DNA from: Cyanidioschyzon merolae
Taxonomy: Eukaryota
Length of the DNA stretch: 64,000 nt
NCBI GenBank assembly: GCA_000091205.1
Contig: AP006495.2
Direction: 5' to 3' (one strand)
In this document: one piece after another, positions 1-64,000 of the stretch
How positions within the stretch are numbered: the stretch's first letter is position 1
How the letters are laid out: each line of letters begins with the position of its first letter
Program-made: the position numbers and the translations under genes
The notes under the pieces: model-generated
What the model saw: the letters and a program-made list of their open reading frames with translations, nothing else
Database searches by the model: none
Told to the model about the DNA's origin: nothing

Positions 1-1488
1 GAGCTGGATCATCTCCTGGTGTCGGCGATATGCGGCATTCAGTTCGTCACTGGTGCGCATGTCTTGCAGGATCGCCTCGAGTTTTGCAGTGTACACGGCG
101 CCGCACTCTTCCCGCAATTTGCTGATAAAATGCTGCTCTGCGTCATCGTTCGCCGACGGGGGCACCACGGTGTTGCTCGCGAATCGTCGCAAAAGACGCC
201 GCGAGAGATGCACCTTGTAATGCTGCTCAAAAACGTCCTTATTCCGCAACAAACGAAACAGGCCTGAGGCATGCTCGAGTGCAGCGCGTGTTGCCTCCCG
301 AGAAATCGACGGAGACTCCCGCAGCGCCTTATCGATATAGAGGGATAGAAACTCCTGGGCACAGGGACATTCGTTCAGAGCCTCTTCGAAACCCTCCTGA
401 ACGGCGCGAACAAACTTTGGATCCATCTGGAGCGCGGCGAGCAGATTGTAGAACTCGTCCTTGAGATGCATTGCTCGCGCAACCCATTCAAGCGGCTGCT
501 CCAATGCGCTCGCACCTCTGACCAAGTCAGCGCGTACTTTTTCACGAACGTAGGGTGCGAGTCGGCCACGCATCGCATCCACACCTTCGGGAATACGCAT
601 CAAGAGATCGTACATCATTTGCAGGTCTTCTAAGCGCTGAGATTGCAGGAGTTGAAGAAACCCCGTATCCGTCGTGTCGAGAATTTCATTCAGGTGCTCG
701 CTGAGCAAGATTTCACCCAAAAGCGTCTGTAATGCAGTTCGAGTCGTGCGTACTGCTAGACATTCGTTCGCTAATTTTTCCTCGAAGAGGAACCACTCTC
801 GAACATGTTGTAAATACGACCGGCCAGAACAGGTCTGGAGCACGCGGGCCGCTGCGAGGGTGTAGAACTCACGCGAGACTCGCAAGAAGCGTCCTTCGAA
901 AGCTTCAGCATACATGTCAAGCTCTATATACATATCAAGTGTATCACGGAGCAGTGTCAGAGGCGGTTGCTCCCCGAGGCGGCTGCGCGTGACCACGTCC
1001 AGCATCGCGTCGACGAGCTGGGTCGCAAACGTTTGGTCGCGGAGAACGTCGTCCCTAAACGCGCTCATTCCGAGTTCGTACACAGGTGTCCTGCCAGTAG
1101 AGCGGATGAAACTACGATCAGCGTACATGAAAACGTCCCGAACGGTGCGCACCGCGTTCTTATACAGTTGCCAGCGCGTTCGCAGCGACTCGAGCAGCAC
1201 TTCGCTTCTGTGGGCTCGCGACTGCACCGTGCTGCGTACCAGCTGCGCCTGATAGTGAAACCCTCGCTCAAGTCCTTCATACAGCAGCTCTCCATAGCGG
1301 TGTAGCACGAGGTTGTACGCGGTTCGGTAGAGCTCCTCGAAAGAGAGGTCCTGGTGGTCACGAGCGAAGATGCGCACGAGAGCTTTCTCCAGTTTCTCCC
1401 AGCTTTTTTGAGCCTGCTCCAAAGTAACCTCCGACATGGACACGTACTTGAACGGTTGAATAGTCAGGCGAGTCTTCCGGGAAGTCAT
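1..1488 (-). CDS. Cullin family protein, N-terminal about 495 aa; C-terminus lies beyond the window start
   Basis: Manual translation of the minus strand from the ATG (reverse complement of 1486-1488) gives an uninterrupted frame to position 1: MTSRKTRLTIQPFKYVSMSEVTLEQAQKSWEKLEKALVRIFARDHQDLSFEELYRTAY ... LFRLLRNKDVFEQHYKVHLSRRLL ... FISKLREECGAVYTAKLEAILQDMRTSDEL. The SFEELYR N-terminal cullin motif and the KDVFE..Y..HL.RRLL cullin-homology signature are both present. It is absent from the ORF track only because no stop codon lies inside the window. Confidence 0.8.
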   Translation of the reverse strand, partial: MTSRKTRLTIQPFKYVSMSEVTLEQAQKSWEKLEKALVRIFARDHQDLSFEELYRTAYNLVLHRYGELLYEGLERGFHYQAQLVRSTVQSRAHRSEVLLESLRTRWQLYKNAVRTVRDVFMYADRSFIRSTGRTPVYELGMSAFRDDVLRDQTFATQLVDAMLDVVTRSRLGEQPPLTLLRDTLDMYIELDMYAEAFEGRFLRVSREFYTLAAARVLQTCSGRSYLQHVREWFLFEEKLANECLAVRTTRTALQTLLGEILLSEHLNEILDTTDTGFLQLLQSQRLEDLQMMYDLLMRIPEGVDAMRGRLAPYVREKVRADLVRGASALEQPLEWVARAMHLKDEFYNLLAALQMDPKFVRAVQEGFEEALNECPCAQEFLSLYIDKALRESPSISREATRAALEHASGLFRLLRNKDVFEQHYKVHLSRRLLRRFASNTVVPPSANDDAEQHFISKLREECGAVYTAKLEAILQDMRTSDELNAAYRRHQEMIQL

Positions 1489-1791
1489 TTGAGCTGGAAA
1501 CGCTTTCCAATGTCCAAAAGACGCAGCCCAAGTCCCTTTATCGAGCAGTCGTGTTCCTGGAGCAGGTCTGCGATGCAGGCGAGTCGAGTCGACACCAGCG
1601 CACGACGCCCTAGCATCGACCACGTCAACGACAACGGTAGCGCTGCAGAAGCGCTGCGCTTGGAAAGCGGAGGCGTCCAGGTGCCGGCACTTGCACACGT
1701 ATTGGGCGCTCGTCCAGGCGCTAGGTCAGTGACTTGTGTCGAGCAAGTACGACACGAACGCTCGGAAGTTTGAGGGAACCTGCCCTGCCTC

Positions 1792-2445
1792 GTGCTAAGT
1801 ATGATCGGTTCAGTTACCTCGGAGCAGTCGTTGAGCACGGGTTGGGTGCTCTGGCTACTCAGCTGGGCATCCGTCTTGGCAGGTCGCCTGCTGGGAGCCC
1901 TGATACAGAACCCAGTTGCAGGTGTCGGGCACGGTTTTGAGCGGAATCCGGAGGTAGCTGCCCTCACAGCCGAGATCGGACGCCTCGAACGAGAAGCCAA
2001 AGCGCTCTGTCGACCGGACTCTTTCGTGGCATATGCGAAGCTCGAGCGCGAGCTCGATGATAAAAAGCAACGTCTCCAAGAACTTCAGCTACGGGAGCAG
2101 CAACGATTGCTCGCTGAAAGAGCGGTCGGGCTCCGGCACTGGAGACGTCGGCTCAGTGGCTGGGTGGCCCTGCTGTCGACACTGTCCTGGCTTGTTGTTC
2201 CGAGCGCGCTCTGGTTCATTTACCGCAATCACATCGTACTATACTTCCCTTGCTCAAGTCGGCTCTGGCGTCTGTTTCGCATCTTGCATATCGACTCTCC
2301 GACGGACCAAAATGGGAAGGCACCGAGTCTGTGTGCACTTCGCGGCGGGCCGTGGCTCTGGTTGTCGACCTTGGCAGCGCGCTACTTTCTGGGTCGCGGT
2401 GCACGCAACCTTGTGCAGACTCGAGGTATTGCGAGCAGATCGTGA
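1792..2445 (+). CDS. Hypothetical membrane protein with central coiled coil (Get1/WRB-like topology?)
   Basis: 217-aa ORF with a hydrophobic N-terminal segment (WVLWLLSWASVLAGRLLGAL), a charged coiled-coil stretch (KLERELDDKKQRLQELQLREQQRLLAE) and a second hydrophobic segment (WVALLSTLSWLVVPSALWFIY). Assignment is by architecture only; I see no diagnostic motif. Confidence 0.3.
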   Translation: MLSMIGSVTSEQSLSTGWVLWLLSWASVLAGRLLGALIQNPVAGVGHGFERNPEVAALTAEIGRLEREAKALCRPDSFVAYAKLERELDDKKQRLQELQLREQQRLLAERAVGLRHWRRRLSGWVALLSTLSWLVVPSALWFIYRNHIVLYFPCSSRLWRLFRILHIDSPTDQNGKAPSLCALRGGPWLWLSTLAARYFLGRGARNLVQTRGIASRS

Positions 2446-2974
2446 CCATGGCAGCGAGTTTACGCGAGCTGCTTCCACTTGAGCAGAGTGCATAGTCTCC
2501 GTGGCACTGGAGCTCGGGATGATCGGGCAAACGCTGAGAATGCCGTGAACGCAGGCTACGTCTGAGAGCGGCATTCATGAGGGCGCACTCCTGCAAGCTG
2601 CAGTTTGGTGCTTAGTGAACACTGACCCAATGAGCGCTGACTCGAGTTGTATACGGTCGCACGCATCTGCGACGACACTGTCGCCGACAGAATTTCGCAG
2701 TCGATAAAGACTGACCAGTGGACCTATCTCTAGCGGAGAAGTCGCTCTTGCGTGCATGTTTCTCACGCGGATTACCGTCGTTGGTGCAAGTGGCGTACGT
2801 ATCCCGCCCTAGGCGCTTTGCGCCGTTGGTGCTATACTATGATCTAGGTGCTCGCTGTGCTTCTGCAGTTATCGCTGAGTTTGCGATGGCGAGTCGTTGC
2901 ACGTCTGGTACTGGAATTCAGTTTCTATTTTTGTGTGGAGAAAGTGCTACACAAATAGGACTCTCTAGATGTTG

Positions 2975-3010
2975 TTGTTGCTGCTGCTGCTGCTGGTGGT
3001 GGTGATGGTG
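2975..3010. repeat. Trinucleotide microsatellite (TGC/TGG)n
   Basis: gttgttgttgctgctgctgctgctggtggtggtgatggtg read directly. Confidence 0.8.
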
Positions 3011-3424
3011 TTGCCTCCAAACGCACGGAACCGGACACGTCAACTGCTGCCTTTTATCGTATGCGACGGAGCAACATTCACGAACTTGACACTATTTGAC
3101 GAGATTGTGGCTGCGGCTTCGACCATGACGTCATGAAAGGTCATACGCCCGTGTACTCGAATAGATGGACGATGGGAATTCCTCGTTACCATCACGCATA
3201 GGTCTGAGCTCTCACACGGTTTCCGAATGCCATGGCACGGTTTTCGCTGCACCAGCGCTGTGCTGCATATCGGCGACGAGAGGCGTAAATATCCCCTGGA
3301 AACCAACTTGCCACAGCAAATTCGACTGCACTCACCACAAAGCAATAAAATAGCTCTGCCGCAGTGTACTCAACCTGCATTTGAGGTCGCTTGCGTTGCG
3401 TGTTCAGTGACGGGATTGGATGCT

Positions 3425-5215
3425 TTACGGTTCATCGGTGACGTGGCGGAGCCCAGTGCGCCGGCCGCGACGAGGTGCCCGTCGCGAGGGCGAGCGGCCC
3501 TCTGCTTCCGCCTCTTCCGTTGGCTCTTCTTTCGTCTGGTCTGACTGCTTCGCTTTGGATGACACATCGGCAGCAGCAGAGGCCTCAGCGCGTTCGCTCT
3601 GTTCAGCGAGGCGGCGCACTTCGGCCATGGAAATCTGATCGACCTCGGAAACCTCCTCTTCACACCGAATCGATCGATCCGAGGGAATACAATGCTGCGT
3701 CAAGATCTCCGCTGTGCATCGCCGGGAAGTCTCGGTCTCAACAACGACTAATTCTTCGTAGTCCAGGTGAAAGCGCATGAAAACGCCCTCAAATTTGCTG
3801 ACAAGTTCCGCCAAATGGGCGAGATTGCGAACCTCGATATCGTTAAAGCGTAAGAGCTGCAGATTGTTCAGGGACTGATAACCGGTCGTTATTTCATGAT
3901 GGATGACATGTGACAGGATAACGACCTGCTCGTTCGGGAATTTTTTCTCACCGTGCATGAGTTTGTTCAAAAGTTTCACCGGCGCCTCAAACTCAAATCG
4001 CTCACCGTACTCGCTGCGGAGGTACGGCTCGGTGAGCACCACGAACACCAAGCCCGCGACGACAAGGTACTCCGGCTGACGCCGTTTTTCATGCACGGGC
4101 ACAAGCTGGGAAGAAGAGCTCTCATCCAATTTGTATCGCACGTCGAGACGTGTTTTGCCTCGCAAAATGCGCAGATCGCACTCGTCTCCGACATATTTCT
4201 CTTTCACGAGAAAGTTGAAGTTGATCCGCTCATTCTTTCGAAACTGCACCGTGCCGTCATTCCCGATCCGATTTCCTTCGAATTCGAGCAAGACATCGTT
4301 CTTCTGTAAAACTGCCGTAGCACCTGATAACGGATGAATGCGACGCAGGAGAACCCCGGTTTCAGAGGCGTCCATGCCGAGAAATCGACGCAGTGCTGAG
4401 TTCTCCAATGCCTGCCAATCGATGCCGGCTGAGCAGAATCCGGTGTACCGGCCGTTCCGCTGCACGTCCGTTAGAAAGTGATTCACCACCGGCGTCGGTA
4501 TGACGTAGCCAACGTTTTCGGCCTCACGAGCGCTGAGGCTCTGAAACGCTATCCCGATGCACTCGAGGCGAGCGTTAAGAGCGGGCCCGCCGCTATTCCC
4601 CGGGTTAATGGCCGCATCGATCTGGACGCTCAGAAGTTCAGTAGCGCCGTGCGCATACTGCTGTATTTCGATACGCGAGACGACCCCCTCGGTCACTGAG
4701 ATCGATTCACCCCCTATCGGGTATCCGACAACGGTAACACGGTCCTGCAACTGAGGCAAACTTCCTAACGATAACGGGCATGTATCTTCGAAGAACGTGG
4801 GGTCGTCCACGGTAAGCAGCGCGATATCGCACTCGTCGCCGATAGCGACGACACGCGCAGTGACCTTTTCCGCAGAGCCGCGCTTCTTTACGCGAACTAC
4901 CGTAAAGTTCTCCACAGAGTGCGCGTTGGTTAGAATGCGATTTCCGTCGATGATGAACCCAGACGATGTCGAATATTCCTGCTTCCGCATCTGCCACGGT
5001 AGGGAGTAGTTTGGAGTGCAGTGCGTCGAAAATACCTTCAAGATAGAGTCTAGCACAAACGACGGGAGGTGCGAGTTCTCTTCGTCGCTCTCCTGGGGTC
5101 GGACGATCGGCGTCGCCGCGTCTGCATCGCTGCTCTCATCGTACCCAGGTGAGCGCAGCGCACCAGTTGAGCCTCGTTTTTTGGATCCGACCTCGCCTCT
5201 TCGTCTCTTTTTCAT
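3425..5215 (-). CDS. DegP/HtrA-type trypsin-like serine protease (plant DEG9/10-like) with basic/acidic N-terminal extension
   Basis: ORF 3425..5290 (track start is TTG; first in-frame ATG at 5213-5215). Contains SLPWQMRKQEYSTSSGFIIDGNRILTNAHSVENFTVVRVKKRGSAEKVTARVVAIGDECDIALLTVDD (catalytic His and Asp context) and GNSGGP (Ser) motif; C-terminal PDZ-like region. Confidence 0.85.
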   Translation of the reverse strand: MKKRRRGEVGSKKRGSTGALRSPGYDESSDADAATPIVRPQESDEENSHLPSFVLDSILKVFSTHCTPNYSLPWQMRKQEYSTSSGFIIDGNRILTNAHSVENFTVVRVKKRGSAEKVTARVVAIGDECDIALLTVDDPTFFEDTCPLSLGSLPQLQDRVTVVGYPIGGESISVTEGVVSRIEIQQYAHGATELLSVQIDAAINPGNSGGPALNARLECIGIAFQSLSAREAENVGYVIPTPVVNHFLTDVQRNGRYTGFCSAGIDWQALENSALRRFLGMDASETGVLLRRIHPLSGATAVLQKNDVLLEFEGNRIGNDGTVQFRKNERINFNFLVKEKYVGDECDLRILRGKTRLDVRYKLDESSSSQLVPVHEKRRQPEYLVVAGLVFVVLTEPYLRSEYGERFEFEAPVKLLNKLMHGEKKFPNEQVVILSHVIHHEITTGYQSLNNLQLLRFNDIEVRNLAHLAELVSKFEGVFMRFHLDYEELVVVETETSRRCTAEILTQHCIPSDRSIRCEEEVSEVDQISMAEVRRLAEQSERAEASAAADVSSKAKQSDQTKEEPTEEAEAEGRSPSRRAPRRGRRTGLRHVTDEP

Positions 5216-5404
5216 AAGCCGAGACCGTTGCTCACCCTTGTGGGATTGATCTCCGTACTGCGCACTGAAGACTCGACGCTGCAGTTGCAACCTGCAGTCC
5301 AGTTGACGAGACTTCGAATGGCGACGACTCGGCTATGGCGGATCAATGCGCCGATGGGCGCGGCGCTCGACGGCCGCGCTAGACCGCCTCTTCTTCCAGG
5401 TGCT

Positions 5405-5740
5405 GCAGCAGCAGTGAAGATGCCCTGAGAGCGATCAAGCAGAACTCGGCACACGAGGGCATCGAGGTCGATGCACTGGTCCCTCTACGCAGTAACATTC
5501 AATCATGAAGCTCCTGCAGCAGCAGTGAAGATGCCTGGAGAGCGATCAAGCAGAATTCGGCGCACGAGGGCATCGGGGTCGATGCACTGGTCCCTCTACG
5601 CAGTAACATTGAACCATGAAGCTCCTGCAGCAGCAGTGAAGATGCCTGGAGAGCGATCAAGCAGAACTCGGCACACGAGGGCATCGAGGTCGATGCACTG
5701 GTCCCTCTACGCAGTAACATTGAATCATGAAGCTCTGGCA
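5405..5740. repeat. Minisatellite, 111-bp unit x 3 (plus partial)
   Basis: Unit gcagcagcagtgaagatgcc..gcagtaacattcaatcatgaagctcctg recurs at 5405, 5516 and 5627 with about 5 substitutions per unit. It produces the spurious 37-aa periodic ORFs 5471..5959(+) and 5499..5741(-). Confidence 0.85.
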
Positions 5741-7364
5741 TCGCTGGCCGACTGCGGCGGATGCAGGTTGCCAGTGGTATGGGTGGCGCTCGAGCCTTTT
5801 TGGAATGCGGACCGCTCTACATATCAGTGGATTGTACAGGGGTGGGGAGTTTTTTGCGCCCTCATTGCGCTGGCCACTGGTTTTTTCATCGCTTGTTTTC
5901 AGCGTTTCAAAAAAATGCCGATACTGAGTACGAGATATTTCACGCGAAAGCGTGTTTGACACAGCGTCGATCGACGTTTCGTAGGTACGATCCGTTTCCG
6001 GGTATTGCTCGAGGCGGGCGAGTCTCTGTAAAGAAAGCTCTTGCGTGTACTGGTGGCTGTCAGATCAGACCATGGCGAGCCTGACGCCTTCGATTGTCCC
6101 GACGTATGACGTTTGGTCAACTTAACTTATACCATGTCGTGTGTCCGGCTGTGGATCGCGCTCTCCTATTCAACCGGTTTCAACGCGCATCCGCGCCCGT
6201 AATTCATGCACGATATACAGAGCGCATCAATAGAAAGCGCGACGATTTGATTCCTGCATTCGTGATAAGGTCCTGGTCTGATCAGGAACACCGCCTGTGT
6301 GCGCTGCAGCATTTGCATTTCTGTCTGGGTATCATCAAACGGTGCGAATCATTGGTGATCCGCTTTTCTACAACACATCCAATTCTTTTGCGAATGCTCG
6401 CTAGTTACTACAGGATAATCGGAAACGTTTGCCAACTCAGCGCGCTCTCACGTACGCTTGGCCAATATCATTCGTACAAATGTCACCGCTGCGAAAGGCA
6501 CACCGAGGCTGTCCAGAAACACGATGGAGATCACAAGCAAAGCGCAGATTGCAGTTTTTTCCTCGGCATGAATGGTTCAGATTGTAGCTGGAAGCAGCGA
6601 ATTGGCGACATGAACGCTACCATCGACATCCGTCGTCTGCCTACGACGGCGGTGGATGGAAAGCAGAGACCAGCATACTCAACGCCGGATGTAAGAGAGT
6701 GTGGACAGGGAAGCAGCCGCGAAGGATGCATATAAATTCTGATGTTGAAACATGCTGGGAACGGATGCGAGCATCGGTGTGTTTACGGACGTCTACGATA
6801 AGTGGACCGTTTCCATTTCACGCTGACATGGGTCTCGAGACACCTCTCCGCGAGTCCGTGGAACGTCTGGCATGGTTGTTTCCACGCTTGTGGCTGATAT
6901 GCAGCGGCAATTATCGTGGACAAAATGGTACTTTCATGCGAAAGCCGGTGGATCAGGTTTCTTTTCTCTGACAGAGCGTTTTACACAGACCAGCGATCCC
7001 CGAACGCACGTTCGTTCTTAGCGCCCGGCAAAGCATCCAGCGTTCCAACTAGTTCTAAGTTCAACTACGCGTACCTATCCTCAAAGCTGCTTTTTATTTC
7101 TCTCCTTCTGTCGTGTGCCGAGTGCATATCATGAGCGTCCCCAATGGCGCCTATAGCGCAGGTGCGGTCCGAGCACAGAGACCGAACTGCTTCGCCATAC
7201 CAATACGGGCGTCGGCTCGAAGCATGATTCGGTTCTGCACGCGTTGGAAAACGAAACCGCGCTCGCTCGCATACCGTCATCCAACGTACGCTGGAGGTCT
7301 GTCGCTCCCACTGTCCGCGTGTTCCATGTCCTCAGGTAACTAGCTGCCCGCCCGGTTGCACCGT

Positions 7365-8492
7365 CTATGTACTAGAGCAGCGATGGCGGATCTTAAGGCT
7401 TGCTTCAAAGAAGCGCTGGATGCCCTTCCCCATGAACCAAGGAATGCACCATAAATCGTTTCCGTGAAAGTTAAATGCACGCCAGTAGTCTGCTTCTGTC
7501 GCTGGCTTGCTCTTAAAGTAAGGAAGCAGGCTTCGCGCGTCGTGAGTTTTATCGATCGGCAGCGACTGTAACTCTACGCATTGATACCCGAGCGAGTACA
7601 AAAGCTGTACAGCTTTGCTGTAGAGCGGCTCAGGTTGCAGCTCCATGACCAAGTTGAGAACCTTTCGCCGCTTCAGGAGACCCAGCATTCCAAGGAGCGT
7701 CTCATACTCGCTACCTTCGACGTCCAATTTCATAAACCGAATCGTACTTTGTAGCGGTACGCAGTCGGCGATACGAACCGTCCGCAGCTGCACCGCATGA
7801 TCCAAGGCTGCGTCCGGCGACAACGGGATCGCGTGCGTCCCGCCCATATTGTCCGTTCGAGGGTAATACATCAGCGTGTGGTTGCTTTCGCTCCAGACCG
7901 GATGTGGCACAATCTGCAGACGTTCGGAGAATCCGTTCAAATGCGAAGCGAGCAGCACGGCTACTGCCACATTCGGCTGCATCTCGAATGCGATGACGTG
8001 GCAACCTCGATTTACTGCATAGAGGGCAAAGGCGCCAAAGTTCATGCCGACGTCCAGCACGAGCTCTCTACCTTGTCTGCAGCGCTCTAGCACACCTTTC
8101 TCTCGAAACAATAATAAATCAAACAGACGATGAATGTGCGCATCAAACAGTCCGCCGTTCGCCCGCATTGCCGGCGACACGAGGCCATCCCAGTCGCTGT
8201 GGAAAGTTACATAAAAGTATGGCGGAGTGGTTTGAGTTCTGTTCAGCACCATTTTGGAGAACTCTGTTTCCAGAGGTAAGTTATAACGCGAGAGATCTTC
8301 GACAGCAGCAGCCAGTGTAGTTGCACAGCCACTTGTACTGGCACGTTGTTCCCGAAGCCAACCTCTGCTTTTGCTGCCGATCAAAGCCCATACAGTGAAA
8401 ATGAAACAAAGCAATGTGAGAAGCAAAAGAAGCAACCGAGAGCTTTCTCGAACCAGCCGAGTACGGTCTCCGCGCTGCAACGCAAATACCAT
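7365..8492 (-). CDS. FkbM-family SAM-dependent methyltransferase, type II membrane-anchored
   Basis: ATG-initiated 375-aa ORF. N-terminal hydrophobic anchor LLLLLLTLLCFIFTVWALIG; FkbM-type Rossmann core LVLDVGMNFGAFALYAVNRGCHVIAFEMQPNVAVAVLLASHLNGF ... IRFMKLDVEGSEYETL. Confidence 0.65.
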   Translation of the reverse strand: MVFALQRGDRTRLVRESSRLLLLLLTLLCFIFTVWALIGSKSRGWLREQRASTSGCATTLAAAVEDLSRYNLPLETEFSKMVLNRTQTTPPYFYVTFHSDWDGLVSPAMRANGGLFDAHIHRLFDLLLFREKGVLERCRQGRELVLDVGMNFGAFALYAVNRGCHVIAFEMQPNVAVAVLLASHLNGFSERLQIVPHPVWSESNHTLMYYPRTDNMGGTHAIPLSPDAALDHAVQLRTVRIADCVPLQSTIRFMKLDVEGSEYETLLGMLGLLKRRKVLNLVMELQPEPLYSKAVQLLYSLGYQCVELQSLPIDKTHDARSLLPYFKSKPATEADYWRAFNFHGNDLWCIPWFMGKGIQRFFEASLKIRHRCSST

Positions 8493-8911
8493 GAGCTTCC
8501 GCCAGGTCTCTTGTCGACGTAGATTAACCTAGATGGACCCCTTCGGAACCGGATAATTCGCACGCTACTGGGGATTTCCGGTGCTTCGGTAACCGAAACT
8601 GTACCCCCAACAACAATGCAAACCTAGGAAGCGGTTTCGTAGAGCGGCGGTGCAGCGTTTTGCCGCCAACGCCGGACAGCAAGTTTGGGATCGGATCACG
8701 AGCGACGCACTTTACGGGAGAAATTCCAGTGCCTGGCGAAAAGCGTTCGAGCACCGGGACGGTGTGGTCCACGGTGGTGGCACTCTCTATGTGCAGGCTA
8801 TTTACTGGGAAGCAGCTGGTGTCCAAGAAGAGGTGAAAACCCTGGTCCGACCTATACCAGAGGCAGGACCTCTTCACTGTTTCTGGTTTTAACCGCGGAC
8901 ACTTGGACGCG

Positions 8912-10450
8912 ATGCGTGTGGGTGTCGTTGGCGCGGGACCTGCCGGCTTCTATACTGTCCAGTCTCTGTTGCGACACGCGGAACTTCAGCATAGGTTGCG
9001 ACGTATAGACGTGTTTGAATCACTACCGGTACCGTTTGGACTCGTGCGGTACGGGGTTGCACCTGATCACCCCGAGGTTAAGCGTGTCACCAACTCTTGG
9101 ACCCAGCTCATGGATCGCTACCGAGCGATCGTCCGCTTTTACGGAAACGTTCACGTCAATGGAAGGCTCTCACTCGACCTTCTAAAGAAGCGATACGCCG
9201 ACGGGGTCCAAGGCGCTGGCTTATTTCTCTGCATGGGTGCTCAGGGTGGCGATCGGAAACTCGGTATTCCTGGCGAGACACCATGTATAGAGAGTGCACG
9301 GGCATTTGTCGCTTGGTATAATGGTCACCCGGACTATGCTGACCGGGTATTTCTGTCCCAACGCGACGGTTGTGTTGCTGGCGGTGGCGAGGCAGTCATC
9401 ATTGGGAACGGGAACGTTGCCCTGGATGTTGCGCGAATGCTGCTGCAAGCACCTGCGCGGCTGCACGTGACGGACTGCAATCCAGTCGCTGTTGACGCAC
9501 TGGCTGCCTTTGGCGCGCAAACGCTTCACATTATCGGACGCCGCGATGCATCCAATGCCAGCTGGACAGCGAGGGAGCTTCGCGAGTTGATGACACTCGC
9601 GCCTGATCTCAAGTTCATCGTCCACGAGGCGATGCGTTGGGCACCGACGCCACCGGGCCTGCAGCCTGCGCAACCTTCGCGCACACAACGGCGCGCGCTG
9701 GAAGTCCTGCGGCGGTATGCCGGCTCGGCTGTGATCGACGAGGTTGGAACGCGTGCGCAGGTGACCCCAAGAACGATCCATTTTTGGTTCGGATTGAGTC
9801 CGGTTCGGGCTTTGCTGGGCGACGACCAGAGGGTGCATCTCATTTGCGCCCCGAATGAGCTTTTCTACGACTCGCTTGGCCAAGTTCAGTGCCGCACGAT
9901 ACAGGATGCAGAGCCGGTGCGGATTACAGCGTCTGCTGGGGCAGTCTTTCGCAGTATTGGGTACGTTGTGAGTGCGCCTTGGGGCTTGCCTCTGGATTCG
10001 AATCAGAACTGTATCCGGAATAATGCTGGGCGAGTTGTTGGCCTCGAGGATGCAGTTTACGTTGCGGGCTGGCTGAAGCACGGTCCACGCGGAGTCATTG
10101 CGAACACGCTGGTCGATGCGCAAGAGACTGTCGCGCAGTTCGTCTCTGATCTACGTCAAGCTGAGCGAGCCACGCAAGCGAGAGCGGATGGCTCACGCAC
10201 CCATGAGCCTGAGGTCGAGGATCTTTTGAAGCAGGCCGGTCACTCGTTCGTCGACTGGGACGGTTGGTTACGCATTGACGCCGAGGAGCAACATCGCGGT
10301 CGCCTCTGCGGTGCTGATCGCCGAAAAATTCTAACGCGCTCCGATATGCTGCGTCTGGCTGGCGGGGCCAGCGTCGCGGATTACCAGCAAAACTCCGGGG
10401 AAGGGTTAGGGAACCGTTCTCATCGCACTCCGGCTGATGTTGCATTCTAG
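8912..10450 (+). CDS. NADPH:adrenodoxin oxidoreductase (mitochondrial ferredoxin reductase, ARH1/FDXR family)
   Basis: MRVGVVGAGPAGFYTVQSLL FAD-binding GxGxxG closely matches the FDXR N-terminus; second NADP-binding Rossmann motif AVIIGNGNVALDVARML; about 510 aa. Track ORF starts at TTG 8903; first ATG at 8912. Confidence 0.85.
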   Translation: MRVGVVGAGPAGFYTVQSLLRHAELQHRLRRIDVFESLPVPFGLVRYGVAPDHPEVKRVTNSWTQLMDRYRAIVRFYGNVHVNGRLSLDLLKKRYADGVQGAGLFLCMGAQGGDRKLGIPGETPCIESARAFVAWYNGHPDYADRVFLSQRDGCVAGGGEAVIIGNGNVALDVARMLLQAPARLHVTDCNPVAVDALAAFGAQTLHIIGRRDASNASWTARELRELMTLAPDLKFIVHEAMRWAPTPPGLQPAQPSRTQRRALEVLRRYAGSAVIDEVGTRAQVTPRTIHFWFGLSPVRALLGDDQRVHLICAPNELFYDSLGQVQCRTIQDAEPVRITASAGAVFRSIGYVVSAPWGLPLDSNQNCIRNNAGRVVGLEDAVYVAGWLKHGPRGVIANTLVDAQETVAQFVSDLRQAERATQARADGSRTHEPEVEDLLKQAGHSFVDWDGWLRIDAEEQHRGRLCGADRRKILTRSDMLRLAGGASVADYQQNSGEGLGNRSHRTPADVAF

Positions 10451-11145
10451 AAAAGTCTTTATCATGTAAGGTACGAGCGCTTGTAATTGAGGATTCCAGC
10501 CCGACGCAAGTGCCTCCCGTACGCAGCTCAGTTAGCGCGCGCTACGGCAGAATGTCGCGAGAAGAGCGTCTTATGTGCAGAACGAATTTGAGACAGGGCT
10601 TGCAGGCGTCTTTCACTGGTCTGAAATCGTCTGACGGGAGGCGATCAGCATCGGGACCGGCGGCAGCATCGTATCCGCTTTCATCGACGTATCCGCAACG
10701 GCCTGCGTCTTTGAGAAAGCATGCCTGAAGTGCGCATCGGTTGAGCGTCGCAGCTGCGACACCGCACCATTTCCCGCCTATCTGCTGCTTCCACTGGTGA
10801 TGCTTGCGTGGCGAGTGCGTTTTCCGCGAGCTCCGATGCGCGTTCTGCGTCCTGCGCGACTCTCGTTACTAGTGTTTGCGTTACAGGCGAGTTAGAGAAC
10901 CGAAACGATTGCTCGATCTTCCAAATAAAGAAGAATGCAATACTACCTACAATTCCTGCCGATCTATCGCAGAAAAACGCGGACACGTTTATGATAACGT
11001 CGAACTGACTATTGCGGCTTTGCGCTGTTGAGCGAGGAGCGCATGCAGCGACTAAAGTGCTCGCCACATCGATGAACTGGAGACAGCTCTATCGTCCATA
11101 CACCCCGGATGCGCTCTGCGCTCAATATGGTCAATGCGGTCGACA

Positions 11146-11450
11146 GGATACCTGCTAGACTCGTCTTGACTCGATATGCCAATAACTGCGAGACAGGTAT
11201 CCTATCTAAAAAATACGATATTCGCGGTGGAGGTCCACGCTTGCCAGGATACCTGCTAGATTCGTCTTGACTCGATATGCCAGTGACTGCGAGACAGGTA
11301 TCCTATCTAAAAAATACGATATTCGCGGTGGAGGTCCACGCTTGCCAGGATACCTGCTAGATTCGTCTTGACTCGATATGCCAGTGACTGCGAGACAGGT
11401 ATTCAATCTAAAGAATACGATGTTCGCGACGGGGCTCTGCCCTTGAAATC
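11146..11450. repeat. Minisatellite, 101-bp unit x 3, each unit bounded by a 9-bp inverted repeat (ggatacctg ... caggtatcc)
   Basis: Units begin at 11146, 11247 and 11348 (ggatacctgctagaytcgtcttgactcgatatgcca..). The third unit is diverged at its 3' end. Confidence 0.85.
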
Positions 11451-12366
11451 TCCTCAGACTCAGCATCTTCTCCACGCACGGAGACTGGGCCAAAGCCAGC
11501 ATAGCGCTGAAACGCCAGTCTATAGTGTGGAATCCCTGATTTGATGACCCGTAGCGTTCAAGTATTCCGGGAAACCGAATCGATGCATCAACCCTGCGTC
11601 TTCCAAGAGGCTTGGCGACCGCTTCATCTTGCCAATGACGCTTTGATGCTGCTGCCTGCATGCGCCTGTTGACGTTGCGTACACGCGTGATGCACCCAGG
11701 CCGTCTACAACCGCTGACAGACGAACAGGGAACCCGAATCGCGCAACGCGTACGGGTATCACGCGAGTCACCCACCGTGCCGCACCCTGTGCCGAAGCTC
11801 CGCCAGTCACCACTAGTGCGCTCCATCGGGGGTTTCGGATCGTTCGTTTCAGCACCCTGACGCCGATCGCCAGCCACGGCGCCTGTAGCGCCGCGACGGA
11901 CGCCACCCGGAGACAAGGATCCGCTTTCCCGTAGCCAAGTGAGCATCCTCAGCGATACCGTAAGCAGGTGCACTCCATCTGTTCAATCAATACATCATGG
12001 GTACGATCCAAGGAGTCCCCGCCAGCCCGCGCCTCGTCAGTGTTCGCAGAGGCGTCCGGCATACCCGGGATGTTTTTCATGGACAAAACGTTTACCCAGG
12101 CCAGCGTTCTCCGATTATGCGCATTTTGCTTCTCTTACTTTTTTGTGAGTGTTTTTTCAGTGCGAGGTGAAGTATCTATCAAACCCCCTACCTCCATGTT
12201 ACATTACCTATACGGCATACCAGGGATACCCATCGCATGCAACGCGTTCGACGGGAAGTGCGCTGAGATTGCAGCGCCAGACGCTGGGCGACAATGAAGG
12301 AACGTGTGGCTCCGCGCTGCTGCGCTTTACGGGGCTCTACGAGCAGCGCTCGCAAACCAAACACCC

Positions 12367-13362
12367 ATGACGCAGGCCAGTCACCAACCGTTGTTCTATG
12401 GACTCTCCGATGGGAATAGGATCCCATCTCTTGGACTCGGTACGTGGAAAGCAGAACCTGGCCAGATTGGGGAAGTCGTGCAGAAAGCGATCGAGCTTGG
12501 TTATCGTCATATTGACTGCGCCGCGGTTTACATGAACGAGAAGGAGATCGGCGGAGCCTTTCGTCGTGTATTCTCCAGTGGATACGTCAAAAGGGAGGAG
12601 CTATTCGTAACATCGAAACTGTGGAACACGTGTCACCGTCCAGAACACGTCGTTGAGGCCTGTAAACAGACGTTGGCAGACTTGCAGCTGGAATATCTCG
12701 ACCTGTACTTGATTCACTGGCCATTTGCATGGGAGTTCTGCGGCTCACCGCTGAATGAGAATACATGGAAAGGTGTCGACGGTGCTGGGAATATTCGTTT
12801 TGACCACGGTGTGACCTTGCAGCAGACCTGGGCTGCGATGGAATCACTTGTGGAGCAGGGGCTCGTTCGGAGTATCGGCGTCAGCAACTATGGCCTGGCG
12901 GAGCTGCATGATCTGCTGTCCTATGCGCGCATCAAGCCCGTGGTGAATCAGATTGAAGCACATCCATACAACTCCCGAGCCGAGCACGTCCAGGAGGCGA
13001 AAAGGATGGGGCTTCTCGTCGAAGCGTACGCACCGCTCGGATCCGGAACGCTCGGGATGTTGCGGGATCCAGCAATCCAGAACCTGGCGAAGAAGTATCA
13101 GGCAACGCCAGCTCAGATATGCTTGGCATGGAACATACAGCGTGGGTGTGTTGTCCTGCCCAAGTCTGTCTCTCCGGATCGCTTGCGGGAGAATCTGGAT
13201 GCCGTTCGCATTCTACTCGACGCTGCCGACATGGACACGTTGAACGGAATGGATCGGGCCCTGTTGGCCTGCGATATGCGCGTCTACTGGCCGTATCCGG
13301 TTCCAGAAGAGGCTGTTCGCCCGGAGCGCTTCCAAAACACATCTTCGAATGGACACTCGTGA
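12367..13362 (+). CDS. Aldo-keto reductase (AKR1-like NADPH-dependent oxidoreductase)
   Basis: IPSLGLGTWKAEPGQ, LGYRHIDCAAVYMNE, LYLIHWPFA, IGVSNY and the LPKS C-terminal NADP-binding motif. Frame opens at 12298 after a TGA; the track start at 12304 is GTG; first ATG at 12367. Confidence 0.9.
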   Translation: MTQASHQPLFYGLSDGNRIPSLGLGTWKAEPGQIGEVVQKAIELGYRHIDCAAVYMNEKEIGGAFRRVFSSGYVKREELFVTSKLWNTCHRPEHVVEACKQTLADLQLEYLDLYLIHWPFAWEFCGSPLNENTWKGVDGAGNIRFDHGVTLQQTWAAMESLVEQGLVRSIGVSNYGLAELHDLLSYARIKPVVNQIEAHPYNSRAEHVQEAKRMGLLVEAYAPLGSGTLGMLRDPAIQNLAKKYQATPAQICLAWNIQRGCVVLPKSVSPDRLRENLDAVRILLDAADMDTLNGMDRALLACDMRVYWPYPVPEEAVRPERFQNTSSNGHS

Positions 13363-15622
13363 GGTGGCTGGTTCGCTTCTGGAGCAAGTTGTACGTCTAC
13401 ATAAAGTACGGGATCGAAGACTGGTTGCGGATTCGTGGAGGGTCTGGTGTGACGGCCCCGGGAGCCGCCTCAGCCGGATGCAGGACGCAGTGCAAAGCAC
13501 TCGGGAACACTGCATGTTGACGGCTTCGATCTTGAGCATCTCTCGTGCCAGGCATTGACCGCTGATCACTGCAGGCCTTTGGACGTCCAGCGTTGCTGCA
13601 TTCATCGGGGAGAACGTAGAACGAGAGTTACAGTGATGTGGATCATGTGTAAATGTGTGGCCCGGGCGCCAACGAGCTACGTCATGATGCTCCGCGAACT
13701 TGCTCGACGTGCAGCAACCGGCATACGAGAACCGTGTCGTCGCTCTGCCGCAGCTGGCAGCGCTGAGTTTGGCGAATGACGTTCCGATACAGAATGCCAC
13801 CGGAGGCAGTCAAGCAGAGCGCTGCATCCTCCAATTGTCATCGGCATACGCTGCGGAGAACGTACCGTCCTTTTCCTTGGAGCACAGAACAAACCGGCAA
13901 GAACGTGGTGAGCGCTGAGGTGCAGCCGCTGTTTACTCAGCACCGTACACGAATCTGCTTCAAACAGAACACTAAACTGGTTGCGCTGTGCTTGCCTGTC
14001 GAGTCTTTTTTTCGGAACATGCTTCAGGTGTGCAGTTTCGACGTTCTTCATGCAGCTATGAGGGCGTAGGTAGTCGAGAATAGTTTTGAGAGTCTTTGTC
14101 GTCGTTTGGCAGTGGCCTCGTCGACGCTTCTTCTGTGGTGATTCGTCAGCTCACCGGAGTCAAGATGTTTCACGACGCCATGGAACAAGGGTTTGATACA
14201 TAAACGGTATCATGAACCTATTCATGCGCAGAGGAGTCCATGCTTCTGGATTCCTTACTTGTAGCATGCGCAAATCACCCTTTTTTTAAAATCGTGATCT
14301 TTATGGTTCACGGCAACTCGTGGATGCAACAGGTCATACCGCCGGACAGACGCGAAAAAATAATCGACATCATCACTTGTCGCCTATTGCACAGGTCCAT
14401 CGCAAGCGTTTCCCGGACATGTCATGGTGAATCATCGATTGCGTACGAAAGACGGAATCGCCCCTCTTTGTTGACATGGACAAAACGGCATTCCACGGAA
14501 GCAAGAACCGTCTCATGGGATACGAGCCCAGAGGGTCCCTTCTCTTCCGTTTGCAAGCAAAAAAAAAGTCCTGGAATCGGACTTGAGTCATCAAAGTCGT
14601 GAATGCCCGCTGCGCGTGCATCTACGTTTGGTAACGAGGGAGCGGAAAACGACCGATATTTCATGACCTGATCTGCAGACTGGATTCTACTCCCAGTACA
14701 TGTTTCGCGGTGGTGGACAAGTTCGCATTCCACAAATCCTCTATCGAATGGGAAGCGTATGCTTGCGCGTACAGCAGACAGCATCTCCTAGAGCAGGCCT
14801 GTGATCCTGGGATGCCGCACTAGACGCGGAATCGGAGATGTGCATCGACGGCAGCCTTCTGGATGCGTCAACAGGACGTACTGAGCGATGAACCAGGCGT
14901 TCACGTGCCATAGAGCGGCACCGGTACGAGGAAGCTCGGCAGACATACAGGAACTCCTGACAATATGCAAGTGTGGTCGATTCAACGGACGCATCGAGTC
15001 TATGTCCAATTAGATGAAAGCGGCCAGCGAAACGTAGACCACAACTGTCGTCTGTGCATGGAGTGCGTAGACAACTGCTGACAGCGTTCAAGTCGGGAAT
15101 TCGCTGCTGTCGTCACCCTCCTTCGACCGCTCATAATGAATCGAGAGAGACAGGGGAAATCGGCGTATTAAAACCCGGATTTCCGTGATAGAAAAAGGAA
15201 GAATCTACAGAGAAAGCTCGCAAAGCCTGGTGGTGAACCATACCGAGTAGACACCCTAACAGAACCGTGTATGTTTGTTGTAGTGAGTTTGTCGCATTTG
15301 ATACGAATATGGGTGTGCCTTGGCGTCGACTTTTCCCGACCACAGTCTGCGCTTGATCCGATGTTGTTGTTGTTGCTGCTGCTGCGGGGCTTTCTCTATA
15401 TCCGCTTGGTTCTGGGAACACAAGTCGCTTAGCGTTTAGACACGTCGAGAAACTTGGAACACCAGTTGCATAGGCACTAGGTGCTGGTCTCACGCAGCGC
15501 GTCGTTTGCCAAGAGCGGGACGCCCTGGTGCAGAGGCCTCGCCTTGCACGCCAGTCCTGTTGGATATGGTAAGCGTGCGCACCAAGACGCTGCTCCGAAC
15601 CGTACGTAGGTAGACTGCAGTG

Positions 15623-16786
15623 ATGTTCGCGCGAAGACACAGCCGTCGCTTGCGACGCTTCAGACGGCGAGCACTGTCGCGGAAAAAACACAGATACCGG
15701 TTGCGGGCACGAATCCTTTCCGGGTGCCAAGTCGTCGACAGGACGGCGTATGCGCAGGAGCTCTTCTATCGTGGCCTTCCAGGGAGTGCGCTGATGCACC
15801 CAGTTACCAGGTTCAGTTGCACAAGCGGCGACCGACACCGCACAGGTCAACAGTGCCGGCACGATGCGCGGTTCCCGCTCAAGCAGCGTCCGGAAAAGTC
15901 GCTGCGTCGCGAATATTGCGCCTTCGCCCTAGACATACGGCAGCAGAGAGCCCACCGGGAACCGCAGGCGGCACATCCCGCTGTGACTCGCGCTACGCGG
16001 CATGTCCATGGACAGAACTTGGTACAATGGGCTTGGTCACCTTCGAATCGGGACCGGGTTCTCACGTACATCACTGACGCTCGTATCGGTTTGCGTGGCA
16101 ACGACCTGCAGCGGTTGCAGCATCCGAACTGGCTTAACGATGAGGTCATCAACGCGTATTTGGGTCTCCTCAATCGAGAGTATCGCCAGCACGGCGTCTA
16201 TTGCTTTCATTCCTTTTTCTATACGCGTTTGACGAGTCCCAGCTACTGCTTTGCGTACGTTCGGCGCTGGACGACTCGAGCTCGCTTCACGATCCATCGA
16301 GACGCTTTACTGCTCATTCCAGTGAATATTGCTCAACGCCATTGGGTTCTGGTCGCCATCGACGCGAACCGGCGCGAGCTGCGCTGCTACGACTCCATGC
16401 ACAGCCAAGACGGATGGTGTGTGCTTCCGAACCTCCGCCATTGGCTGACTGACGAATGCATCGACAAGGGCGTCGAGGATCCTTGGCTGCTTTCCGATTC
16501 GTGGACGTTATCGCTTGCCCACGAGCATGAACGGATTCCTCGCCAGACGGACGGTGGCTCGTGTGGGGTCTTTTCTCTGCTCTTCGCCGAGGCACTGGCC
16601 AAGAACTGGAGCCCTGCGCGTGTTCCGTCGCCAGGCAAGCCGGCACCGCTGCCGTTGACGAGTCTTCGGTTCCAGTTTGCGCAACGAGACATCCCGGAGC
16701 TGCGCAAGCGCCTAGTGATGGCACTCCTTCGCCAGCAGAGCAGCCTGGATGCCCCTGAAGCCTCCGTGGATCGCATATCCCGATAG
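15623..16786 (+). CDS. Ulp1/SENP-family SUMO-specific cysteine protease (peptidase C48)
   Basis: Catalytic-domain signatures: LQHPNWLNDEVINAYLGLL, HWVLVAID (catalytic His), RCYDSMHS (Asp) and QTDGGSCGVFSLLFAEAL (catalytic Cys). Basic N-terminal region. Confidence 0.75.
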   Translation: MFARRHSRRLRRFRRRALSRKKHRYRLRARILSGCQVVDRTAYAQELFYRGLPGSALMHPVTRFSCTSGDRHRTGQQCRHDARFPLKQRPEKSLRREYCAFALDIRQQRAHREPQAAHPAVTRATRHVHGQNLVQWAWSPSNRDRVLTYITDARIGLRGNDLQRLQHPNWLNDEVINAYLGLLNREYRQHGVYCFHSFFYTRLTSPSYCFAYVRRWTTRARFTIHRDALLLIPVNIAQRHWVLVAIDANRRELRCYDSMHSQDGWCVLPNLRHWLTDECIDKGVEDPWLLSDSWTLSLAHEHERIPRQTDGGSCGVFSLLFAEALAKNWSPARVPSPGKPAPLPLTSLRFQFAQRDIPELRKRLVMALLRQQSSLDAPEASVDRISR

Positions 16787-16954
16787 AGGAGCGCGCCGTG
16801 CGTCTAGGACTGCACTGCGTCCCAGGGGATGTCAGCTTGGAGACGGTGACACAGCTCCAGGTCCAACCGAGAAGAAACGCGTCGACTACATGAAGTACGC
16901 GCACGAGCGGCATGCTCGCTTGCACGCGGGCGTTCGGCGTAAAACGTGACACAG

Positions 16955-17062
16955 CAATGCGCTCGTTTACGAGACTAGACCATGAAAGCGTGTGGTGTTT
17001 CCGCCTGACATGCTGATGAAGCAATGCGTTCATTTACGAGACTAGACCATCAAAGTGCGGTG
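16955..17062. repeat. Pair of 40-bp direct repeats in convergent 3' intergenic region
   Basis: agcaatgcgctcgtttacgagactagaccatgaaagcgtg (16955-16994) and agcaatgcgttcatttacgagactagaccatcaaagtgcg (17022-17061), between the stop codons of the Ulp1 gene (+) and the DAO-like gene (-). Confidence 0.6.
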
Positions 17063-17110
17063 CATCGTGCGGCACCTACCTGTTTCATCAGACCAGTGAA
17101 ACCGGGCTCA

Positions 17111-19456
17111 TCATCGTTCTGGTGACGTGTCACTGTTCGGTGCACTGCGGCTTTCTTTCGGGTTCTCCATAAAATTGCGAATTTGTGCAAAAGCGTCGAA
17201 CATGGACTGACGAACAGCGTCGGCGCCTTGCGATCCCTCCTTCGCAGGCAAAGATGCTTTTTCGCCCTGGGATTGGGCTGCTGCGGCTTCCGCTTGGGTG
17301 TCCATCTGTACCTGCGTTTCCTGGCCTATCTCATCGTCAGTGATATCCAGTTTCCAGTCCTGTTCGTATTCACGCAGTGCAGCAGCGATGCCTTCTCGCA
17401 TGCGCTGAAACAGTTCTTCGCGAGACGTCGCTGCCGATGCCGTCGCTGGATGCGTTCCTGTGGCATTTGCTGCGGGGCGTGATGCCTCACTCGTCGTACC
17501 GTTCTTTCCAGCAATGGAGATGTCATCGTATGCGTTCAGGCTGGCAGCTGATTTCGCGTTTTGGTACGCGTCAGGACTCGTACTTGGTGCAGGCGCTGGC
17601 GTAGAGCGTTTGCTAGAGCTGGCGTCTTCAGAGGTTCCATTTTGCGGTTTTGGAGACGTTCGCGGGACGCGCGTTTCCTCGAGCACCTGTTTGAGGCGTT
17701 CCTCGTCCAAAGCGTCCAGCACTGCCCACGGCCATTGGACGGCTGCTCCGGAGCTCTTGCCCGCTTTCATTGGGTCCGGTGGCGCAGGGATGCCTGAACC
17801 AGGCGCAACAGGCTCCAACGACCCGTCCTCTGCAATTTTCCATATTAAAACCTCCGATTCGTCCTCAGGTGATGAAGGCGCTGCGTCCGCTGCAAGCGTT
17901 CCTGGTCCCGCTTGAGCGGCTGGTGCCGGTGCGCTGCTTTCGTTCGGGTTGGCGCTCTTGTCACTGCCCAGTGAGACGCCAGCGACTGCATCCGGTGATC
18001 CTGGCGATGATGCTGTAGTTGGAGCAGGTGATTCGGCAGCACGTCCACCGATGCTTGCATCAGCGGGGTATGCCGCCCTCCTAGGCGAATGAGGCGGGCT
18101 CGTCGACCTCGCTTTCTCAGCCCCATCTGTGAAGCGCTCAAAACGACAAGCACGAAGGAGCTGTGTGTCGAGCGTCGGAGACGTTCCGAGTACTTGATCG
18201 GCAACGACTTGCGCAACGAGCGGTGCCAGCAAGATGCCATTACGCCAGTGTCCCAGTGCGTAGTACATGTTCGAGTATTCCATTGATGGACCCAGAATCG
18301 GTAGAAGATCAGGCGTCAGCGGGCGAAAACCGCTCCAGGTTCGATCGAGCGTCCAGTCGGCGAGCGCTGGACAGAGCTTCTCTAGACGCTGCAAGAGGCC
18401 ACTGATACCTCTGGCCGTACAACGGTTGTCGAAGCCGGCATCCTCAACCGTGCTTCCGATCACGATTTTTCCAGAGAGCCGCTTCGGTGCCATGTAGAGA
18501 TCGGCTCCGTACAGAACTCGCCTCACGAGTAAGTCCATAGCCGTGGCGGCTCCAGGGGCGCTGATGCTCAGCATCTGGCCTTTTTGGGGCTTTACCGGCA
18601 CCGGCACGAGCTGCCGGGCCCATGCCCCACTTGCCAATATGAAAGCATTTCCGTAGAGCAGGTTGCCCGACGCGAGGCGCACTGCCTCGATTCGCTGGGT
18701 CTTGCCATGTCTCGCTGCGACAAGGCACGAGGCCTCGTTGCCCTCCATGAGCCGTACACCAAGGTTTCCGCACGCCAGCGTGAGTGCTTCCATGAGCGCA
18801 ACGTTGTCTACTTGGCCGTCCTGCGGAAAAAGCCAGGCCCCTGCGAGTTGGGCGTCGCTGGTGAGCCCAGGTTCCAGCTGACGCGCTTCATCAGCGCTGA
18901 GAAAGTAGGCCTCGCCGGCGTCCGCCGGTGGCCTCCAGCCGTGCACCGCGTCACCTGGAAAAGCCGGAGCGAGGAGGCCACACGGATCGTAGCCAGTGCT
19001 TACACCACCGGCGGCCTGTTCCACCCGGCGCACGAACTGAGCGTAGCGCTCTCGTGCAGCGAGGCAGAGCTCAAGCAGTGGCCCAGGGGGCAAGCGCTCG
19101 CCCTGTGGGGCCAGCATCCCGCCAGCTGCCACCGCTGCAGACTCGCTGCGACGTCGTGAAACCACGATCACCTGGGGCGCCGCCGGACGCTGAGCCAGCT
19201 CTACAGCTGTAGATAGACCAGTGATGCCGCCCCCAATGATCACGATCGTTTCTCTGGGGTTTCCTCGGGGAACATGCTGCATGCGCAGCCTACTGACCGT
19301 TCGAGTACGAGGTCGCCGCCTCCAGCGAGCACTCCAAGCCGCAAGCGCCCTGTGTTCCTCACTGCAGCGCCCCTCGGTGCTACTTGGCACCCCAAGTGCA
19401 AATGATCTGTTCTCCCTATGTACATTGATGGGAATGCTTATGAACGCTGGGCTCAT
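17111..19456 (-). CDS. FAD-dependent oxidoreductase of the DAO / glycine-oxidase (ThiO-like) family, with a roughly 330-aa disordered A/S/P/E-rich C-terminal tail
   Basis: ATG start; N-terminal presequence-like basic stretch, then dinucleotide-binding TIVIIGGGITGLSTAVELAQR; DAO-family body (..YGADLYMAPKRLSGKIVIGSTVEDAGFD..ALGHWRNGILLAPLVAQVVAD). The last third is low complexity (SPPHSPRRAAYPADASIGGRAAESPAPTTASSPGSPDAVAG...). Confidence 0.7.
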   Translation of the reverse strand: MSPAFISIPINVHRENRSFALGVPSSTEGRCSEEHRALAAWSARWRRRPRTRTVSRLRMQHVPRGNPRETIVIIGGGITGLSTAVELAQRPAAPQVIVVSRRRSESAAVAAGGMLAPQGERLPPGPLLELCLAARERYAQFVRRVEQAAGGVSTGYDPCGLLAPAFPGDAVHGWRPPADAGEAYFLSADEARQLEPGLTSDAQLAGAWLFPQDGQVDNVALMEALTLACGNLGVRLMEGNEASCLVAARHGKTQRIEAVRLASGNLLYGNAFILASGAWARQLVPVPVKPQKGQMLSISAPGAATAMDLLVRRVLYGADLYMAPKRLSGKIVIGSTVEDAGFDNRCTARGISGLLQRLEKLCPALADWTLDRTWSGFRPLTPDLLPILGPSMEYSNMYYALGHWRNGILLAPLVAQVVADQVLGTSPTLDTQLLRACRFERFTDGAEKARSTSPPHSPRRAAYPADASIGGRAAESPAPTTASSPGSPDAVAGVSLGSDKSANPNESSAPAPAAQAGPGTLAADAAPSSPEDESEVLIWKIAEDGSLEPVAPGSGIPAPPDPMKAGKSSGAAVQWPWAVLDALDEERLKQVLEETRVPRTSPKPQNGTSEDASSSKRSTPAPAPSTSPDAYQNAKSAASLNAYDDISIAGKNGTTSEASRPAANATGTHPATASAATSREELFQRMREGIAAALREYEQDWKLDITDDEIGQETQVQMDTQAEAAAAQSQGEKASLPAKEGSQGADAVRQSMFDAFAQIRNFMENPKESRSAPNSDTSPER

Positions 19457-21088
19457 TCTTCTTCACAAAGGAACAACAACAACAACGACAACAACAAGAA
19501 TGAGCAGCACTGAACGAATCACTGCGTTCCGGCAGCGAGCCAGCGGTGCGTCGTTGCGTCAACGCGCCCATCGGCCTGCTTCGATGCCGCGGACGGGCCG
19601 GCTGTAGCGGGCGGCGTTATCCTATGTACCTTATCAGGTGTGCACGTACGGGGCGGGGCCCATCATCACTATCACTATCACTATCAACATCAACAACAAA
19701 AACATCATCAAGAACAAAATCAACGACAACAACATTAAGAACAAAAACAACAACAACATCATCAACAAGTACGGCGATCCTAGTGTTCGTATTCATACTG
19801 CACCAGTGCTCGACTGCGCGCAGTTGTAGCGGGATCGTTGTCCATGCTCGTGCGAACCATAAACAAAAGAGCATTCGTGTGCGTGCCAGAGAGAGAGAGA
19901 GATAGAGGAACATCCTGGAGAGCGTTCTTGCGGGTAATATCGTCTGGACGTTTGTTGGAAAGTGCAGGAAGAGCTCTGGGAGCAATTGATCCTGCATGGA
20001 CGGTGCGATCGTGAGCGGCTATGAACGTGCATCCCGGGCGGCGAATGCACTCTACATCCAGCGGTTCCGCGTGCTGGTTCCAGATGCACAGCCATGCCCT
20101 TCGATGCACACATGTTCATAGAGGCGTGGATCTGCCGTGTGAGTGCTCCGGTTCTAGCGGTGAATGCGGGCGATCGGGTCGATAGGTCACCAATCCCGTG
20201 TCAGGTGCTCATAGGTATGCGATTCCGGAGGCGTCCTGCAGCGCACGGCGGTGCAACTTCACCGACCGAGCCGCAGATGAACCGGCACCGTGTCCAGCGT
20301 CGCCTCCGCAACGCGTCCGGTATGGTGTCAAACGAGCGCCACGCGATTCACTGAGCCAGCGACTCCACGAAGCGGTTCGCCTCGGCGAGACTGCCTCCGT
20401 ACGACAGGTACGCCGTCCGTGAGCCGCTCTTCGGATGTAGGGTACGGTGACGCCTTCCAGTCGTCTGGCGGTGCATGCGTGCTGCCGTCGCCGCGGAGCT
20501 CATCGCGGGCACAATGATGAACTTGCGGACCTGCAGGCGCTGAAATTGCATCAGACACATTTACGTATGATATCCGATGCATGAATTGAACCGGAGACTC
20601 TATGGGAACGCAGATTTCACCAATGACCTGGAAAGAGGTCACAGCTTCGCTTCTCCGCGGTCCTTTCGTTGTCGTATCAGCGCGCGTGCGGCTGCATGAG
20701 CGACTTTTCTGGTCGACGCGGCGGCAGCCTACCGGATCGTGGCACACACCAGGGATCTGCGATGGCGTGCGCGGGTTATCGGAGTCACGGGGGCAGCAGC
20801 CGGAATCCCGCACGAAAAGCATTCGAGTGCGGAGGCATGCGTTTCTGAGGACCTCTAGAATACATGCGACAACAACTAGGCTTCTCTGTTGACACATTCG
20901 ATGTACTATGAGAGACAGGCCGTGCATAAACGCCGCTTCCCAGTGATGCTGCAGCAACCGGACACAGGTCAGAGGCGCCGGGGGCCGGCCATCGATGATT
21001 CGTTGCGAAGGCTGAGCGTTTTGTTGTGCGATCGTCGGGCAGCGCTGGCATAGACAGTGTAAACTGGTAGACTTATCTTTCGGTTGGG
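19457..21088. promoter_or_regulatory. Divergent (bidirectional) promoter region between the DAO-like gene (-) and the LPD gene (+), containing an AAC-rich low-complexity tract and a (GA)n run
   Basis: Start codons of the two flanking genes face outward at 19456 and 21089. 19660-19790 is atcactatcactatcaacatcaacaacaaaaacatcatcaagaacaaaatcaacgacaacaac...; 19881-19905 is cagagagagagagagatagag. Function is inferred from position only. Confidence 0.3.
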
Positions 21089-22744
21089 ATGCTGTCCAAT
21101 TCATCGTTTTGTCAAAGAGCTTCAGTCACACGTCTAGTTCAAAGTGTGCAGCTGCTTGCTCCGAACGCAAGAACCTGGCTCGGGCGGGCGTCGTACGACC
21201 AGCCCCTGTACGGAGCGGCGAGCGGCGGTGCGCTGGTGCGAGGCCAGCGCGTACCAGCAGTTAGCTCCAGCGCGCAGCGACACAGGTACAGCACTGTAGC
21301 TGGCGGATCGCTCGGTGAATTTGACGTAGTTGTCATCGGTGGTGGACCTGGTGGCTACGTTGCTGCGATCAAGGCTGCGCAACTTGGCCTGAAAACCGCC
21401 TGTGTAGAAAAACGCGGGAGTCTTGGCGGTACCTGCTTGAACGTCGGTTGCATCCCGTCCAAGGCGTTACTACACTCGTCTCACCTCTATGAGGAGGCGA
21501 AACATGCTTTCCCAACCCATGGAATTCGCATCGAGGGCAAAGTCACGTTAGAACTTCCTGCGATGATGAAGCAGAAGATGAACTCTGTTCGGGGCCTCAC
21601 GAAAGGCATTGAGGCGCTATTCAAAAAGAATCAGGTGACGTATGTGAAAGGCACGGGAAAGCTAGCGAGCGCGACGCAGATAAAGGTGCGCCCTCCAGAT
21701 AGCGACGAGTTTGCCCAGGAGATACATGCCAAGAACATTATTATTGCAACTGGCTCGGAACCTGTAGCCCTGCCCATGCTTCCCTTCGATGAGAAACGGG
21801 TCGTATCGTCGACAGGAGCGCTCTCTCTTCCAACGATACCCCAGCGGATGGCGGTCATTGGCGGCGGCTATATTGGCCTCGAAATGGGCTCCGTCTGGCG
21901 ACGTCTCGGGGCCGAAGTAACCGTCATAGAGTTCACCGATCGGATCGTGCCGGCCATGGATCACGAAATCGGTGATCGTTTTCTGCAAATCCTGAAAAAG
22001 CAGGGACTCAAGTTCAAGCTGGGAACCAAAGTCACGGGAGCCAAGATTCCCGCGGAGCCATCACCCGTCACGTTGGAGCTGGAGTCCGCCAAAGACAGCA
22101 GCAAGAAAGAGACGTTCGATGCGGACGTGGTGCTGGTAGCAACCGGTCGCCGCCCCTACACCGCGGAACTCGGCCTCGAGGCACTCGGTATCGAACTAGA
22201 CGATCGGGGGCGGATCCCCATCGATGATGCATTTCGGACGCGTGTTCCCAACATCTACGCTATTGGCGACGTGGTGCGCGGGGCGATGCTCGCGCACAAA
22301 GCCGAAGATGAGGGCATTGCCTGCGCTGAGACCATCGCCGGACACAAGGCACACCTGAATTACGATTGCATCCCAGGTGTTGTGTACACGCATCCAGAAG
22401 TCGCTTCTGTTGGCAAGACCGAGGAGGAACTGAAAGCAGCGGGCATTGCCTACAACAAGGGTACGTTCCCGTTCATGGCGAACAGTCGGGCCCGTACCAA
22501 CGACGCAGGCGGCGATTTTACCCAGGGCCTCGTGAAGGTGCTCGCGGAGAAGCAGACCGACCGGATCCTAGGACTTCACATCATTGGACCTGGTGCCGGT
22601 GAGATGATCGCTGAAGGTGTGCTGGCGATGGAGTACGGAGCATCCAGCGAAGATATCGCTCGAACCTGTCACGCGCACCCGACGCTAAGCGAGGCGCTTC
22701 GCGAAGCCGCCATGGCAACCTTTGATCGACCTATCCATTTCTGA
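21089..22744 (+). CDS. Dihydrolipoamide dehydrogenase (E3 of 2-oxoacid dehydrogenase complexes), mitochondrial precursor
   Basis: ATG start. N-terminal presequence (MLSNSSFCQRASVTRLVQSV..), FAD-binding VVVIGGGPGGYVAAIKAAQLG, redox-active disulfide GGTCLNVGCIPSK, NAD-binding MAVIGGGYIGLEMGSVW, C-terminal HAHPTLSEA dimerisation/His-Glu motif; 551 aa. Confidence 0.95.
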   Translation: MLSNSSFCQRASVTRLVQSVQLLAPNARTWLGRASYDQPLYGAASGGALVRGQRVPAVSSSAQRHRYSTVAGGSLGEFDVVVIGGGPGGYVAAIKAAQLGLKTACVEKRGSLGGTCLNVGCIPSKALLHSSHLYEEAKHAFPTHGIRIEGKVTLELPAMMKQKMNSVRGLTKGIEALFKKNQVTYVKGTGKLASATQIKVRPPDSDEFAQEIHAKNIIIATGSEPVALPMLPFDEKRVVSSTGALSLPTIPQRMAVIGGGYIGLEMGSVWRRLGAEVTVIEFTDRIVPAMDHEIGDRFLQILKKQGLKFKLGTKVTGAKIPAEPSPVTLELESAKDSSKKETFDADVVLVATGRRPYTAELGLEALGIELDDRGRIPIDDAFRTRVPNIYAIGDVVRGAMLAHKAEDEGIACAETIAGHKAHLNYDCIPGVVYTHPEVASVGKTEEELKAAGIAYNKGTFPFMANSRARTNDAGGDFTQGLVKVLAEKQTDRILGLHIIGPGAGEMIAEGVLAMEYGASSEDIARTCHAHPTLSEALREAAMATFDRPIHF

Positions 22745-23206
22745 GCGACGCTTCGGGTGAAGTGAGTACCAGAGCGGCTGCGCTGGGTGACCCTGGGCTG
22801 CGGCCTTCGTTGCGCACAGCCTCACCGACGCATGCATCAATGGCAGGTTCTTCACATACGAAGAAAGATAGGTGGCTCAAGAATAAACTTTGCCGCACTT
22901 GGAGTGCCTTTCGAAGGGCTTTTGCGCTACAGGGCGGCGGCTGGCGTACCGAGCTCCGGATGCTAAGGGGCGCACGCGCTCGTCCAGCCTGTCGTGCATC
23001 TTGCGCTGCTGCGTGTTCCGGAACCGAGTCCTCCAGTGCAACGCAGACTCGCTCCTCGAAAGCGAGCGCCGGTGCCTCCTCAAGATTGTATTCGATATGA
23101 CCGTACGTTTCACATGAAGACTCATTATAGCATAGTAGCTGCTTGTGTATTCTTGGAGGAGGCCTTGTCAGGGAGCGACGGGTAGTCTCTGCAAGCTCAC
23201 AAGAGA

Positions 23207-23763
23207 GGTTCGAAGGCTTTGCGAAAAGCGTTGGCCGAGCTTGTTCCCGGATTATCGTTTCCAGGGTGGAGCTCGAAACAAGCTCCTGTGATGATGGCGA
23301 CCGACGGAATGTCCACGCGATTGTTCTTTACGTCAATTTTCCCTGAGTCAAACAAGATGACTTGTTTGCACCCTTCTAGGTAGATGTAGGAAAAGACCTC
23401 ATGGTGGACGTCGACCCCAGGTCCATGAACATGATCGCCGGCGCCGTATCTCTAAATCGAGAGAACGCAGCCAAGGACCTCGAAGGGAACGCAGATGACG
23501 GTGCTCAGCTTTATCAGGGCTCGTTCGTATTCGGAATCGGGCATGAATCGCATCGGGAGGCATACCATCAAGTGGAATGGCTGCATTGGGACCCAGATCA
23601 ACGCTTTGATCACCGTATCGAGGAGACAGAGGTGCTTTGGACGCTTCATGCAGCGCGTACGCATGTGTCCGAATCGCTCAAGCGGCGGAGCCTGTACAGG
23701 AGTACATCGGCCCAAGTCAGGATCATCAAAGGTTTCCGCTTGATGGATGCAAAAACCGTGCAT
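23207..23763 (-). pseudogene. Possible calcineurin-like metallophosphoesterase (Vps29/YfcE-like) C-terminal region interrupted by an in-frame TAG
   Basis: Minus-strand frame reads ..HLMVCLPMRFMPDSEYERALIKLSTVICVPFEVLGCVLSI-TAG-RYGAGDHVHGPGVDVHHEVFSYIYLEGCKQVILFDSGKIDVKNNRVDIPSVAIITGACFELHPGNDNPGTSSANAFRKAFEPLL-stop(23207-23209). The GDHVHG..HHE....DSG....IPSV pattern resembles the GHTH / NPGS / IIPSFV C-terminal motifs of small metallophosphoesterases. The stop at 23452-23454 is in the same frame. The N-terminal part is not resolved. Confidence 0.25.
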
Positions 23764-25138
23764 TCGTCAACTCGCTCAATGAGTTGGCTAACGAATGTCG
23801 AACGCGTTGTTTGATGCTCGCCTGTGGCGCTGGACATGCTGCCGCGTGCCACGGCTGTGCTCTTGGTGCTCCAACGAGAGGATACAGCGGGTGCAGCAAT
23901 TGATTCTTTATGAATCTCATGGATATGTTCTGGGCTGTGTAATCGCATCACGAGCACGGATGCGCACTGAAAAGGTAGAGAAAACGAAAGTGAACAAATC
24001 GGATGTGCGAGATGCTGTACGGTGAGCCGAACAACCTGCAGATGACGAGGGCATCCAGTGCGAGAGGCGTGCTGTGGTGTCATGCCGCCAGCGATGCTGT
24101 GCGCAAGCACTTGCTGCCCCAAGGCTTCAACAACTCGATCGACAATAGGCATTGTCTCGTGCATCAGTAGCGTCCAATAGTTCGGTGTCCAGCGAGGCCT
24201 CGAAAGAGTCGTTTGGTACTCTCTCTCTGGGCACCGTGCTGAACTGCGGCTGACTTGGCATGAAAAATCAGTGTTTACGACTGAGGCCATGCGACACTTG
24301 CTTGCCAGGATCAACGCAGTGACATGGCACGTTTCAGGTATGTGGAGAGGCTGGAGCGCCTTGTTCACAAAGTGGGAACGAGATTTTTAGGCTATTGGCG
24401 AACGATCATGGGGCTCCCTTATTCGATACGTCTGCGTACAGCGAGTTGCGCACGACACGCGGAAAGTGGTTTGCAGATGCGACATTCGTACGTTTTCTTG
24501 AACTGACAGGGTTTTGGTAGGACGGTAAGCACCTGGCCACCTCGTAGCGGACCGGTCAGTCGTCTGAAGCTGATCTTCCCGCTCCATACGGCGCCTGCGG
24601 GAAATTAAAGGCAAATCGGTATCCCTCCCATCAGTCTCAGTCAGTAGACGCACCTCAGGTAGAAGCGATGATCATTTGCGGGCACGGACGCCTCAGCGCA
24701 TCGGACCCTAGCGAGTGCGCTCCGGACGGCGTATTGAATGGTGCGCGTCGTGGCGCTGGGCCTCCTAGCTTCGATGCAAGCTCATGGTGCCGAGCGTCGT
24801 GAATGCACAACGAATATCCAACAGGAGCGCCTTGGCCAGCGGATGTTTTACCAGTTTGTGCCCAATGACGCTGCGCATGCCGTCAGCGTCGAGCTGGCGA
24901 CGAATGCCCCCCTCAGCGATAGGCCTAATCAACCTCAGCTTCTGATGCAGGCTTCCCCGGTAAGCGCACAGTCACGAGCGCCGATAGCGTCTGCGAATGC
25001 CCGCCTATGCCTGATGGACGCTGTTCCATTCGAATACGTGTTGCGGCCAGAGACAACCTCCAAAGCAGAGCCACGCTTCTGTATAAATACCCTGCTTTGC
25101 GTGCATTTGAACTCGAAAATGTTTCGGAGCACGCTTTC

Positions 25139-25946
25139 CTAGGTCCCCGGGATTGTTTCCCTTTTCTCGTCGTTCCAGCGCTGCTCGGCGCGGGCAGCAA
25201 ACGCGCGAAGCACACCAGGAACTTCTTTCATGATCTTGCGCTCAACCAGCGCTATCGGGAAGAGGATCATCGGAACCACGTCCAGCGCATACTCCAAACG
25301 AGTCTCTGTCTCGCTGCGCGGCACGATTCTATACACCCCTTTCCAAGATGCAAAGTCCCTGCTCTCTCGTTTCGAGAACAGGAGCTCGCCCTGCTCTGGT
25401 AGCATCTCAACTTCCATAACGAGTCGCGATTGCAGTCTCAGACGACGGCTGACCCAGGCGACTTGCTCGAGCAGTCGTGACTCCGTGTCAAAGCGCGACG
25501 AGAGCATATGCGGTACAAACTCGATCATTTCATCGAATGCCGTCAGCACCGTCCAGACGTGTGCCTTAGGTGCGAAAACGTTTAGCGATCCAGTGATCAA
25601 TCGCCGACGCGAGTCCAGCGAACGCAGTTCGACTCGCAGCTCCTCAGGCGGATCTGTCCGAAGCTCCCGCACAAGCGTACCGACTTGTTCGGCATCAGCG
25701 CTTGCTTTTGCCGACAGTGCTGTTCCATGAGCGCGCGGGCTGCGCGGGCTGCGCGGACTCGGAGGCGAGCTCCGCAACCAGCTGCGCGGCGAAAGAACAA
25801 AACCCATGCTCTGGCGGGTATAGCAAGGACTGGCGTCTATCGGTGGTACCCCCTGTTTACTCACGAGCATATTGCCGGGAACTGGTGTTGAACAGAAACC
25901 GACTGCTCGGTCACTGCAAACGTCGGCACGCCGTCCCACCACCATC
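25139..25946 (-). CDS. SRPBCC (polyketide cyclase/START-like) domain protein with S/P/R-rich transit-peptide-like N-terminus
   Basis: Domain region ..LNVFAPKAHVWTVLTAFDEMIEFVPHMLSSRFDTESRLLEQVAWVSRRLRLQSRLVMEVEMLPEQGELLFSKRESRDFASWKGVYRIVP.. matches the Polyketide_cyc2 pattern. The track ORF begins at ATG 26075-26077, but its first 40 codons lie inside the terminal sequence of repeat copy A. The first ATG outside the element is at 25944-25946. Confidence 0.5.
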
Positions 25947-26209
25947 AACACGAACAGCAAACGCTTTTCAAAAGAAAAACGTTGCTGCCAGTGGTACAGT
26001 AGTGGCGAGTGTCCCGCCCTAGACAAGACGACGCCAACTGATGTGCAGACGCCTCGGAGGATTTCTCGGCGGGCCATGTACGAATGCTTTCAATCTTGTC
26101 TCATATAGTTCCACATTGAGAGGGTGTCCCACAAAGTTCTCTCCTGTCCACGATGGGGGCTTCTTTCCATCACCGCACATTTCCTTCCACTGCATGCGGC
26201 GTTCAAGTC

Positions 26210-26695
26210 TCAATGCACAAACGCTATGCGTTTCTCGCCATTCGTAGTTGTACTTTCTAATGCGAGCAATCCTCGAACTTTCGCCCTTCTTTCCATTTGC
26301 TCTTGCGTCAGCGCTCCGTACGTTTGTATATTACCAGGGCTCCGCTGGCACTTTTCTTTCTCGACGCTCTGAAGTGTACACCCCAGCTCGTGGCGTGTAT
26401 ACGATGTTCGGAACTTATCTACAGGTATCGTGACGAAACAGTGTGCGCACTCCTTGTACGTTCTTGTCGTCGGGGCTGGCGTCGTTCCTTTTTGGGTCAT
26501 CCAGCGCCCTGCCCAATAAGCTACTATGAGCCTCTGACTTTCATTCTCCTTCAGGGCGCTCAGCCGATTGAAAAAGTTCGCGAACGCGCGCCGCTTCCCA
26601 CAGTGTAGATTCATTCGCAATCGAGCCCACCGGGGCTTTGGAAATTCTTTTCGCAGCGCCTCCCAATGAGCAACGCGAACTTGCATGAATTTCAT
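26210..26695 (-). CDS. Element ORF4 (copy A), Cys-rich C-terminal module
   Basis: MKFMQVRVAHWEALRKEFPKPRWARLRMNLHCGKRRAFANFFNRLSALKENESQRLIVAYWAGRWMTQKGTTPAPTTRTYKECAHCFVTIPVDKFRTSYTRHELGCTLQSVEKEKCQRSPGNIQTYGAL... It is in the same frame as ORF3 and separated from it by a single TGA. Confidence 0.45.
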   Translation of the reverse strand: MKFMQVRVAHWEALRKEFPKPRWARLRMNLHCGKRRAFANFFNRLSALKENESQRLIVAYWAGRWMTQKGTTPAPTTRTYKECAHCFVTIPVDKFRTSYTRHELGCTLQSVEKEKCQRSPGNIQTYGALTQEQMERRAKVRGLLALESTTTNGEKRIAFVH

Positions 26696-26713
26696 AAAAG
26701 CTTGAAAGTCCGC

Positions 26714-27244
26714 TCATCGGATCGTCAGTGCGCTCAAAGCTGCCAGGTGATCCTTCATTCCTGCGTTCCATGTCTCAATTTTCTTCCTCGCATTCATTAT
26801 ACCGGATTCTCGAGAATATCTAGTTCTTGAGAACCTCAACAGACGCAAGTCGCTCTCACGTAAGTTGCCGTCAATGCCATCTACCGCACGCTTCGGTGCT
26901 GCGATGGTCATGATATTCGTATTCCCAGGGTCCGTGCCAACGACGAAGTCGTTATCCTGCACTTTCTATGTCGCAGGATCCGCCACCTTCTCATCTTCAT
27001 GCTTCGCCGCGTCAACGACGAGGCCCTTGTCATGCACCTCCTGTGTCGCGGGATCCGCCTCCTTCTCATCTTCATGCTTCACCGCCTCAACGACGAGGCC
27101 CTTCTCATGCACCTCCTGCGTCGCAGGATCCGCCTCTTTGATTTCTTCATCCTTCGTGACGGGCGCGGCCGAGGGCGGAACTGGACGATTTATCTTCAAC
27201 CGCCGATAGTGTACACACAAAGCTACTCCATCGGTTTCGATCAT
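26714..27244 (-). pseudogene. Element ORF3 (copy A), frameshifted inside the 69-bp repeat block; contains the RuvC-I-like motif
   Basis: Track ORFs 26966..27244 ([21 protein letters not shown]...EKVADPAT) and 26714..26962 (..[36 protein letters not shown]..) are the two halves of one reading frame that is intact in copies B and C. Copy A lost part of one repeat unit. Confidence 0.45.
26985..27140. repeat. In-frame 69-bp tandem repeat (23-aa [25 protein letters not shown]), about 2.3 units in copy A
   Basis: Same unit as at 32029-32212 (3 units) and 56542-56815 (4 units). Confidence 0.8.
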
Positions 27245-27456
27245 CCCCGTGGATACATTTCGCTTTCTGACTTTGAGACTTTTGAAATCGAAGATATTCT
27301 TTCAGTGCGTCTCATGGTTTTCGCCAGTGAAGTCCTCTCTGCTAACATTGAACTCGGGACTGATCTCCCTCATGATGCCGTAAAGGACGCCGGAATCGAT
27401 ACTCACAAAATGTGACTTGATGTTGCGCATTGGAACGACGTTGAAGCGCTTACCCA

Positions 27457-27942
27457 TTAGGATAGACTTCCATCTCTCTCACTCTTCATTTCCACCTTGC
27501 GTTCGAGCTCTCGGTCCAGAAACACGAAATATCGCAGGACAAGGCGATAGGATCTTTTCTTATCTTTTTTCAACTGTGATATCTTTTCTGCTGGATTCAC
27601 CAGCGCCAGCGCCGCACGGTGCTCTTGTATAACCGCACGGATGACAAAGACCTCATTCGTGCTCTGGTTTGACGCCTTCTCGTCGACGAATTCGATCTCA
27701 TGTTCATGCTTGCGATCGTTCCTTATGCCGTTGAGAATCGCCCGTATCCCTTTGCGAGACATGCCCTGGTAAAGTGCAAACACGGCGCGTATCATGAAAC
27801 GTTCGACGTTCATTGTCAAATGATTCTTCAGGTTCGTGACGCACTTCATCGCCCCGTATGCGTAGATATCCCAGTCACCCTTGTATCGAGTACCGTTGAT
27901 GCTGTAAAGGGTATTTCTCGTGGAGGGCGTGATTCCGCTCAT
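27457..27942 (-). CDS. Element ORF2 (copy A)
   Basis: 161-aa ORF MSGITPSTRNTLYSINGTRYKGDWDIYAYGAMKCVTNLKNHLTMNVERFMIRAVFALYQGMSRKGIRAILNGIRNDRKHEHEIEFVDEKASNQSTNEVFVIRAV..., 97-99% identical at protein level to copies B and C. It lies in the -1 frame relative to ORF1. Confidence 0.45.
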   Translation of the reverse strand: MSGITPSTRNTLYSINGTRYKGDWDIYAYGAMKCVTNLKNHLTMNVERFMIRAVFALYQGMSRKGIRAILNGIRNDRKHEHEIEFVDEKASNQSTNEVFVIRAVIQEHRAALALVNPAEKISQLKKDKKRSYRLVLRYFVFLDRELERKVEMKSERDGSLS

Positions 27943-28283
27943 TTTCCCTCCGCGCTTCCCGCTGTACCATGCATCAGGTATCGAAAAAACGTCTTGTCGA
28001 AGGATTCGCCCGGAATCTCGACCGTTTCCATGTGCGCCACATCGCGATACATCTCCCTCGCCAAATGCATCCGTCCTGACGACGCCTTGAGAATACTCTT
28101 GGAGTACGAGTCGACACGGTTCCTAATGGCCTCTCGCAACTTTTCCCTGTACGGATCCTTGACATGTCCAACAAGACAGGCTTTCACCGCCATCTCGGAG
28201 TACAGTTGTCTTTCTTGCCGCCTTCGACGTAGGGCCTCCCTCTTTTGCTTCATTTTTTCTTCTTGTTCTTCTGAACTCGGCAC
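27939..28283 (-). CDS. Element ORF1 (copy A; longest N-terminus of the three copies), basic N-terminal protein
   Basis: MPSSEEQEEKMKQKREALRRRRQERQLYSEMAVKACLVGHVKDPYREKLREAIRNRVDSYSKSILKASSGRMHLAREMYRDVAHMETVEIPGESFDKTFFRYLMHGTAGSAEGK. It ends on the conserved GGGAAAA-TGA junction and overlaps ORF2 by 4 nt. Confidence 0.45.
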   Translation of the reverse strand: MPSSEEQEEKMKQKREALRRRRQERQLYSEMAVKACLVGHVKDPYREKLREAIRNRVDSYSKSILKASSGRMHLAREMYRDVAHMETVEIPGESFDKTFFRYLMHGTAGSAEGK

Positions 28284-30962
28284 TGTTTCTTGTTTTTTTT
28301 TCTGGCAGCCAGCGACACTGAGCCTCAGGATCGTCGACTTGCTTTTTCATAACTTTCCTTTTTTAGGTTTTGTAAAAAGAACGCTTTTGAACGCTTCTGT
28401 TATAATCCGCAAAAAATCAATCGAACATTTTTACTTGAGGTTTGAAACACAAATGAAACCGAAAAACTGTACTTGGCTATGAACTCAACGAGAATACAAC
28501 TTTTACATCAGAGCTACACGCTAGAAATCACGATCACGTTTCCCGTCAACGGAGGCATACGCGTCGTGTCAGTTTACTGCCTGATCTCCCAGTTGCGCTC
28601 ACTGAGCGCGATGCGTGCACCTCGCCAGACGCCTCACCGATCGATGAAGGACACGTGTCCGACGCCGCATTGGCATATGCGTGTTCGCATCGCGTTGCAG
28701 CGGAAATAAAGTATCGTAGATCGGAAATTCACGCAGAGTAGTCTCTCGCTATAGGCTATGTCGCTGGTGCCGACGCTGCTACCCATCGCAGTACCGCCTT
28801 GACAGACATGTAGATGTTGGGGCCTTGCAAGAAACCCCTCGACGCTTCTATCAAAAGCGTAGCCATCGTAGTATCCTACGATCGTGCGGGTGAGGTATGC
28901 ATCACTCTACTCAATAGGAGTTTCGTTAGTTTTATTGATCGTAAACAAACAAGGCATAGTAGTGTTCCCGAACACGGATATGCGTTTAATCCCTGTGCTT
29001 GTTATGCAGGCTGCACGGACGCTGGGATGAGAAACTGGTTTGAGTTGTGCTTCTATCCTGCGTCATGGGCAGGTACTGATGGCAGGTCAAGTCATTGCCA
29101 TGCTGCCGTCGTTGTCCAAGTTATGATATCCGCTACTCTCTCGGATCCGGTGATCTCGGCAGAGGAATAGCGCACATGTAGCGTGCAGATGTATCACGGC
29201 GTTTGACTGACGCATCTCGCCTGGCACGTTCGAAGCATCCGCTAAAAGCGCATACTGTATTCTGGTCTATTCTCACCGTTTACTGGCAAGAGCCTAAAAT
29301 GTAGATAGCGGTGCAATCGTCAAACCGTGAACTTTTCCGTACCCCCGCCGCTCCATATGCTCCCGGATGCTCGGTGGCTGCCTGCTGGTTTCCCACTCTC
29401 ACCAGCAAAACTGCAGAACGGAAGGATTTTCTTTCTATCTTTTACCGTTCAATGACTGGAAACCGTTTCACGACCATGTAGGGTAAATTCATATCCACTC
29501 ACAGACGCCTCCCGGTCTTTTTGGACTGGCCAACAACTACTGTTTCCAACTTGTCCTTGGACAAGTTGGCAGTAGGAGGCTGTCCCACAAAGTCGGATCG
29601 CGTCAGCTCCGCCGGTCGCGCCTCCATCGTCATTCATCCGTTGATACTGATCGTGTTTTGTCTAAAACGCTTGTGATAGAGCTGAGGTCAAGAGGCGATC
29701 AATTTTGACCGACGCTATCACACGATCGGTACCAGAAGCTAAGGGCTGCAGCCGGCACCAGGTGCTCTTGTGACGGCATGCTGGCCGTGAAGAGTGCGTG
29801 ACGAAGCCGCATGGCACGCGAGGGTGTCCTAGTACATAAAACGAGGACGTGCCCGAGACGTTCAGATTCAGGGTAATGACGAGTCGCCGCTACGGTATTC
29901 TGGGAAAATAATCCGAGTGAGCTTTTGTTGCTCGAACATCGAGCACTATCACGAGTGTGGGTGCGTTTCACTGCACGGTTTGTAACGATCATAGAATCCA
30001 CCATCATCCAAAAGCGACGAAATGTCATACGCGCACCGGCCTCGTAAATCCAGGTCAGGACGTGCCCAGCAGCACGGAAACAAATTACGTGAACTGCTGT
30101 GCTTGCACCGAACGAAAGGAAGCATGCGTTTCCTCGACCGAAGATAGAGGCTTCCGAATTCATTCAGATACTGCCGATGTTTCGCCCGAACCCAGACCAC
30201 CATCTGCAATGTGCCCAAGACCATACACAGGATGCCTACGATTGTTTGCATCATCAAGTTAAGTCCTACTCACGCCAGTACCTCAGATATATAGTTCGGA
30301 CACGACACATGCTCGAAATGGAAGCCGTATGGGGTTTGCCGCAGGCGCCAACGGCACACCAGGTTGCCCGGCTCACCCGTGCCATTGCACACCACGCTTA
30401 TCCAAAACTCGGCTGCAACTGTAGCAGCGGCATCGCCAGCGTGTATGCATCGGCGCCATAGGATTTTTCATTGAGAAAACGTTTCCATTGACCATGGATC
30501 CCAGATTGCCGGATGGGCGCAGACATACGGGAAATCACTCTTTATGTTGTACCCTTATTTCTAGTTCCATTCGCGATTGTTCCTCTCGGATATACTGGTC
30601 ATTTTGCAGGTTATATCGTGCGCCTAGTGCGTGCCGTGCCTAATCCGCCTTGGCGCCTGAACCGCTGGAGCAGATATTTTTGGTAAAGACTGAACTGCTT
30701 TTCCGTACCGCTGAGGGTGTCGGATCAAGGAACGCTTCGTCTGATGTGGAGTAGGAGCACGTGATCATTCCGGGAGCCTGAAAACTGGGAGACATACGAT
30801 CTTTCTGCGACAGCGCGAAGCGATATACTAGGAGTGATCAACGACCAGGGTGATGCCCCGTCGCAGCATACCCGCTCCTAGTCCCAGAATAAAGTGCATT
30901 GCGAACGAGTTGCTCAGATTTAACCAAAGTACCTGTCACTGGGGCGGACATGAAGCGCAAGC

Positions 30963-31696
30963 TTGGGAACCTGTCTTCTTAAATATATCAAGGATCCGTA
31001 CAGGGAAAAGTTGCGAGAGGCCATTAGGAACCGTGTTTACTCGTACTCCAAGAGTATTCTCAAGGCGTCGTCAGGACTGATGCATTTGGCGAGGGAGATG
31101 TACCGCGACGTGGTGCACATGGAAACGGTCGAGATTCCTGGCGAGTTCGTCGACAAGACGTTTTTTCGATACCTGAAGCATGGTAGAGCGGGAAGCGCGG
31201 AGGGAAAATTGAGCGGGATCACGCCCTCCACGAAAAATATCCCTTTTACAGCTTCAAAGGTACTCGATACAAGGGTGACTGGGATATTCGCAGCTACGGG
31301 GCGATGAAGTGCGTCACGAACCTGAAGAATCATTTGACAATGAACGTCGAACGTTTCATGATACGCGCCGTGTTTGCACTTTACCAGGGCATGTCTCGCA
31401 AAGGGATACGGGCGATTCTCAACGGCATAAGGAACGATCGCAAGCATGAACATGAGATCGAATTCGTCGACGAGAAGGCGTCAAACCAGAGCACGAATGA
31501 GGTCTTTGTCATCCGTGCGGTTATACAAGAGCACCGTGCGGCGCTGGCGCTGGTGAATCCAGCAGAAAAGATATCACAGTTGAAAAAAGATAAGGAAAGA
31601 TCCTATCGCCTTGTCCTGCGCTATTTTCTGTTTCTGGACCGAGAGCTCGAACGCAAGGTGGAAATGAAGAGTGAGAGAGATGGAAGTCTATCCTAA
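30963..31696 (+). pseudogene. Element ORF1/ORF2 region (copy B), carrying two private 1-nt insertions
   Basis: Track ORFs 30963..31307 and 31304..31696. An extra t converts gggaaaatgagc to gggaaaattgagc, and a second indel near ..aaaaatatccctttt breaks ORF2 until MKCVTNL.. resumes the copy-C frame. Confidence 0.4.
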
Positions 31697-31908
31697 TGGG
31701 TAAGCGCTTCAACGTCGTTCCAATGCGCAACATCAAGTCACATTTTGTGAGTATCGATTCCGGCGTCCTTTACGGCATCATGAGGGAGATCAGTCCCGAG
31801 TTCAATGTTAGCAGAGAGGACTTCACTGGCGAAAACCATGAGACGCACTGAAAGAATATCTTCGATTTCAAAAGTCTCAAAGTCAGAAAGCGAAATGTAT
31901 CCACGGGG

Positions 31909-32439
31909 ATGATCGAAACCGATGGAGTAGCTTTGTGTGTACACTATCGGCGGTTGAAGATAAATCGTCCAGTTCCGCCCTCGGCCGCGCCCGTCACGAA
32001 GGATGAAGAAATCAAAGAGGCGGATCCTGCGACGCAGGAGGTGCATGAGAAGGGCCTCGTCGTTGACGCGGCGAAGCATGAAGATGAGAAGGAGGCGGAT
32101 CCTGCGACACAGGAGGTGCATGACAAGGGCCTCGTCGTTGACGCGGCGAAGCATGAAGATGAGAAGGAGGCGGATCCCGCGACACAGGAGGTGCATGGCA
32201 AGGGCCTCGTCGTTGGCACGGACCCTGGGAATACGAATATCATGACCATTGCAGCACCGAAGCGTGCGGTAGATGGCATTGACGGCAACTTACGTGAGAG
32301 CGACTTGCGTCTGTTGAGGTTCTCAAGAACTAGATATTCTCGAGAATCCGGTATAATGAATGCGAGGAAGAAAATTGAGACACGGAATGCAGGAATGAAG
32401 GATCACCTGGAAGCTTTGAGCGAGGTGACAAGCCGATGA
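31909..32439 (+). CDS. Element ORF3 (copy B): repeat-containing protein with RuvC-I-like motif
   Basis: ATG start; ..[10 protein letters not shown](E/D/G)KGLVV x3 ..[74 protein letters not shown], then TGA. Confidence 0.45.
32029..32212. repeat. In-frame 69-bp tandem repeat, 3 units (copy B)
   Basis: Direct reading; units start at 32029, 32098 and 32167. Confidence 0.8.
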
Positions 32440-32466
32440 GCGGACTTTGAAGCTTTTCTGAAATTC

Positions 32467-32943
32467 ATGCAAGTTCGCGTTGCTCATTGGGATGCGCTGT
32501 GGAAAGAGTACACCAAGCCCCGGTGGGCTCGATTGCGAATGAATCTACACTGTGGGAAGCGGCGCGCGTTCGCGAACTTTTTCAATCGGCTGAGCGCCCT
32601 GAAGGAGAATGAAAGTCAGAGGCTCATAGTAGCTTATTGGGCTGGGCGCTGGATGACCCAAAAAGGAACGACGCCAGCCCCGACGACAAGAACGTACAAG
32701 GAGTGCGCACACTGTTTCGTCACGATACCTGTAGATAAGTTCCGAACATCGTATACACGCCACGAGCTGGGGTGTACACTTCAGAGCGTCGAGAAAGGAA
32801 AGTGCCAGCGGAGCCCTGGTGATATACAAACGTACGGACCGCTGACCGAAGAGCAAATGGAAAGAAGGGCGAAAGTTCGAGGATTGCTCGCATTAGAAAG
32901 TACAACTACGAATGGCGAGAAACGCGTAGCGTTTGTGAATTGA
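32467..32943 (+). CDS. Element ORF4 (copy B)
   Basis: In frame with ORF3 across one TGA (32437-32439). ..KECAHCFVTIPVDKFRTSYTRHELGCTLQSVEKGKCQRSPGDIQTYGPLTEEQMERRAKVRGLLALESTTTNGEKRVAFVN. Confidence 0.45.
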   Translation: MQVRVAHWDALWKEYTKPRWARLRMNLHCGKRRAFANFFNRLSALKENESQRLIVAYWAGRWMTQKGTTPAPTTRTYKECAHCFVTIPVDKFRTSYTRHELGCTLQSVEKGKCQRSPGDIQTYGPLTEEQMERRAKVRGLLALESTTTNGEKRVAFVN

Positions 32944-33595
32944 GACTTGAACGCCGCATGCAGTGGAAGGAAATGTGCGGTGATGGAAAGAAGCTCCCAT
33001 CGTGGACAGGAGAGAACTTTGTGGGACACCCTCTCAATGTGGAACTATATGAGACAAGATTGAAAGCATTCGTACATGGCCCGCCGAGAAAGCCTCCGAG
33101 GCGTCTGCACATCAGTTGGCATCGTCTTGTCTAGGGCGGGACACTCGCCACTACTGTACCACTGGCAGCAACGTTTTTCTTTTGAAAAGCGTTTGCTGTC
33201 GGGGCTTCTCAAGGCCGAGCGCCCGGTCAACGTCGCGCTAGGCTGAACTCACTGACCTACGAGAGACGCCTTCCTAGTGTTCGTCTCGGTGCCTGGCGTT
33301 TGCATGGAACTTTCTCGACAGTCTATATCTGTTTCCACACTTTTACGACTGTTTACGTAGCCTTGACTGGTAGGTATCGGTAGCAGACTAAAACGCGGGT
33401 AGACTTTCGGTGACCGAATAGCCAAAGCGAGTCTGTCCTGTGCTAGGACGCTGTTGCTCGGCAGTCTCTACGCGACATAAGCGTCCCACTTGGTGGTCGT
33501 TGCTGCTGTTATTGTCGTGGTGTTGTTCTTGTTGGTGTCGGAGGTGGTAACTGGATCCGTGTCTCAGAACATTCCTGCCTCGCGGGTGCCACGAA

Positions 33596-36370
33596 ATGGC
33601 TTTCGTCAGCACTGTCCATTGCTCGAGGTTTCGCCTCTATGAGACTTGCGGAGCTCAACGCTTGATTGCGTTCTCCGTTCGGTGGCGGTCGTTGAAGCGC
33701 TGTCGCCTGAGACCTGTGTGCGAGTTGTCGAGCGATGGGCAGCTGGAGCCGCGGCGTAATCCGCTGAACAAAGCCGATGATTCGAGCGAAGGACAGGAAC
33801 GCTCTGAATCCGAGCGTTCGCAGTGGACTGAGGAAGCGCGCCGCCAGTGGCCCGAGTACGAGCCGGGCTTTGTGCCACGCTCCCGGAACGACCTGGACGC
33901 AGAAGAATACCCGACGAGCACCCCCGGCGACAGCAGTGGTGGTGCCGGCATCGCTGCGGGCTACGTGACAGGCTCCCGAGAGGTGATCCATGATCCCGTT
34001 GTCGTGTCGCGACGAGAGCTTCTCTACGCTGTGATTAGTATTGCAATAATCGTCACAGGCATTCTGGGGACAGTCTATCGTCGCTCGCTTCGCTGGTTTT
34101 CTCTAGCCGGTGTCTTTGGAAGCCTGCGACGTCGATACCCGCCACCGAACGCAAATCTGCGAGAGTTCATGATGGAGTGTGAAGCCGGCGCTGGACCGGT
34201 AGCACCGGCGCTGCAACACTGTTATTACATTCAGTGGCTGGGGGGTGCCTCCTCAGCACTTGAGGCTGCTCCTGGACATTGCACGGGGAAGAAGCTCCTC
34301 GTGCTGCTGCTTTGGCGAGCCACCGATTCGGGAACCGGGGCTGCCCTGGACGTTCTGGAAAACCTGCGGCCATATATGGACTTTATTGACATTGTCTGCA
34401 TGCACACGCCCAAATTCGATGGCGAACGCCCACCCCGCTTCGTTCAACTCTCTGCCAAGTACCATGAAATGAATTTTCCCTACGGAGCTGATGTCTCGCT
34501 TCGTCTGTGGCGGGATCTCGGAGTAACGGTCTGGCCCACTGCAGTTGTGCTTTCACCGCGTTCCAAACGAGTGTTGTTCGCCTTCGAGGGCTACCGTGCG
34601 CTCCCCCGAATTCTGCTATGTGTTCGCGCTGCTATCGACTTTTACTTTCCCCGGCGCGTGGCAACGCAACCGCCTCCGGAGCCTTCCTTGCGTTCGGAGC
34701 AGCTACCCTCTGGTAAGTCGGCTCGGCTTGGGGCGCACTCTGATGCGTTTCCTATATCCGCAGGTGCTTTGAGCGAGCTGCTGGAGAACAGACGGCGAGC
34801 GCTGGCGTCTGCTGAAGACACCGCTAGTCTCAAGGAGCAACGAAGCTCCACTCGTACTTCGAAGCGCAGTTCACGAAAGCGCGACAAGGCCTCCCCCGAA
34901 TCGCGACTACCAACCCGCTCGCCACTGCCTCCGCAGGACGTTTACGGGCGCCAGATACTCGCTCTCCTGGATACATCTCGCCAAGCGCTCGCTCTGCGGT
35001 TTCCCGGCAAATTAGACGTCCACGCTGAGAGCGATCGTCTGTTTATTGCGGATAGTGGCCACCACCGGATCCTGGTTACCAAACTCTCTGGTGAATTCAT
35101 CGAGCAGATTGGTGGACGAGAGGGTGCCGGCTTTCGAGACGGTACCTTCTCCGAGGCGCTTTTCCAGTACCCCCAGGGCCTAGTCTTTGATCCACTGGGA
35201 AATCGATTGATTGTGGCAGACTCGGGAAACAATGCACTGCGTATTGTCCGTTTCTCGGATGGAACTGTGAGCACCGCATCTGTGGCACCACTTGTCAAGG
35301 AGACCGACGTGCAAGGCGTCATGGAGCGCAGCATATCCATGCAGGACCGCGAATCCGGGCGGCACCGAGCGGCTGTCTCGGCAGCAGCAACAGAGCCACC
35401 TGCAGCGTCCGAAGGAACACCGTTCTGGGCCTGGCAACGACGCTGGTTCAAACCAGAACGAACGCGTCCTGCGGTGCAGCGTCAATACGAGCAGTTGCTC
35501 AGCGTTGCGGACGCCGATGTGCGCTTTGCCGAGGTCAACGACCGCTCCAACAACACGAGCAGCGCTGCCAAATCCAACAGCAAACCAGGAACCACACACC
35601 AAAGAACTGGCATCGCTGCAAATAGCTCGCCGCTCTCGCTAACACCGAGCCCACGCAGTCGTTTCCGACTTCCCTGGGATGTCAAGATGCATGCCGGATC
35701 CGTTTATGTGGCGGTTGCAGGATCGCACCAGATATGGCGTTTGGATTCTACCGGGATCCTCCGAGAATACCGCGGTAGTGGCAAACCAGGCCTCGTGGAT
35801 GATGCCGAGGGCTCCCGGGTTCCGGTGTCGTTTGCGGCGCCTCATGGTGTGTGCGTCCAGGGGACGTGTCTCTATGTCACAGACTCGGACTCGTCTACGG
35901 TTCGCGCCATCGACCTGCGCGCTCAGTGGACACGAACGATTGTAGGCGGCGACGTCTTCTTCCTCGAGAGCCTGTCAACGTTTGGCGACCGAGACGGCTG
36001 GGGCCGCGGCGGGCACCTCCAGTACCCGTGCGGGTGTTGTGCGCTTCCAGATGGTCAGATTCTGCTCGCAGATACGTTGAATCACAAGATCAAGGTATTG
36101 AACCTGGAGCTTCGAGACGTCCGAACGCTGGCTGGGTCCGGAGAGCCTGGGCTCCATGACGGTGCCAGCACACAGGCAGCTTTTTTTGCTCCACAGGGCA
36201 TCGCATACGATCCCACCGTTCGAATGGCGTATGTTGCGGACACGTACAATCACTGCATTCGACAAGTCGACGTTGCCACGGGCACGGTGCGCACGCTCAC
36301 CCTGACTCCTCCGGCGGTTTTGGAAGCGCTCGCTGCGCCCGCTGCGGAAACCTCACCCAACGGTCGATAG
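33596..36370 (+). CDS. NHL-repeat beta-propeller protein with N-terminal thioredoxin-like region (NHLRC2-like)
   Basis: Repeated NHL-type blades: LFIADSGHHRILV, LIVADSGNNALRIV, LYVTDSDSSTVRAID, ILLADTLNHKIKVLN, AYVADTYNHCIRQVD. Upstream Trx-like segment (KKLLVLLLWRATDSGTGAALDVLENL..VTVWPTAVVLSPRSKRVLFAFEGY). ATG at 33596; an internal later start is possible. Confidence 0.7.
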   Translation: MAFVSTVHCSRFRLYETCGAQRLIAFSVRWRSLKRCRLRPVCELSSDGQLEPRRNPLNKADDSSEGQERSESERSQWTEEARRQWPEYEPGFVPRSRNDLDAEEYPTSTPGDSSGGAGIAAGYVTGSREVIHDPVVVSRRELLYAVISIAIIVTGILGTVYRRSLRWFSLAGVFGSLRRRYPPPNANLREFMMECEAGAGPVAPALQHCYYIQWLGGASSALEAAPGHCTGKKLLVLLLWRATDSGTGAALDVLENLRPYMDFIDIVCMHTPKFDGERPPRFVQLSAKYHEMNFPYGADVSLRLWRDLGVTVWPTAVVLSPRSKRVLFAFEGYRALPRILLCVRAAIDFYFPRRVATQPPPEPSLRSEQLPSGKSARLGAHSDAFPISAGALSELLENRRRALASAEDTASLKEQRSSTRTSKRSSRKRDKASPESRLPTRSPLPPQDVYGRQILALLDTSRQALALRFPGKLDVHAESDRLFIADSGHHRILVTKLSGEFIEQIGGREGAGFRDGTFSEALFQYPQGLVFDPLGNRLIVADSGNNALRIVRFSDGTVSTASVAPLVKETDVQGVMERSISMQDRESGRHRAAVSAAATEPPAASEGTPFWAWQRRWFKPERTRPAVQRQYEQLLSVADADVRFAEVNDRSNNTSSAAKSNSKPGTTHQRTGIAANSSPLSLTPSPRSRFRLPWDVKMHAGSVYVAVAGSHQIWRLDSTGILREYRGSGKPGLVDDAEGSRVPVSFAAPHGVCVQGTCLYVTDSDSSTVRAIDLRAQWTRTIVGGDVFFLESLSTFGDRDGWGRGGHLQYPCGCCALPDGQILLADTLNHKIKVLNLELRDVRTLAGSGEPGLHDGASTQAAFFAPQGIAYDPTVRMAYVADTYNHCIRQVDVATGTVRTLTLTPPAVLEALAAPAAETSPNGR

Positions 36371-37162
36371 CCGCCCAGCATCGGTATTGGTTACGGTGCG
36401 AGGCGTGCAGTGGACGAAGCGTCCACAGGAAGCACGCTGATCGACGCGATTGGTGTCGAATTGCCTCCCTCAAGTCGACATAGAAGCCTCTATGATAAAA
36501 GTCCCAGCAAACTGAGTATTTCGGCTTGGTTACGACGGAAACAGTGGCTCCAGTGCAAATGCAGCATCGATTCCCGCAGCTTGCAGCGGCGACTGCCCGT
36601 GCTATTACCGAAGGGCATGTAGCGCTGGATTCGTGACCGTGCGAGGCATCTTTATACCGCTGTATACCGATGACTTGAGTCGCATCCATATGATCGTTTG
36701 AGGGACACGGATTCAGCCTGTGTTCAGGATGCCAGCTGATAGCTCAGAGACAGGCAGAAACTGCGGGTGCTCCGGCACATGACTTTGACAATTCGCGGCA
36801 AGTAGGCCAGAGTTGACTCCATGGAATCTTGCGTCCGAGCAGCGTCTCGGACGTATCTAGGACTTTAGACAAGCTTTGGAGACGGGTGCATGCACGGCAG
36901 TTTTCGTAGTCTGCATTCCGCGAAGAATATTACACCCTTGGAAAGCTATGTCGCGCGTTGAGCGCTGAACACGCTGTCCCGTTCAGTATCGTCGTGCATT
37001 GCAAGGCGTCACGCTTTCTTTCGCGACGTCCAATCCCAGCATTTCCCTGTTGACGAAACCTAATTTCTTTACTGAACTGGACCAGTAACTCTGGAACCGC
37101 GCCCAGTTCGTCGCTGCAGAACGGGAACGCGCCATCCGGACGCTCCGGTGGCAGCAGGCCGG

Positions 37163-38362
37163 TTACTCCTCGGGTCGATTTCGCACCAGCTTCAGTTCAG
37201 ACTCCATCGCCTCGATTTCATCTCGCGGACCCTTGACGTACAGGATCGCTTTCGAGTCCGACGACACAGGATCGACTCGAAAACGGAACTCCTCCTCCCG
37301 TTGGTTTGTGTTCCAATAGTAGAACCACATCAGCGGCGACAGCAGTATTAGCGCATACCACCAGTCGCTGTTACCAGGAAGCAGAACCTTGGCAGCCAAG
37401 GCGAACCCGTACAACCCGCCTGCTGCGCAGAAAACGAGAAACGCCCCGATCGCGACACTCGGTTGCGTGCGTCCGCGAAAGACGAGTACCCGGGAGGCCT
37501 CTCGCTCGCGCGGCACGTACTTCCGCGCAGTAAGGTAGTCACCTACCAGTTTCTCGATGGTTACAATATCACTCTCCTTTGTGTCAATAAAGGTATAGTT
37601 GGTTTGTTCGATGCGCGGGCGCCCACTCGCTACCATGAACCTGACGAACCCTACCAGCGTCAGCAGGAACGTCAGACCGCCGACGATCCGAGGCGCGGTG
37701 GTGTTCGCCACCTCTGCTGTTGTCGTCACCGATGCATGGGCAACCGCGGGAACGCCCACGCATCCGTATGCAAAGAGCTGTGCCAAGTCGCGCGTGGGTA
37801 GTGGTAGCGCTTGCTCCACACGATTGTGTGAACGCTGCTTCCTGACAAGAGCGGGCGTCTGCTCCGCATGCAATCGGAAGAGGCGGCATCGCTGTTGTTG
37901 TAATCGGTGTACGTGCGTCCCTTGCCACTTTATCGCAGTGAAAGAGCAGAACATTGCACGAGCACTGGCATGAATCCCGTTCGACGCCATGACTGAAGCG
38001 ACTCGGAGTACGTTCACGTTCGAACGGGAGTCTTGGGCGAGGCTCCATGCATGCCGCGGCATCTGCAGTGCGAATCGCCGGCGGGCAGCGCGCGGCTGCG
38101 GCTCTGAAGAAGACCCTCGATCGTGGCGTGATCGATGAACATAGGATCCTGAACTACTCGCATTGTTCCAGATTACAAGGCTTTTCTGCGTTTTCTTTCG
38201 ATATACAGCCTGGATATTCCAACTGTGGCTACACGGAGCTTGAACCTTCAGGTGTAGATATAGGATTCCAGGTCTTTTTTTCGGGAGTGACCTTGTCGAC
38301 GTGTTGGTGCTGGGTTTCGTCAGATCAACGGAATCAAGATGATTCGCGATACCCTCGAACAA
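37163..38362 (-). CDS. Hypothetical membrane protein (only the C-terminal roughly 170 aa look protein-like; true start probably internal)
   Basis: C-terminal region has hydrophobic segments (IVGGLTFLLTLVGFVRFMV; AIGAFLVFCAAGGLYGFALAA; WYALILLSPLMWFYYW) separated by the charged loop YTFIDTKESDIVTIEKLVGDYLTARKY, with an acidic tail EEEFRFRVDP..EIEAMESELKL. The N-terminal 230 aa are low complexity. Confidence 0.3.
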   Translation of the reverse strand: MFEGIANHLDSVDLTKPSTNTSTRSLPKKRPGILYLHLKVQAPCSHSWNIQAVYRKKTQKSLVIWNNASSSGSYVHRSRHDRGSSSEPQPRAARRRFALQMPRHAWSLAQDSRSNVNVLRVASVMASNGIHASARAMFCSFTAIKWQGTHVHRLQQQRCRLFRLHAEQTPALVRKQRSHNRVEQALPLPTRDLAQLFAYGCVGVPAVAHASVTTTAEVANTTAPRIVGGLTFLLTLVGFVRFMVASGRPRIEQTNYTFIDTKESDIVTIEKLVGDYLTARKYVPREREASRVLVFRGRTQPSVAIGAFLVFCAAGGLYGFALAAKVLLPGNSDWWYALILLSPLMWFYYWNTNQREEEFRFRVDPVSSDSKAILYVKGPRDEIEAMESELKLVRNRPEE

Positions 38363-39060
38363 GCTTTCCTATAATAACGGGAATCATAATCCAATGTATA
38401 TGGACATGCCTCCGGTGCTCTGGTCTCCGCACTGCAGCACGCTCGAACCAAGTGCGCTTCAAGTTCTCGATCTCTCCGTTCCAAGCGACGCCAGGGCGCA
38501 GCGATTGACGCCGTCGGATGTACGAAGAAAAATGCTCCATATCGGCAGTTGAAGAATTGCTCACAAGCTTATGAAAAAATTCACTTATCATGCTGCGTCA
38601 GTGAATCGATCCCGTTCGGGAAACGATTTCCTATGCCTTTGCGGCGATCGACGAAACGTACTTCGACGCCTGCATGATACCTGTCACGGGATTTGCTCCC
38701 AAAGGCTCTCGTCTCTTCTGTTTCCATGAGAAAGCGTCTTGGACTCCGACTTGAGTCATCGCAGCGATCGCTTCTTGTGGAGCGTGCGTCACTGTTTTCC
38801 ACGAAGAAAGTGGATTCGTATCGACATTTCTCGACTTGTTCTCCAACCTTGATTCTTCTTTCGGTATCTGTTTCATCTTGGCCAACATCATGTTCCAGAA
38901 ATCATCTATCCGCTGAAAAACCATGAGCTCGTGTGTGCAGCTGACAGAGTACATGGCAAGCGGATCGCCCAAATCAGTACTGTGACCCATTGGTACGGCA
39001 CCTCGGGCACGTAAGCGGAGGCGGGAATCGGGGAGTCTTCTGTGCCCGCCACGGGCATGC

Positions 39061-39432
39061 AGCGAGCGATGTGGCAAGCGCTCACACGGCATGAGGCAGC
39101 CTCCGGAGGACGTCAAGGCGGACACACAGGAAAGTTCCTGACCACACTCAAGTAGCGAGCGATGTGGCAAGAGCTCACACGGCATGAGGCAGCCTCCGGA
39201 GGACGTCAAGGCGGACACACAGGAAAGTTCCTGACCACACTCAAGTAGCGAGCGATGTGGCAAGAGCTCACACGGCATGAGGCAGCCTCCGGAGGACGTC
39301 AAGGCGGACACACAGGAAAGTTCCTGACCACACTCAAGTAGCGAGCGATGTGGCAAGCACTCACACGGCATGAGGCAGCCTCCGGAGGACGTCAAGGCGG
39401 ACACACAGGAAAGTTCCTGACCACACTCAAGT
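39061..39432. repeat. Minisatellite, 93-bp unit x 4
   Basis: agcgagcgatgtggcaag(a/c)gctcacacggcatgaggcagcctccggaggacgtcaaggcggacacacaggaaagttcctgaccacactcaagt, with unit starts at 39061, 39154, 39247 and 39340. It explains the periodic 268-aa minus-strand ORF 38631..39437, which is an artefact. Confidence 0.85.
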
Positions 39433-39748
39433 GTCATCGCCGCGACAGGCGCACCGAGTGTCCATCCAAAGAAGCTTCAGTGAGCAAGCGCAACGTCGAT
39501 CGCAGCTTCCGCCTTTAGGTAAACAATGCGATAAAAAAGCAGCAGTCGGAAACAACGAGCATCGGCACGCTTTATCTGCTATGAGTGTCTATCGACAGTT
39601 GCTCATAGAGCTGGAGCCCCAGAAGAGACCGACGTTCCTAAAAGTTGGAGATAAGACGCGGGAAACCGTAGCAGTCGAAAAAAAGTTTCGCATACGCAGG
39701 TATTGAGGATAGCAAGAAGATGCCGCAAACACGAGGGCGTGCGTTCGG

Positions 39749-39760
39749 GTCCGAGGAACC
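39749..39760. repeat. Homopolymer C12
   Basis: gaacc-cccccccccccc-ggttcc read directly. Confidence 0.9.
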
Positions 39761-39946
39761 CCCCCCCCCCGGTTCCAAGCCACGGCGCTGTGGATGTTCC
39801 AGGACGCTGCGCGTTGCGAGTCCGCTCTGCGAGCGCGCATTTTCCGTGTCCCAAGTATACAAATTCATATAGTTCTGTCCTGACATGTACTACACGGATT
39901 GGCGCATGTCCTAATTGTACACTATTGGATCGTTGTCTGCCACAGC

Positions 39947-42523
39947 ATGCCGCCACGGCAACGACGTAAGCGCATGTTCCCGGTAGCGCCGATTCGGTGC
40001 CGCAGGTCTGTCTTGGTGCCTGCTGGTGCACTGGTCTCGCAGGCGCTTGTGTCTGCCGACGCGGGCTGCAGGCGACACCTCAACGCCTGGAGAGGCATCG
40101 TTGTAGCGGTGATCAACGACTACTCGTGGCTCGCAATAACGCGCAGCGTGTCCACTCTGGTTCGAATGCAATACCAGTACGACCTGGGGGGTTTCACGCG
40201 AGCGGAGCTGGATGCCTATGTTCGCGACGTGGGGAGGCGGTTCGTTTCTCAAGAGATGCAGCGGAAGCAGGCCAGCGGAAAGCTGGACCCGGCTGCAACG
40301 CCTGAGGATAACTGGTACGCTGACCTCTGGGCCTATCTCGCCGAGAACAATCTTCCGCGGGGAAAGTTACCCACGCTGGGCGGTGCCCCACTCGATCTCT
40401 ACAAACTTTTCGTGCTGATTATCCAGCGGGGCGGCTTGCAGAAGACGATCGACGCACGAGACTTTAAAAACGTTGCCAAGGAGTTGGCGCTACCACCGAC
40501 CTGCACAGCAGCAGCTTTCGCGCTGCGGCAGGCATACGAGCGTTTGGCCTACGTCTACGAACAAAAGTTCCTTTTTAATCGGGAGCCGCATGAAGCGCCG
40601 CCAATCCGCCAAGCAGTCAAGTCGAGTATGAGCTTTGTCCCACGACCCGGTGGCTCGGACGGCGCAACCCCGGAGGACAGTGTCTCTCGAATCGCATTTC
40701 GAGGCTTTGAGGGCGAGCAGGCTACCTCTCGCAGCTTGGTGCGTTTTGGTGGAGACGGACTGGTGTCGGGATCTCACGGAAACGCTACATCTGGTAGTGC
40801 AGCGGGCGCACCGTTGACTGCACCTCCAACGGGACAGCAGCACACCGTACGCGTGTCGAAACAGGTGCTACGAGATGCACTCATGGGCGCCGGGGGCCTC
40901 CTGCTGCCGTTCAGTGGTGTCAGTGTCCCGTACCGTGAACGGATCAAGCAAGAGGTGGCCGCAACCGAGTCGCCAAAGCGGCGACGCTCGGCACTGCGTG
41001 GAAACGGCCGATCCGTGGGGTCGCAACGAGGCCACTGGAAGGAGCGCGCACCGCCCTGGTTGCCATATTTTGCGGAGAATCTGAACAGCGAACGGGAGAA
41101 GCTCGTACTGAGCTTGCAGAGCGGTGTACGCGAGGAAGTTCGGTGGGCGCTGACAACGTTGAACGCGCTCTGCTCAGGAGCACCAGCGGGAACGAGCGTC
41201 TCCATCGGCGGGCGCTCTACATCAGGCCGACTGGAATTACGCTGCGCGCTCTACCCAGGCCTGTTGGACGCCTTAAATGATTTGCTGGACGCATATCTGG
41301 AGGATCTCGAACGAAGGCGGCAGTGGAGTTTGTCGATGCCCCAGGAGCTGCGCGAATGTCGTGGCGCACATCTGGCGGATTTGTCGGCATCGGCGTTGGA
41401 AACTTTGGAGCCAGGTGCCGGCAATAACGAGCGCGCTCTAGACACGCCTGAATCCAGTTTGCAAGGATATCGTGCAGGCCTCATGAACTGTCGCGACACA
41501 ATTGCCAAGGAACGAGCGCAATACAGTCTACTGGTAACCAATGCGCTGCGCAACATGAGCTTTACAACAGGGAATGAGATTGCTTTGGCGACGCATCCAG
41601 CATTGCGCTCGACAACGCTGCGCTTGCTCCGTCATCCGGACACACAGCCAGCATGCGTGGACGACTTGCTAGATATGTGGCTGAACATCGCCTCATCAGT
41701 AACGCTAGTTTCGCGAACCGACTGGGCCAACGCTGCTGGTAGTGGCGTTGCTGACATGAATACACTTCGAACGAATGCCGAGCACGCAGCGTCGGTCATT
41801 GTGAACGGAGTCGATGAAACTAGCAGGCCTGCAGCGCAGGTAGACGCTCCAGCGCCTAGCTCAGGTTGGCGCGAAAGCAATACCGTTCGGAGAGGCCTCG
41901 CGGTCACCGGTGACGCCCACAGCGCGCACTCGTCTCGAGTCGACGCCCTGGACACGATCATCGACTGGCTGGATGCCACACATCCGAATGCTTCTGTGCA
42001 GCGCCTGTGCAAGGCTGCGGAGATTGTGGCCCAGTTTGCGACTCGCTTGGAGAATGAGACAATTATGATTACCCGCTTTCCCGTTCTGCTACCGCGGCTC
42101 GTAGATATGGTTGCACCAGGCACAGGTACCCATCTTGCAAGCGTCCAGCTCAGCATGGCCGCACTGGACGCCCTAGCGAGCCTCTCGGCATTCGAATGGC
42201 AGGCACGCGAGCGTATTGCGCGCACACCGCGCCTGGTGCCTACCCTCGTCAGAGTTGTTGCGGCAGCGGTTGCACAACAAGAACCAGAGCTGCTACATCG
42301 TGCTGGGGTGCCGTCCCCCAGCGAAACATCACCCCGAGTCACTGCAACGATCGGTGCATCGCTATCCGCTCGAGCAGCGCTGGTATTGCTGAATCTGGCA
42401 GAGAACCCTCATAATCGCCGGCTGTTATTGCCCTATGAATTAGTTTTGGTGTATGGGGCCATGACGGACAAGGTCGCAGGCACTGCGCTGGCGTCGGTGC
42501 TTCATGAGCTGGTCGCTGACTAG
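39947..42523 (+). CDS. ARID (AT-rich interaction domain) DNA-binding protein with armadillo-like C-terminal region
   Basis: ARID core: ADLWAYLAENNLPRGKLPTLGGAPLDLYKLFVLIIQRGGLQKTIDARDFKNVAKELALPPTCTAAAFALRQAYERLAYVYEQKF (conserved W, L..LY..V...GG, W..VA..L, Y..L..YE pattern). Long helical-repeat C-terminus. Track start 39899 is TTG; first in-frame ATG at 39947. Confidence 0.75.
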   Translation: MPPRQRRKRMFPVAPIRCRRSVLVPAGALVSQALVSADAGCRRHLNAWRGIVVAVINDYSWLAITRSVSTLVRMQYQYDLGGFTRAELDAYVRDVGRRFVSQEMQRKQASGKLDPAATPEDNWYADLWAYLAENNLPRGKLPTLGGAPLDLYKLFVLIIQRGGLQKTIDARDFKNVAKELALPPTCTAAAFALRQAYERLAYVYEQKFLFNREPHEAPPIRQAVKSSMSFVPRPGGSDGATPEDSVSRIAFRGFEGEQATSRSLVRFGGDGLVSGSHGNATSGSAAGAPLTAPPTGQQHTVRVSKQVLRDALMGAGGLLLPFSGVSVPYRERIKQEVAATESPKRRRSALRGNGRSVGSQRGHWKERAPPWLPYFAENLNSEREKLVLSLQSGVREEVRWALTTLNALCSGAPAGTSVSIGGRSTSGRLELRCALYPGLLDALNDLLDAYLEDLERRRQWSLSMPQELRECRGAHLADLSASALETLEPGAGNNERALDTPESSLQGYRAGLMNCRDTIAKERAQYSLLVTNALRNMSFTTGNEIALATHPALRSTTLRLLRHPDTQPACVDDLLDMWLNIASSVTLVSRTDWANAAGSGVADMNTLRTNAEHAASVIVNGVDETSRPAAQVDAPAPSSGWRESNTVRRGLAVTGDAHSAHSSRVDALDTIIDWLDATHPNASVQRLCKAAEIVAQFATRLENETIMITRFPVLLPRLVDMVAPGTGTHLASVQLSMAALDALASLSAFEWQARERIARTPRLVPTLVRVVAAAVAQQEPELLHRAGVPSPSETSPRVTATIGASLSARAALVLLNLAENPHNRRLLLPYELVLVYGAMTDKVAGTALASVLHELVAD

Positions 42524-43415
42524 GACACCCCAATGGCGTCGGTCGAGTCTGCCGTGGCAAAGGCGCCGCTGAAACCCAGTTCACAGAGAGGCACCGTGCG
42601 ATGCGTACGAGGTGTAATGTCTGACATTTCAAACTTCGAAACAGAGCACGCATCGTTCTACGCTATGGGAATGTGCATCTATATGCAGATCATTCACCCG
42701 AACGCTATGTATGGTGCGTTGCGCCCCGGGGAGCGCTTCGAGCGCCAGACTCACGTCCCGAACAGAGCGCAGGTCTCCGGAACGCTGAACAGTACAACGT
42801 ACCCCGGTTACGCGTGCTGGTCGGAAACCCGCGAAGCAGCAGCAGCAGCACCGTTCGCATCCACTGGGCGGAACACAGGCAGCAAACCTGATCGCACAGA
42901 CAAGTCGGCGAGTCGTTCGAGGTCGCCCCTGCACGTAAAGAGCTTCCCAGCGTTGCATGCTCCCCGTCTGTTTACCGCTTCGTGCACGTTATTTCTCGGA
43001 CCGGTCAGCGGTTTTCTAAAGCAGCTGTCGCAACAAAGTGCCAGGAAGACTCGCACAGGGAACCCGAATGCCGTCCGCTGCATCCGACATCCAAAGTGTG
43101 CACTGGCGACGAAGCCCCCGACAAGCGTCCAGCCAGCGCAGTAACCGCTGCGGAGGTCGCCCGCCGGCCCTGCAGGCACGATTGACAAGTCGTGGCTCAC
43201 CAGTCCCGCATCAAAAACCGACACGAAAGCCGAGCACTGAACGCCAGAATGTCCCAGAGCATGGACCCACGTATAGAATCAACTCGCCACCGAATACCTG
43301 CGAATGACAGGCGAAGCTCGCTGCTCGGGTCTGCGACTGCCATTTCGGGGGCGTGCCAGCAGGCGTTCACAGCGCCGGGCCCCGATGCTGGACTTGTCAT
43401 GTTTACCGCACATCC

Positions 43416-44345
43416 TCATGAACGCGTGGATGCGGCTTTGGATTCCATGGAACGTCGCGCTGAGCCGCTCGCTTTTCGAGATGTATGCAACGTGCTGCCG
43501 CGACCTGCCGTGCTTGAAGTCGCCTGGACCGCAACCATGGCGTGCTCGGGGGGTATCGGCTGGGCACCGACCAGATCCGGACCCGCAAAGGCCTCCGCCC
43601 TCTCCACTACCGAGTCGCGTTGGGCGTACAGTCGAGCCTGTTGCATCGATGCTGACAGCGGGTCGACACTCGTGGTCGATGGTCGCTCGCTGGCTCCAGC
43701 ATCACCGCGTCGTCGCGCTTTGACTCGCTCAAACTGCTCCATTTCCGCATCGAGCTGGGTGCGTCGTTCGCCCAGCTGCCAGGCATACGGAAACGGTTGT
43801 GATAGAGATGGATCGACTGGTAGATAATTCCCGTCGTTGTCGATTTCTTCGTAGTTCGTACCTGGTGGCAGGCATGTCGCCACCGCCTCCAAAAGCAACT
43901 GCGCAGTTCTCTCGTGTACGACGGGTTTTGGTGCTTGCTCAGCCACCGAGTCCACAGAGTCCAGACCAAGGTCCGTAAAAATACGAGCACCGGCCTCTAG
44001 ACAGCGCTCAAGCACTGGTAACCGCTCAGGTCTGTGGTTACAGATAAACAGCAGCTGCCACGCGTTCAGATCACCAGACTCGAGAAGCGGTCGCAGACGC
44101 TCCTGTAAGAGCAGCAAATGGTCGACCTGTTGAGCTGCAGGTGAAAAGTACTGCAAGCCGGAGCCAAAGTTCGCTACCGGGATGATCTCCTGGTCACACG
44201 CTCGCGGAACGTACGGTCGCGGCAGCGTTGTGACTCCCTTCACAACAGCGGCTACTCGCTGTGCCTGCTGCTCGTGCAACACTCGTATCATAGCACACAC
44301 CTCGGCGTCGCTCCATACTGCATACCATGGGTCGAGGACGCGCAT
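43416..44345 (-). CDS. Hypothetical conserved protein (309 aa), no motif recognised
   Basis: ATG-initiated ORF with globular-looking composition (MRVLDPWYAVWSDAEVCAMIRVLHEQQAQRVAAVVKG..LLFICNHRPERLPVLERCLEAGARIFTDLGLD..). I cannot assign a family by eye. Confidence 0.35.
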   Translation of the reverse strand: MRVLDPWYAVWSDAEVCAMIRVLHEQQAQRVAAVVKGVTTLPRPYVPRACDQEIIPVANFGSGLQYFSPAAQQVDHLLLLQERLRPLLESGDLNAWQLLFICNHRPERLPVLERCLEAGARIFTDLGLDSVDSVAEQAPKPVVHERTAQLLLEAVATCLPPGTNYEEIDNDGNYLPVDPSLSQPFPYAWQLGERRTQLDAEMEQFERVKARRRGDAGASERPSTTSVDPLSASMQQARLYAQRDSVVERAEAFAGPDLVGAQPIPPEHAMVAVQATSSTAGRGSTLHTSRKASGSARRSMESKAASTRS

Positions 44346-45126
44346 CCGCTAGTTGCAGCTGTAGCAGCAGCGAATTCTGCAAGAAAAACAGCCTGCTGCG
44401 ACTTGTCGACGCGACGTACAGAGCCGGGCGTGTGGCTAGGGTCTCTCAAGTCGATGGGGTTCCATCCAGGTGCGGTGCATTGCAGCCGATCGACATCACC
44501 ATGCAATGTATTCTCTAGATGGTAGACGAATTGCCTGTAAGATATGTATGCTTTTCTGAATAGTGCACGGAGCACTGCATTTCTCTTTCAGGTCAGACGT
44601 AACGCTGTTCTGAGATGGACGAGGAACACCGAACGGAAAAAGGAGATACGTTCAGCGTCAAAAAAGGCGCTCTTGAAGTGAGCTTGCGGTCCATGGTAGA
44701 AAACGACCCAATGAGCAGTTTAGCGAAAGAAAAAGCGACGGTCGTAGCCGCCACGGGCGTCTCTGGCTCTCATCAGCTTGCTCGTATGGTTCCGAACACA
44801 CTCGGATAAAGTCGCAAGAAAGAGTCCGGGTTCACGCACGGCCATCTTGCATCGGAGTCGCAGCTATGACAAACAGTTCCTGGAACGTCGCGACGTGTAT
44901 GGAACACAGCGACATCGGTTTGTCTTTTTCAGTCGATGGGGCTTGCTCCGGACGAAACAGTCAGCGCTTGTTTGGGTATTCGCATAGCGGGGGCCCGTTA
45001 TACGTACGACCGATCTCGAAGAGAACGAGGATATCATTATCAGTTCTGGTTGTAGTGAATACAAGTTGCGGCCTTCGTTTCGCAAGTGGAGGACGCACAC
45101 ACACACACACATACACACATCAATGA

Positions 45127-45360
45127 CTCCGTCAGCGCACTGAAGACCGTGTCCTGACGTCTGGCAACGTCCGTCTATTGGAGAACGTCGAATTTCGCCA
45201 TTCTCCCTACGTTCATGCTTTTGCCGATGCTGTCGGGATAGATCTGCATATCATTTCGCCGCAGGCTCCGTGGTTCAACCCCATCGAATCAGTATTTTTT
45301 ATGGTGAAACGGAATGATCGCTCCACTGGGCGAATAGCGGAAGCGTTCAGCACACGGTGA
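45127..45360 (+). pseudogene. Relic of a Tc1/mariner/IS630-superfamily DDE transposase (C-terminal fragment only)
   Basis: Open frame LRQRTEDRVLTSGNVRLLENVEFRHSPYVHAFADAVGIDLHIISPQAPWFNPIESVFFMVKRNDRS.. matches the canonical C-terminal ..G(V/I)KLLFLPPYSPDLNPIE.(L/V)W..LKR.. block. The frame is closed by stops at both ends after 78 codons. A (CA)n run at 45097-45118 lies immediately upstream. Confidence 0.45.
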
Positions 45361-48300
45361 CACACCCGGGCGCACGTCGTCTTTCTTGTGCAAGTCCTTC
45401 TCCAACCGGAAAGGTCGTCACCTAACGACATATACACGTGTATTCCATTTGAAGAAAGGAATATCCAAGGGAAAGGTATGGACGTGCGCGTCGAGGATCC
45501 TGGTGTGCCGTCATCACCAGGTAGAACAACAACCGAAAAACGAAGAAAATCCTCTTCTCGTCGATCATTGAGAGAGCGACGAAGAGCAGCTTACGACGAA
45601 GAAGAGGATGACCAGGAGAGATTGACGACAACAAACGTTTGCTCGACGTAACGATGACGAGACTGTAGTGGCAAAGCGAGCACGAGTTCGAGGACTCGCA
45701 GCAAAAGTGACTTTAGCCATCGTCAATGCACCCAGGGCGTTCGTGAACCGAGACTTGAACGCCGTCATCAATATCAGAAGATATGTGGTACTGAAGACGA
45801 AACCCGCGGAGCTGGCTTGATGTTATTTTATGGGGCAGCATCTCAGGCTCGAATTGTGCCTGGATGAATACTAGAACCGATAGAAGGCAGCCGGTCAAAA
45901 AATAGGCCGGGCGGCGTCTGCGAGTGAGTTTGTATTCACGCTCCATGGTCGTGAATCATTTCTCGTTCCACTGGCTTGTTGTTTTGAAGAATCAAGATGA
46001 TTCGCGACGCCCGCCAAAAAGGTGTATAACGTACCCCAAGTCACGAGCCAACGCTTACGCACGAGCCTCTACGCCTATCCATTCCATACATATGCAGTGG
46101 CCCAGTGATACATGCTTCAGGTTTTCGATCTCTCTGTTTCAAGGCGACTCGTGTGCGCAGCGATTCGTGCCACTGGTCTGAAGAGGAAACATAAAACGCG
46201 ATGCTTCCTTTTGACGACTCGTCCACAGGCAAATGCGGAACGGTCGCTGAACTTGTCAGGCCACGAAGCCGCTTCCGTGCGAAAGACCAATCCTGCTTTC
46301 GTTTCGAGCATAGGCGAAACGGCGCTTGACAACACCATGATAGCTCGCACAGCATAGACCGTGCGACGCCCTCATCTCTTCTGACTGCATGAAACTGGGA
46401 CTTCGACTCGGGCTTTCGTCATCGCAGCGATTGCGCCCAGTAGGGGAAGCGTAGAGAATTCGAGTTTGTTTGACTTTGTCTAGAGCCCGGATTTTCCTTT
46501 CGATCCTTGTTTCAGTATGAATGGGACTGCGCTCCACAAATCCATGATCCATTGGAACAGCATTCGCCTGCGTTTGCAGCGTACATCGTACTCGCTCATG
46601 GAATCGCCCAGAACACGCCAGTACTGGTAGGGTGCGGCATCGAGCGCGAAACCAGCAGGAAAACATCTGAGACAGCCTTCTGGTATCGCCAAGAGCATGT
46701 ACCGAGCGATGGAGCAAGTGTTCGCACGCCACAATGCGGCTTTCAGAGGAGCACGAGGCGTCGTTCGGGACGCACCGGAAAACCTGACTACCGGCAAGTG
46801 TACCTGCTTCGAGGGATGCACAGAGGCTGTTCACAGAGAAGATGCGCGTGCCTGGCGAAAGACTTCTAGATTGCAACTCCCACGTCTGCGAGGAATTTTT
46901 CTACGAGTTCTACTGCGGCGGCCTCGAGAATTCAACGCTGCTATGAGCATTCTTCGCCCGTCGACGACGGATCTGGAGGCATACAGCGGAACGGAGTCAT
47001 GAAAACCGGACACACGGGAAAGGCAATGGACGCTGTCGCAGAAAGACCGCGTAAAGGCTGGTACTGAATGGTCGTAAGAAAATATTCAATCCTGTCCGTT
47101 TACGCCCGTATTCGCGGACCTGGTTCATGTGCTTTCGCAATGGGTGTCACGAAGACTCGCCATGTCGTTTCAATCAATTCCTCACGATCAAGTAGGACGG
47201 ATGATCCTCGTCAGATTCTCCAGCTATGCAAGGACCGACGATAACCCTGCCGGTTGGCTCGTGAAATCCACGCCCGTGTCCAGATTCCACAAACACCAGA
47301 CTAGTATATATCAAGACCGATCCGTGAATCATTGGGGGCTCCTGGCCGACACAGAGCGCTCACGAGCCCACTGGATACGGCGGTGCCGACCTCGTTGTGC
47401 GGAAGCACGACCGCGTTCTTCGCCCCGCTACCGAATCCACAGACCTAATCGAATGCAAACGAAATGCTCACGAGCATCCAAATGACTTTTTCGAGTCTTT
47501 GACGGGCGATCGACACGGCTCCTGCTGCGCATCCCGGATCGATGCGGGGAGGTGCTGGGCAGCGAGCCTTGCAAAGGTTCGGGTTACCGGGGCGATAGAC
47601 TGCACCTCTTGCCTAGATGTTGCTGTGTTGCACCGTCTCCAGAACAAAGCTGACCTGCAGCATTGTTTATAATCTATCGATCGCTGGGTCTACCAGTAAC
47701 CCGGTCAGTTTCAAGACGCTCGTAGCGTTTCGCCTTCGACACGAGGCACACAGCCTCGTACGTTGTCGTACGGAAGCGCAGCAGCATCGACTTTCCGCAG
47801 CGACCGCCGACTGCTTTGTACCAGGATGACCACCACAGCTCCATTGCTTCAGCAGAACGCCTCGATAACGAGACTCGACTACTCGATATCGTCTATGGGC
47901 ATGGTGCATCGATTCGATAGCAAGAAAAGTCAGACGTTGGTTGAGATATCGACAGCGTCTGGTGTACCCGTGCATCCGGGTATGGCGTGCCTCGCACCCG
48001 CAGCGTATCATGCAGTACTCGTGCAATGCGTATTCGCTGGCACCTCAGCACTGAACGCGACTACGACACCTTTGCCTCTGCCTGGGGACACCCACGCTCG
48101 CTGATGGTCTAGAGTATAGCGTGAATCCAACCGAGCGCTCAGATTCAAGCGTAACAGCGACAGTGTTTCGGATGCGCTCCGGCGTGCGACGGGATGCACC
48201 GTGCAGGACGCAAGCGCAAGAGAAACGCATCCGTTCGCATGAAGTATCCGTTGGATGGATTGCTGTTCGCATTCATATCTCAATAGATGCATCGACGAAG

Positions 48301-48681
48301 GATCTGAGCGTAGTGCACGTTCGACGCGTACGTGCCGAGTCCCCGGGCAACCATGCACATGTTGGAAGAGTCGCTCGGATGCTGGGCAACCGGCACAAGC
48401 GCTGTGCGGCATTCGCTGTTAAGGAAGCGCGCCGTCCCAGCATATCTGCTCGCTGGTAGAGTATCACGCTCGCTAACTGGAAACGATCATGATCGACATA
48501 CCTATTCCGACTACTCGGTTCGCGATACTCTTCGGTATCGAGGCGCGCACGTTGCTTGGCAGAGCGTGCCTCGCGCGACGTCCACGAACGTTGCGTTTAT
48601 CGCGGGTGCTCGTGACGTCTCACTGACCTCGACAGAGTGCTGCTTCATTGTGAGCGGAGCGCTCAGGCTTTTCTGCCTTAC

Positions 48682-50283
48682 ATGGAGCTTGCCGTTTCCA
48701 GTGTGCATGGCACAGGGGAAGTCGGCCGGCAGCCGACTCCCTGGCGGGCACCTCGTACACACGCCAGCGCTTCGGGACGATCGGCACCAGACGCTGAGCC
48801 GCTGCCGCCTCTGGAACGGATCACCGAAAGAGATGCTCCCGCCACTGGACCAGGTCGAGAGCTCGGGACGAGTTGTTGGAGCGAACCTGGCTATGATGCT
48901 GTCTCTCCGCAACGCCTGGGCCTACCTCGACTGCCACCGCTCAAGGTCGCCTCGGCTTCGCAGTCGACTGTTGAGCAGTCTAGCCATACGCTAGTTGCTG
49001 CTTCCTCTAGGTCAACCCTGGCATATGGTAACGTGTTCCGCCAATCTGTGCACCCAGAGAGGACGTCAACCTGGAGTCGCACGCTTTCCAACGCTCTTGA
49101 GAAGCTGCTCGTTCCGCGGCAGCTGCAGAAGCAGCAGACTAGGACAACTGCACTGGCCGGCTCACTTGTGGGTATGCGTGGCACGCAGCCGGGCAAGATA
49201 GCACTTGCTGATGACTGGGTGCTCTTGGCGATCATCACTGGCGACGATGCGGTCTACTGTTATCGAATCGACCGGGAGCACGATACCTGGACGTGTACCG
49301 CAGTGCTGCGTACGCGCCTCGTGCGCTCCGTCACTTGTCTAGCGTTTCGCCCTTGCATGACACAGAGCTGGATGCTTGCTGCTGGTTGTGAACGTGGTGT
49401 AGCTCTGTGGACTGCTGATGCGCAGTCGGCCGGGGCTGCTGGTCCAGCACCACGCTCGGCAGAGACGGCACCGGCGTCTGTGGCACACGCACCGTTGTAC
49501 GTTTGCTTTCAGTTGTTGGAGACATGGGGGCATCATCATGTTTCCAGTGTCGCTTGGAGTGCAGACGGCCACATGCTCGCTTCGAGTACCTGCTCCGATA
49601 GTGCCGTCCTCGTGTGGCAAGTCGGAGCCGGCTCCTACCAAGCTCTCTATCGTATCCGGGGCGGCGTCGAGCATCTCTGTTGGAGTCCATCACTGGAAGA
49701 TGCCGGTGTCCTTTTGAGTATTGCTCATAGAGGAAGCGTGGTACGGATCTGGAGCACGAACCCGGATGGTGAATGGGTCAGTACCGCGTGGGATCGACCG
49801 CGCCTTGATCCAGATCTTCTGGCATGGCATGTGAAAGTGCAAGTCGGAAGAGACAGCCACAGACGACACTATCTCATCGGTGCGGATTTTACCAAGTCGC
49901 TGCTTTGGTGCTGGACGCTCGAGTTCCAGACGCATGCTTCGCTTCGACCACTTGCTACGTTCAGGATGCCGGGAGAACCACAAAAGCTGGCCTGGGATCC
50001 CACTGGTCAACGGCTTGCAATTAGTTTCAAGGAGCCGCTGCGTTTTCCGGTGCAGTCCAAAACGGGCGACCCTGATGCTGCGGACAGAGCACCTGTTGCG
50101 CTGTACGTCACCGAGATGGAGCCGACGGTACAGGTCAGCCTTACGGGTTTTGTTCGCGCACCTGAGTCGAATGCTCAAGTGATCGATTTGCGATGGCATC
50201 CGCAGGGCCCAAGGCGTGCGCTCGCGCTCCTCGTCATTAGCTGGAGCAATCAGCAGGTCACCTTCTATCCCTATGTTTTATAA
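48682..50283 (+). CDS. WD40-repeat protein
   Basis: WD-like blades: SVTCLAFRPCMTQSWMLAAGCERGVALWTAD; HHVSSVAWSADGHMLASSTCSDSAVLVWQV; HLCWSPSLEDAGVLLSIAHRGSVVRIWS; PQKLAWDPTGQRLAISFKE. Track start 48637 is GTG; first ATG at 48682. Confidence 0.6.
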   Translation: MELAVSSVHGTGEVGRQPTPWRAPRTHASASGRSAPDAEPLPPLERITERDAPATGPGRELGTSCWSEPGYDAVSPQRLGLPRLPPLKVASASQSTVEQSSHTLVAASSRSTLAYGNVFRQSVHPERTSTWSRTLSNALEKLLVPRQLQKQQTRTTALAGSLVGMRGTQPGKIALADDWVLLAIITGDDAVYCYRIDREHDTWTCTAVLRTRLVRSVTCLAFRPCMTQSWMLAAGCERGVALWTADAQSAGAAGPAPRSAETAPASVAHAPLYVCFQLLETWGHHHVSSVAWSADGHMLASSTCSDSAVLVWQVGAGSYQALYRIRGGVEHLCWSPSLEDAGVLLSIAHRGSVVRIWSTNPDGEWVSTAWDRPRLDPDLLAWHVKVQVGRDSHRRHYLIGADFTKSLLWCWTLEFQTHASLRPLATFRMPGEPQKLAWDPTGQRLAISFKEPLRFPVQSKTGDPDAADRAPVALYVTEMEPTVQVSLTGFVRAPESNAQVIDLRWHPQGPRRALALLVISWSNQQVTFYPYVL

Positions 50284-50994
50284 ATGCATCTAGAGAGTCG
50301 CTCAGTGAAAGATCAGATCGGTTGTATCCTTTGTCGCGAGGTACATCGCTCGGCTGTCGACCTGCACTTCAGTGCAGGGTCCGAGGAAAGCGCCACAGTT
50401 CGGCACTGGCGCGTATGGATGACCCATTCGGCAAGCCTGAATAAAGTATTCCAATAGAGCACCGCGAATGCTTGCCACGTAGCCAAGAACGTTACCAGTG
50501 GTGGTGATCATGGGCCACAAACATCGCACCAACAGGCACAGCGCTTTGCCTGCACGTGGAACAGCGCTACGCTCTCGGCATTCATCATCATCATGATCAT
50601 CAGTAGTAATAGTATTTGTAATATCGAGACACTCGGGTCGCAGATGCAGCTCTGTTTCCTTGGCCGTGCTCTGCGAGCCATTGAAATCGCATCGTCCAAG
50701 TTATGGCTCGCCAATTCCAGCGTTGTGACTGTTCACACACATCCGAACGGCAGCTGCATGTTCAGTGAGCAGCAAGGACGACGGCTGAACGTGCCTTCGC
50801 TGCCCAAGATCCCGATGCCTACAACAATACGAACACCACGGTACCGCTTACGTGCATCGTCTGTCGCGAGGCATTGGCAGATGCTGGGCAGAGCATCGCA
50901 GCATGGTATGAACAGGAAACTTGCGCCCCTGCCGCTTCTCCATCAATGGCGCGAGCCTCAAGGCAGCAACACATGCAATATACAAAACAAATTC

Positions 50995-51909
50995 TCAAGA
51001 CAACACCTGCGCTGACACGCTCTCCATTTGTTGTATGGGGTCGATCTGCTGCACGCCTTGCTCGGTCGTTAGCTCGAATATCTTGTTGCGAGAAGCGTCG
51101 GGATGTAGTGCCGCGAGGACAGCCACCTGAGCGACCTGCAAGCGCGACACAGTCCCCCCGAAGATCGAATCCGCCGGGCGAATCTGCAAGGCATGCGTTT
51201 CACCCCAGTTGTCCGTTGCACGCTCCAGCCCGGCAGGTCGAATAATGGTGAACTGCCGGATACCACCGCTCTCGGTGCCTTCAGGAGAACGCTTTGCTGT
51301 CCGTCGGACCTGATCGATGAGGAAGAGCTCTGCACGCCGCTTCCAGAAAAGAATCCCATATGCCAAGTTCAAAAGAGCTGCAGGCCATCCAAAGCGACCC
51401 GTTCCGAGCGAGGTTACGAGGATGAAGTGGTTGATACCCCGTCCAGCGCTCGCCGCCCGCATGAGCTCCCTATTTCCCTTATAGTCAACTGTATACGGCT
51501 CCAGTGGCGTCAAACGACTCGGGCCGGCAACGTCTATGACAACATCGACGTCGTTCTGACGAAATACCTGTTCGGCTTGAACGGCAGCGGGCTCCGTAAT
51601 ATCGTGTGCCACGAACGCCAGGTCGCCTTGACGCTCGAGGCCTACCTCCCGCAAGTACGCCCGCACTGCGCTTTCCGCCCGTTCGGGATCTCGTCCAGCA
51701 ACCAGTACAGGCACTTGCTGTTCAACGAGGGTGCGGACGACGCGCCTCCCCAAGCGTCCACCGCCGCCGACCACGAGCGTGCGCTTCATCGTTAGCATCC
51801 AAACCGGATTCCCAGAAGCTCTAGGTCGTTCACGCTGTAAGCTCCGCTGTTTCGTTTCCTGCAGGTTCCAGTGGCGTACGCTCTGAGAAAAAGGTGCCAC
51901 GAAGCCCAT
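50995..51909 (-). CDS. NAD(P)-binding Rossmann-fold protein (atypical SDR / NmrA-TIC62-like)
   Basis: TLVVGGGGRLGRRVVRTLVEQQVPVLVAGRDPERAES (GxxGxxG and acidic/Arg discrimination), ..VDVVIDVAGPS.., ..FILVTSLGTG... First ATG at 51907-51909 (track start is GTG). Confidence 0.6.
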   Translation of the reverse strand: MGFVAPFSQSVRHWNLQETKQRSLQRERPRASGNPVWMLTMKRTLVVGGGGRLGRRVVRTLVEQQVPVLVAGRDPERAESAVRAYLREVGLERQGDLAFVAHDITEPAAVQAEQVFRQNDVDVVIDVAGPSRLTPLEPYTVDYKGNRELMRAASAGRGINHFILVTSLGTGRFGWPAALLNLAYGILFWKRRAELFLIDQVRRTAKRSPEGTESGGIRQFTIIRPAGLERATDNWGETHALQIRPADSIFGGTVSRLQVAQVAVLAALHPDASRNKIFELTTEQGVQQIDPIQQMESVSAQVLS

Positions 51910-53543
51910 CGCCGTCACCTATCAGTGGTCCAAAAGTCTTGTGCCAGAATATTCACTTTCAGAGGCGGTGAACGGCGCGCTTCTACAATCTCCAGGCTAT
52001 CGATGTGTCGAAGCCCTGTTGGTATGAATGCGAACAGGTCCACGAACTCGGGCGTTCACCGCCATGCTTCGGTCTGTTTCCGACATCAAGAACACCAGCG
52101 TTTGTGTGCTTTATCGGAGACTGGTTCGTGTTCGTCTCCCTTATCAACGGTTTTTACGTGGGTCGGTATCTGATACGCCTGCACTTCAGCGGTCAGCAGT
52201 CGAGGGATGGTGATGGTAGCGTTCCAATCCCGATGACGCTATTTCCAGCTGTTCTCTATGCATTGATCGCATAGGCAAGACGTAGCGGTCAGCGTCTCGC
52301 TTGCCGTGTGCATGTTTTTCAGTGCAGTGCATCGTTGTGTGCCTCACTGCGTTGACACTTGGGTGCTGTCGGGTGTTCCCAGATATTCATTGTGTCGCCG
52401 GCCCCGCGTTGTGCCGCCTTCGCGCAAAACGATGACGCACGCTCGACTAGAACAAGTGATAACACCGATGATGACTCAAGTCTGAGTGCAAGACTGTATC
52501 CGTTGCCAGACGAAGAGTCGAGCGCCTCGGAGTATTCATCACGTGATCGGTATGACGCTGCTGTTGGCGAATGCCGTTTCACCAGTAAACGCAAAGCGCG
52601 AAGTATTTTTCCTTCGAACGCCGGCGATTATTTGCAGCACAAATGTAAGTCAATGACGAGCATGTGCTTGTGATCGTGGCGCCAAATGACGATGTCAAGT
52701 AGATTCACTCGTGCATCCAGCTGAGCTTTTCTGGGTGCACTCACGGTCTGCCTTGGAAAAGAGCACTCGAAGACCCGAAGGATGCAAGCGACGGATAAGC
52801 GTGTAGGCTTGTAGGGAGCTGTTGGACTCGTGATATCGGTTAGTTTACAATCCCGCTTTTCTGAGGTTGCTGCACCTCATCTGAATTCCACTGCCTTCTA
52901 GCGTTCCAGCGGCTGATCATCCAAGCGCCGACTCCGAACGTACGACCGAGCCTCCTAGATCCGCTTTTGCATCCGCACTCCCATATGGATTTGCGTGGAA
53001 TGTCGAGTCTGTATATCTAAAACACCATCCGCAGAAAAAAAGAGAAGAGTCGCCGGACACGAAGAAAGCAAGCAGCGCAGAGTTTTAGCTTCACCTGAAA
53101 TGGGTATCGTGTACCGACGCGAGAGCGGTGCGTCCCGGGTACATCGGCTCAGGGGTATCGCATGCGGCACCGAATGTGTCCAGTACAGCGTACACCGAAG
53201 CGGTGATCGTTTCGTAAACGGAGTTGCCAAGCTCGCCAATATCCATGCAAACCCGCTATAATGAAGCGCTCGCGATATGCATACCACCACCCGAGGCAAC
53301 CAACGATAATGTGGACGCGCGTAGCAGGCTATCGCAACCTGCCGCAGAGCGACAGGGCATCTCGCGTCCCTTACAGCTGCTCATCGTGCTTGCGTTGCAT
53401 CCTGAATCGTTCAGACCGGCAATAACATTGTGGTGGCAGCGTTCAGGCCAACGCGTCACTGCCCCCAGCGCCCTAGTCCACGGCATCCAGCGATTCGCAT
53501 GGTCGAATGATGCGAACATCGAGGCGATGGTTGCAGACGCGCT

Positions 53544-54863
53544 CTACCTCTTCAAAATAAAGGCGCGCAACGCAGGCAAAAACATGGTGACAAAATAATA
53601 CACGAGGGGCGCTGTAAATACAAAACTATCGGTTCGATCGAGAATTCCTCCGTGGCCGGGAAGCGCCCAGCGGAAACGTCCCCCAAACGCTGTTGCAGGC
53701 GAGTCCTTGAATCCTGCGTCACGCTTGAAGAGGGAGGCTGTCAAATCTCCCAGAAGGCCCACGACGCCAATCAGGATTCCGTAGAGGGTGCCGGTGAGCC
53801 ACCAGAGCGGCCATCTCATCAAGAAAGCTCCCAATATCGAAACGAGTGCAGAACAGAGGAAGCCTCCGATGGCGCCTTCGACGGTCTTCTTCGGCGAAAT
53901 GTCGCTGAGTTTGCGGCGCCCGAACGCGCGGCCAATAAACAGCGCACCGATATCACTACTTGCCACTGAGAGCCAGGTCCACCAGGTTAGGGCTGCGCCT
54001 ACGGTCCAGCCTTCCGGTGGTGGCAACCAGCCTGGCCACAGCACATCGGGGAGACGCGATACCACCGCTGGAAAGCGCGTCTGCTCAATGCCACCGAGAG
54101 CTCGCATGCGAACCCAGAAGGTCGGCAGGTATCCAGCGTAAAACATTCCCATGAACGTTGTGCTGATGTCGGCGATCGTAGCGAACTTCTCCCGGCGATG
54201 CAGCAGCATGTAGGTACAGATCAGCGTCGCTGAGACCGGGAACACGGCCTCTGATGCCTGCGGTGCTGCTGCGGCTACCCACAGCGCCAAAATAGACGCC
54301 GCTATCCCAGCGCGTTGTGCCGGTCGGATGCCCTTTGCCCGCACCATGTTATAATACTCAAGTTGACCGAGCACTGCGACAACTGTCAGACCGGCCGTAA
54401 ACACCCAGATACCCGCCAGAATCCAGGTCGTGGCAACCAAACCCATAACAATGCCGGACACCACTCGGACAGCCAGATCACGTGCCGGACGCGTGGTGGC
54501 CACCGCAGCTACCAAGGCTGCACTTCTCGCGTCCGCTGGGCGCTCGGAGGCAACCACTGCGCTCCCTACGCTTTGAGCGCCCGCACCTGCCGCTGCAGCT
54601 GGAGTCGAAGCGGTGTCCGCTCCATCGCTGCTGGCTGGTGTCGCATCCAAGCAGCGCAAACGCGGCACCGCGGAGCAGTCCGCTGACGTCGGTACCCCAG
54701 CAGTGAAGCGCCCTCGAGTCGGCAACGCAGTTCGAGGCAGCGAGACGCCAGCGTCAGAGCGCCTCGCGGTTCGCGGAGGTCGTCGGCACGGTGCTCGTCG
54801 GTGCTGTCGCACGCCTTCCAAGTGGGGTAGCGCTTGCCACCCGTGCACTGTAGACACCCACAT
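53544..54863 (-). CDS. Phosphatidate cytidylyltransferase (CDP-diacylglycerol synthase) with a roughly 140-aa low-complexity N-terminal extension
   Basis: C-terminal CTP_transf_1 signature KRDAGFKDSPATAFGGRFRWALPGHGGILDRTDSFVFTAPLVYYF (GHGG-x-DR-x-DS) and multiple TM helices. First ATG at 54861-54863. Confidence 0.8.
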   Translation of the reverse strand: MWVSTVHGWQALPHLEGVRQHRRAPCRRPPRTARRSDAGVSLPRTALPTRGRFTAGVPTSADCSAVPRLRCLDATPASSDGADTASTPAAAAGAGAQSVGSAVVASERPADARSAALVAAVATTRPARDLAVRVVSGIVMGLVATTWILAGIWVFTAGLTVVAVLGQLEYYNMVRAKGIRPAQRAGIAASILALWVAAAAPQASEAVFPVSATLICTYMLLHRREKFATIADISTTFMGMFYAGYLPTFWVRMRALGGIEQTRFPAVVSRLPDVLWPGWLPPPEGWTVGAALTWWTWLSVASSDIGALFIGRAFGRRKLSDISPKKTVEGAIGGFLCSALVSILGAFLMRWPLWWLTGTLYGILIGVVGLLGDLTASLFKRDAGFKDSPATAFGGRFRWALPGHGGILDRTDSFVFTAPLVYYFVTMFLPALRAFILKR

Positions 54864-55490
54864 ATCCTTGGACAAGGACGTCGACTAGCGACCGAGGCAC
54901 ACAGACTCCCGGTACAACGCTAGCTCCAGATAATGTATGCCAGATTGCCTTATTGTAATTGACGTCGTCGTCGGTAGCGTTGTGGCTGCTGAAGCCATTT
55001 CTTCGATGAGAAGACGTTTGTATGGATCATGGATTCTAGATTGTGGGGTGGATATTGAAATCAATGCCAGTGCTCAATATGATTCGCTCTTACGCCAAGT
55101 TTCATGGTCTGTTCTCGGATATACTGGTAATTTCGTATGTTCTATCGTGCGCTGAGTACCTGCATTGCTGCATCCGCAATAGAGCCAATGCTGCTAGTGC
55201 GGATGCTGAATGGAGACAGAACGGTTTTGCCATATCCATGGGGGTATCGGATCGAGGAATGCTTCATTGAATACGGAATCGGGATTCGTCAACATTCTGG
55301 AAGCCTGGGAGATGTGCAGTTAGACCTACTGCCTGCAGCAGCGCGAAGCGATATACTAGGAGTGATCAACGACCAGGGTGATGCCCAGTCGCAGCATACC
55401 CGCTCCTAGTCCCAGAATAAAGCGCATTGCGAACGAGTTGCTCAGATCTAACCAAAGTACCTGTCACTGGGGCGGACATGAAGCGCAAGC

Positions 55491-55739
55491 TTGGGAACCT
55501 GTCTTCTTAAACATATCAAGGATCCGTACAGGGAAAAGTTGCGAGAGGCCATTAGGAACCGTGTCGACTCGTACTCCAAGAGTATTCTCAAGGCGTCGTC
55601 AGGACGGATGCATTTGGCGAGGGAGATGTATCGCGATGTGGCGCACATGGAAACGGTCGAGATTCCGGGCGAGTTCGTCAACAAGACGTTTTTTCGATAC
55701 CTGAAGCATGGTACAGCGGGAAGCGCGGAGGGAAAATGA
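55491..55739 (+). CDS. Element ORF1 (copy C; TTG at track start, N-terminus truncated by a TGA relative to copy A)
   Basis: ..CLLKHIKDPYREKLREAIRNRVDSYSKSILKASSGRMHLAREMYRDVAHMETVEIPGEFVNKTFFRYLKHGTAGSAEGK, ending in GGGAAAA-TGA (55730-55739). Confidence 0.4.
   Translation: MGTCLLKHIKDPYREKLREAIRNRVDSYSKSILKASSGRMHLAREMYRDVAHMETVEIPGEFVNKTFFRYLKHGTAGSAEGK
55730..55739 (+). promoter_or_regulatory. Candidate -1 ribosomal frameshift site: heptamer G_GGA_AAA followed by a TGA stop, with the ORF2 ATG in the -1 frame
   Basis: gcg gag gga aaa tga (frame 0: AEGK-stop). The -1 frame reads ggg aaa atg agc gga = GKMSGITP... GGGAAAA fits the X_XXY_YYZ pattern. It is identical in copies A and C; copy B is fused in frame by a 1-nt insertion. 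Confidence 0.35.
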
Positions 55740-56221
55740 GCGGAATCACGCCCTCCACGAAAAATACCCTTTACAGCATCAACGGTACTCGATACAAGGG
55801 TGACTGGGATATCTACGCATACGGGGCGATGAAGTGCGTCACGAACCTGAAGAATCATTTGACAATGAACGTCGAACGTTTCATGATACGCGCCGTGTTT
55901 GCACTTTACCCGGGCCAGTCTCGCAAAGGGATACGGGCGATTCTCAACGGCATAAGGAACGATCGCAAGCATGAACATGAGATCGAATTCGTCGACGAGA
56001 AGGCGTCAAACCAGAGCACGAATGAGGTCTTTGTCATCCGTGCGGTTATACAAGAGCACCGTGCGGCGCTGGCGCTGGTGAATCCAGCAGAAAAGATATC
56101 ACAGTTGAAAAAAGATAAGGAAAGATCCTATCGCCTTGTCCTGCGCTATTTTCTGTTTCTGGACCGAGAGCTCGAACGCAAGGTGGAAATGAAGAGTGAG
56201 AGAGATGGAAGTCTATCCTAA
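55736..56221 (+). CDS. Element ORF2 (copy C)
   Basis: MSGITPSTKNTLYSINGTRYKGDWDIYAYGAMKCVTNLKNHLTMNVERFMIRAVFALYPGQSRKGIRAILNGIRNDRKHEHEIEFVDEKASNQSTNEVFVIRAVIQEHRAALALVNPAEKISQLKKDKERSYRLVLRYFLFLDRELERKVEMKSERDGSLS. Confidence 0.45.
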   Translation: MSGITPSTKNTLYSINGTRYKGDWDIYAYGAMKCVTNLKNHLTMNVERFMIRAVFALYPGQSRKGIRAILNGIRNDRKHEHEIEFVDEKASNQSTNEVFVIRAVIQEHRAALALVNPAEKISQLKKDKERSYRLVLRYFLFLDRELERKVEMKSERDGSLS

Positions 56222-56433
56222 TGGGTAAGCGCTTCAACGTCGTTCCAATGCGCAACATCAAGTCACATTTTGTGAGTATCGACTCTGGCGTCTTTTGCAG
56301 CATCATGAGCGAGATCAGTCCTGAGTTCGATGTTAGCAGAGAGGACTTCACTGGCGAAAACCATGAGACGCACTGAAAGAATATCTTCGATTTCAAAAGT
56401 CTCAAAGTCAGAAAGCGAAATGTATCCACGGGG

Positions 56434-57039
56434 ATGATCGAAACCGATGGAGTAGCTTTGTGTGTACACTATCGGCGGTTGAAGATAAATCGTCCAGTTC
56501 CGCCCTCGGCCGCGCCCGTCACGAAGGATGAAGAAATCAAAGAGGCGGATCCTGCGACGCAGGAGGTGCATGACAAGGGCCTCGTCGTTGACGCGGTGAA
56601 GCATGAAGATGAGAAGGAGGCGGATCCTGCGACACAGGAGGTGCATGACAAGGGCCTCGTCGTTGACGCGGCGAAGCATGAAGATGAGAAGGAGGCGGAT
56701 CCCGCGACACAGGAGGTGCATGACAAGGGCCTCGTCGTTGACGCGGCGAAGCATGAAGATGAGAAGGAGGCGGATCCCGCGACGCAGGAGGTGCATGACA
56801 AGGGCCTCGTCGTTGGCACGGACCCTGAGAATACGAATATCATGACCATCGCAGCACCGAAGCGTGCGGTAGATGGCATTGACGGCAACTTACGTGAGAG
56901 CGACTTGCGTCTGTTGAGGTTCTCAAGAACTAGATATTCTCGAGAATCCGGTATAATGACTGCGAGGAAGAAAATTGAGACACGGAATGCAGGAATGAAG
57001 GATCACCTGGAAGCTTTGAGCGCGCTGACGACCCGATGA
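56434..57039 (+). CDS. Element ORF3 (copy C): 4 x 23-aa repeats followed by a RuvC-I-like motif
   Basis: [36 protein letters not shown]([25 protein letters not shown])x4 ..[33 protein letters not shown]... The G-T-D-P-(G/E)-N-T-N-I-M-T-I-A pattern resembles the RuvC-I motif (G-I-D-x-G-x-x-x-x-A/T) of TnpB/Cas12/Fanzor nucleases. Confidence 0.45.
56542..56815. repeat. In-frame 69-bp tandem repeat, 4 units (copy C)
   Basis: Unit gaggcggatcc(t/c)gcgac(a/g)caggaggtgcatgacaagggcctcgtcgttgacgcgg(c/t)gaagcatgaagatgagaag, with starts at 56542, 56611, 56680 and 56749. Confidence 0.85.
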
Positions 57040-57057
57040 GCGGACTTTCAAGCTTTT

Positions 57058-57543
57058 ATGAAATTCATGCAAGTTCGCGTTGCTCATTGGGATGCGCTGT
57101 GGAAAGAGTACACCAAGCCCCGGTGGGCTCGATTGCGAATGAATCTACACTGTGGGAAGCGGCGCGCGTTCGCGAACTTTTTCAATCGGCTGAGCGCCCT
57201 GAAGGGGAATGAAAGTCAGAGGCTCATAGTAGCTTATTGGGCTGGGCGCTGGATGACCCAAAAAGGAACGACGCCAGCCCCGACGACAAGAACGTACAAG
57301 GAGTGCGCACACTGTTTCGTCACGATACCTGTAGATAAGTTCCGAACATGGTATACACGCCACGAGCTGGGGTGTACACTTCAGAGAGTCGAGAAAGAAA
57401 AGTGCCAGCGGAGCCCTGGTGATATACAAACGTACGGAGCGCTGACGGAAGAGCAAATGGAAAGAAGGGCGAAAGTTCGAGGATTGCTCGCATTAGAAAG
57501 TACAACTACGAATGGCGAGAAACGCGTAGCGTTTGTGCATTGA
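57058..57543 (+). CDS. Element ORF4 (copy C): Cys-rich C-terminal module, in frame with ORF3 across a single TGA (57037-57039)
   Basis: ..TRTYKECAHCFVTIPVDKFRTWYTRHELGCTLQRVEKEKCQRSPGDIQTYGALTEEQMERRAKVRG.. shows a T-x-T-x-x-E-C-x-x-C ... C ... C ... D arrangement reminiscent of the TnpB Zn-finger plus RuvC-III segment. I cannot identify the RuvC-II glutamate with confidence. Confidence 0.4.
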   Translation: MKFMQVRVAHWDALWKEYTKPRWARLRMNLHCGKRRAFANFFNRLSALKGNESQRLIVAYWAGRWMTQKGTTPAPTTRTYKECAHCFVTIPVDKFRTWYTRHELGCTLQRVEKEKCQRSPGDIQTYGALTEEQMERRAKVRGLLALESTTTNGEKRVAFVH

Positions 57544-58028
57544 GACTTGAACGCCGCATGCAGTGGAAGGATATGTGCGGTGATGGAAAGAAGCTCCCAT
57601 AGTGGACAGGAGAGAACTTTGTGGGACAATCACTAAAAGTTGAACTATATGAGAAAACCATGGAAGCAGGAGTAGATGGCCGCTCCAAAAAGACGTGACA
57701 GAGTTTGCACCTCAGTCAGAGACTTCTTGTCTAGAGCGTATTTCTCGCCACTACTGCGTACTGCTGCCGGCAGCAACGTTTTTCTTTTGAAAGACGTTCG
57801 GTGTTTAGAAATCGCCGGCGCTGGCTCATCGGCTCTCTCCTGTGTCGTCTATTGACGCAAAGATTTGTGTTTTTTGTGCTTCCTAGCTTCGACGCTGAAG
57901 CGTTTGCGGCGTGCTCAGTGAACTTTGTACTCTGTTCACTGATCGGTAATCCGGGACGCGTTATACGACGCGCGCACTTAGCATTTATTGGCTACTTTTC
58001 GAGCTCAATCTTCCAAGCCTAAGTTTCA

Positions 58029-60953
58029 ATGGCACCTGCTCGTGGAGATTCAGAGGCGGCTCCAAGCGCAGACGCACCGACAACGCCCGCTTGCTGGCCC
58101 AGTTCTCGTGTGCGTCAAACATTCATCGATTATTTCATCGACAGGGGACACACTTTCGTAGAGTCGTCACCAGTGGTGCCTTTCGACGACCCGACACTGC
58201 TCTTCACCAACGCTGGTATGAACCAGTTCAAGCCCCTGTTCCTGGGTCGGGTGGATCCGACCTCACCCCTATTCGGCCTGAAACGCGCGTGTAACACCCA
58301 AAAGTGCGTGCGTGCCGGTGGGAAGCACAACGACCTGGACGATGTCGGCCGGGACACCTATCATCACACCTTTTTCGAGATGCTCGGCAACTGGTCGTTC
58401 GGCGACTACTTCAACGCCGAGGCGATCAACTGGGCATGGGACCTACTGACCCGCGTCTACGGACTCGATCCGGACCAGCTCTACGCAACCTACTTTGGTG
58501 GAGACGCTGCGAACCAGTTGCCCGCCGACCTTGATACTCGTGACCAGTGGCTGCGCTACCTGCCACCAGAGCGAGTGCTTCCATTCGGAACCAAGGATAA
58601 TTTTTGGGAAATGGGCGAGACTGGACCCTGTGGTCCCTGTACGGAAATTCACTATGACCGCGTTCGGGGTCGACCCGCGCACCAAGCTGCTGCCCTAGTC
58701 AATGCCGGTCACGAGTCGCTGATCGAGATCTGGAACCTCGTGCTGATCCAGTTCAACCGGGAACCAGACGGACAGTTGCGTCGGTTGCCTGCGCGTCACG
58801 TCGACACCGGCATGGGACTGGAACGTCTCTGCGCAATTCTGCAGGGAAAATCCTCAAACTACGACACCGATATGTTTGCGCCTCTGTTTGCAGCGATTCA
58901 GCGAGAGTCTGGATCGAGTGAAGCGTACGCTGGTCGGCTGGGTGCCACCGACTCTGCACTCACCGACACTGCCTATCGAGTTGTTGCCGATCACATACGC
59001 ACCCTGACGTTTGGCATCGCCGATGGGGCGGTACCCTCGAACGAAGGTCGAGGCTACGTTCTGCGCCGTATCCTGCGCCGCGCTGTGCGCTACGGGCAGC
59101 AGTTTCTGAACGCACCCCGCGGTTTTCTACACCGGCTCGTTCCGGACGTCGCACGGCTCTATCAAACGACGTTCCCTGAGGTGGCTGCAAAGGCTGACTA
59201 CATCGCTGGTGTCATTCAAGAGGAGGAGATGGCATTCAGTATGACGTTGAAACGCGGGTTGGATCGTTTCCACGAGACTGCACGGGCGCTCGTCGCGGCG
59301 GGTGAGCGCGTCTTTCCTGGCAAAGAGGCCTTCTTTCTGTATGACTCGATGGGCTTTCCGCTGGATTTGACCCAAATTCTGGCGAGGGAACGGGGCCTTG
59401 AAGTTGACGTCGAGGCATACGAGTCCGAAATGGCTCGTCAACGCGCGCAGTCGAGTGCTGCTCATCGGAAACGGCTCGGAGCGGCAGAAGCGCTCGTGCT
59501 CGGACCAGAGCCGCTTGCTGTCCTCTCTGAGCAATGGAAGATTTCACCAACAGACGACTCGCACAAGTATCAGTGGTACGAACCGCTCGAATGTACCGTA
59601 TTGGCGATCTACGCTGGCTCCGAGGGATTTTTGCCGGCTGCAGAGACCGGTGACGACGCCTGTGTTGGCGTCATTCTGGATCGAACGCCCTTCTACGCAG
59701 AGGCTGGCGGCCAGGTCGCAGACACCGGCCGTCTGGATGAGCGGTTTCACGTAATCAACGTGCAATCTTTTGGCGGCTATGTCGTCCATATCGGCTACGG
59801 TCGCATCGCAGTCGGTGAGCGAGTGATCGCGCACGTGGACTACGAACGACGGGCGCTGGTGGCGCCGAACCACACCGCTACGCACATCCTGAACTGGGCA
59901 ATATGGCAAGTCCTTGGCCAGCAGTGTGACCAGAAAGGTTCGTTGGTTGATGAACAAAAGCTCCGTTTTGACTTTGCGTACGGCCGTGGGCTCACCGCTG
60001 CCGAGTTAGAGCGCATCGAGCAGTGCTGTCGTGAAGTGATCGCTCGCAATTTCGTGGTCTACACACAGCAGGTCTCTCTGACAACCGCGAAGCAGATACG
60101 ATCGTTGCGCGCGGTATTCGGTGAGACCTACCCCAGTGAGGTTCGTGTCGTATGCATCGGAGCACCGGTGGAGAAAGTGCTTGCGGCTCCTGTGCAATCC
60201 GACTGGGACCAGTATTCGATTGAGTTGTGCGGGGGCACCCATTTACAGCGCACCGGGGAAGCGCACGCCTTCTGTCTCGTGGAAGAGGGCGCGATTGCGA
60301 AAGGCATCCGACGCGTGGTGGCCCGTACCGGGGCCTCAGCGCTCGAGTGCATGGCACTCGCGCGAGGTCTTGCCAGTCGCCTTCCGCCGGTGCCTGTAGG
60401 GTCCGCGGCTGAGAATGGTGCAAGCGGCGCTTCTGTGGATGCTTCCATGCCGCCCGTTGATCTGCTGACGACCTTGGCCGAGTCGCTCAAGGCGATCACC
60501 ATATCGGCGTCGGAGAAGGAGCGCCTTCGACAACGTCTGGACTATTGGGAGCGGATGGCTCGGAAGCAAGCGAAGCAGGTAGCCGCGGCACGCGAGCAGG
60601 CTCTCGTGGATGAGCTCGTACGGCTCGTGAACAATCCGCAGCAGGACGCAGGTTCACCAGTACGGCAGGTTCCCGTTGTTGTGGCTGCGCTTCCTATTGA
60701 CGGTGATCGCCGGATCCTGCAGGGCATGCTTCAGAGCGCCCTCAAACGTCTAGGCAGCGGGGTATGGGCGCTTCTGATTGCATCGCCGGAGCGCAACGAC
60801 GAATGCCTTGTTGGATGTGTCGCCGCGTACGAGGCGCAGCGCGCTGGTCTTGACTGTAGCCGATGGTTGACCGAAACCCTGGCCCCTTGGCATGGACGCG
60901 GTGGTGGCAAACCGGACGCAGCACGCGGCTCCTGTCGATTGCTTTCACCAATC

Positions 60954-60994
<41 letters not shown>

Positions 60995-61214
60995 CGCTGA
61001 TAGGACAGCGTCGATTCGAGAGGGGGATCCTGAACGAAACATCTATTATCTGGACAAAGCACTCATAGCTTTACATGATAGTATATTAACAGACAAAAAG
61101 GAAATTGCAGGGCTTCGACCGCTGCTGGAGCGAGCGGCACGCCTAGCGAATGCCGCGCTAGCGTCTTCCTTCGTTTCGACATCGACGTCGACGAGATCGG
61201 GGTCTGCTGCATAG
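58029..61214 (+). CDS. Alanyl-tRNA synthetase (class II), cytosolic type, with a polyQ insertion and a C-terminal extension
   Basis: ATG start. FIDYFIDRGHTFVESSPVVPFDDPTLLFTNAGMNQFKP (motif 1 region), FFEMLGNWSFGDYF, GPCGPCTEIHYD, TGMGLERL (motif 3), editing-domain HTATHIL...CGGTH, C-terminal DHHA1-like GGGKPDAARGS; (Q)13 at 60961-60999; 1061 aa. Confidence 0.95.
60961..60999. repeat. (CAG)13 microsatellite encoding polyglutamine inside the AlaRS C-terminal region
   Basis: cagcagcag.. x13 read directly; the antisense gives the polyC/polyA runs seen in minus-strand ORFs. Confidence 0.9.
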
Positions 61215-61369
61215 CCGTAAGTGTCGGCACTGGCACAGAGACCGAGTCCGCCTGCCTGCCTGCCTGCCTGCTGGTGCGTGCGCGTAAAAGAGGTTCGTTG
61301 GCTAATAGTCTGTGCTTGTTCGTGCGTGTGCATGCACTTGCACATGCACACACACGCAAACCAGTGCAC

Positions 61370-62173
61370 ATGACACTGGTACGCAGGGCCTGGGTCCCGC
61401 CACCTCTCAAGCCCGCTGGGGCGCTGCAAAGCCTGTGGCAGGACCTGGAACCCGGTGTGGTCCACCTCTGGCGTTTATGTTGGTCTCGGGTCGATTTGCC
61501 TCTTGACTGGCTAAGCGAGGACGAGCGGGCGTACGCACAACAGTCGCAGTCAGCGCGTCGGCGGCGGGAGTTTTGTACCTGTCGAGCGGCCTGGCGGGCG
61601 GTGCTCGCGCGCTACTACCAGCCGCAGGCGTGCGTACCGCAATCTGTGGCCCTCGCACGCACGGCTACAGGCAAACCCTTCCTCCAGAACGGGTATGTGC
61701 GCTTTAACACGTCCCACACCCGGGACTGGGCCGTGCTGGCGGTCACCGGGCCGACCTCAGCCATCGGTTGCGACGTTGAGCACCTGGACCGTCGAATCCG
61801 CGACCCGCTTGGGCTGGCGCGGCGGCTCGGACTTGACACCTTCCAAGCACCAGCACCAGACACGCTCGCAACGCTCTCACAGCAACTGCTCTTGACCTGG
61901 AGCGAGCGCGAAGCTGTCGCCAAGGCGCTGGACGTGAGCCTCGCTCGGATTCCTGCGACGCCCCAGTGCTCCGTGGTCAGGGTGCCGGTGCTGACGGGCC
62001 AGGTGCTTGCATCGATTGCAGTTGCTCCAGCACAACCCGTGAAGCGCATCGAAGCCTTCGCGCTGGACACGCTCACACCAGCGGCGTGGCGCACCCTGGC
62101 CCATGCACAGCCATCAGGCGCCATGGAGAATGCAACAGCAAGCGAGCAGCAAGCGACCTCACCGCCTCCATAA
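61370..62173 (+). CDS. 4'-phosphopantetheinyl transferase (Sfp/Lys5-type)
   Basis: PPTase motifs: AIGCDVEHLDR (G-x-D-x-E) and WSEREAVAKALDV (W-x-x-K/R-E-A-x-x-K-A). Track ORF starts at GTG 61274; first in-frame ATG at 61370. Confidence 0.6.
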   Translation: MTLVRRAWVPPPLKPAGALQSLWQDLEPGVVHLWRLCWSRVDLPLDWLSEDERAYAQQSQSARRRREFCTCRAAWRAVLARYYQPQACVPQSVALARTATGKPFLQNGYVRFNTSHTRDWAVLAVTGPTSAIGCDVEHLDRRIRDPLGLARRLGLDTFQAPAPDTLATLSQQLLLTWSEREAVAKALDVSLARIPATPQCSVVRVPVLTGQVLASIAVAPAQPVKRIEAFALDTLTPAAWRTLAHAQPSGAMENATASEQQATSPPP

Positions 62174-62359
62174 CCAAGCGTCAGAAGAAGCAGTTCTAGA
62201 GGCTCTAGCGCCGCTGACGCGACGCGAGTTCACATCCGCGTCGTCGGCTGCACACGCTTGTCATCGTCCACGCGCATCCGTACCTGATCACGTAAACTGC
62301 ACACGAGCGCCGCAACGTCACTTGTGTATCACAAGTTTGTAGCATAGGTTACAATGCGT

Positions 62360-64000
62360 TTACCGTTGACGCTGTGCATCCATGCCGTAGCCTGCGATGC
62401 GCACCCTGATCATTGCAGGCGCTGATGCATCATCATCATCCGAATGCTTCGAATGCTTCGAATGCTTCGAATGTTCCGAGTGCTCATCGATGCTGTCCGT
62501 CTCGATGCGTGTCCCCGCGATGCATGCACGCACGGATGATGACGCATCGGCTCCCTGGCGTTGCCGCGTTGCGTTCACGCGCGCTGCTGTCGATGTGGTG
62601 CGGGCGCTGCGCTCGCTGGTAGCTGTACTTGAAGCAGATACAGTCGTATTATCGTAGGTGTTGTTGTTCGTGTTATCGTCGACGAGTATCGGCCAGTCCG
62701 AGGCAGTGACCGACGCATTCGCTGCTGCTGAGCGACGAGCGGATATGGTTGTGGCGGCGGCGGCGCGTCGACCTGGCGGGCGGCCGCGTCTGCGGCGCAC
62801 GACCTGGACGGCACCCTGTTGATTCAGGTCGCTGGTGTCTACGACCGCTGCCGCTGCTGCTGGTGGTGGTGGTAACTCTGGCGCAGCACTTTCGCGTGCC
62901 GCTACATGGCGACGGCGGTCGCGTGGATGCTCTTGACCCGCTGAGCGACGATGCCATGCGCTTCGATGTGCAGATGCATCCTCTTCGTCGTCGTCGTCGT
63001 CGTCGTTATCGTTATCGTTCTCTGCGAACGAAGTCGAAGTGTCGGGTGTGCTGTCGTCGGGGTTCAGGCCGCGCAGGAGGCGTCGTTTGCGACGCACGGT
63101 CTCCTGATACCGCAGCCGTCTCATCTCTTTGCGGTGACGGCGTTCCCGAATGGCGCTCTCGAAATCGTCTGCAGTCTTGCCACGTTCCAAGAGACGCAGC
63201 CATTCGCCTTCCGTGAGGCCGTCGTCATACAACACTGTGCGGGTTCGTGCAGCGCGTCGACGGCGCGACTCGCGATCGATCGAGGTCGAGTCGTCGGCCT
63301 CGCTGCTGCCACTGCGTCGCCTCCGACCGGTGTCGGTACCGGAGGCGAACCCGTCGGCACCCGAGTCTGTTTGATCTTGATTCTGGCGGACCCAGTCCGG
63401 CAACTCGTTTTCATCCATGAGTAGCGGCGGGTAGAGCTCTGGTTGCGCGCGCCGTTGCACGTCGATTTGCTCGAAGAGTTCTAGTTCGGCCTCGGTGCGC
63501 GCAAGCAACTCGTTCAAGGTCTCGTCGTCGGGAACGTCGGCTGCTGCTTCGTTACCCTCCTGTTGCCGCAGCAGCTCTTCCAACATTGCCCGTCGCTCCT
63601 GGTCGGTTGCTTTCTGGTTAAACTTGCCGGCCTGAATGACCTGACGGTCCATGTTGAGCTTCCGATTGGCCTCGGCGAGGATACGCTCTTCGACCGTATC
63701 CGCGCAGATGAGACGAAACACACGTACCTCGTTGCGCTGCCCGATCCGATGGGCACGGTCTTGGGCTTGCAAGTCGGCCTGCGGATTCCAGTCCGAATCG
63801 AAGAGAATCACCGTGTCTGCGGTCTGCAGGTTCAGGCCAAGACCACCGGCACGCGTCGATAGCATGAAGAGAAAAATATCGTTATCGGGCGCATTGAACA
63901 GCTCCAGCATCTCGTGACGCTCTTCGGCCTTGGTACTGCCGTCCAAGCGCAGGTAACTAAAGTTGCGCAGCTTACAAAAGTCCTCGAGCACGTCCAACAG
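62360..64000 (-). CDS. SNF2-family chromatin-remodelling ATPase (Snf2/Brg1-like), C-terminal part; N-terminus lies beyond the window end
   Basis: Helicase-C block [96 protein letters not shown] is read from the window edge. Downstream SnAC-like [30 protein letters not shown], then an acidic/basic low-complexity tail with polyD and His/Ser-Lys repeats. The frame is open to position 64000. Confidence 0.85.

Follow-up and report, generated by a model that had tools for sequence, protein, structure and literature searches.

Fanzor1 proteins are eukaryotic, TnpB-like nucleases of the OMEGA class. Fanzors are the RNA-guided nucleases of eukaryotes. The closest described system to the one considered here is CMe-1A, a Fanzor1 family of the red alga Cyanidioschyzon merolae that comprises ~150 copies of ~3 kb, lacks TIRs, has TSDs that were left undetermined, and has a 5' part in common with a short repeat (Bao & Jurka 2013, PMC3627910). 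The hallmarks of Fanzor nucleases are a DPG motif in RuvC-I and a relocated RuvC-II glutamate that lies about six residues before a zinc-finger motif (Yoon et al. 2023, PMC10711439), and the guide RNA of characterised Fanzor and TnpB elements reads outward across the element's right end (RE), with the flank becoming the guide (PMC10530073; PMC10432273).

The family described below resembles ISDra2 TnpB, SpuFz1 and ApmFz2 in encoding a predicted RuvC nuclease with the Fanzor hallmarks, and in having a conserved 3' end that is structured up to the RE; its copies in the window (the whole 64,000-nucleotide stretch of DNA that was analysed) differ from those systems in being pseudogenes that are known from sequence alone. 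No associated transposase, TIR or TAM was found for this element, and placement at start codons was not found reported for TnpB or Fanzor OMEGA systems in the literature searchable here.

Promoter-proximal insertion at the 5' ends of genes is the habit of Ty3, Tf1, the Dictyostelium element TRE5-A, and the P and Mu elements; these belong to the retroelements or the DDE transposons, and their tethering factors and TSDs are known. The copies examined here are likewise concentrated at gene 5' ends in a gene-dense genome and avoid other DNA, but their polar feature (an RE lying beside an ATG) sets them apart. In bacteria, the insertion sequences ISAba1 and IS10 carry outward-facing promoters that drive the adjoining gene, and the present situation is similar to the extent that an element end abuts a gene start, the expression of which would then depend on transcription leaving the element; the differences are that the host is a eukaryote, that the promoter is one that we infer, and that the RNA leaving the element would have a second function as scaffold of the guide RNA. 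What is new here is a promoter-side, ‘start-codon-hugging’ placement in a known Fanzor1 family: a literature search yielded no paper on the exact ends, terminal hairpin or start-codon placement of the family, and the ends, the hairpin and the relation to host genes are added here to the published account of CMe-1A.

Three Fanzor1 copies in the window

Repeat finding and alignment within the 64-kb window led to the recognition of three copies of the element (A, B and C), together with an isolated fragment and an internal array of tandem repeats in each copy:

25954..28613, minus strand: copy A, core element (5' leader, degenerate Fanzor1 frame and tail)
30464..33199, plus strand: copy B, a ~500-bp 5' module fused to a Fanzor frame
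54998..57805, plus strand: copy C, with the same architecture and junction as copy B
29501..29626, minus strand: isolated element-tail fragment between A and B (element positions ~2486-2612)
26932..27156, minus strand: tandem repeats of 75 nt (25 aa) in the linker that precedes RuvC-I, copy A, ~3 copies
31998-32297: 75-nt tandem repeats, copy B, 4 copies
56523-56897: 75-nt tandem repeats, copy C, 5 copies

Copies A and B form an inverted repeat of 1961 nt, in which they are 97% identical, and C is 94-97% alike to both. The element runs from a 5' leader through one Fanzor frame of ~750 codons, whose stop codon lies ~65 nt before the RE, into a non-coding tail that closes with a hairpin. Copy A keeps the native N-terminus of the frame (ATG at ~28350), and copy B is without approximately the first 40-70 codons. 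The 5' modules of B (30464-30963, followed by the Fanzor part at 30964-33199) and of C (from 54998, with the Fanzor-homologous part at 55492-57804) are also found alone in other loci.

A three-frame translation of the window copies joins into one product of ~750 residues, in which the DPG of RuvC-I, a VD(E>K)FRTS motif and an (R>TGA)DLNAA motif can be recognised, the RuvC-III region reading FVH*DLNAA (asterisk, stop). A protein search returned 55 relatives, 52 of them from JGI metagenomes only, including an intact 752-aa ORF (P0001) with 60% identity; when aligned, P0001 and the other intact relatives display the motifs ADPGNTNI, VDEFRTSYTHH and FVNRDFNAAINIRKC (NRDFNAAINI). The Fanzor1 features could be located one by one. 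RuvC-I contains DPG in the window copies and VGADPGNTNI in the relatives. For RuvC-II, the relatives carry IPVDEFRTSYTHHELGC, with the glutamate six residues before an HH...C...C zinc-finger motif, and this residue is mutated in the window copies (VDKFRTS), consistent with their being pseudogenes. The RDxNAAxNI motif of RuvC-III is present in the relatives, and the window copies read H-TGA-DLNAACSG. A profile of the family matched a single PDB entry, the Spizellomyces Fanzor1 (SpuFz1, 8GKH; E = 0.0035), in an alignment that covered the DP and DEYKTS motifs. A Pfam search of the element ORFs and intact relatives gave no significant family, with only a weak precomputed match to DUF8286; an Rfam search of the whole window gave no match; and an AlphaFold model of P0001, made from a shallow alignment, had a pLDDT of 36.

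Judged from their reading frames, all three window copies are dead, non-autonomous copies of Fanzor1. They have several frameshifts in common, as well as the following in-frame stops:

56374-56376, plus strand: shared TGA (copy C coordinates), Trp in relatives
57037-57039, plus strand: shared TGA (copy C coordinates), Gly in relatives
57541..57543, plus strand: TGA in place of the RuvC-III Arg (H*DLNAA; NRDFNAAINI in relatives), common to A, B and C

Since these stops, the frameshifts and the loss of the catalytic Glu are shared by A, B and C, the template was already defective when it was copied.

The family is of the CMe-1 type, and in light of the description of CMe-1A (Bao & Jurka 2013, PMC3627910) it is not a new one; the match is to that published description rather than to a consensus sequence. 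The points of agreement are a Cyanidiales red-algal host (of Cyanidioschyzon type), a length of ~2.7-3 kb, multiple copies that are ~70-85% alike (339 related stretches were found), unrelated flanks, the absence of TIRs above chance and of TSDs, a single Fanzor1 ORF that is intact in some copies, and a 5' part in common with a separate short repeat, a description that the ~500-bp module of B and C fits.

Element ends and terminal hairpin

The RE is sharply defined. Copies A, B and C and 47 non-redundant relatives all lose similarity at one base, after ...GAAAAGCGTTTGCTGT, which puts the RE at 25954 in A (minus strand), 33199 in B and 57804/5 in C, and in an independent all-against-all comparison the repeat blocks stopped no more than ~10-30 nt from those termini. 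The last ~35 nt of the element form a hairpin of 18-19 bp, the 3' arm of which is the terminus itself. The left end of the core is marked in copy A by a palindrome:

25954..25988, minus strand: RE terminal hairpin of copy A, GGCAGCAACGTTTTTC-TTTT-GAAAAGCGTTTGCTGT (z = -5.1)
28595..28609, minus strand: palindrome GCGCTCA-N-TGAGCGC (GCGCTCAGTGAGCGC) at the core left boundary of copy A

A hairpin at the RE is predicted by folding in 35/35 sequences (mean z = -2.3), and occurs with two stem sequences, TTTTTC/GAAAAG and GTTCGA/TCGAAC. The two hairpin subfamilies do not align in register, and RNAalifold for that reason recovered hardly any consensus structure from the 35 tails. In a covariance-model alignment, 84.8% of the cells pair, versus 46-54% in slid controls, and only 3 pairs change on both sides; the model mainly realigned the first hairpin subfamily and its covariation is weak. 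Across the aligned tails, then, the hairpin is conserved, with weak covariation.

At the other end, the core left boundary of copy A lies at ~28613, and the 5' sequence beyond it is specific to a subfamily. Left ends in general are poorly defined and carry such subfamily-specific extensions; the 5' flanks are common within subfamilies, and one of them holds a fragment of a Steroid_dh gene. No target or TAM motif common to the copies was found 5' of the core left boundary, where the flanks consist of these extensions, and gapped local alignment of each 5' region against reverse-complemented 3' ends (a search for TIRs) produced chance-level scores only.

The absence of TIRs and TSDs, the 3' hairpin, the palindrome at the core 5' boundary, the variable 5' regions and the possibly captured gene fragment are all reminiscent of Helitrons and of the IS200-IS605 elements, which transpose as single strands by means of HUH enzymes. 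The likeness ends at the diagnostic features: neither a Rep/helicase nor a Y1 transposase is present in the element (the 2.66-kb core holds the Fanzor frame only, and TnpA, the Y1 HUH transposase, is absent from it), the termini read ...TTTGCTGT or ...TTGATGGTG with varied first bases in the flank rather than the 5'-TC...CTRR-3' of Helitrons, which insert between A and T, and the left end is without a conserved target motif.

Right ends and host start codons

Each of the three copies in the window lies upstream of a host gene and in the same orientation, as the original prediction had stated:

25139..25945, minus strand: SRPBCC (Polyketide_cyc) gene, taken from the first non-element ATG (25945-25943)
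33596..36370, plus strand: NHL-repeat gene, downstream of copy B
53544..54875, minus strand: CDP-diacylglycerol synthase CdsA (CTP_transf_1) gene, its start facing the 5' end of copy C at ~122 nt
58029..61214, plus strand: alanyl-tRNA synthetase (AlaRS) gene, downstream of copy C

The distance from RE to ATG is 8 nt for A and SRPBCC, 396 nt for B and NHL (previously put at about 400 bp, with the same ATG), and 223-224 nt for C and AlaRS (previously about 230 bp). For copy A the adjacency that had been claimed is real, and its values are corrected: the terminus is at 25954 rather than ~25955, the ATG at 25945-25943 rather than 25946, and the gap 8 nt rather than 11 bp.

Gene order in the window is conserved with Cyanidiococcus yangmingshanensis, at protein identities of 68-74% (68% for SRPBCC, with CCYA09G2725, and 74% for AlaRS), and the element is absent from these loci in Cyanidiococcus. 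The non-element DNA of the CdsA-AlaRS spacer amounts to ~345 nt here versus 1298 nt there. A search for empty insertion sites gave no usable counterpart: the intergenic DNA of Cyanidiococcus does not align with the window, the metagenome contigs whose AlaRS is 99% identical have their first base within the copy C tail, and exact look-ups of the AlaRS, CdsA and NHL sequences gave no record.

The ‘three out of three’ within the window had been taken to suggest either integration directed at 5' regions or selection for outward read-through. As a count it carries no weight, because A and B form an inverted pair in one head-to-head spacer (SRPBCC on the minus strand, NHL on the plus strand) and C sits in another (CdsA minus, AlaRS plus), and an element in a spacer of this kind has a co-oriented gene downstream whichever way it points. 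The part of the suggestion that concerns gene 5' ends stands on the behaviour of the family as a whole, as follows.

A scan of JGI metagenome contigs, at least some of which belong to the window's own species (their genes are 99-100% identical), reduced the 339 related stretches to 80 loci. The RE of each was located from an alignment of the tails, and host ORFs were called by a model of in-frame hexamers that had learned from long ORFs; it recovers the known genes of the window and replaced a codon-usage caller that was too weak. Its calls are crude, and some first ATGs may be placed too far upstream. After masking of element sequence and removal of duplicate loci, 37 distinct loci with a downstream host ORF were left. 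That ORF is co-oriented in 26 and opposite in 11, and a co-oriented ATG follows the RE within 50 nt at 11 loci, within 100 nt at 15, within 150 nt at 18 and within 250 nt at 21. For the 150-nt class some 5-10% would be expected (p ~1e-9 or lower; nulls of 5%, 10% and 20% give p values from 2e-14 to 9e-5). In the 29 loci with a clean hairpin, 18 are co-oriented and 14 lie within 150 nt. A control of element-free spacers from the same contigs was small and biased to convergent spacers, and was for that reason supplemented by the analytic nulls (5-20%) and by a test of where in the spacer the element lies. The downstream proteins are mutually unrelated products of ordinary housekeeping genes, among them (distance from RE to ATG):

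monothiol glutaredoxin: 4 nt
KTI12: 8 nt (junction read directly, with the Met aligned to position 1 of the Pfam model)
eIF5B: 44 nt after the hairpin (junction read directly, with stops just upstream)
RsmB-type methyltransferase: 61 nt
ATP synthase beta: 87 nt
FtsZ: 97 nt
DEAD_2 helicase: 98 nt
phosphoglucomutase: 106 nt
alpha-tubulin: 151 nt after the hairpin (junction read directly, start MREVISLHIGQAG)

At the 19 loci where both neighbours were called, the gap is smaller on the RE side in 15; the medians are 61 nt there and 718 nt on the left-end (LE) side (or ~300-500 nt on the LE side when left ends are defined by the repeats), and for an RE that faces a gene start the median distance to the ATG is ~60-75 nt. 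Of the spacer DNA that is not element, less than 5% lies on the RE side in 8 of 13 co-oriented loci (KS p = 1.6e-4 versus uniform placement). By type, the 19 spacers comprise 8 head-to-head, 6 tandem-sense, 5 tandem-antisense and 0 tail-to-tail, the last having a chance probability of 0.75^19 = 0.004. The placement rule in these related loci is thus that copies are confined to spacers in which at least one gene begins, with the RE, where it faces that gene, almost against the ATG and the left end not; relative to random placement they are enriched at gene 5' ends, in the manner of the promoter-proximal class of elements.

Orientation is another matter. Exclusion from tail-to-tail spacers alone predicts co-orientation at ~2:1, which accounts for the ratio of 26:11, and in tandem spacers the sense and antisense copies number 6:5 (of the 19 loci), so that no orientation preference beyond geometry was seen. 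Tabulation over the metagenome relatives therefore bears out the bias in distance that had been anticipated, and attributes the bias in orientation to geometry.

Explanations for the placement

The explanation that we favour, with a probability of roughly 0.6, is that these are dead copies of a CMe-1-type Fanzor1 whose RE has come to lie near an ATG, and whose tail, through outward transcription, serves the host gene. The characterised Fanzor and TnpB elements produce an outward RNA, and an outward transcription unit would accordingly be expected at the RE here; given such a unit, sense insertions next to an ATG would be tolerated. Spacing points the same way: at KTI12 and eIF5B the 8-44 nt between RE and ATG are too few to accommodate a core promoter and 5' UTR of the host, and these would have to be located within the tail or read through from it. 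On this geometry, transcription of the host genes at such REs probably begins in the element or passes through it. The read-through idea of the original prediction gains support from the same distances, and the sense bias that had been advanced along with it is not independent evidence. The tail is no more conserved than the rest of the element, as a promoter signature might have had it, and no promoter motif was identified in it.

Under the favoured explanation, outward transcription of the tail, as for omega-RNA, would supply the promoter or leader of the host gene; a sense insertion beside the ATG would keep the gene expressed and so survive, and an antisense insertion, or one on the terminator side, that close to a gene would not. 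Integration itself would favour promoter-proximal DNA, either as such or by way of single-stranded DNA at active promoters, a route that would suit an element with hairpin ends and neither TIRs nor TSDs. At the larger distances of copies B (396 nt) and C (223 nt), native promoters for NHL and AlaRS may survive beside the element.

The end of the element from which the guide RNA is expected is separated by 8-150 nt from the ATGs of tubulin, eIF5B, FtsZ, ATP synthase beta, KTI12 and other genes. If the favoured explanation is correct, host genes would probably be expressed from or through a transposon tail, and their 5' UTRs and start regions would provide these Fanzors with natural guides. Cyanidioschyzon can be transformed by homologous recombination, and thus promoter activity, guide RNA production and homing are all directly testable.

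The most serious competitor, although we consider it unlikely, dispenses with targeting: insertion would occur anywhere, copies would persist only in spacers that contain a promoter, and the DNA between RE and ATG would be deleted later as the genome is streamlined. The Cyanidiophyceae genomes are extremely reduced (PMC13353863); the CdsA-AlaRS spacer holds ~345 nt of non-element DNA where Cyanidiococcus has 1298 nt; the young copies B and C still have 396 and 223 nt between RE and ATG, more than many older relatives do; and antisense copies are about as frequent as sense copies in tandem spacers. Against this, copy A is also young and is already 8 nt from its ATG, and the deletions would have to stop exactly at the RE and at the ATG at many independent loci. 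The tail would, moreover, still be needed for expression, so that survivorship of this kind departs from the favoured explanation in the targeting step only.

A more speculative extension, which we regard as rather improbable, is that the placement is a self-protecting ‘homing’ design. The element would be maintained by Fanzor cutting those alleles that lack it; with a guide made of the 15-20 nt that adjoin the RE, and an RE 0-50 nt from the ATG, the cut would hit the 5' UTR of a housekeeping gene, its start codon or its opening codons, where error-prone repair would be harmful and only precise re-copying of the element would survive. The tail would also serve the host gene as a mobile promoter and leader, making the element hard to lose. 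The logic is that of homing endonucleases and engineered gene drives, which target essential conserved sequence.

Chance is a very poor explanation. A compact genome does place every intergenic insertion near some gene, both spacers in the window are head-to-head (making co-orientation automatic), and 26:11 is what exclusion of convergent spacers predicts; but mere geometry does not yield 18 of 37 loci within 150 nt where 5-10% are expected, a within-spacer position skewed to the RE side (KS p = 1.6e-4), an RE-side median of ~61 nt versus ~300-700 nt on the LE side, or 0 convergent contexts in 19 (0.75^19 = 0.004). Joint movement of the element and its downstream gene, as a composite unit or segmental duplication, might be read into the 1961-nt inverted repeat of A and B and into the 5' flanks common within subfamilies (one with its Steroid_dh fragment), but is scarcely credible when the downstream genes are all different, single housekeeping genes, the similarity between paralogues stops at the RE, and the gene order of the window is kept in Cyanidiococcus, where the element is absent.

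A last proposal, equally hard to credit, concerns the start codon of SRPBCC itself:

26075..26077, minus strand: tail ATG that starts the over-long ORF 25139-26077; not conserved in relatives

The longer ORF does start at this ATG inside the element, as had been observed; it reads MARREILRGVCTSVGVVLSRAGHSPLLYHWQQRFSFEKRLL, and the same choice is made by the JGI gene call P0056 (312 aa). That frame, open from 26077 into SRPBCC, and the 312-aa product called by the JGI pipeline are what would favour use of the ATG as a genuine start or 5' exon, and hence an SRPBCC protein with an element-derived N-terminus. The element copies say otherwise: the ATG is confined to the window copies (in the context CATGG twice and GATGG once) and is found in 0 of 32 relatives, 22 of which have GGTGG at the site, and in B and C the corresponding ORF runs for only 56 and 59 codons. 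So does the host protein, since the 263-aa Cyanidiococcus orthologue aligns from residue 45 of the long ORF and is without the N-terminal extension, and the 44 extra codons are the Fanzor tail read out of its own frame. On these comparisons of frames and orthologues, neither the chimeric N-terminus nor the exapted start codon of the original prediction survives, and the former is an artefact of taking the longest ORF. The last 130 nt of the element hold fewer ATGs (19) than base composition predicts (64), a depletion that was not used as evidence: these sequences share a common origin, and GAT and CAT are just as scarce. At the DNA level, ATGCACGTTTTGGTTGGG of Cyanidiococcus lines up with TCGTGTTGATGGTGGTGGGA directly beyond the RE in the window, which places the RE about where the ancestral SRPBCC start was, and SRPBCC now most likely starts at 25945. 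For annotation, the consequence is that the longest ORF beside such a copy gains a false, element-derived N-terminus, as happened both here and in the JGI call.

Sequence on either side of the element copies

The DNA lying 5' of copy A, a dead Fanzor1 element of the CMe-1 type on the minus strand, is collinear over 28614-30333 with the DNA that precedes the Fanzor copies in two related loci, L071 (2292-3986) and L030, and it includes part of a gene:

29949-30257, minus strand: C-terminal part of a gene resembling 3-oxo-5-alpha-steroid dehydrogenase

The gene fragment may have been captured from the host, or may stem from 5' transduction. Directly 5' of the copy A core boundary (28614-28621), the flanking sequence ends in GGTGCACG, and the start of the SRPBCC gene in Cyanidiococcus (locus L082, 9995-10010) reads GGTATGCACG|TTTTGG; comparison of the two indicates that joining the flanks of copy A would restore a start-like sequence. 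However, because other loci carry the same 5' flank, this match may be a coincidence.

In related loci, the first 12 nt beyond the right end of the element, where its terminal hairpin ends, are G/T-rich, with GGTG recurring 4-10 nt downstream; in one subfamily the terminus itself closes with ...TTGATGGTG. The sequence CGCTGCC(G/A)T directly follows the right end at three unrelated loci. Such features may reflect a target preference.

Copy C at the AlaRS locus

In metagenomes the AlaRS locus was assembled three times independently (L083-L085, positions 1-80), and each of these assemblies breaks within the tail of copy C; the breaks therefore imply both that the insertion is present in those populations and that assembly was limited by the repeat. 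The AlaRS gene itself carries 12 consecutive Gln codons in its C-terminal region (~60890-60930); the metagenome protein P0059, 99% identical, is five residues shorter.

Relics and fragments elsewhere in the window

12073-12208, minus strand: isolated fragment matching the element 5' leader, positions ~52-184
45178-45360, plus strand: remnant of a DDE_3 transposase of the Tc1/mariner type (Pfam E = 3.7e-5)
45736-45804, plus strand: second, older Fanzor relic, in which NRDLNAVINI is still readable

The leader fragment sits a short way upstream of an aldo-keto reductase gene (12304-13362). The transposase relic lies ~380 nt upstream of the older Fanzor relic, a proximity that fits the reported association of Fanzor1 with Mariner/Tc1 elements.

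Tandem repeats

26932-27156 (copy A), 31998-32297 (copy B), 56523-56897 (copy C): 75-nt repeats encoding a 25-aa unit, in the linker before RuvC-I
5398-5740: 111-nt repeats, in or near another ORF
11137-11439: 101-nt repeats, in or near another ORF
39049-39513: 93-nt repeats, in or near another ORF

The number of 75-nt units rises from ~3 in copy A to ~4 in B and ~5 in C, and also varies among relatives.

Follow-up and report, generated by a model that had tools for sequence, protein, structure and literature searches.

Three pseudogenised copies of a Fanzor1-type mobile element, very probably CMe-1A, in a 64-kb stretch of the Cyanidioschyzon merolae genome

CMe-1A and its copies in the window

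CMe-1A, a mobile element already described from Cyanidioschyzon merolae, is of neither the LTR nor the TIR type. It has a consensus of 3169 bp that encodes a 734-aa Fanzor1, is present in about 150 genomic copies with a unit of about 3 kb, lacks TIRs and begins with 635 bp that equal TE-N2_CMe; identity between the published copies and this consensus is about 80% (Bao & Jurka 2013, Mob DNA 4:12; PMC3627910; Repbase). From a single intronless ORF, an intact CMe-1A encodes a protein of about 734 aa, a eukaryotic homologue of TnpB with a RuvC nuclease of the D-E-D type. Further systems that invite comparison are the solved Fanzor1 nucleases SpuFz1 (8GKH), PpFz (9CF0) and GtFz (9CER), and the bacterial TnpB of IS200/IS605 (ISDra2, 8H1J).

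The window, by which we mean the whole stretch of 64,000 nucleotides analysed here, contains a unit of 2.2-2.8 kb three times, always co-linear, with a shared core that is 93-100% identical from copy to copy. An ORF at 33596-36367 matches exactly the C. merolae 10D protein XP_005537164.1, which rules out a trypanosomatid or oomycete origin, considered on the basis of composition. When the CMe-1A consensus, taken from Additional file 2 of PMC3627910, was compared with the window copies by blastn, DNA identity was 83-84% over consensus 671/1075-3169 and 76% over positions 1-494, a range that fits the published value; tblastn with the 734-aa CMe-1 protein gave 58-79% identity, per segment. Membership in CMe-1A was judged by a nucleotide similarity to the consensus of at least about 80% over most of the length, which all three copies show. 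Like CMe-1A they come from C. merolae, have a single Fanzor1 ORF and terminate 3′ in ...GTTTTTCTTTTGAAAGGCG, and their 5′ module equals TE-N2_CMe except in copy A. We regard it as very probable, then, that the three segments are pseudogenised copies of this element. The earlier note, which had guessed at a Fanzor, was correct in this, but the family is not a new one; the element is the CMe-1A/CMe-1 of Bao & Jurka 2013, known since that year. The youth that was also proposed applies to the high-identity tract described below but not to the family, which is old, as the divergence of the published copies from their consensus indicates.

Copy A, on the minus strand at 25962-28586, corresponds to consensus 671-3169 (blastn against the consensus) and keeps N-terminal coding sequence from residue ~12. 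Unlike CMe-1A, it carries another 5′ module in place of TE-N2_CMe, reaching to ~29250; this 5′ extension is also present at 10-11 metagenome loci. Copies B (30469-33191, plus strand) and C (55004-57796, plus strand) differ from CMe-1A by an internal deletion of consensus 495-1074, with the junction at 30966/30970 in B. In C, consensus 1-494 corresponds to 55004-55494 at 76% identity and consensus 1075-3169 to 55498-57796 at 84% (blastn against the published consensus), so that this copy, like B, has lost its ATG and some 57 codons at the N-terminal end. The window copies also differ from CMe-1A in forming a subfamily with common inactivating lesions and additional 75-nt repeat units. The repeats reported earlier at three sites are thus real, and the limits given for B and C agree with ours within ~30 bp, but the 5′ limit of 28250 given for copy A was too short, since the copy extends to 28586.

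Fanzor1 homology and the RuvC motifs

Homology to the Fanzor structures was visible only after distant relatives had been added to the profile. Pfam offered no credible family for the four single ORFs, for five close homologues or for all 35 members of a shallow alignment, and the only precomputed label was "DUF8286 (weak)". A phmmer search of the PDB with the repaired C-terminal 395 aa found only a chance match to angiogenin, and a profile of 35 near-identical Cyanidiales proteins did no better. An AlphaFold model built on the shallow alignment had a pLDDT of 40.9 and was not used. The profile search collected 1385 relatives, among which is one sequence of a green alga, Haematococcus lacustris; this contradicts the lineage-specificity suggested earlier as a possibility; 197 close homologues have intact VDEFRTS and VNRDFNAAIN motifs. 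The joint family profile matched PpFz with E=1.1e-21, SpuFz with 2.6e-14 and GtFz with 7.9e-7, and a profile from which the Cyanidiales rows had been removed matched the four window ORF pieces with E values of 9e-39, 8e-21, 1.7e-16 and 1.3e-13. The Pfam families OrfB_IS605 and OrfB_Zn_ribbon were matched neither by the window ORFs nor by their close homologues.

The Fanzor/TnpB fold (WED/REC plus split RuvC) was examined with an AF2 model of P0004, a close homologue that is 71% identical to the repaired window protein, rather than with a broken window copy. This model (pLDDT 84.3, pTM 0.78) was compared with the PDB by Foldseek, and the best seven matches were all Fanzor structures (SpuFz, PpFz, GtFz; E 1e-12 to 1e-8), SpuFz being the best with a TM of 0.60, followed by TnpB 8H1J and Cas12 proteins. 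Profile and fold searches, both of which reach solved Fanzor1 structures, support the prediction that the element encodes a TnpB-like, Fanzor1-type RuvC protein, as had been proposed. The DPG, (D)E(F/Y)(R/K)T and NRD motifs and a "TDGVS" strand align with SpuFz1, PpFz and GtFz, although sequence identity to them is only 13-14% and the Cyanidiales family has a low-complexity repeat insertion before RuvC-I. With bacterial TnpB the family shares the RuvC fold and the D-E-D motif order, but TnpB matches the model less well than the Fanzors do (E 1e-2, TM 0.2-0.3). The family protein, from a eukaryotic host, is also about double the length of TnpB and has a large helical N-terminus. The window element, like IS200/IS605, is without TIRs and has hairpin-capable sequences beside both ends of its core; it differs in having no TnpA-like gene, nor any second gene. 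A TnpB sensu stricto (IS200/IS605, IS607; ~400 aa) was rejected in view of the eukaryotic genome, the lack of Pfam matches and the lack of TnpA.

All three copies contain VVGTDP(G/E) and the ten residues that follow it (C 56815-56831, B 32215-32231, A 26938-26922). In copy C (plus strand) this RuvC-I motif reads GTDPEN, with its D codon at 56821-56823 kept. GTDP(G/E)N is found in 3/3 window copies, and the aspartate is invariant across an alignment of 80 sequences, which bears out the earlier assignment of the DPG motif to RuvC-I. The RuvC-II site had been described as showing no clear glutamate. The glutamate is indeed absent, but the site itself is recognisable as VDKFRT (copy C, 57331..57347, plus strand), with AAG at 57337-57339 where the catalytic GAG is expected. 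This loss, seen in 3/3 window copies, belongs to these copies and not to the family, whose consensus and metagenome homologues read VDEFRT. RuvC-III, with the family consensus VNRDFNAA, reads VH*DLNAA in copy C (57535..57557, plus strand); NRDxNAA is recognisable, but the CGA codon for R has become TGA, the stop of ORF4, and the D codon (57544-57546) comes immediately after it.

The string T-x-T-x-x-E-C-A-H-C ... C ... C, which had been likened to a zinc finger and RuvC-III region, exists in ORF4, but the alignment places it upstream of RuvC-II, and it is neither. The CxxC...CxxC that lies between RuvC-II and RuvC-III is not found in the Cyanidiales family, which reads TSYTHHELGC...VRGLLALVST at this place, and of 41 scored relatives 2 and 3, respectively, keep the two cysteine pairs. 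The family and its scored relatives thus mostly lack zinc ligands that the solved Fanzor1 proteins possess. Pfam PF07282 gave a single match, below threshold, in one relative.

Remains of a single gene

The four-ORF module described in the earlier note is present in the copies, although the lengths are not exactly those stated. Copy C has ORFs of 82+161+201+161 aa, copy B of 114+130+176+158 aa and copy A of 114+161+(92+82)+161 aa, one additional stop having split ORF3 in A. In copy C (plus strand throughout), ORF1 and ORF2 at 55491..56221 correspond to CMe-1 residues ~57-289, from the helical N-terminal part of the protein (tblastn in frames 3 and 2, and translations), and are separated by a frameshift at ~55736. 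A frameshift or deletion at ~56200-56221 leads into the frame of the remaining protein, 56188..57543, which covers residues ~295-687. This frame is interrupted by TGA at 56374-56376, at a conserved W, and at 57037-57039, at a conserved G, and ends with the TGA at 57541-57543 that replaces the R of NRD. The C-terminal 48 residues of CMe-1 follow at 57588..57731 in another frame, after a third frameshift at residue 687 (tblastn). Directly upstream of the RuvC-I strand, at 56542..56815, lies an in-frame tandem repeat of 75 nt (25 aa) with 3.7 units, compared with 2.7 in A, 2.7 in B and one in the CMe-1A consensus; ORF3 differs in length between copies because the number of these units differs.

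Three frameshifts and three in-frame TGA codons, at the conserved W, G and R, are common to all three copies, as is a G-to-W change in the conserved AYGAG strand. The consensus has an uninterrupted ORF of 734 aa, and L010 an open ORF of 722 aa. Across ~80 copies conservation is lower at the third codon position than at the other two, which reflects past selection on the protein. As judged from these reading frames, the "four ORFs" are pieces of one broken gene and the window copies are pseudogenes, so that none of the three is predicted to be capable of making the ~734-aa protein.

Could the gene nevertheless be alive, with splicing, programmed frameshifting or TGA recoding joining the pieces into one product? 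Every in-frame stop is a TGA, and there is an ATGA overlap at the ORF1/ORF2 junction, as such a reading would have it. Yet the flanking host ORFs, of 924 and 1061 aa, use the standard code and have no in-frame TGA, which also rules out an alternative genetic code with TGA as a sense codon. At each of these positions the homologues and the consensus run on collinearly, with no break; the TGAs stand for the consensus codons TGG, GGA and CGA, and the shift at 56200 is a deletion relative to "...MELSEEKNEESERRKAALMGKRF". In addition, the catalytic E is changed to K, the start codon is missing in B and C, and introns occur in only 0.5% of C. merolae genes (PMC1955436). A live gene is thus highly improbable, and the recoding or splicing formerly invoked is not needed, as comparison with the uninterrupted homologues shows the interruptions to be indels and nonsense mutations. 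Domestication is also conceivable, with the copies acting as nuclease-dead, RNA-guided DNA binders in the manner of the TldR regulators, which derive from TnpB: the RuvC-II glutamate is lost in every copy, and copy C fills the gap that separates two divergent host genes. The probability of this is close to nil: three frameshifts and three stops leave a longest ORF of 201 aa, and what is found is several mosaic copies instead of one conserved gene at one locus.

Spread of the copies and the ends of the element

Because every lesion is common to all copies, the near-identical sequence was evidently copied after the gene had died. The pattern of identity bears on how this happened. A tract of copy C at 55344..57627 (plus strand) is 96-98% identical to B 30810-33027, whereas the element sequence flanking it is only 60-75% identical. 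Since high identity ends abruptly inside the element at both ends, the near-identity of C to A and B most likely goes back to ectopic gene conversion, in which an internal tract of 2.3 kb was copied into an older resident element; this reading rests on identity breakpoints in one pair of copies, and recombinant master elements could mimic the pattern. The chief alternative is that a dead, non-autonomous subfamily was recently transposed whole, in trans, by an unknown transposase, with no gene conversion. TnpB is not the transposase, and a dead ORF is compatible with mobility. By analogy, a Fanzor would not be expected to act as one either, so that the dead ORF need not block movement. Moreover, the 97-100% identity of copies A and B persists to the 3′ terminus and is lost in the flank, and B and C have one deletion junction in common. 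Whole-element transposition predicts uniform identity, but in the first 340 nt of the element B and C agree at only 60-70%, and in the last 170 nt C differs from A and B by 25-38%; inside the element, identity changes sharply to 96-98%. We consider this alternative possible but doubtful, and prefer gene conversion for copy C.

Copy C ends in a hairpin, AACGTTTTTC-TTTT-GAAAGACGTT, at 57775..57798 (plus strand), with equivalents at 33170-33193 in B and 25983-25960 in A, and is followed by a semi-conserved TTYGYTGT. Most copies retain this hairpin, with 88.5% of cells paired, against 44-59% in slid controls, although shuffles attain the observed values. Pairing potential is conserved, with no compensatory pairs within the common type. 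There are two hairpin types in different registers, and for this reason we do not claim covariation as proven; for the 3′ 380 nt of 28 copies, RNAalifold yielded a covariation term of -0.44 kcal/mol, which is almost none. Rfam at gathering thresholds had no match in the window. Candidates for a target motif are the T-rich GATTTTTTT on the left and TTYGYTGT on the right. Hairpin-capable ends bound a core that is found with several different 5′ modules.

By analogy with Fanzor1 and TnpB systems already characterised, the nuclease of an active copy would be guided by RNA transcribed from the 3′ end of the element and would cut element-free target sites, whereupon homologous repair would re-copy the element. 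A broader reading has four linked parts, and we think it unlikely as a whole. CMe-1 would have spread and become homogenised chiefly through homology-directed copying (homing or gene conversion) into related residents such as TE-N2_CMe, not by classical transposition; the published CMe-1A would be a composite of TE-N2_CMe and a core of ~2.5 kb; this core would be bounded by subterminal hairpins like those of IS200/IS605 or Helitrons, a 5′ GCGCTCAGTGAGCGC palindrome and the 3′-terminal stem-loop; and the CMe-1 clade of Fanzor1 would function without a zinc ribbon.

As a discovery these copies add little, since the C. merolae Fanzor1 is among the founding examples of its family (2013) and all three are dead. 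For annotation, the loci should be masked as CMe-1A pseudogenes and not entered as four hypothetical genes. Three side observations may be relevant beyond this: the copies are mosaics in their identity to one another, the core has hairpin-capable ends, and zinc-ligand cysteines are mostly missing from the Cyanidiales family and its scored relatives. If the broader reading were true, CMe-1 would constitute a natural eukaryotic record of a TnpB-style "cut and re-copy" lifestyle. C. merolae is genetically tractable, and its genome is tiny and fully finished; it would thus lend itself well to studying the mobility of Fanzor elements that have no recognisable transposase.

Identity of the repeated element

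Searching the full window for repeats recovered the three segments claimed in an earlier note: copy A (25962-28586, minus strand), copy B (30469-33191, plus strand) and copy C (55004-57796, plus strand). The search returned inverted repeat pairs of 1961, 1249 and 1084 nt with 94-97% identity, as well as direct pairs linking the region at 30-33 kb with that at 55-57 kb. In a three-way alignment the shared core is 93-100% identical and the flanks are unrelated. The four-ORF module described in that note was upheld in that each copy has a similar set of short ORFs (ORF1 to ORF4), but these are comparable rather than identical. ORF1 of copy C is 82 aa. ORF3 is 201 aa in C, 176 aa in B and split (92+82 aa) in A, and its length differs because a 75-nt in-frame tandem repeat varies in unit number (3.7 in C, 2.7 in B, 2.7 in A). 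Copy C occupies nearly all of the intergenic space between a divergent ORF (53544-54875) and an alanyl-tRNA synthetase-like ORF (58029-61214, plus strand), in which 12 consecutive glutamines lie close to the C-terminus. A minus-strand ORF of 268 aa (38631-39437) contains an unrelated tandem repeat at 39061-39432, with 4.0 copies of a 93-nt unit that are 98% identical.

A 924-aa ORF adjoining the copies exactly matches a Cyanidioschyzon merolae 10D protein. CMe-1A, the one Fanzor1 family listed for this alga (Bao & Jurka 2013, PMC3627910), has a consensus of 3169 bp, about 150 copies that are about 80% identical to it and a single-exon protein of 734 aa (CMe-1); it has no TIRs, its TSDs are given as undetermined, and its 5' 635 bp match another element, TE-N2_CMe, with 95% identity (PMC3627910). 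When the consensus (Additional file 2 of PMC3627910) was aligned to the window, copy A matched positions 671-3169 with 83-84% identity, while B and C matched 1-494 (76%) fused directly to 1075-3169 (84%). One internal deletion, common to B and C, has thus taken out about 57 codons together with the start codon. From this alignment and a tblastn search with CMe-1, we identify the segments as three copies of the published element; it was therefore already known, and the novelty proposed for the family is not borne out. There are also isolated CMe-1-type fragments at 29496-29651 (minus strand), 45626-45930 (plus) and 6969-7230 (plus). Two of them derive from the C-terminal/3' end (67-74% identical to consensus positions about 2850-3093; protein identity 49-58%), and the third is a 5' piece resembling TE-N2_CMe (68% identical over consensus 4-264). 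Together with the 29.5-kb fragment, the inverted pair A/B makes up a local nest of elements.

Three-frame translation revealed that the ORFs are consecutive pieces of a single reading frame. In copy C coordinates, ORF1 passes to ORF2 via a one-base shift, and ORF2 enters the frame of ORF3 via a second shift near 56200-56221. The ORF3 frame reads on past TGA codons at 56374 and 57037 into ORF4, which terminates at TGA 57541, and the final 48 residues sit in yet another frame. The interruption sites are identical in A, B and C, and tblastn with CMe-1 gave the same frame changes. Relative to the consensus, the copies have in common three frameshifts, the nonsense changes TGG→TGA, GGA→TGA and CGA→TGA, a GGA→TGG change within AYGAG, and a GAG→AAG change in the catalytic glutamate codon. 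Each copy is one broken gene rather than four, and A, B and C are dead pseudogenes; the suggestion that they are recoded was wrong.

Relationship to Fanzor1 nucleases

Single-sequence and shallow-profile searches detected no Fanzor relationship. The repaired C-terminal half of the protein retrieved 197 close homologues, 55-80% identical, from metagenomes that we take to be from hot springs; all are uninterrupted, with the motifs VVAYGAGRW, VDEFRTS and VNRDFNAAIN intact. When 1.84 billion representatives were searched with a profile of these proteins, 1385 more distant relatives emerged, one of them a Haematococcus lacustris protein. In an 80-sequence alignment the D of DPG and the E of DEFRT are invariant, and the RD of NRD is nearly so. 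The corresponding profile matched the Fanzor1 structures 9CF0 (Parasitella parasitica, E=1.1e-21), 8GKH (Spizellomyces punctatus, E=2.6e-14) and 9CER (Guillardia theta, E=7.9e-7), with the catalytic motifs aligned. As a control for circularity, the profile was rebuilt without the Cyanidiales rows, and it still matched the ORF fragments of the window (9e-39, 8e-21, 1.7e-16 and 1.3e-13). With the deep alignment AlphaFold produced a confident model of a close homologue (pLDDT 84.3, pTM 0.78). The seven PDB entries closest to it are Fanzor structures without exception (TM up to 0.60), and TnpB and Cas12 proteins come next. These profile and fold matches bear out the Fanzor1/TnpB-like kind that had been proposed from the sequence.

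The DPG motif is RuvC-I, as had been suggested. The cysteine string of ORF4, TRTYKECAHCF, had been read as a zinc finger with RuvC-III, and here the reading fails: in the profile without Cyanidiales the string aligns upstream of RuvC-II, and RuvC-III lies outside ORF4. RuvC-II is VD[E]FRT, downstream of the string, and has become VDKFRT in A, B and C (K codon AAG at 57337-57339 in copy C). ORF4 stops at what was the R codon of NRD, mutated from CGA to TGA, and the RuvC-III codons D, L, N, A and A come after it. The usual CxxC...CxxC zinc ligands are absent in the Cyanidiales family and in most of the scorable relatives.

Another Fanzor1-like remnant, far more diverged, is located at 23401-23900 (plus strand). 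Its ORF (23401-23814) opens with MVDVDPRSMNMIAGAV, an RuvC-I-like DP motif; the Fanzor profile matches 23456-23740 (E=4e-7) and 23610-23900 (E=2e-5), and CMe-1 residues 502-689 match 23628-24176 by tblastn with 31% identity. This remnant is probably an old copy belonging to a different Fanzor1 lineage.

Ends and modules of the element

Anatomy beyond the published description was drawn from 80 metagenome loci holding CMe-1-type copies (L002-L081). A 3'-terminal hairpin, more stable on the sense strand, is present in most copies, both in these loci and at 57775-57798 (C), 33170-33193 (B) and 25983-25960 (A). At least two versions of its sequence occur, a common one of 10 bp and an alternative of 12 perfect bp. 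Pairing potential is conserved in the common version (88.5%, compared with 44-59% in slid controls), but no compensatory changes were seen in it. Beyond the published consensus end, the hairpin is followed by a semi-conserved TTYGYTGT(YGCTGC). At the left end a conserved T-run precedes the TE-N2 part. The core begins near consensus position 650 with a short palindrome, which reads GCGCTCAGTGAGCGC or, in part of the copies, GCGCGGTCGATACGCGC. Upstream of the core there are at least four alternative modules: TE-N2 in forward or in inverted orientation, and two more besides. One of these last two, common to 10-11 metagenome copies, is the 5' module of copy A (28586-29250, minus strand, about 650 bp), which is not TE-N2_CMe and holds GTCGGACACGTGTCCTTCATCGATCGG. 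Because the Fanzor core occurs behind several alternative 5' modules, the data suggest that the published CMe-1A consensus is a composite. The 3' stem-loop and the 5' core palindrome recall the ends of IS200/IS605 or Helitron elements, a descriptive likeness. No evidence of a structured guide RNA came from Rfam or from consensus folding of 28 3' ends, whose sequences are too similar and mostly coding.

Origin of the copies and constraint on the family

Identity between B and C reaches 96-98% only across 30810-33027 (B) and 55344-57627 (C). The first 340 nt (30469-30810 and 55004-55344) and the last 170 nt (33027-33191 and 57627-57796) can still be recognised as element sequence, at just 60-75% identity, and the change in identity is sharp and falls inside the element at both ends. 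Transposition of a whole element should yield uniform identity, whereas conversion yields a mosaic, and this pattern therefore suggests ectopic gene conversion between resident copies rather than whole-element copying. A and B are alike right to the 3' terminus, so that either process could explain their likeness.

The family overall did evolve under protein-level constraint: in about 80 copies, conservation is lower at third codon positions (0.76-0.87) than at first and second ones (up to 0.95). The JGI metagenomes Ga0078972, Ga0080006, Ga0207433, Ga0123519 and JGI24721J... contain, on contigs of up to 176 kb, hundreds of CMe-1 copies whose DNA is 79-90% identical to the C. merolae consensus. 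At least one of the copies (L010:2743, plus strand) has an open ORF of 722 aa with all three RuvC motifs. Since the metagenomes hold such copies, potentially active members of the family may exist in wild relatives.

Follow-up and report, generated by a model that had tools for sequence, protein, structure and literature searches.

Apparent recoding junctions in three decayed CMe-1A copies of Cyanidioschyzon merolae read as inherited inactivating mutations

The junctions that divide a nuclease gene into four small open reading frames (ORF1 to ORF4) in three repeat copies of Cyanidioschyzon merolae are very probably inherited inactivating mutations, and the comparisons made here argue that there is no programmed recoding in these loci. 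The window, that is, the whole 64,000-nucleotide stretch of DNA that was analysed, almost certainly holds three decayed copies (A, B and C) of CMe-1A, a Fanzor1-carrying TE of this species, or of a very close relative. CMe-1A is an already known family, published in 2013. A sequence-only reading had offered two explanations of the junctions. The first, regulated -1 frameshifting and TGA readthrough leading to a fusion nuclease, is contradicted by the continuity of the relatives and the consensus and by the lack of a stimulatory structure. The second, descent from an already-disrupted, non-autonomous master, is supported by the lesions that the three copies have in common when set against the relatives and the consensus.

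Identity of the element

CMe-1A was first reported by Bao and Jurka (2013, Mobile DNA 4:12; PMC3627910). It is described as an element of approximately 3 kb without TIRs and with TSDs that are not determinable; its copies are about 80% identical to the consensus and only some of them are intact (PMC3627910). The consensus has one unbroken ORF in a single exon ('734 (1)' in the supplementary table), which encodes the 734-aa CMe-1 protein, and its 5' end is modular, being shared with another repeat, TE-N2_CMe (PMC3627910). The consensus used here (3,169 bp) was taken from supplementary file 2 of PMC3627910.

The three copies and their lesions are listed in Table 1. By blastn, positions 55004-55494 of copy C correspond to consensus 1-494 (76% identity) and 55498-57796 to consensus 1075-3169 (84%), and the two parts of copy B, 30472-30966 and 30970-33191, to consensus 4-494 and 1075-3169. 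Identity to the consensus is 83-84% over 671/1075-3169 in all three copies and 76% over 1-494 in B and C. Copy C thus runs from consensus 1 to 3169 and copy B from 4 to 3169, and copy A ends at 3169. The N-terminal coding region is still present in copy A, and its 5' module, which differs from that of the other two, reaches upstream to about 29297-29729. The flanks outside the ends of copy C are unrelated to those of copy B. No convincing TSDs were found at the ends of copies B and C, and the repeat scan of the window reported no terminal inverted repeat at the scale of the element, in agreement with PMC3627910. A search of the module of approximately 1 kb upstream of copy A and of its metagenomic counterparts found no transposase and no conserved ORF of any kind.

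Table 1. Coordinates of the CMe-1A copies, their lesions and other features of the window
Feature	Position	Strand	Remarks
Copy A	25962..28586	-	consensus 671-3169 (blastn)
Copy B	30472..33191	+	CMe-1A with 580-bp internal deletion as in copy C (blastn to consensus)
Copy C	55004..57796	+	CMe-1A end to end, 580-bp internal deletion (blastn to consensus)
1-nt insertion	55717	+	common to A (27961), B (31189) and C (55717); consensus position 1293
GGGAAAA + TGA	55730..55739	+	ancestral frame AGG GAA AAT GAG (Arg-Glu-Asn-Glu)
2-nt deletion site	55766..55767	+	A (27912) and C (55766) only; consensus position 1343
Second frame break, ORF2 to 'ORF2b'	56186..56221	+	22-nt deletion in all copies, consensus position 1765
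In-frame TGA	56197..56199	+	codon 298; ancestral frame, after the 22-nt deletion
In-frame TGA	56374..56376	+	codon 357; conserved Trp codon TGG to TGA, all three copies
In-frame 75-nt (25-aa) tandem repeat	56520..56821	+	linker before RuvC-I
RuvC-I catalytic Asp codon GAC	56821..56823	+	retained; aligned to DPgr motif of PpFz1 and SpuFz1
ORF3/ORF4 TGA	57037..57039	+	codon 503; mutated Gly codon, GGA to TGA
RuvC-II catalytic Glu to Lys	57337..57339	+	GAG to AAG, all three copies
TGA ending 'ORF4'	57541..57543	+	codon 671; Arg codon CGA to TGA in RuvC-III motif N-R-D-x-N-A-A
1-nt deletion site	57587	+	near C-terminus, all copies; consensus position 2963
Terminal stem-loop	57767..57806	+	3' boundary of the element, copy C
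Solo CMe-1A 5' module fragment	6969..7230	+	consensus 4-264, 68% identity
Aldo/keto reductase	12367-13362		ends TGA
DAO-domain gene	17111-19456		ends TGA
LPD-like gene	21089-22744		full-length Pyr_redox_2 and dimerisation domain; ends TGA
Divergent Fanzor-like gene remnant	23492..24176	+	heavily decayed; ~31% aa identity to P0001 residues 511-742, many stops
Isolated CMe-1A 3' tail fragment	29502..29626	-	consensus 2959-3083; ~0.9 kb upstream of copy A
Older CMe-1A fragment, 3' ORF end + tail	45659..45930	+	consensus 2849-3093, 67% identity

Sequences compared

The state of each lesion was judged against the CMe-1A consensus and 71 relatives, sequences that are about 80-84% identical; the relatives are metagenomic sequences rather than any of the roughly 150 other CMe-1A copies of this genome. 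Each junction was read from nucleotide alignments to the consensus and to one relative, L001. Nearly all of the relatives are themselves decayed. Other than L001, none of the 43 full-length relative loci has an uninterrupted ORF, and in L001 the conserved ATG lies one base out of frame. The state called intact rests on the continuity of L001 across the junctions and on the published consensus. The sequence-only reading had made a continuous frame in other copies its own check on recoding, and the outcome goes against recoding, as the relatives and the consensus have one ORF with sense codons at the sites of the junctions.

The ORF1/ORF2 junction

The arrangement that suggested frameshifting is present as it had been described for copies A and C. 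ORF1 of copy C (55491-55739) ends GAG GGA AAA TGA, with GGGAAAA at 55730-55736 in X_XXY_YYZ phase and the TGA at 55737-55739, and the ATG of ORF2 (55736-55738) lies in the -1 frame inside the heptamer. Copy A, on the minus strand, has the same arrangement (heptamer 27948-27942, TGA 27941-27939). The ancestral frame, however, crosses the heptamer in the third frame, which is neither the ORF1 frame nor the -1 frame. In 56 sequences, relatives and window copies taken together, this stretch reads in frame as K/R-E-N-E/V or similar. It is AAG GAA AAT GAG in L001 and AGG AGA AAT GAG in the consensus, where the corresponding letters are GGAGAAA and there is no heptamer. The 'slippery heptamer' is, on this alignment, ordinary Arg-Glu-Asn-Glu coding sequence seen out of frame.

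That ORF2 seems to lie at -1 to ORF1 is the net effect of two separate indels, a 1-nt insertion at 55717 and a 2-nt deletion at 55766, with 50 nt between them. At the insertion the reading passes from the ancestral frame to that of ORF1, which exposes the out-of-frame TGA. Copy B still has the 2 nt that are missing from A and C at consensus position 1343. It had been supposed that a 1-nt insertion fuses ORF1 to ORF2 in copy B. This insertion, at 31209, lengthens ORF1 by only 33 codons before a stop, because the 2 nt that B retains put the reading out of frame once more some 30 nt farther on.

A -1 slip at the heptamer would regain the ancestral frame about 13 codons further on, as the two indels sum to -1. 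This point, the X_XXY_YYZ phase of the heptamer just before a stop in A and C, and the occurrence of TGA 57037 in all three copies are what can be said for programmed recoding, in which a -1 frameshift at G_GGA_AAA and regulated readthrough of TGA would provide a low level of a functional fusion nuclease. We nevertheless hold it to be extremely unlikely, given that the ancestral frame is the third frame, that one of the two indels behind the offset is missing in B, that the consensus has no heptamer, and that sense codons stand in relatives where the copies have TGA. The slippery pattern is in the zero frame in A and C only, within the mutant ORF1 frame made by the 55717 insertion. The two-frame arrangement is not conserved in the relatives and the consensus, where a single frame reads straight through, and B is unlike A and C in this respect.

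Neither downstream structure nor a known signal accompanies the heptamer. The segment downstream (55740-55830), where a stimulatory structure was to be looked for, has a folding energy of -16.9 kcal/mol; shuffled versions average -18.4 (z = +0.53), and 139 of the 200 shuffles fold at least as stably. Rfam, searched at E up to 10, gave neither a SECIS nor a frameshift family. The 64-kb window has one heptamer of the form XXXYYYZ per 571 nt or so, and among its 611 stop-to-stop ORFs that are 60 codons or longer, 7 have one in phase within the last four codons, so that such a coincidence is expected a few times per 64 kb.

The first junction is also bracketed by a GT...AG pair, and the AAAA and poly-A tracts are error-prone, the length of the poly-A varying among metagenomic copies. 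These observations are those that would fit breaks caused by spliceosomal introns or by sequencing or assembly errors, with a real mRNA or genome that is intact. An intron from GT 55711 to AG 55776 would be 66 nt long, a multiple of three, leaving the frame unmended and removing conserved residues, and the consensus ORF is a single exon. Errors are difficult to reconcile with identical lesions in three separate copies of one assembly beside copy-specific ones, a pattern of inheritance, and the point nonsense mutations and the 22-nt deletion are unlike homopolymer errors. There is hardly any probability left for this explanation.

The ORF3/ORF4 stop codon and other lesions

ORF3 and ORF4 were correctly seen to lie in the same frame with one TGA between them in each copy (A 26716-26714, B 32437-32439, C 57037-57039). 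This in-frame TGA is not conserved in homologues: of 70 sequences, 62 have GGA (Gly) at the site. In all, 64 of the 70 have Gly at codon 503, the remaining codons are GGT, GGG, GCA and AGA, and TGA is found in A, B and C only.

The two junctions first described do exist, but the list was incomplete. Further breaks are the frame change at 56186-56221, TGAs at 56197, 56374 and 57541, and the 1-nt deletion at 57587. At codon 298, 51 relatives have TGG, the consensus has TCG and the window copies have TGA. Of the sequences scored at codon 357, 47 have TGG and the window copies alone have TGA, and the Trp is invariant in the family alignment (W335). Codon 671 encodes Arg in 61 relatives and is TGA in the window copies and in two relatives, L044 and L045. 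Private lesions are a -1 deletion (28327), a +2 insertion (28301) and a TAG (26968) in copy A, and the 1-nt insertion at 31209 in copy B. The 580-bp internal deletion takes out the ATG in B and C, which are without a start codon. None of the three copies has a single uninterrupted 734-aa ORF, the frame being broken by three common frameshifts, four common TGAs and the private lesions. The pattern of ORF1 to ORF4 is an artefact of a stop-codon scan over a dead gene. A RIP-like or CpG-deamination origin of the TGAs was considered and rejected: only CGA to TGA (57541) fits a CpG transition, and GGA to TGA is a transversion, so that the TGAs are not put down to any one mutational process.

The full set of lesions adds to the case against recoding. 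A full-length product would need at least two to three frameshifts and four readthroughs, the junction at the 22-nt deletion has no slippery site, and the product would still have Lys in place of the catalytic Glu and, in B and C, would lack a start codon. The substitutions among the copies are without coding constraint as well. Variable sites among A, B and C are distributed 34/28/38 over codon positions 1/2/3 (p = 0.47), as compared with 100/87/137 (p = 0.002) between the relatives L001 and L002. This even spread of differences over codon positions points to neutral decay.

One of the four common TGAs (56374) stands at a conserved Trp codon, as a reassignment of TGA to Trp would give. The TGA at 56197 corresponds to Trp in relatives but to Ser in the consensus, however, and the other two stand at Gly and Arg codons. 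TGA is a genuine stop here, as had been maintained for the LPD gene: the LPD-like gene, the aldo/keto reductase and the DAO-domain gene, host genes with full-length Pfam matches, end in TGA. There is no SECIS, and decoding TGA would leave the ORF broken because frameshifting indels coexist with the stops. Of the readings weighed, the decoding of TGA as selenocysteine or Trp in this gene, with the in-frame TGAs as sense codons, is given the very least credence. Inherited inactivation remains the reading that we adopt.

The encoded nuclease

The ORFs had been taken for parts of a nuclease, and homology of the family profile bears this out: they are pieces of a Fanzor1 RuvC nuclease gene. The profile matches PDB entries 9cf0 (E = 2.3e-21) and 8gkh (E = 1.3e-16), and the alignment spans the ETDG, DPG, DEFRTS and NRDxNAA motifs and the WED, RuvC and TNB regions. 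Direct sequence searches of Pfam and PDB with the stitched conceptual protein gave nothing useful; the homology emerged only through a large protein database and the family profile.

The catalytic triad of the Fanzor1 RuvC domain is D-E-D (PMC11423790). These residues are present in the family consensus, within GADPG, VDEFRTS and NRDFNAA respectively. In the window copies the three positions are D, K and D and the third motif is immediately preceded by a TGA, so that the D-E-D triad is lacking. The RuvC-I position is D in 65 of 68 sequences. At RuvC-II, which aligns to IDEFRTS of PpFz1 and LDEYKTS of SpuFz1, 57 relatives have D-E and the window copies only have D-K. The TNB/zinc-ribbon domain (PF07282) is matched at E < 0.1 by 6 of 13 members, the close relatives being without CxxC...CxxC, and its gathering score is passed by a distant member, P0076, alone (29.3 vs 26.3 bits). 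The linker that precedes RuvC-I has four repeat units in C and three in A and B, and one in the consensus, relative to which C has gained 225 nt in frame and A and B 150 nt.

The 3' end and other fragments

Family members have a conserved non-coding 3' tail with a hairpin at its end; in copy C the tail takes up about 57560-57806. This terminal stem-loop has a dG of -14.9 kcal/mol in copy C (z = -3.4) and of -18.8 to -20.1 kcal/mol in A and B (z = -6.2). Of 33 family members, 22 have z < -2 for it, and the pairing is preserved by at least three stems of different sequence. For the 3' region as a whole, RNAalifold produced next to no consensus fold (-1.9 kcal/mol, 7 pairs); within this region the support is for the terminal hairpin only, tested sequence by sequence.

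Smaller remnants related to the family are also present in the window (Table 1). The older fragment at 45659..45930 still has FVNRDLNAVINI. The solo 5' module fragment at 6969..7230 is possibly a TE-N2_CMe-type repeat.

A model of the history of the copies

The intact element carries an intron-less gene, followed by the conserved non-coding tail and hairpin. The product of this gene is a Fanzor1 of about 734 aa, one of the TnpB-like RNA-guided RuvC endonucleases of eukaryotes. In the lineage of the window copies the gene died through the +1 insertion, the 22-nt deletion, the 1-nt deletion, the four nonsense TGAs and the Glu-to-Lys change of RuvC-II. The dead sequence would then have been copied to new sites. 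Afterwards the copies would have diverged neutrally, each gaining lesions of its own, and recombination or gene conversion would have moved segments between them. Copies B and C have no ATG and yet have the consensus termini and unrelated flanks, which argues that they spread after the death of the gene. We infer both this order of events and a mobilisation of the dead copies in trans by other machinery.

CMe-1A has no TIRs, TSDs or transposase of its own, and the terminal hairpin and the spread after death bear on how the family moves. A more far-reaching proposal, that CMe-1A is mobilised wholly in trans with the terminal hairpin as its cis signal, is tentative and in our judgement rather unlikely. 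An IS200/IS605-like DNA hairpin and the terminus of the omega-RNA are the two forms that this putative cis signal might take. If mobilisation in trans were true, the few intact Fanzor1 proteins would have in the dead copies a reservoir of guide-RNA genes.

The three loci are best annotated as CMe-1A (Fanzor1) pseudogene copies and not as four small ORFs. An in-phase heptamer before a stop and common in-frame TGAs in repeats can mimic recoding, and one intact relative or a family consensus suffices to settle whether recoding or pseudogene lesions are present.

Comparison with known systems

The -1 frameshift sites of retroelements and IS elements, which combine X_XXY_YYZ with a stem-loop or pseudoknot downstream, resemble the ORF1/ORF2 junction in the heptamer pattern and its phase to the mutant ORF only, in copies A and C. 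The junction differs from them in lacking both a stimulatory structure and conservation among relatives. Its zero frame was itself made by an insertion upstream, and the ancestral frame at the site is other than the -1 frame.

Compared with published CMe-1A, the window copies have the same termini, 84% nucleotide identity in the ORF and tail and 76% in the 5' module, and ancestrally the same encoded protein, CMe-1 of 734 aa. They differ as a dead sub-lineage with a specific common set of lesions, in the 580-bp internal deletion of B and C, in the 5' module of copy A, which is absent from the published consensus, and in the three to four units of the 25-aa linker repeat against one in the consensus.

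Among structurally known Fanzor1 proteins, PpFz1 (Parasitella parasitica, PDB 9cf0) and SpuFz1 (Spizellomyces punctatus, PDB 8gkh) are related to CMe-1 distantly, at a level detected only by profiles. The window copies differ from both in the absence of the catalytic Glu and in being unable to encode the protein, and the canonical CxxC...CxxC of the TNB zinc ribbon is absent from the CMe-1 lineage. The WED, RuvC-I, RuvC-II/TNB and RuvC-III regions of the two proteins can nonetheless be aligned with the family, and their catalytic D, E and D positions match those of the CMe-1 family consensus.

Identity of the element

Copies A, B and C share 92-97% mutual identity (blastn, MAFFT) and lie among densely packed, intron-free ORFs in a window of 55% GC. 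In a blastn search of the window with the published CMe-1A consensus, copy C matched in two blocks, 55004-55494 (consensus 1-494, 76%) and 55498-57796 (consensus 1075-3169, 84%). Copy B gave the same two consensus blocks, and copy A corresponds to consensus 671-3169 (83-84%). These blocks identify the element as CMe-1A. Together with the GC content and the ORF style, the match would make Cyanidioschyzon merolae, or an alga very close to it, the host. This family has been described as ~150 copies of ~3 kb, ~80% identical to the consensus and only some of them intact, without TIRs and with TSDs that could not be determined (PMC3627910). Its 5' 635 bp are common to another repeat, TE-N2_CMe, and the 3,169-bp consensus and a 734-aa single-exon protein are given in supplementary files (PMC3627910).

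The joined frames of the window copies yield one protein of ~640-750 aa. Direct Pfam and PDB sequence searches with this conceptual protein gave no match. Its homologues in a large protein database are many and mostly labelled DUF8286, one also having a Cas12f1-like TNB domain (PF07282); among them is P0001, 752 aa long (60% identity, 97% coverage). A family profile built from 13 diverse members and searched against solved structures matched the Fanzor1 proteins of Parasitella parasitica (Fz1, 9cf0; E = 2.3e-21) and Spizellomyces punctatus (Fz1, 8gkh; E = 1.3e-16), with alignments spanning WED 'ETDG', RuvC-I 'DPG', RuvC-II 'DEFRTS' and RuvC-III 'NRDxNAA'.

Features of the CMe-1A copies and other pieces in the window
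Feature	Position	Strand	Detail
Copy A core	28586-25962	-	blastn/MAFFT
Copy B	30472-33191	+	blastn/MAFFT
Copy C	55004-57796	+	blastn/MAFFT
Copy A 5' module	28586-29729	-	upstream of core; ~0.7-1.2 kb; differs from B/C
580-bp internal deletion	consensus 495-1074		B and C; blastn to consensus
1-nt insertion	55717 (C)	+	A, B, C; ACAG-AGG to ACAGCGGG
2-nt deletion	55766 (C)	+	A and C, not B; 50 nt downstream of the +1
Private 1-nt insertion	31209	+	B, in place of the A/C 2-nt deletion
22-nt deletion	56186 (C)	+	A, B, C
Second frame change, ORF2/short 'ORF2b'	56186-56221 (C)	+	alignment to relatives
Fourth common TGA	56197 (C)	+	directly after the 22-nt deletion of all copies
In-frame TGA	56374 (C)	+	invariant Trp codon TGG
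75-nt (25-aa) in-frame tandem repeat	C 56520-56821; B 31995-32221; A 27158-26932		linker before RuvC-I
ORF3/ORF4 TGA	57037 (C)	+	GGA Gly in 62/70 sequences; GGT/GGG/GCA/AGA in 5; TGA in A, B, C only
TGA closing 'ORF4'	57541 (C)	+	Arg codon CGA of RuvC-III motif N-R-D-F-N-A-A
1-nt deletion	57587 (C)	+	alignment to relatives/consensus
Terminal stem-loop	C 57767-57806; B 33160-33200; A 25993-25953		exactly at the element's 3' boundary
Solo 5'-module fragment	6969-7230	+	TE-N2_CMe-like
Isolated 3'-tail fragment	29502-29626	-	
Older 3' fragment	45659-45930	+	tail/ORF end
Second Fanzor-like remnant	23492-24176	+	heavily decayed, more divergent; ~31% aa identity to P0001 C-terminal RuvC half; many stops
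312-aa ORF	25139-26077	-	starts in copy A 3' tail, runs into flank
Tandem-repeat array	5398-5740		111-nt unit, 3 copies; unrelated to element
Tandem-repeat array	11137-11439		101-nt unit, 3 copies; unrelated to element
Tandem-repeat array	39049-39513		93-nt unit, 4-5 copies; unrelated to element

The ORF1/ORF2 junction

ORF1 of copy C (55491-55739) ends in GAG GGA AAA TGA. The heptamer GGGAAAA occupies 55730-55736 in the X_XXY_YYZ phase, and the ORF2 ATG (55736-55738) overlaps the ORF1 stop in the -1 frame. On the minus strand, copy A is arranged identically. From this junction and the TGA between ORF3 and ORF4, the sequence-only reading proposed a fusion nuclease expressed by frameshifting or readthrough. 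Its observations were largely accurate, except for an incomplete list of junctions and a supposed ORF1-ORF2 fusion in copy B. That fusion is absent: the 1-nt insertion lengthens ORF1 by 33 codons only, because B keeps 2 nt missing from A and C.

At the heptamer site the intact relative L001, the metagenomic locus encoding P0001, reads ...GGT ACA GAG GAA GCG CGG AAG GAA AAT GAG CGG... (G T E E A R K E N E R), and the published consensus reads AGG AGA AAT GAG. Relatives have plain in-frame coding here (K/R-E-N-E/V); among them the run of As is visibly prone to indels. The ancestral frame through the 'slippery heptamer' is a third one, Arg-Glu-Asn-Glu. Because of the common insertion at 55717, reading passes into the 'ORF1' frame, where it meets a TGA that was out of frame before. 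The apparent '-1' results from adding up two unrelated indels, +1 and -2. No stimulatory stem-loop or pseudoknot was found downstream, the 91 nt 3' of the heptamer folding no better than shuffles (z = +0.53; 139/200 equal or better), and an Rfam search returned no frameshift element. An in-phase heptamer also ends 7 of the 611 long stop-to-stop ORFs of the window, which gives the chance level.

In-frame TGAs and further lesions

ORF3 and ORF4 do share one frame with a single TGA between them, at exactly 26714-26716 (A), 32437-32439 (B) and 57037-57039 (C). TGA is a normal stop, as the LPD-like, aldo/keto reductase and DAO-domain genes (full-length Pfam matches) all end in it. Both junctions first named are present; a second frame change, three TGAs and a 1-nt deletion had been missed. 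Each site was compared with its counterpart in the consensus and in 71 metagenomic loci that had been collected using P0001. The 22-nt deletion produces the ORF2/'ORF2b' frame change. The RuvC catalytic triad has been described (PMC11423790). At the RuvC-II catalytic glutamate site A, B and C have GAT AAG (D-K), compared with D-E in 57 relatives and the consensus. The 580-bp deletion removes the start codon and first ~56 codons of B and C. No SECIS element was found by Rfam search.

To yield a full-length product, translation would have to shift frame several times and read through four stops, and the product would still be catalytically impaired; from B or C it would lack a start codon as well. 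Programmed recoding of A, B and C was rejected, the junctions being indels or nonsense changes relative to L001 and the consensus. The fusion-nuclease proposal is refuted, on the terms first set for it, by the sense coding of relatives and consensus and by the lack of a downstream structure. The other explanation first offered, a disrupted, non-autonomous master with inherited inactivating mutations, proved correct, as the lesions are common to all three copies. Seven such lesions show that A, B and C descend from a sequence already dead.

Probable spread after gene death

Among A, B and C the variable sites show no preference for any codon position (34/28/38, p = 0.47), and in the outgroup pair L001/L002 third positions are in excess (100/87/137, p = 0.002), as expected if the inactivated copies drifted neutrally. 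B and C terminate where the consensus does and have unrelated flanks, so they would have inserted as discrete units after gene death, which implies mobilisation in trans. Pairwise similarity in 150-nt windows (55560-57800) is a mosaic: A and C are closest near 55560-55857, around the first junction, A and B in the 3' tail and over 55857-56600, and B and C near 56007 and 57057. The mosaic points to gene conversion or ectopic recombination between copies that lie no more than 30 kb apart.

The terminal stem-loop folds significantly better than shuffles in 22 of 33 members (median z = -2.8). Its pairing is kept by at least three stem sequences, CGUCGUUCGA/UCGAACGGCG, CAACGUUUUUC/GAAAAGCGUUG and GGCGAGCACGCGC/GCGCGUGCUCGCC, including 3' ends of loci L001-L072. 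Candidate roles for it are a cis signal, a terminator and the omega-RNA end. For the remainder of the 3' tail, RNAalifold gave no consensus fold. The copy A 5' module, not in the published consensus, has 77-81% identity to upstream regions of L005, L006, L027, L036, L058, L070 and L073; no conserved ORF was found in it or its metagenomic counterparts. In L005 and L058 the 3' tail of another copy sits upstream of the core by ~1 kb, a hint that insertions may be clustered or nested. The 25-aa linker repeat has one unit in the consensus, three in A and B and four in C, and its number also varies in relatives (e.g. P0001, P0008).

The Pfam Polyketide_cyc/START-like match of the 312-aa ORF (residues 169-284) lies in the flank and marks this ORF as a host gene whose N-terminal extension into the element is, on that evidence, spurious. 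At 58029-61214 (+) lies a 1,061-aa ORF that resembles alanyl-tRNA synthetase and has 12 consecutive glutamines near its C-terminus.

Decay of the family

Relatives L002-L073 lie on metagenome contigs (Ga0080006, Ga0078972, Ga0207433 and others) that reach 176 kb, are eukaryote-like and presumably come from environmental Cyanidioschyzon-type algae. In all of the 43 other full-length metagenomic loci the ORF is interrupted. Even in L001/P0001, the sole continuous relative, the conserved ATG lies within a poly-A tract and is off the frame by one base. Judged from these loci, the whole CMe-1A family is a graveyard. As the family was described in 2013, the window copies are an ordinary case of it; the spread of dead copies after gene death, like the conserved terminal hairpin, offers a small clue to how CMe-1A moves. 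The decay of the relatives fits the 2013 account, in which CMe-1A is old and only a few of its members are still intact.

Follow-up and report, generated by a model that had tools for sequence, protein, structure and literature searches.

The 3' tail of a CMe-1A (Fanzor1) copy in Cyanidioschyzon merolae: mostly decayed coding sequence followed by a short, structured right end

Results and Discussion

We analyzed a window of 64,000 nucleotides from contig AP006495.2 of the red alga Cyanidioschyzon merolae, in which three related elements (copies A, B and C) are found, and focused our attention on the stretch that follows the apparent stop codon of the nuclease gene in copy C. Most probably, this region is the 3'-terminal part of a dead CMe-1A transposable element. 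Its first ~190 bp are the final ~61 nuclease codons, beginning at the RuvC-III motif, and the remainder is a right end that presumably acted in cis as the terminus of the element and was recognized for mobilization in trans. As copies B and C have a common internal deletion, their spread appears to have come after the loss of the gene. Only the last ~45–70 nt has maintained structure, and this structure could act at the DNA level. A sequence-only reading had proposed the entire tail of about 250 bp as a guide RNA (omega RNA) region; by analogy with characterized Fanzor loci, such a reading is plausible when confined to the last 70–100 nt.

Element identity and state of the nuclease

The alignments identify each of the three elements as a dead copy of CMe-1A, the C. 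merolae Fanzor1 element, and both the family and its 3' terminus are already known, having been published in 2013 (Bao and Jurka 2013, Mob DNA 4:12; PMC3627910). In blastn, the last 579 bp of the published consensus matched all three copies with 82.2–82.7% identity, close to the ~80% that the authors give for genomic copies, while the 5' part matched at 83% in A and 76% in B and C. The CMe-1 protein is collinear with the copies in tblastn over residues 12–734 (A), 58–734 (B) and 57–734 (C), with 58–79% identity, the alignments being interrupted by frameshifts and stops in each of them. Other likenesses to the element as described are the sequence of the 3' terminus, ends with neither terminal inverted repeats nor target-site duplications, and, for copies B and C, the 5' ~500–635 bp that CMe-1A has in common with TE-N2_CMe. 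Unlike the published element, the window copies are pseudogenes; moreover, B and C have an internal deletion of 580 bp and A has another 5' module, which extends upstream to about 29297. In copy C, the deletion fuses consensus positions 1–494 to position 1075 onward and thereby removed the start codon, which copy B lacks as well. For comparison, 229 homologous proteins were collected and 80 related loci were retained from 420 confirmed matches, and the right end was compared across ~59 distinct relatives from metagenomes. The coordinates of all features are collected in Table 1.

Table 1. Features of the CMe-1A copies in the window.
Feature	Position	Strand	Basis or remark
Copy A of CMe-1A	25954–28586	-	start codon (ATG 28349) and 5' UTR kept
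Copy A tail	25954–26209	-	decayed coding 26209–26022, then right end 26018–25954
Copy A tail stops	premature TGA 26210–26212; TAG 26021–26019	-	
Copy A terminal hairpin	25987–25955	-	
T/C motif of the same kind as before copy C	30462–30468	+	before copy B
Copy B of CMe-1A	30469–33199	+	same internal deletion as C, junction 30966/30970
Copy B tail	32944–33199	+	decayed coding 32944–33131, then right end 33135–33199
Copy B tail stops	premature TGA 32941–32943; TAG 33132–33134	+	
Copy B terminal hairpin	33166–33198	+	
T/C-only 7-nt motif	54997–55003	+	directly 5' of copy C left end (catttctt, then CGATGAG...)
Copy C of CMe-1A	55004–57804	+	blastn against consensus; tblastn with CMe-1 protein
Premature TGA ("ORF4 stop")	57541–57543	+	CGA>TGA, Arg codon of RuvC-III motif NRDFNAAIN
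Decayed C-terminal coding, CMe-1 residues ~674–734	57544–57731	+	tblastn
Subfamily-mosaic patch in copy C	57623–57731	+	sliding identity
Native stop TAG of the Fanzor1 gene	57732–57734	+	published protein end; family alignment
Native non-coding right end, ~70 nt (~65–70 across copies)	57735–57804	+	family alignment
Hairpin 1 (weak), GCG...CGC(C) stem, variable loop	57736–57749	+	directly 3' of stop
Most constrained tail block, CGCCACTACTG(TAC)	57746–57759	+	
Terminal hairpin, GCAGCAACGTTTTTC / loop TTTT / GAAAGACGTTCGGTG	57770–57803	+	RNAfold per copy

To judge from its motifs, the nuclease is no longer functional in any of the three window copies. The order given for TnpB/Fanzor proteins by Bao and Jurka is D ... 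[TS][TS] ... zinc finger ... RD (PMC3627910). The RuvC-I aspartate motif G[TA]DPGNTN is common to the window copies and the family; at RuvC-II, all three window copies read VDKFRT[SW] as opposed to VDEFRTS in the family, so that the glutamate is lost (E>K), and at RuvC-III the RD is lost, N/H-stop-DLNAA standing in place of NRDFNAAIN. Further stops and frameshifts occur in all three, and the 80 loci include no intact ORF, the longest (747 aa) having a changed N-terminus. Between motifs II and III only HHELGC...EKC was found, with no clear CxxC...CxxC. Pfam-A scans of the element ORFs and the longest homologues returned no significant family, precomputed database annotation gave only a weak match to PF26935/DUF8286, a profile search of the PDB gave a single chance match only, and an AlphaFold model built on a 26-sequence alignment reached a pLDDT of 37. 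Exact-match searches with the ORF4 protein, and with that of a flanking alanyl-tRNA synthetase ORF, retrieved no recorded protein. The probable membership of the RuvC fold rests on the motifs and on the classification in the description by Bao and Jurka. The CMe-1 family protein also has an NLS-like N-terminus.

The tail as the decayed end of the gene

Three homologous tails had been described in the window, and self-BLAST bore out both their presence and their placement. The same reading took the ~250 bp beyond the ORF4 stop as non-coding, which was not borne out: the ORF4 stop is a premature TGA, CMe-1 homology runs straight past it in tblastn, and homology to CMe-1 codons ~674–734 takes up ~190 of the ~256 bp. 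In copy C, CMe-1 residues 379–687 align to 56692–57591, through the TGA, and residues 687–734 align to 57588–57731 in a different frame, with A and B behaving likewise. At the TGA the window reads VH*DLNAA, as against VNRDFNAA in the family, and near 57590 a deletion of 1 nt, seen in the alignment as a gap column common to all three window rows, shifts the frame. The stretch thus looks non-coding because of two lesions present in all three copies, the CGA>TGA nonsense change and the deletion of 1 nt. The published CMe-1 protein has 734 aa and a C-terminus of ...HVSWRRFV followed by TAG, its terminus being given as ...FVNRDFNAAINIRRCAVLEKRPPELTRENFVGQPLKVELYEKKLEAVVGGRSKKTGRRLHVSWRRFV and that of the DNA as ...GTCTAGGGCGCGTTTGCCGCCACTACTGTACACCGCTGGCGGCAGCGTTTTTCTTTTGAAAGGCG (PMC3627910). 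With the TAG of copy C as the native stop, only the ~70 nt after it is therefore non-coding.

Two candidate signals within the former coding part were considered and rejected. Recurrent in-frame stops had suggested a programmed early stop at RPPE*TRENF, but the codon is merely hypervariable (TGG, TAG, TTG, TCG, CTG, CGG or AAG). In addition, entropy that is flat across codon positions in the final 47 codons had suggested constraint at the RNA level; against a baseline of 190 codons, relaxed protein constraint fits better, and comparison of third-position entropy gave p = 0.16.

In the three-way alignment, the tails of A and B are 93–100% identical in each 30-nt window. Identity between B and C is at least 96.7% over 57473–57622, drops to 80% at 57623–57652 and to 53–67% at 57653–57772, and recovers to 87% at 57773–57802. 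The middle of copy C had been described as replaced, which holds as far as its low identity to B is concerned; nevertheless, it is still alignable, and therefore represents a mosaic patch of another subfamily rather than foreign DNA. Translated, it reads KTMEAGVDGRSKKT, which is nearer to the family consensus than the A/B counterpart is.

Structure and conservation of the right end

The terminal string ...gcagcaacgtttttcttttgaaa(a)g that had been reported for the tails was found in all three copies. The end of the tail had been placed at 57800, a close estimate, with the terminus of the element actually ~4 nt further out. Sequences of A and B begin to diverge past ...GCGTTTGCTGT (33199 in B and 25954 in A), family conservation collapses ~65 nt 3' of the native stop, and family-wide base preferences continue to ~+8 beyond the end of the published consensus. 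Compared with CMe-1A as published, the family alignment sets the right end ~8 nt further and adds a T/C run at the left end, neither of which is mentioned in the passages of Bao and Jurka (2013; PMC3627910) that deal with the element.

Within the right end, the CGCCACTACTGTAC block is more conserved than third codon positions upstream (entropy 0.41 vs 0.71; Mann–Whitney p = 0.0045). The whole 65-nt tail shows no extra conservation (0.87 vs 0.71 at synonymous sites), and most of its apparent conservation can therefore be put down to shared transposon ancestry. Directly after the native stop, 87% of the cells of hairpin 1 are paired and two of its five pairs show double changes, which makes it a weak candidate. 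The terminal hairpin has a conserved core of 8–10 bp, extended in A and B to as many as 14 bp if a bulge is allowed, and the core stops ~8 nt short of the element boundary. A covariance model of the 69-nt tail recovered 80 tails, in whose alignment 84% of cells pair, as opposed to 34–48% with slid partners. Changes on both sides were seen in 11 of 18 pairs (6.0 ± 1.4 in shuffles, a value of 11 being reached by 1 of 500) and in 29 cells (11.1 in shuffles, 0 of 500), these pair counts being drawn from the model-fitted alignment and hence biased towards the structure.

The stem occurs in two versions, CGTCGTTCGA/TCGAACGGCG and AACGTTTTTC/GAAAAGCGTT, and the variants TTCTA/TAGAA and TTTTG/CAGAA also preserve pairing, so that the hairpin is preserved through compensatory and register-shifting substitutions. 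It is moreover specific to the sense strand: mean folding energy is -10.85 kcal/mol for sense and -6.37 kcal/mol for antisense, sense is the more stable in 38 of 43 sequences (Wilcoxon p = 4e-7), and the median folding z is -2.8 and -0.3, respectively. Swapping arms between copies with the same hairpin version did not destabilize it (431/2000 and 77/2000 permutations). Covariation in the basal stem did not reach significance in these tests, and the covariation observed therefore rests on a few events at the level of subfamilies.

Covariation and structure across copies had been put forward as a test of the tail as a whole, and the terminal hairpin is the part that responds to it; the remaining ~200 nt shows no consensus fold, covariation or unusual stability. 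RNAalifold found no consensus fold in the 240-nt alignment (-0.28 kcal/mol) and an essentially empty structure, again ~0 kcal/mol, in the 85-nt alignment, in part because the MAFFT alignments set the two hairpin versions out of register. Among 44 sequences, no helix with more than three doubly changed cells was found 5' of the native stop, and nested helices that a permissive scan had suggested in the coding part vanished under a strict both-side-change criterion. Folding z-scores of the whole region (-1.0, -0.8 and -0.7) are not significant, and Rfam gave no match.

Left end and mobility

A T/C-only run precedes the left ends of copies B and C. Across 18 left-end junctions that are independent of each other, T is most frequent from -7 to -1 (10–16 of 18), and no A or G occurs at -4 to -1. 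A check of the flanks for a short conserved target-adjacent motif (TAM) had been suggested; this T/C-rich 7-nt motif of the left flank is a candidate TAM, but it may instead be targeted by a transposase or belong to the element itself. In the small sample given by the B and C junctions, neither a duplicated flank nor terminal inverted repeats were found. An inverted match of ~10 nt links the left end (GACAAAACGTT) to the 5' arm of the terminal hairpin (AACGTTTTTC). Folding lends no support to a left-end hairpin resembling that of the right end, being weak there (-1.3 to -7 kcal/mol), and inspection by eye of the few loci with both ends revealed no co-variation of left and right ends between hairpin versions.

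The family displays variable 5' modules, over-represented 3' ends and solo tails. The tail is kept where the nuclease ORF is absent, namely in solo tails of ~97 nt at three loci (L066, L025 and L021). The sequence-only reading had counted such conservation against a guide RNA, which does not follow, because RNA-only "ghost" copies lacking the ORF are known for Fanzors (PMC10432273, PMC10530073).

A guide RNA, a DNA signal or a 3' UTR

Characterized Fanzor omega RNAs or fRNAs, represented here by SpuFz1, GtFz1, NlovFz2 and MmeFz2 (Saito 2023) and by ApmFNuc, CrFNuc-1 and others (Jiang 2023), derive from the 3' region next to the right end, with a possible overlap of the stop codon, and CrFNuc-1, which lies within a Helitron2 element, has its fRNA mapped to the 3' UTR (PMC10432273, PMC10530073). 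The tail resembles them, at the DNA level, in that it is 3'-terminal, adjoins the right end and lies on the nuclease strand, and in this respect the position claimed for an omega RNA stands, although decayed coding sequence makes up about three quarters of the proposed scaffold. It differs from them in that its native non-coding part is ~65–70 nt long, compared with ~200 nt in the mimivirus locus, in that a single terminal hairpin is supported, and in that no inverted repeat marks the end. While the family was active, a sense transcript of the right end, perhaps together with upstream ORF sequence, would most likely have formed the guide-proximal part of the omega RNA; by this analogy, the omega RNA of the active family probably included the right end. 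The hairpin may well have been, also or instead, a DNA-level end signal.

A stronger form of the guide reading, in which the whole ~250 bp is a dedicated non-coding scaffold and the window copies still make a working guide from the flank, is very unlikely. A TnpB/Fanzor omega RNA would be expected at this position and on this strand, the tails of A and B hardly differ and the terminal hairpin is maintained; however, homology to CMe-1 codons already largely refutes a scaffold of this length, the coding-derived part is unstructured, the middle of copy C has diverged from B, the last 47 codons show relaxed protein constraint with no extra constraint at the nucleotide level, and the nuclease is disabled in three of three copies. 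That these copies make functional guide RNA today, whatever its extent, is also quite unlikely. Nor do we favor a reading of the hairpin as a common 3'-UTR feature in the Fanzor mRNA, acting for example in 3'-end formation or stability and neither in guiding nor in transposition, which we regard as highly improbable: the hairpin does lie 35–65 nt past the native stop, in the sense strand and folding in that strand alone, and is followed by a T/G-rich stretch, but the structure ends ~8 nt from the element boundary, is kept in solo tails with no gene to serve, and has no precedent among characterized Fanzor loci (PMC10432273, PMC10530073).

The hairpin and right end could also be purely a single-strand DNA end signal for rolling-circle or HUH-type transposition (Helitron2- or IS200/IS605-like), with no guide role, which we hold to be a minority possibility. 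This reading is consistent with a hairpin core that ends close to the 3' boundary, with the lack of both terminal inverted repeats and target-site duplications, with the inverted match between the left end and the hairpin 5' arm, and with the G-T wobbles, which being confined to one strand also suit a hairpin in a single transferred DNA strand. As described by Bao and Jurka (2013; PMC3627910), the Helitron2 elements of Chlamydomonas, also Fanzor1 carriers, insert after TTTT with no duplications and have 3' hairpins, and one-ended transposition leaves variable 5' parts and abundant 3' ends. CMe-1A is alike in its 3' subterminal hairpin, in inserting after a T-run (the 18 left-end junctions) with no target duplication, and in its frequent 5' variation or truncation, excess 3' ends and solo tails. 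It is unlike Helitron2 in that the canonical termini are absent (no 5' TC, no 3' CTRR), the asymmetric terminal inverted repeat is off its canonical place, being inside the hairpin and not upstream of it, and the 5' hairpin is weak. Moreover, the paper that defined Helitron2 leaves CMe-1A unclassified in its passages on the element (PMC3627910).

The right end of CMe-1A could serve two purposes, as a DNA role is compatible with an RNA role. In IS200/IS605 elements (ISDra2, IS608), the DNA of the right-end hairpin and the omega-RNA scaffold overlap. These elements, like CMe-1A, have no inverted repeats or target duplications, carry a subterminal hairpin on one strand ~10 nt from the point of right-end cleavage, and insert beside a short conserved motif in the left flank, which doubles as the TAM in TnpB systems. 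CMe-1A differs from them in its unsupported left-end hairpin, its eukaryotic host and a protein with an NLS-like N-terminus, and we know of no Y1 transposase for it. A combined model can be drawn up from these parallels, in which CMe-1A and TE-N2_CMe are single-strand, HUH-type (Helitron2- or IS200/IS605-like) transposons that insert immediately after a T-run with no target duplication, and the Fanzor1 omega-RNA scaffold ends in the sense-strand terminal hairpin; the T-run would then serve as the TAM and the right flank would supply the guide. This model is doubtful as a whole; if it holds, a nuclear eukaryotic element would keep the ancestral homing logic of TnpB, "insertion motif = TAM, right flank = guide", and the solo tails would be guide-only ghost loci.

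The rule that Fanzor guide RNAs derive from the 3' end was already published in 2023. What the dead 3' end of CMe-1A adds is an annotation trap: past the first stop of decayed transposon copies, sequence can be former coding sequence, and conservation between copies, which shared ancestry also produces, is on its own no sign of function. In addition, the CMe-1A family has ~150 copies in C. merolae, an intron-poor alga amenable to genetic work, in which the right end of ~70–100 nt and the T-run at the left junction yield cheap predictions on whether red-algal Fanzor1 is RNA-guided and on which transposition chemistry it uses.

Flanking sequence

The tail had also been said to carry an outward-facing ATG. 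It exists in the A/B subfamily and only there, the family consensus at this point being GGTGGCC. In copy A it is in frame, by chance, with a flanking host gene that bears a Polyketide_cyc domain. An alanyl-tRNA synthetase ORF was also observed in the flanks.

The tail consists of decayed coding sequence and the native right end

When the joined element ORFs were used as the query, 229 homologues with 52-79% identity were found, and these continue beyond the stop of the window's "ORF4", reading ...GKKRMEFVNRDFNAAINIRKCAVLEKRPPELTRENFVGQPLKVELYEKKLEAVVGGRSKKTGRRLHVSWRRFV. The Arg codon of NRD, which is RuvC catalytic motif III, is CGA in the family and TGA in the window. Past this TGA, the window translation reads DLNAACSGR.CAVMER and, after a 1-nt deletion visible as a gap column common to the three window rows of the family alignment, the other frame gives ..WTGENFVG...RRLHISWHRLV and then TAG. 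Moreover, the C-terminus of the published supplementary CMe-1 protein, encoded by the Fanzor1 transposon CMe-1A, matches GKKRMEFVNRDFNAAINIRKCAVLEKRPPELTRENFVGQPLKVELYEKKLEAVVGGRSKKTGRRLHVSWRRFV exactly, and tblastn with CMe-1 covered residues 12-734 in copy A, 58-734 in copy B and 57-734 in copy C, with residues 687-734 falling within the tail. The sequence-only reading had taken the whole ~250-bp tail as non-coding, which does not hold, as homologues read through the TGA to the native TAG and only the segment beyond it is natively non-coding. The region is thus decayed C-terminal coding sequence followed by the native right end (3' terminus) of a dead CMe-1A copy.

Further lesions were observed in the copies: motif II, VDEF, carries an E>K change, a GGA>TGA stop separates "ORF3" from "ORF4", and there are additional frameshifts. 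As nonsense, E>K and frameshift lesions are common to the three copies, their common ancestor element was already dead. The codon after RPPE is hypervariable in the family alignment (TGG/TAG/TTG/TCG/CTG/CGG/AAG), being a stop in about one fifth of copies, and its neighbouring codons are about 90% conserved. Entropies at the three codon positions, in order, are 0.62, 0.48 and 0.63 in the final 47 codons and 0.46, 0.39 and 0.71 in a 190-codon baseline; protein constraint is weaker there (p=0.009, positions 1+2), and extra nucleotide constraint at position 3 is not significant against the same baseline (p=0.16).

Positions of features in the window, and of solo right ends in related loci
Feature	Position	Strand	Remark
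Copy A	25954-28180	-	Repeat-matching part (self-BLAST); CMe-1A homology to ~28586
Copy B	Right limit 33199	+	Self-BLAST
Copy C	Right limit ~57804	+	Self-BLAST
Native stop TAG, copy A	26019-26021		
Native stop TAG, copy B	33132-33134		
Native stop TAG, copy C	57732-57734		
Natively non-coding tail, copy C	57735-57804		
ATG, copy A	28349		
Codon after RPPE	~57597-57599		
Acidic tandem repeat, copy A	26932-27156		
Acidic tandem repeat, copy B	31998-32297		
Acidic tandem repeat, copy C	56523-56897		
Diverged Fanzor1-like fragment	23628-24176	+	CMe-1 residues 502-689
Diverged Fanzor1-like fragment	29496-29654	-	CMe-1 residues 677-728
Diverged Fanzor1-like fragment	45659-45930	+	CMe-1 residues 640-706
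ORF from copy A tail into host gene	25139-26077	-	312 aa
Solo diverged 5' module	6969-7230	+	68% identity
Palindrome GCGCTCAGTGAGCGC	28600-28614	-	15 nt
Alanyl-tRNA synthetase-like ORF	58029-61214	+	1,061 aa
Copy C end to this ORF	57805-58029		~224 bp
Tandem-repeat array	5398-5740		111 bp x3
Tandem-repeat array	11137-11439		101 bp x3
Tandem-repeat array	39049-39513		93 bp x4-5
Solo right end	L066:370-463		~97 nt
Solo right end	L025:923-1019		~97 nt
Solo right end	L021:2193-2273		~97 nt

Window copies and their identity with CMe-1A

Self-BLAST showed one repeat present three times in the window. In 30-nt windows of the three-way tail alignment, A and B are 93-100% identical; B and C share at least 96.7% across 57473-57622, 80% in 57623-57652, 53-67% across 57653-57772 and 87% over the final 30 nt. 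This confirms the earlier description, in which the proximal part and the terminal string are conserved and the middle of copy C diverges. That middle had been called replaced; it is indeed divergent but still aligns, which indicates a patch from another subfamily rather than foreign sequence. A and B are recent duplicates, and their sequences part directly after ...GCGTTTGCTGT.

The window copies belong to CMe-1A, agreeing with it in every feature tested. Over the final 579 bp of the published DNA consensus, which terminates ...GTCTAGGGCGCGTTTGCCGCCACTACTGTACACCGCTGGCGGCAGCGTTTTTCTTTTGAAAGGCG, their identity to it is 82-83%. CMe-1A was published from the red alga Cyanidioschyzon merolae, and the host is accordingly most probably C. 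merolae or a close relative. In their passages on this element, Bao and Jurka (2013, PMC3627910) describe ~150 copies with individual identities of ~80% to a consensus of 3,169 bp, some of them intact, encoding a 734-aa protein and lacking terminal inverted repeats; target-site duplications were not determined there, and the 5' 635 bp is common to TE-N2_CMe. None of the 80 loci fetched here has an intact ORF; the related loci were all drawn from a small number of JGI metagenomes, and L059 and L064 among them resemble orthologues of window copies. In copies B and C, consensus 1-494 is joined to 1075. Because this common internal deletion takes out the start codon, B and C spread as a non-autonomous derivative with both ends kept. 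In copy A the ATG and the 5' UTR survive, as does an NLS-like N-terminus, and the upstream module is a different one.

The basis for placing the protein, putatively, among TnpB/Fanzor nucleases is its published classification together with motifs I to III as found in the family consensus. Pfam scans gave no significant Pfam-A family for the element protein, precomputed database annotation lists only a weak match to PF26935/DUF8286, a PDB profile search found no match, and the AlphaFold model is of poor quality.

A sense-strand terminal hairpin in the right end

Among 71 unique 3' ends, aligned with the protein as anchor, similarity extends past the native stop and collapses ~65 nt downstream. 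Base preferences continue ~8 nt beyond the published consensus end: across 44 sequences, T occupies +1 in 38 and +2 in 43, G occupies +4 in 30 and +7 in 31, and A is nearly absent up to +9. The right end comprises, in order, hairpin 1 (GGCG-variable-CGCC), the block CGCCACTACTGTAC, a variable stretch, the terminal hairpin and these ~8 nt, TTYGKTGT. Likeness among transposon copies is no evidence of constraint; mean entropy of the 65-nt tail (0.87) is not below that of synonymous sites, the sole exceptions being the CGCCACTACTGTAC block (0.41, p=0.0045) and the stems of the hairpin.

The terminal hairpin has two main versions, CGTCGTTCGA-CTT-TCGAACGGCG and the window type, AACGTTTTTC-TTTT-GAAAAGCGTT, which reaches 14 bp with one bulge. 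Five or more substitutions plus a register shift separate them, and both still fold; further variants show clean double changes (TTCTA/TAGAA, TTTTG/CAGAA). A search with a covariance model built on the 69-nt tail yielded 80 tails, and in their alignment 84% of cells pair, versus 34-48% with partners slid. Both sides changed in 11 of 18 pairs (shuffles 6.0 +/- 1.4, reached by 1/500), with 29 doubly changed cells versus 11.1 in shuffles (0/500), counts that come from an alignment fitted to the model, a fit that favours structure. Swapping arms between same-version copies did not weaken the fold, so that the covariation signal amounts to a few subfamily-level events.

Mean hairpin energy is -10.85 kcal/mol for the sense strand versus -6.37 for its complement, the sense strand being more stable in 38 of 43 (Wilcoxon p=4e-7), and median z against shuffles is -2.8 versus -0.3. 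The asymmetry arises because conserved positions are G-U/G-T wobbles, and it implies that the top strand is where the structure acts, whether as RNA or as single-stranded DNA. The right end thus bears a maintained, sense-strand-specific terminal hairpin.

Elsewhere little structure was found. RNAalifold gave essentially no consensus structure (-0.08 kcal/mol for the 85-nt and -0.28 for the 240-nt alignment), a null that over the hairpin stems in part from misregister in the alignment. Upstream of the native stop, no helix had more than three doubly changed cells among 44 sequences under a strict criterion. Whole-tail folding z was -1.03 for B, -0.81 for C and -0.67 for a relative whose C-terminal coding region is intact, and Rfam had no match for the tail. 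In the tail, the covariance-model counts and the strand comparison support the terminal hairpin, and neither structure nor covariation was found upstream of the stop.

Proposed role of the right end

The CMe-1A element and its terminus were already known, as was the general derivation of Fanzor guides from the 3' end; the 8-nt extension, the compensated sense-strand hairpin, the left-junction T-run and the solo tails are new details. The right end would act as a cis-acting terminus, through which the deleted copies B and C may have been mobilised in trans. In every characterised Fanzor, omega RNA derives from the 3' end (PMC10432273, PMC10530073). By analogy, a sense transcript of the right end probably supplied the guide-proximal part of omega RNA in the active family. 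The tail fits an omega RNA in its position, and the proposal of a guide-RNA region here is retained as a predicted role; the ~250-bp scaffold is not retained, structure being supported in the terminal hairpin only. It is about equally probable that the hairpin serves as a DNA-level signal, either in addition to this role or in its place. That the window copies produce a working guide at present is very improbable.

The ends themselves bear on the mechanism. The 7 nt preceding the published left end (5' terminus) are T or C only at 18 independent junctions, with T most frequent at -7 to -1 (10-16 of 18), A and G absent at -4 to -1 and random composition farther upstream; copies B and C show the run as well. 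The run reflects either a preference in target choice or the actual first bases of the element. Solo right ends, without nuclease sequence, span the final ~30 nt of the ORF and the tail (L032 holds another); all are preceded by one unrelated sequence, GGTGGTATGTTATTTT, and the ~700-bp 5' module of copy A begins ~25 nt beyond each. Solo tail and module could form a composite or tandem arrangement, itself amplified. Bao and Jurka (2013, PMC3627910), where they treat Chlamydomonas Helitron2, also Fanzor1 carriers, describe insertion after TTTT without duplications, a 3' hairpin, frequent 5' truncation and short asymmetric inverted repeats. CMe-1A resembles these in its T-run, 3' hairpin, variable 5' modules and solo 3' ends; however, its ~10-nt inverted match, between the left end (GACAAAACGTT) and the 5' arm of the terminal hairpin, is positioned otherwise, and its left-end hairpin folds weakly. 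These features are also reminiscent of IS200/IS605, the elements in which TnpB originally resided; there, the motif flanking the left end serves as target-adjacent motif (TAM), and omega RNA includes the transcribed hairpin region of the right end. That CMe-1A is a eukaryotic HUH-type transposon retaining TnpB-style TAM-and-guide homing is rather unlikely.

Other features of the window

A solo diverged 5' module of CMe-1A/TE-N2_CMe type is preceded by the T/C run ggtttcttttctc. The palindrome GCGCTCAGTGAGCGC lies at the start of the universally shared 5' region of the family, and alternative 5' modules diverge upstream of it. The Fanzor gene contains an acidic tandem repeat with a 75-bp (25-aa) unit, located shortly ahead of the RuvC-I motif, which varies from 0 to >4 units among the three copies and family members. 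Three extra Fanzor1-like fragments are much more diverged (30-58% aa identity to CMe-1), the middle one lying immediately upstream of copy A and oriented like it; counting copies A-C, the window contains six or more remnants related to Fanzor, which belong to more than one family.

In copy A, an ATG in the decayed tail opens an ORF that leaves the element and enters a neighbouring host gene, in which Pfam identifies a Polyketide_cyc/SRPBCC domain (E=1e-7). This fusion is probably fortuitous, and the host gene likely begins at an internal ATG. The short distance from copy C to the same-strand alanyl-tRNA synthetase-like ORF means that its right end points into that gene's upstream region. Three unrelated tandem-repeat arrays are also present.
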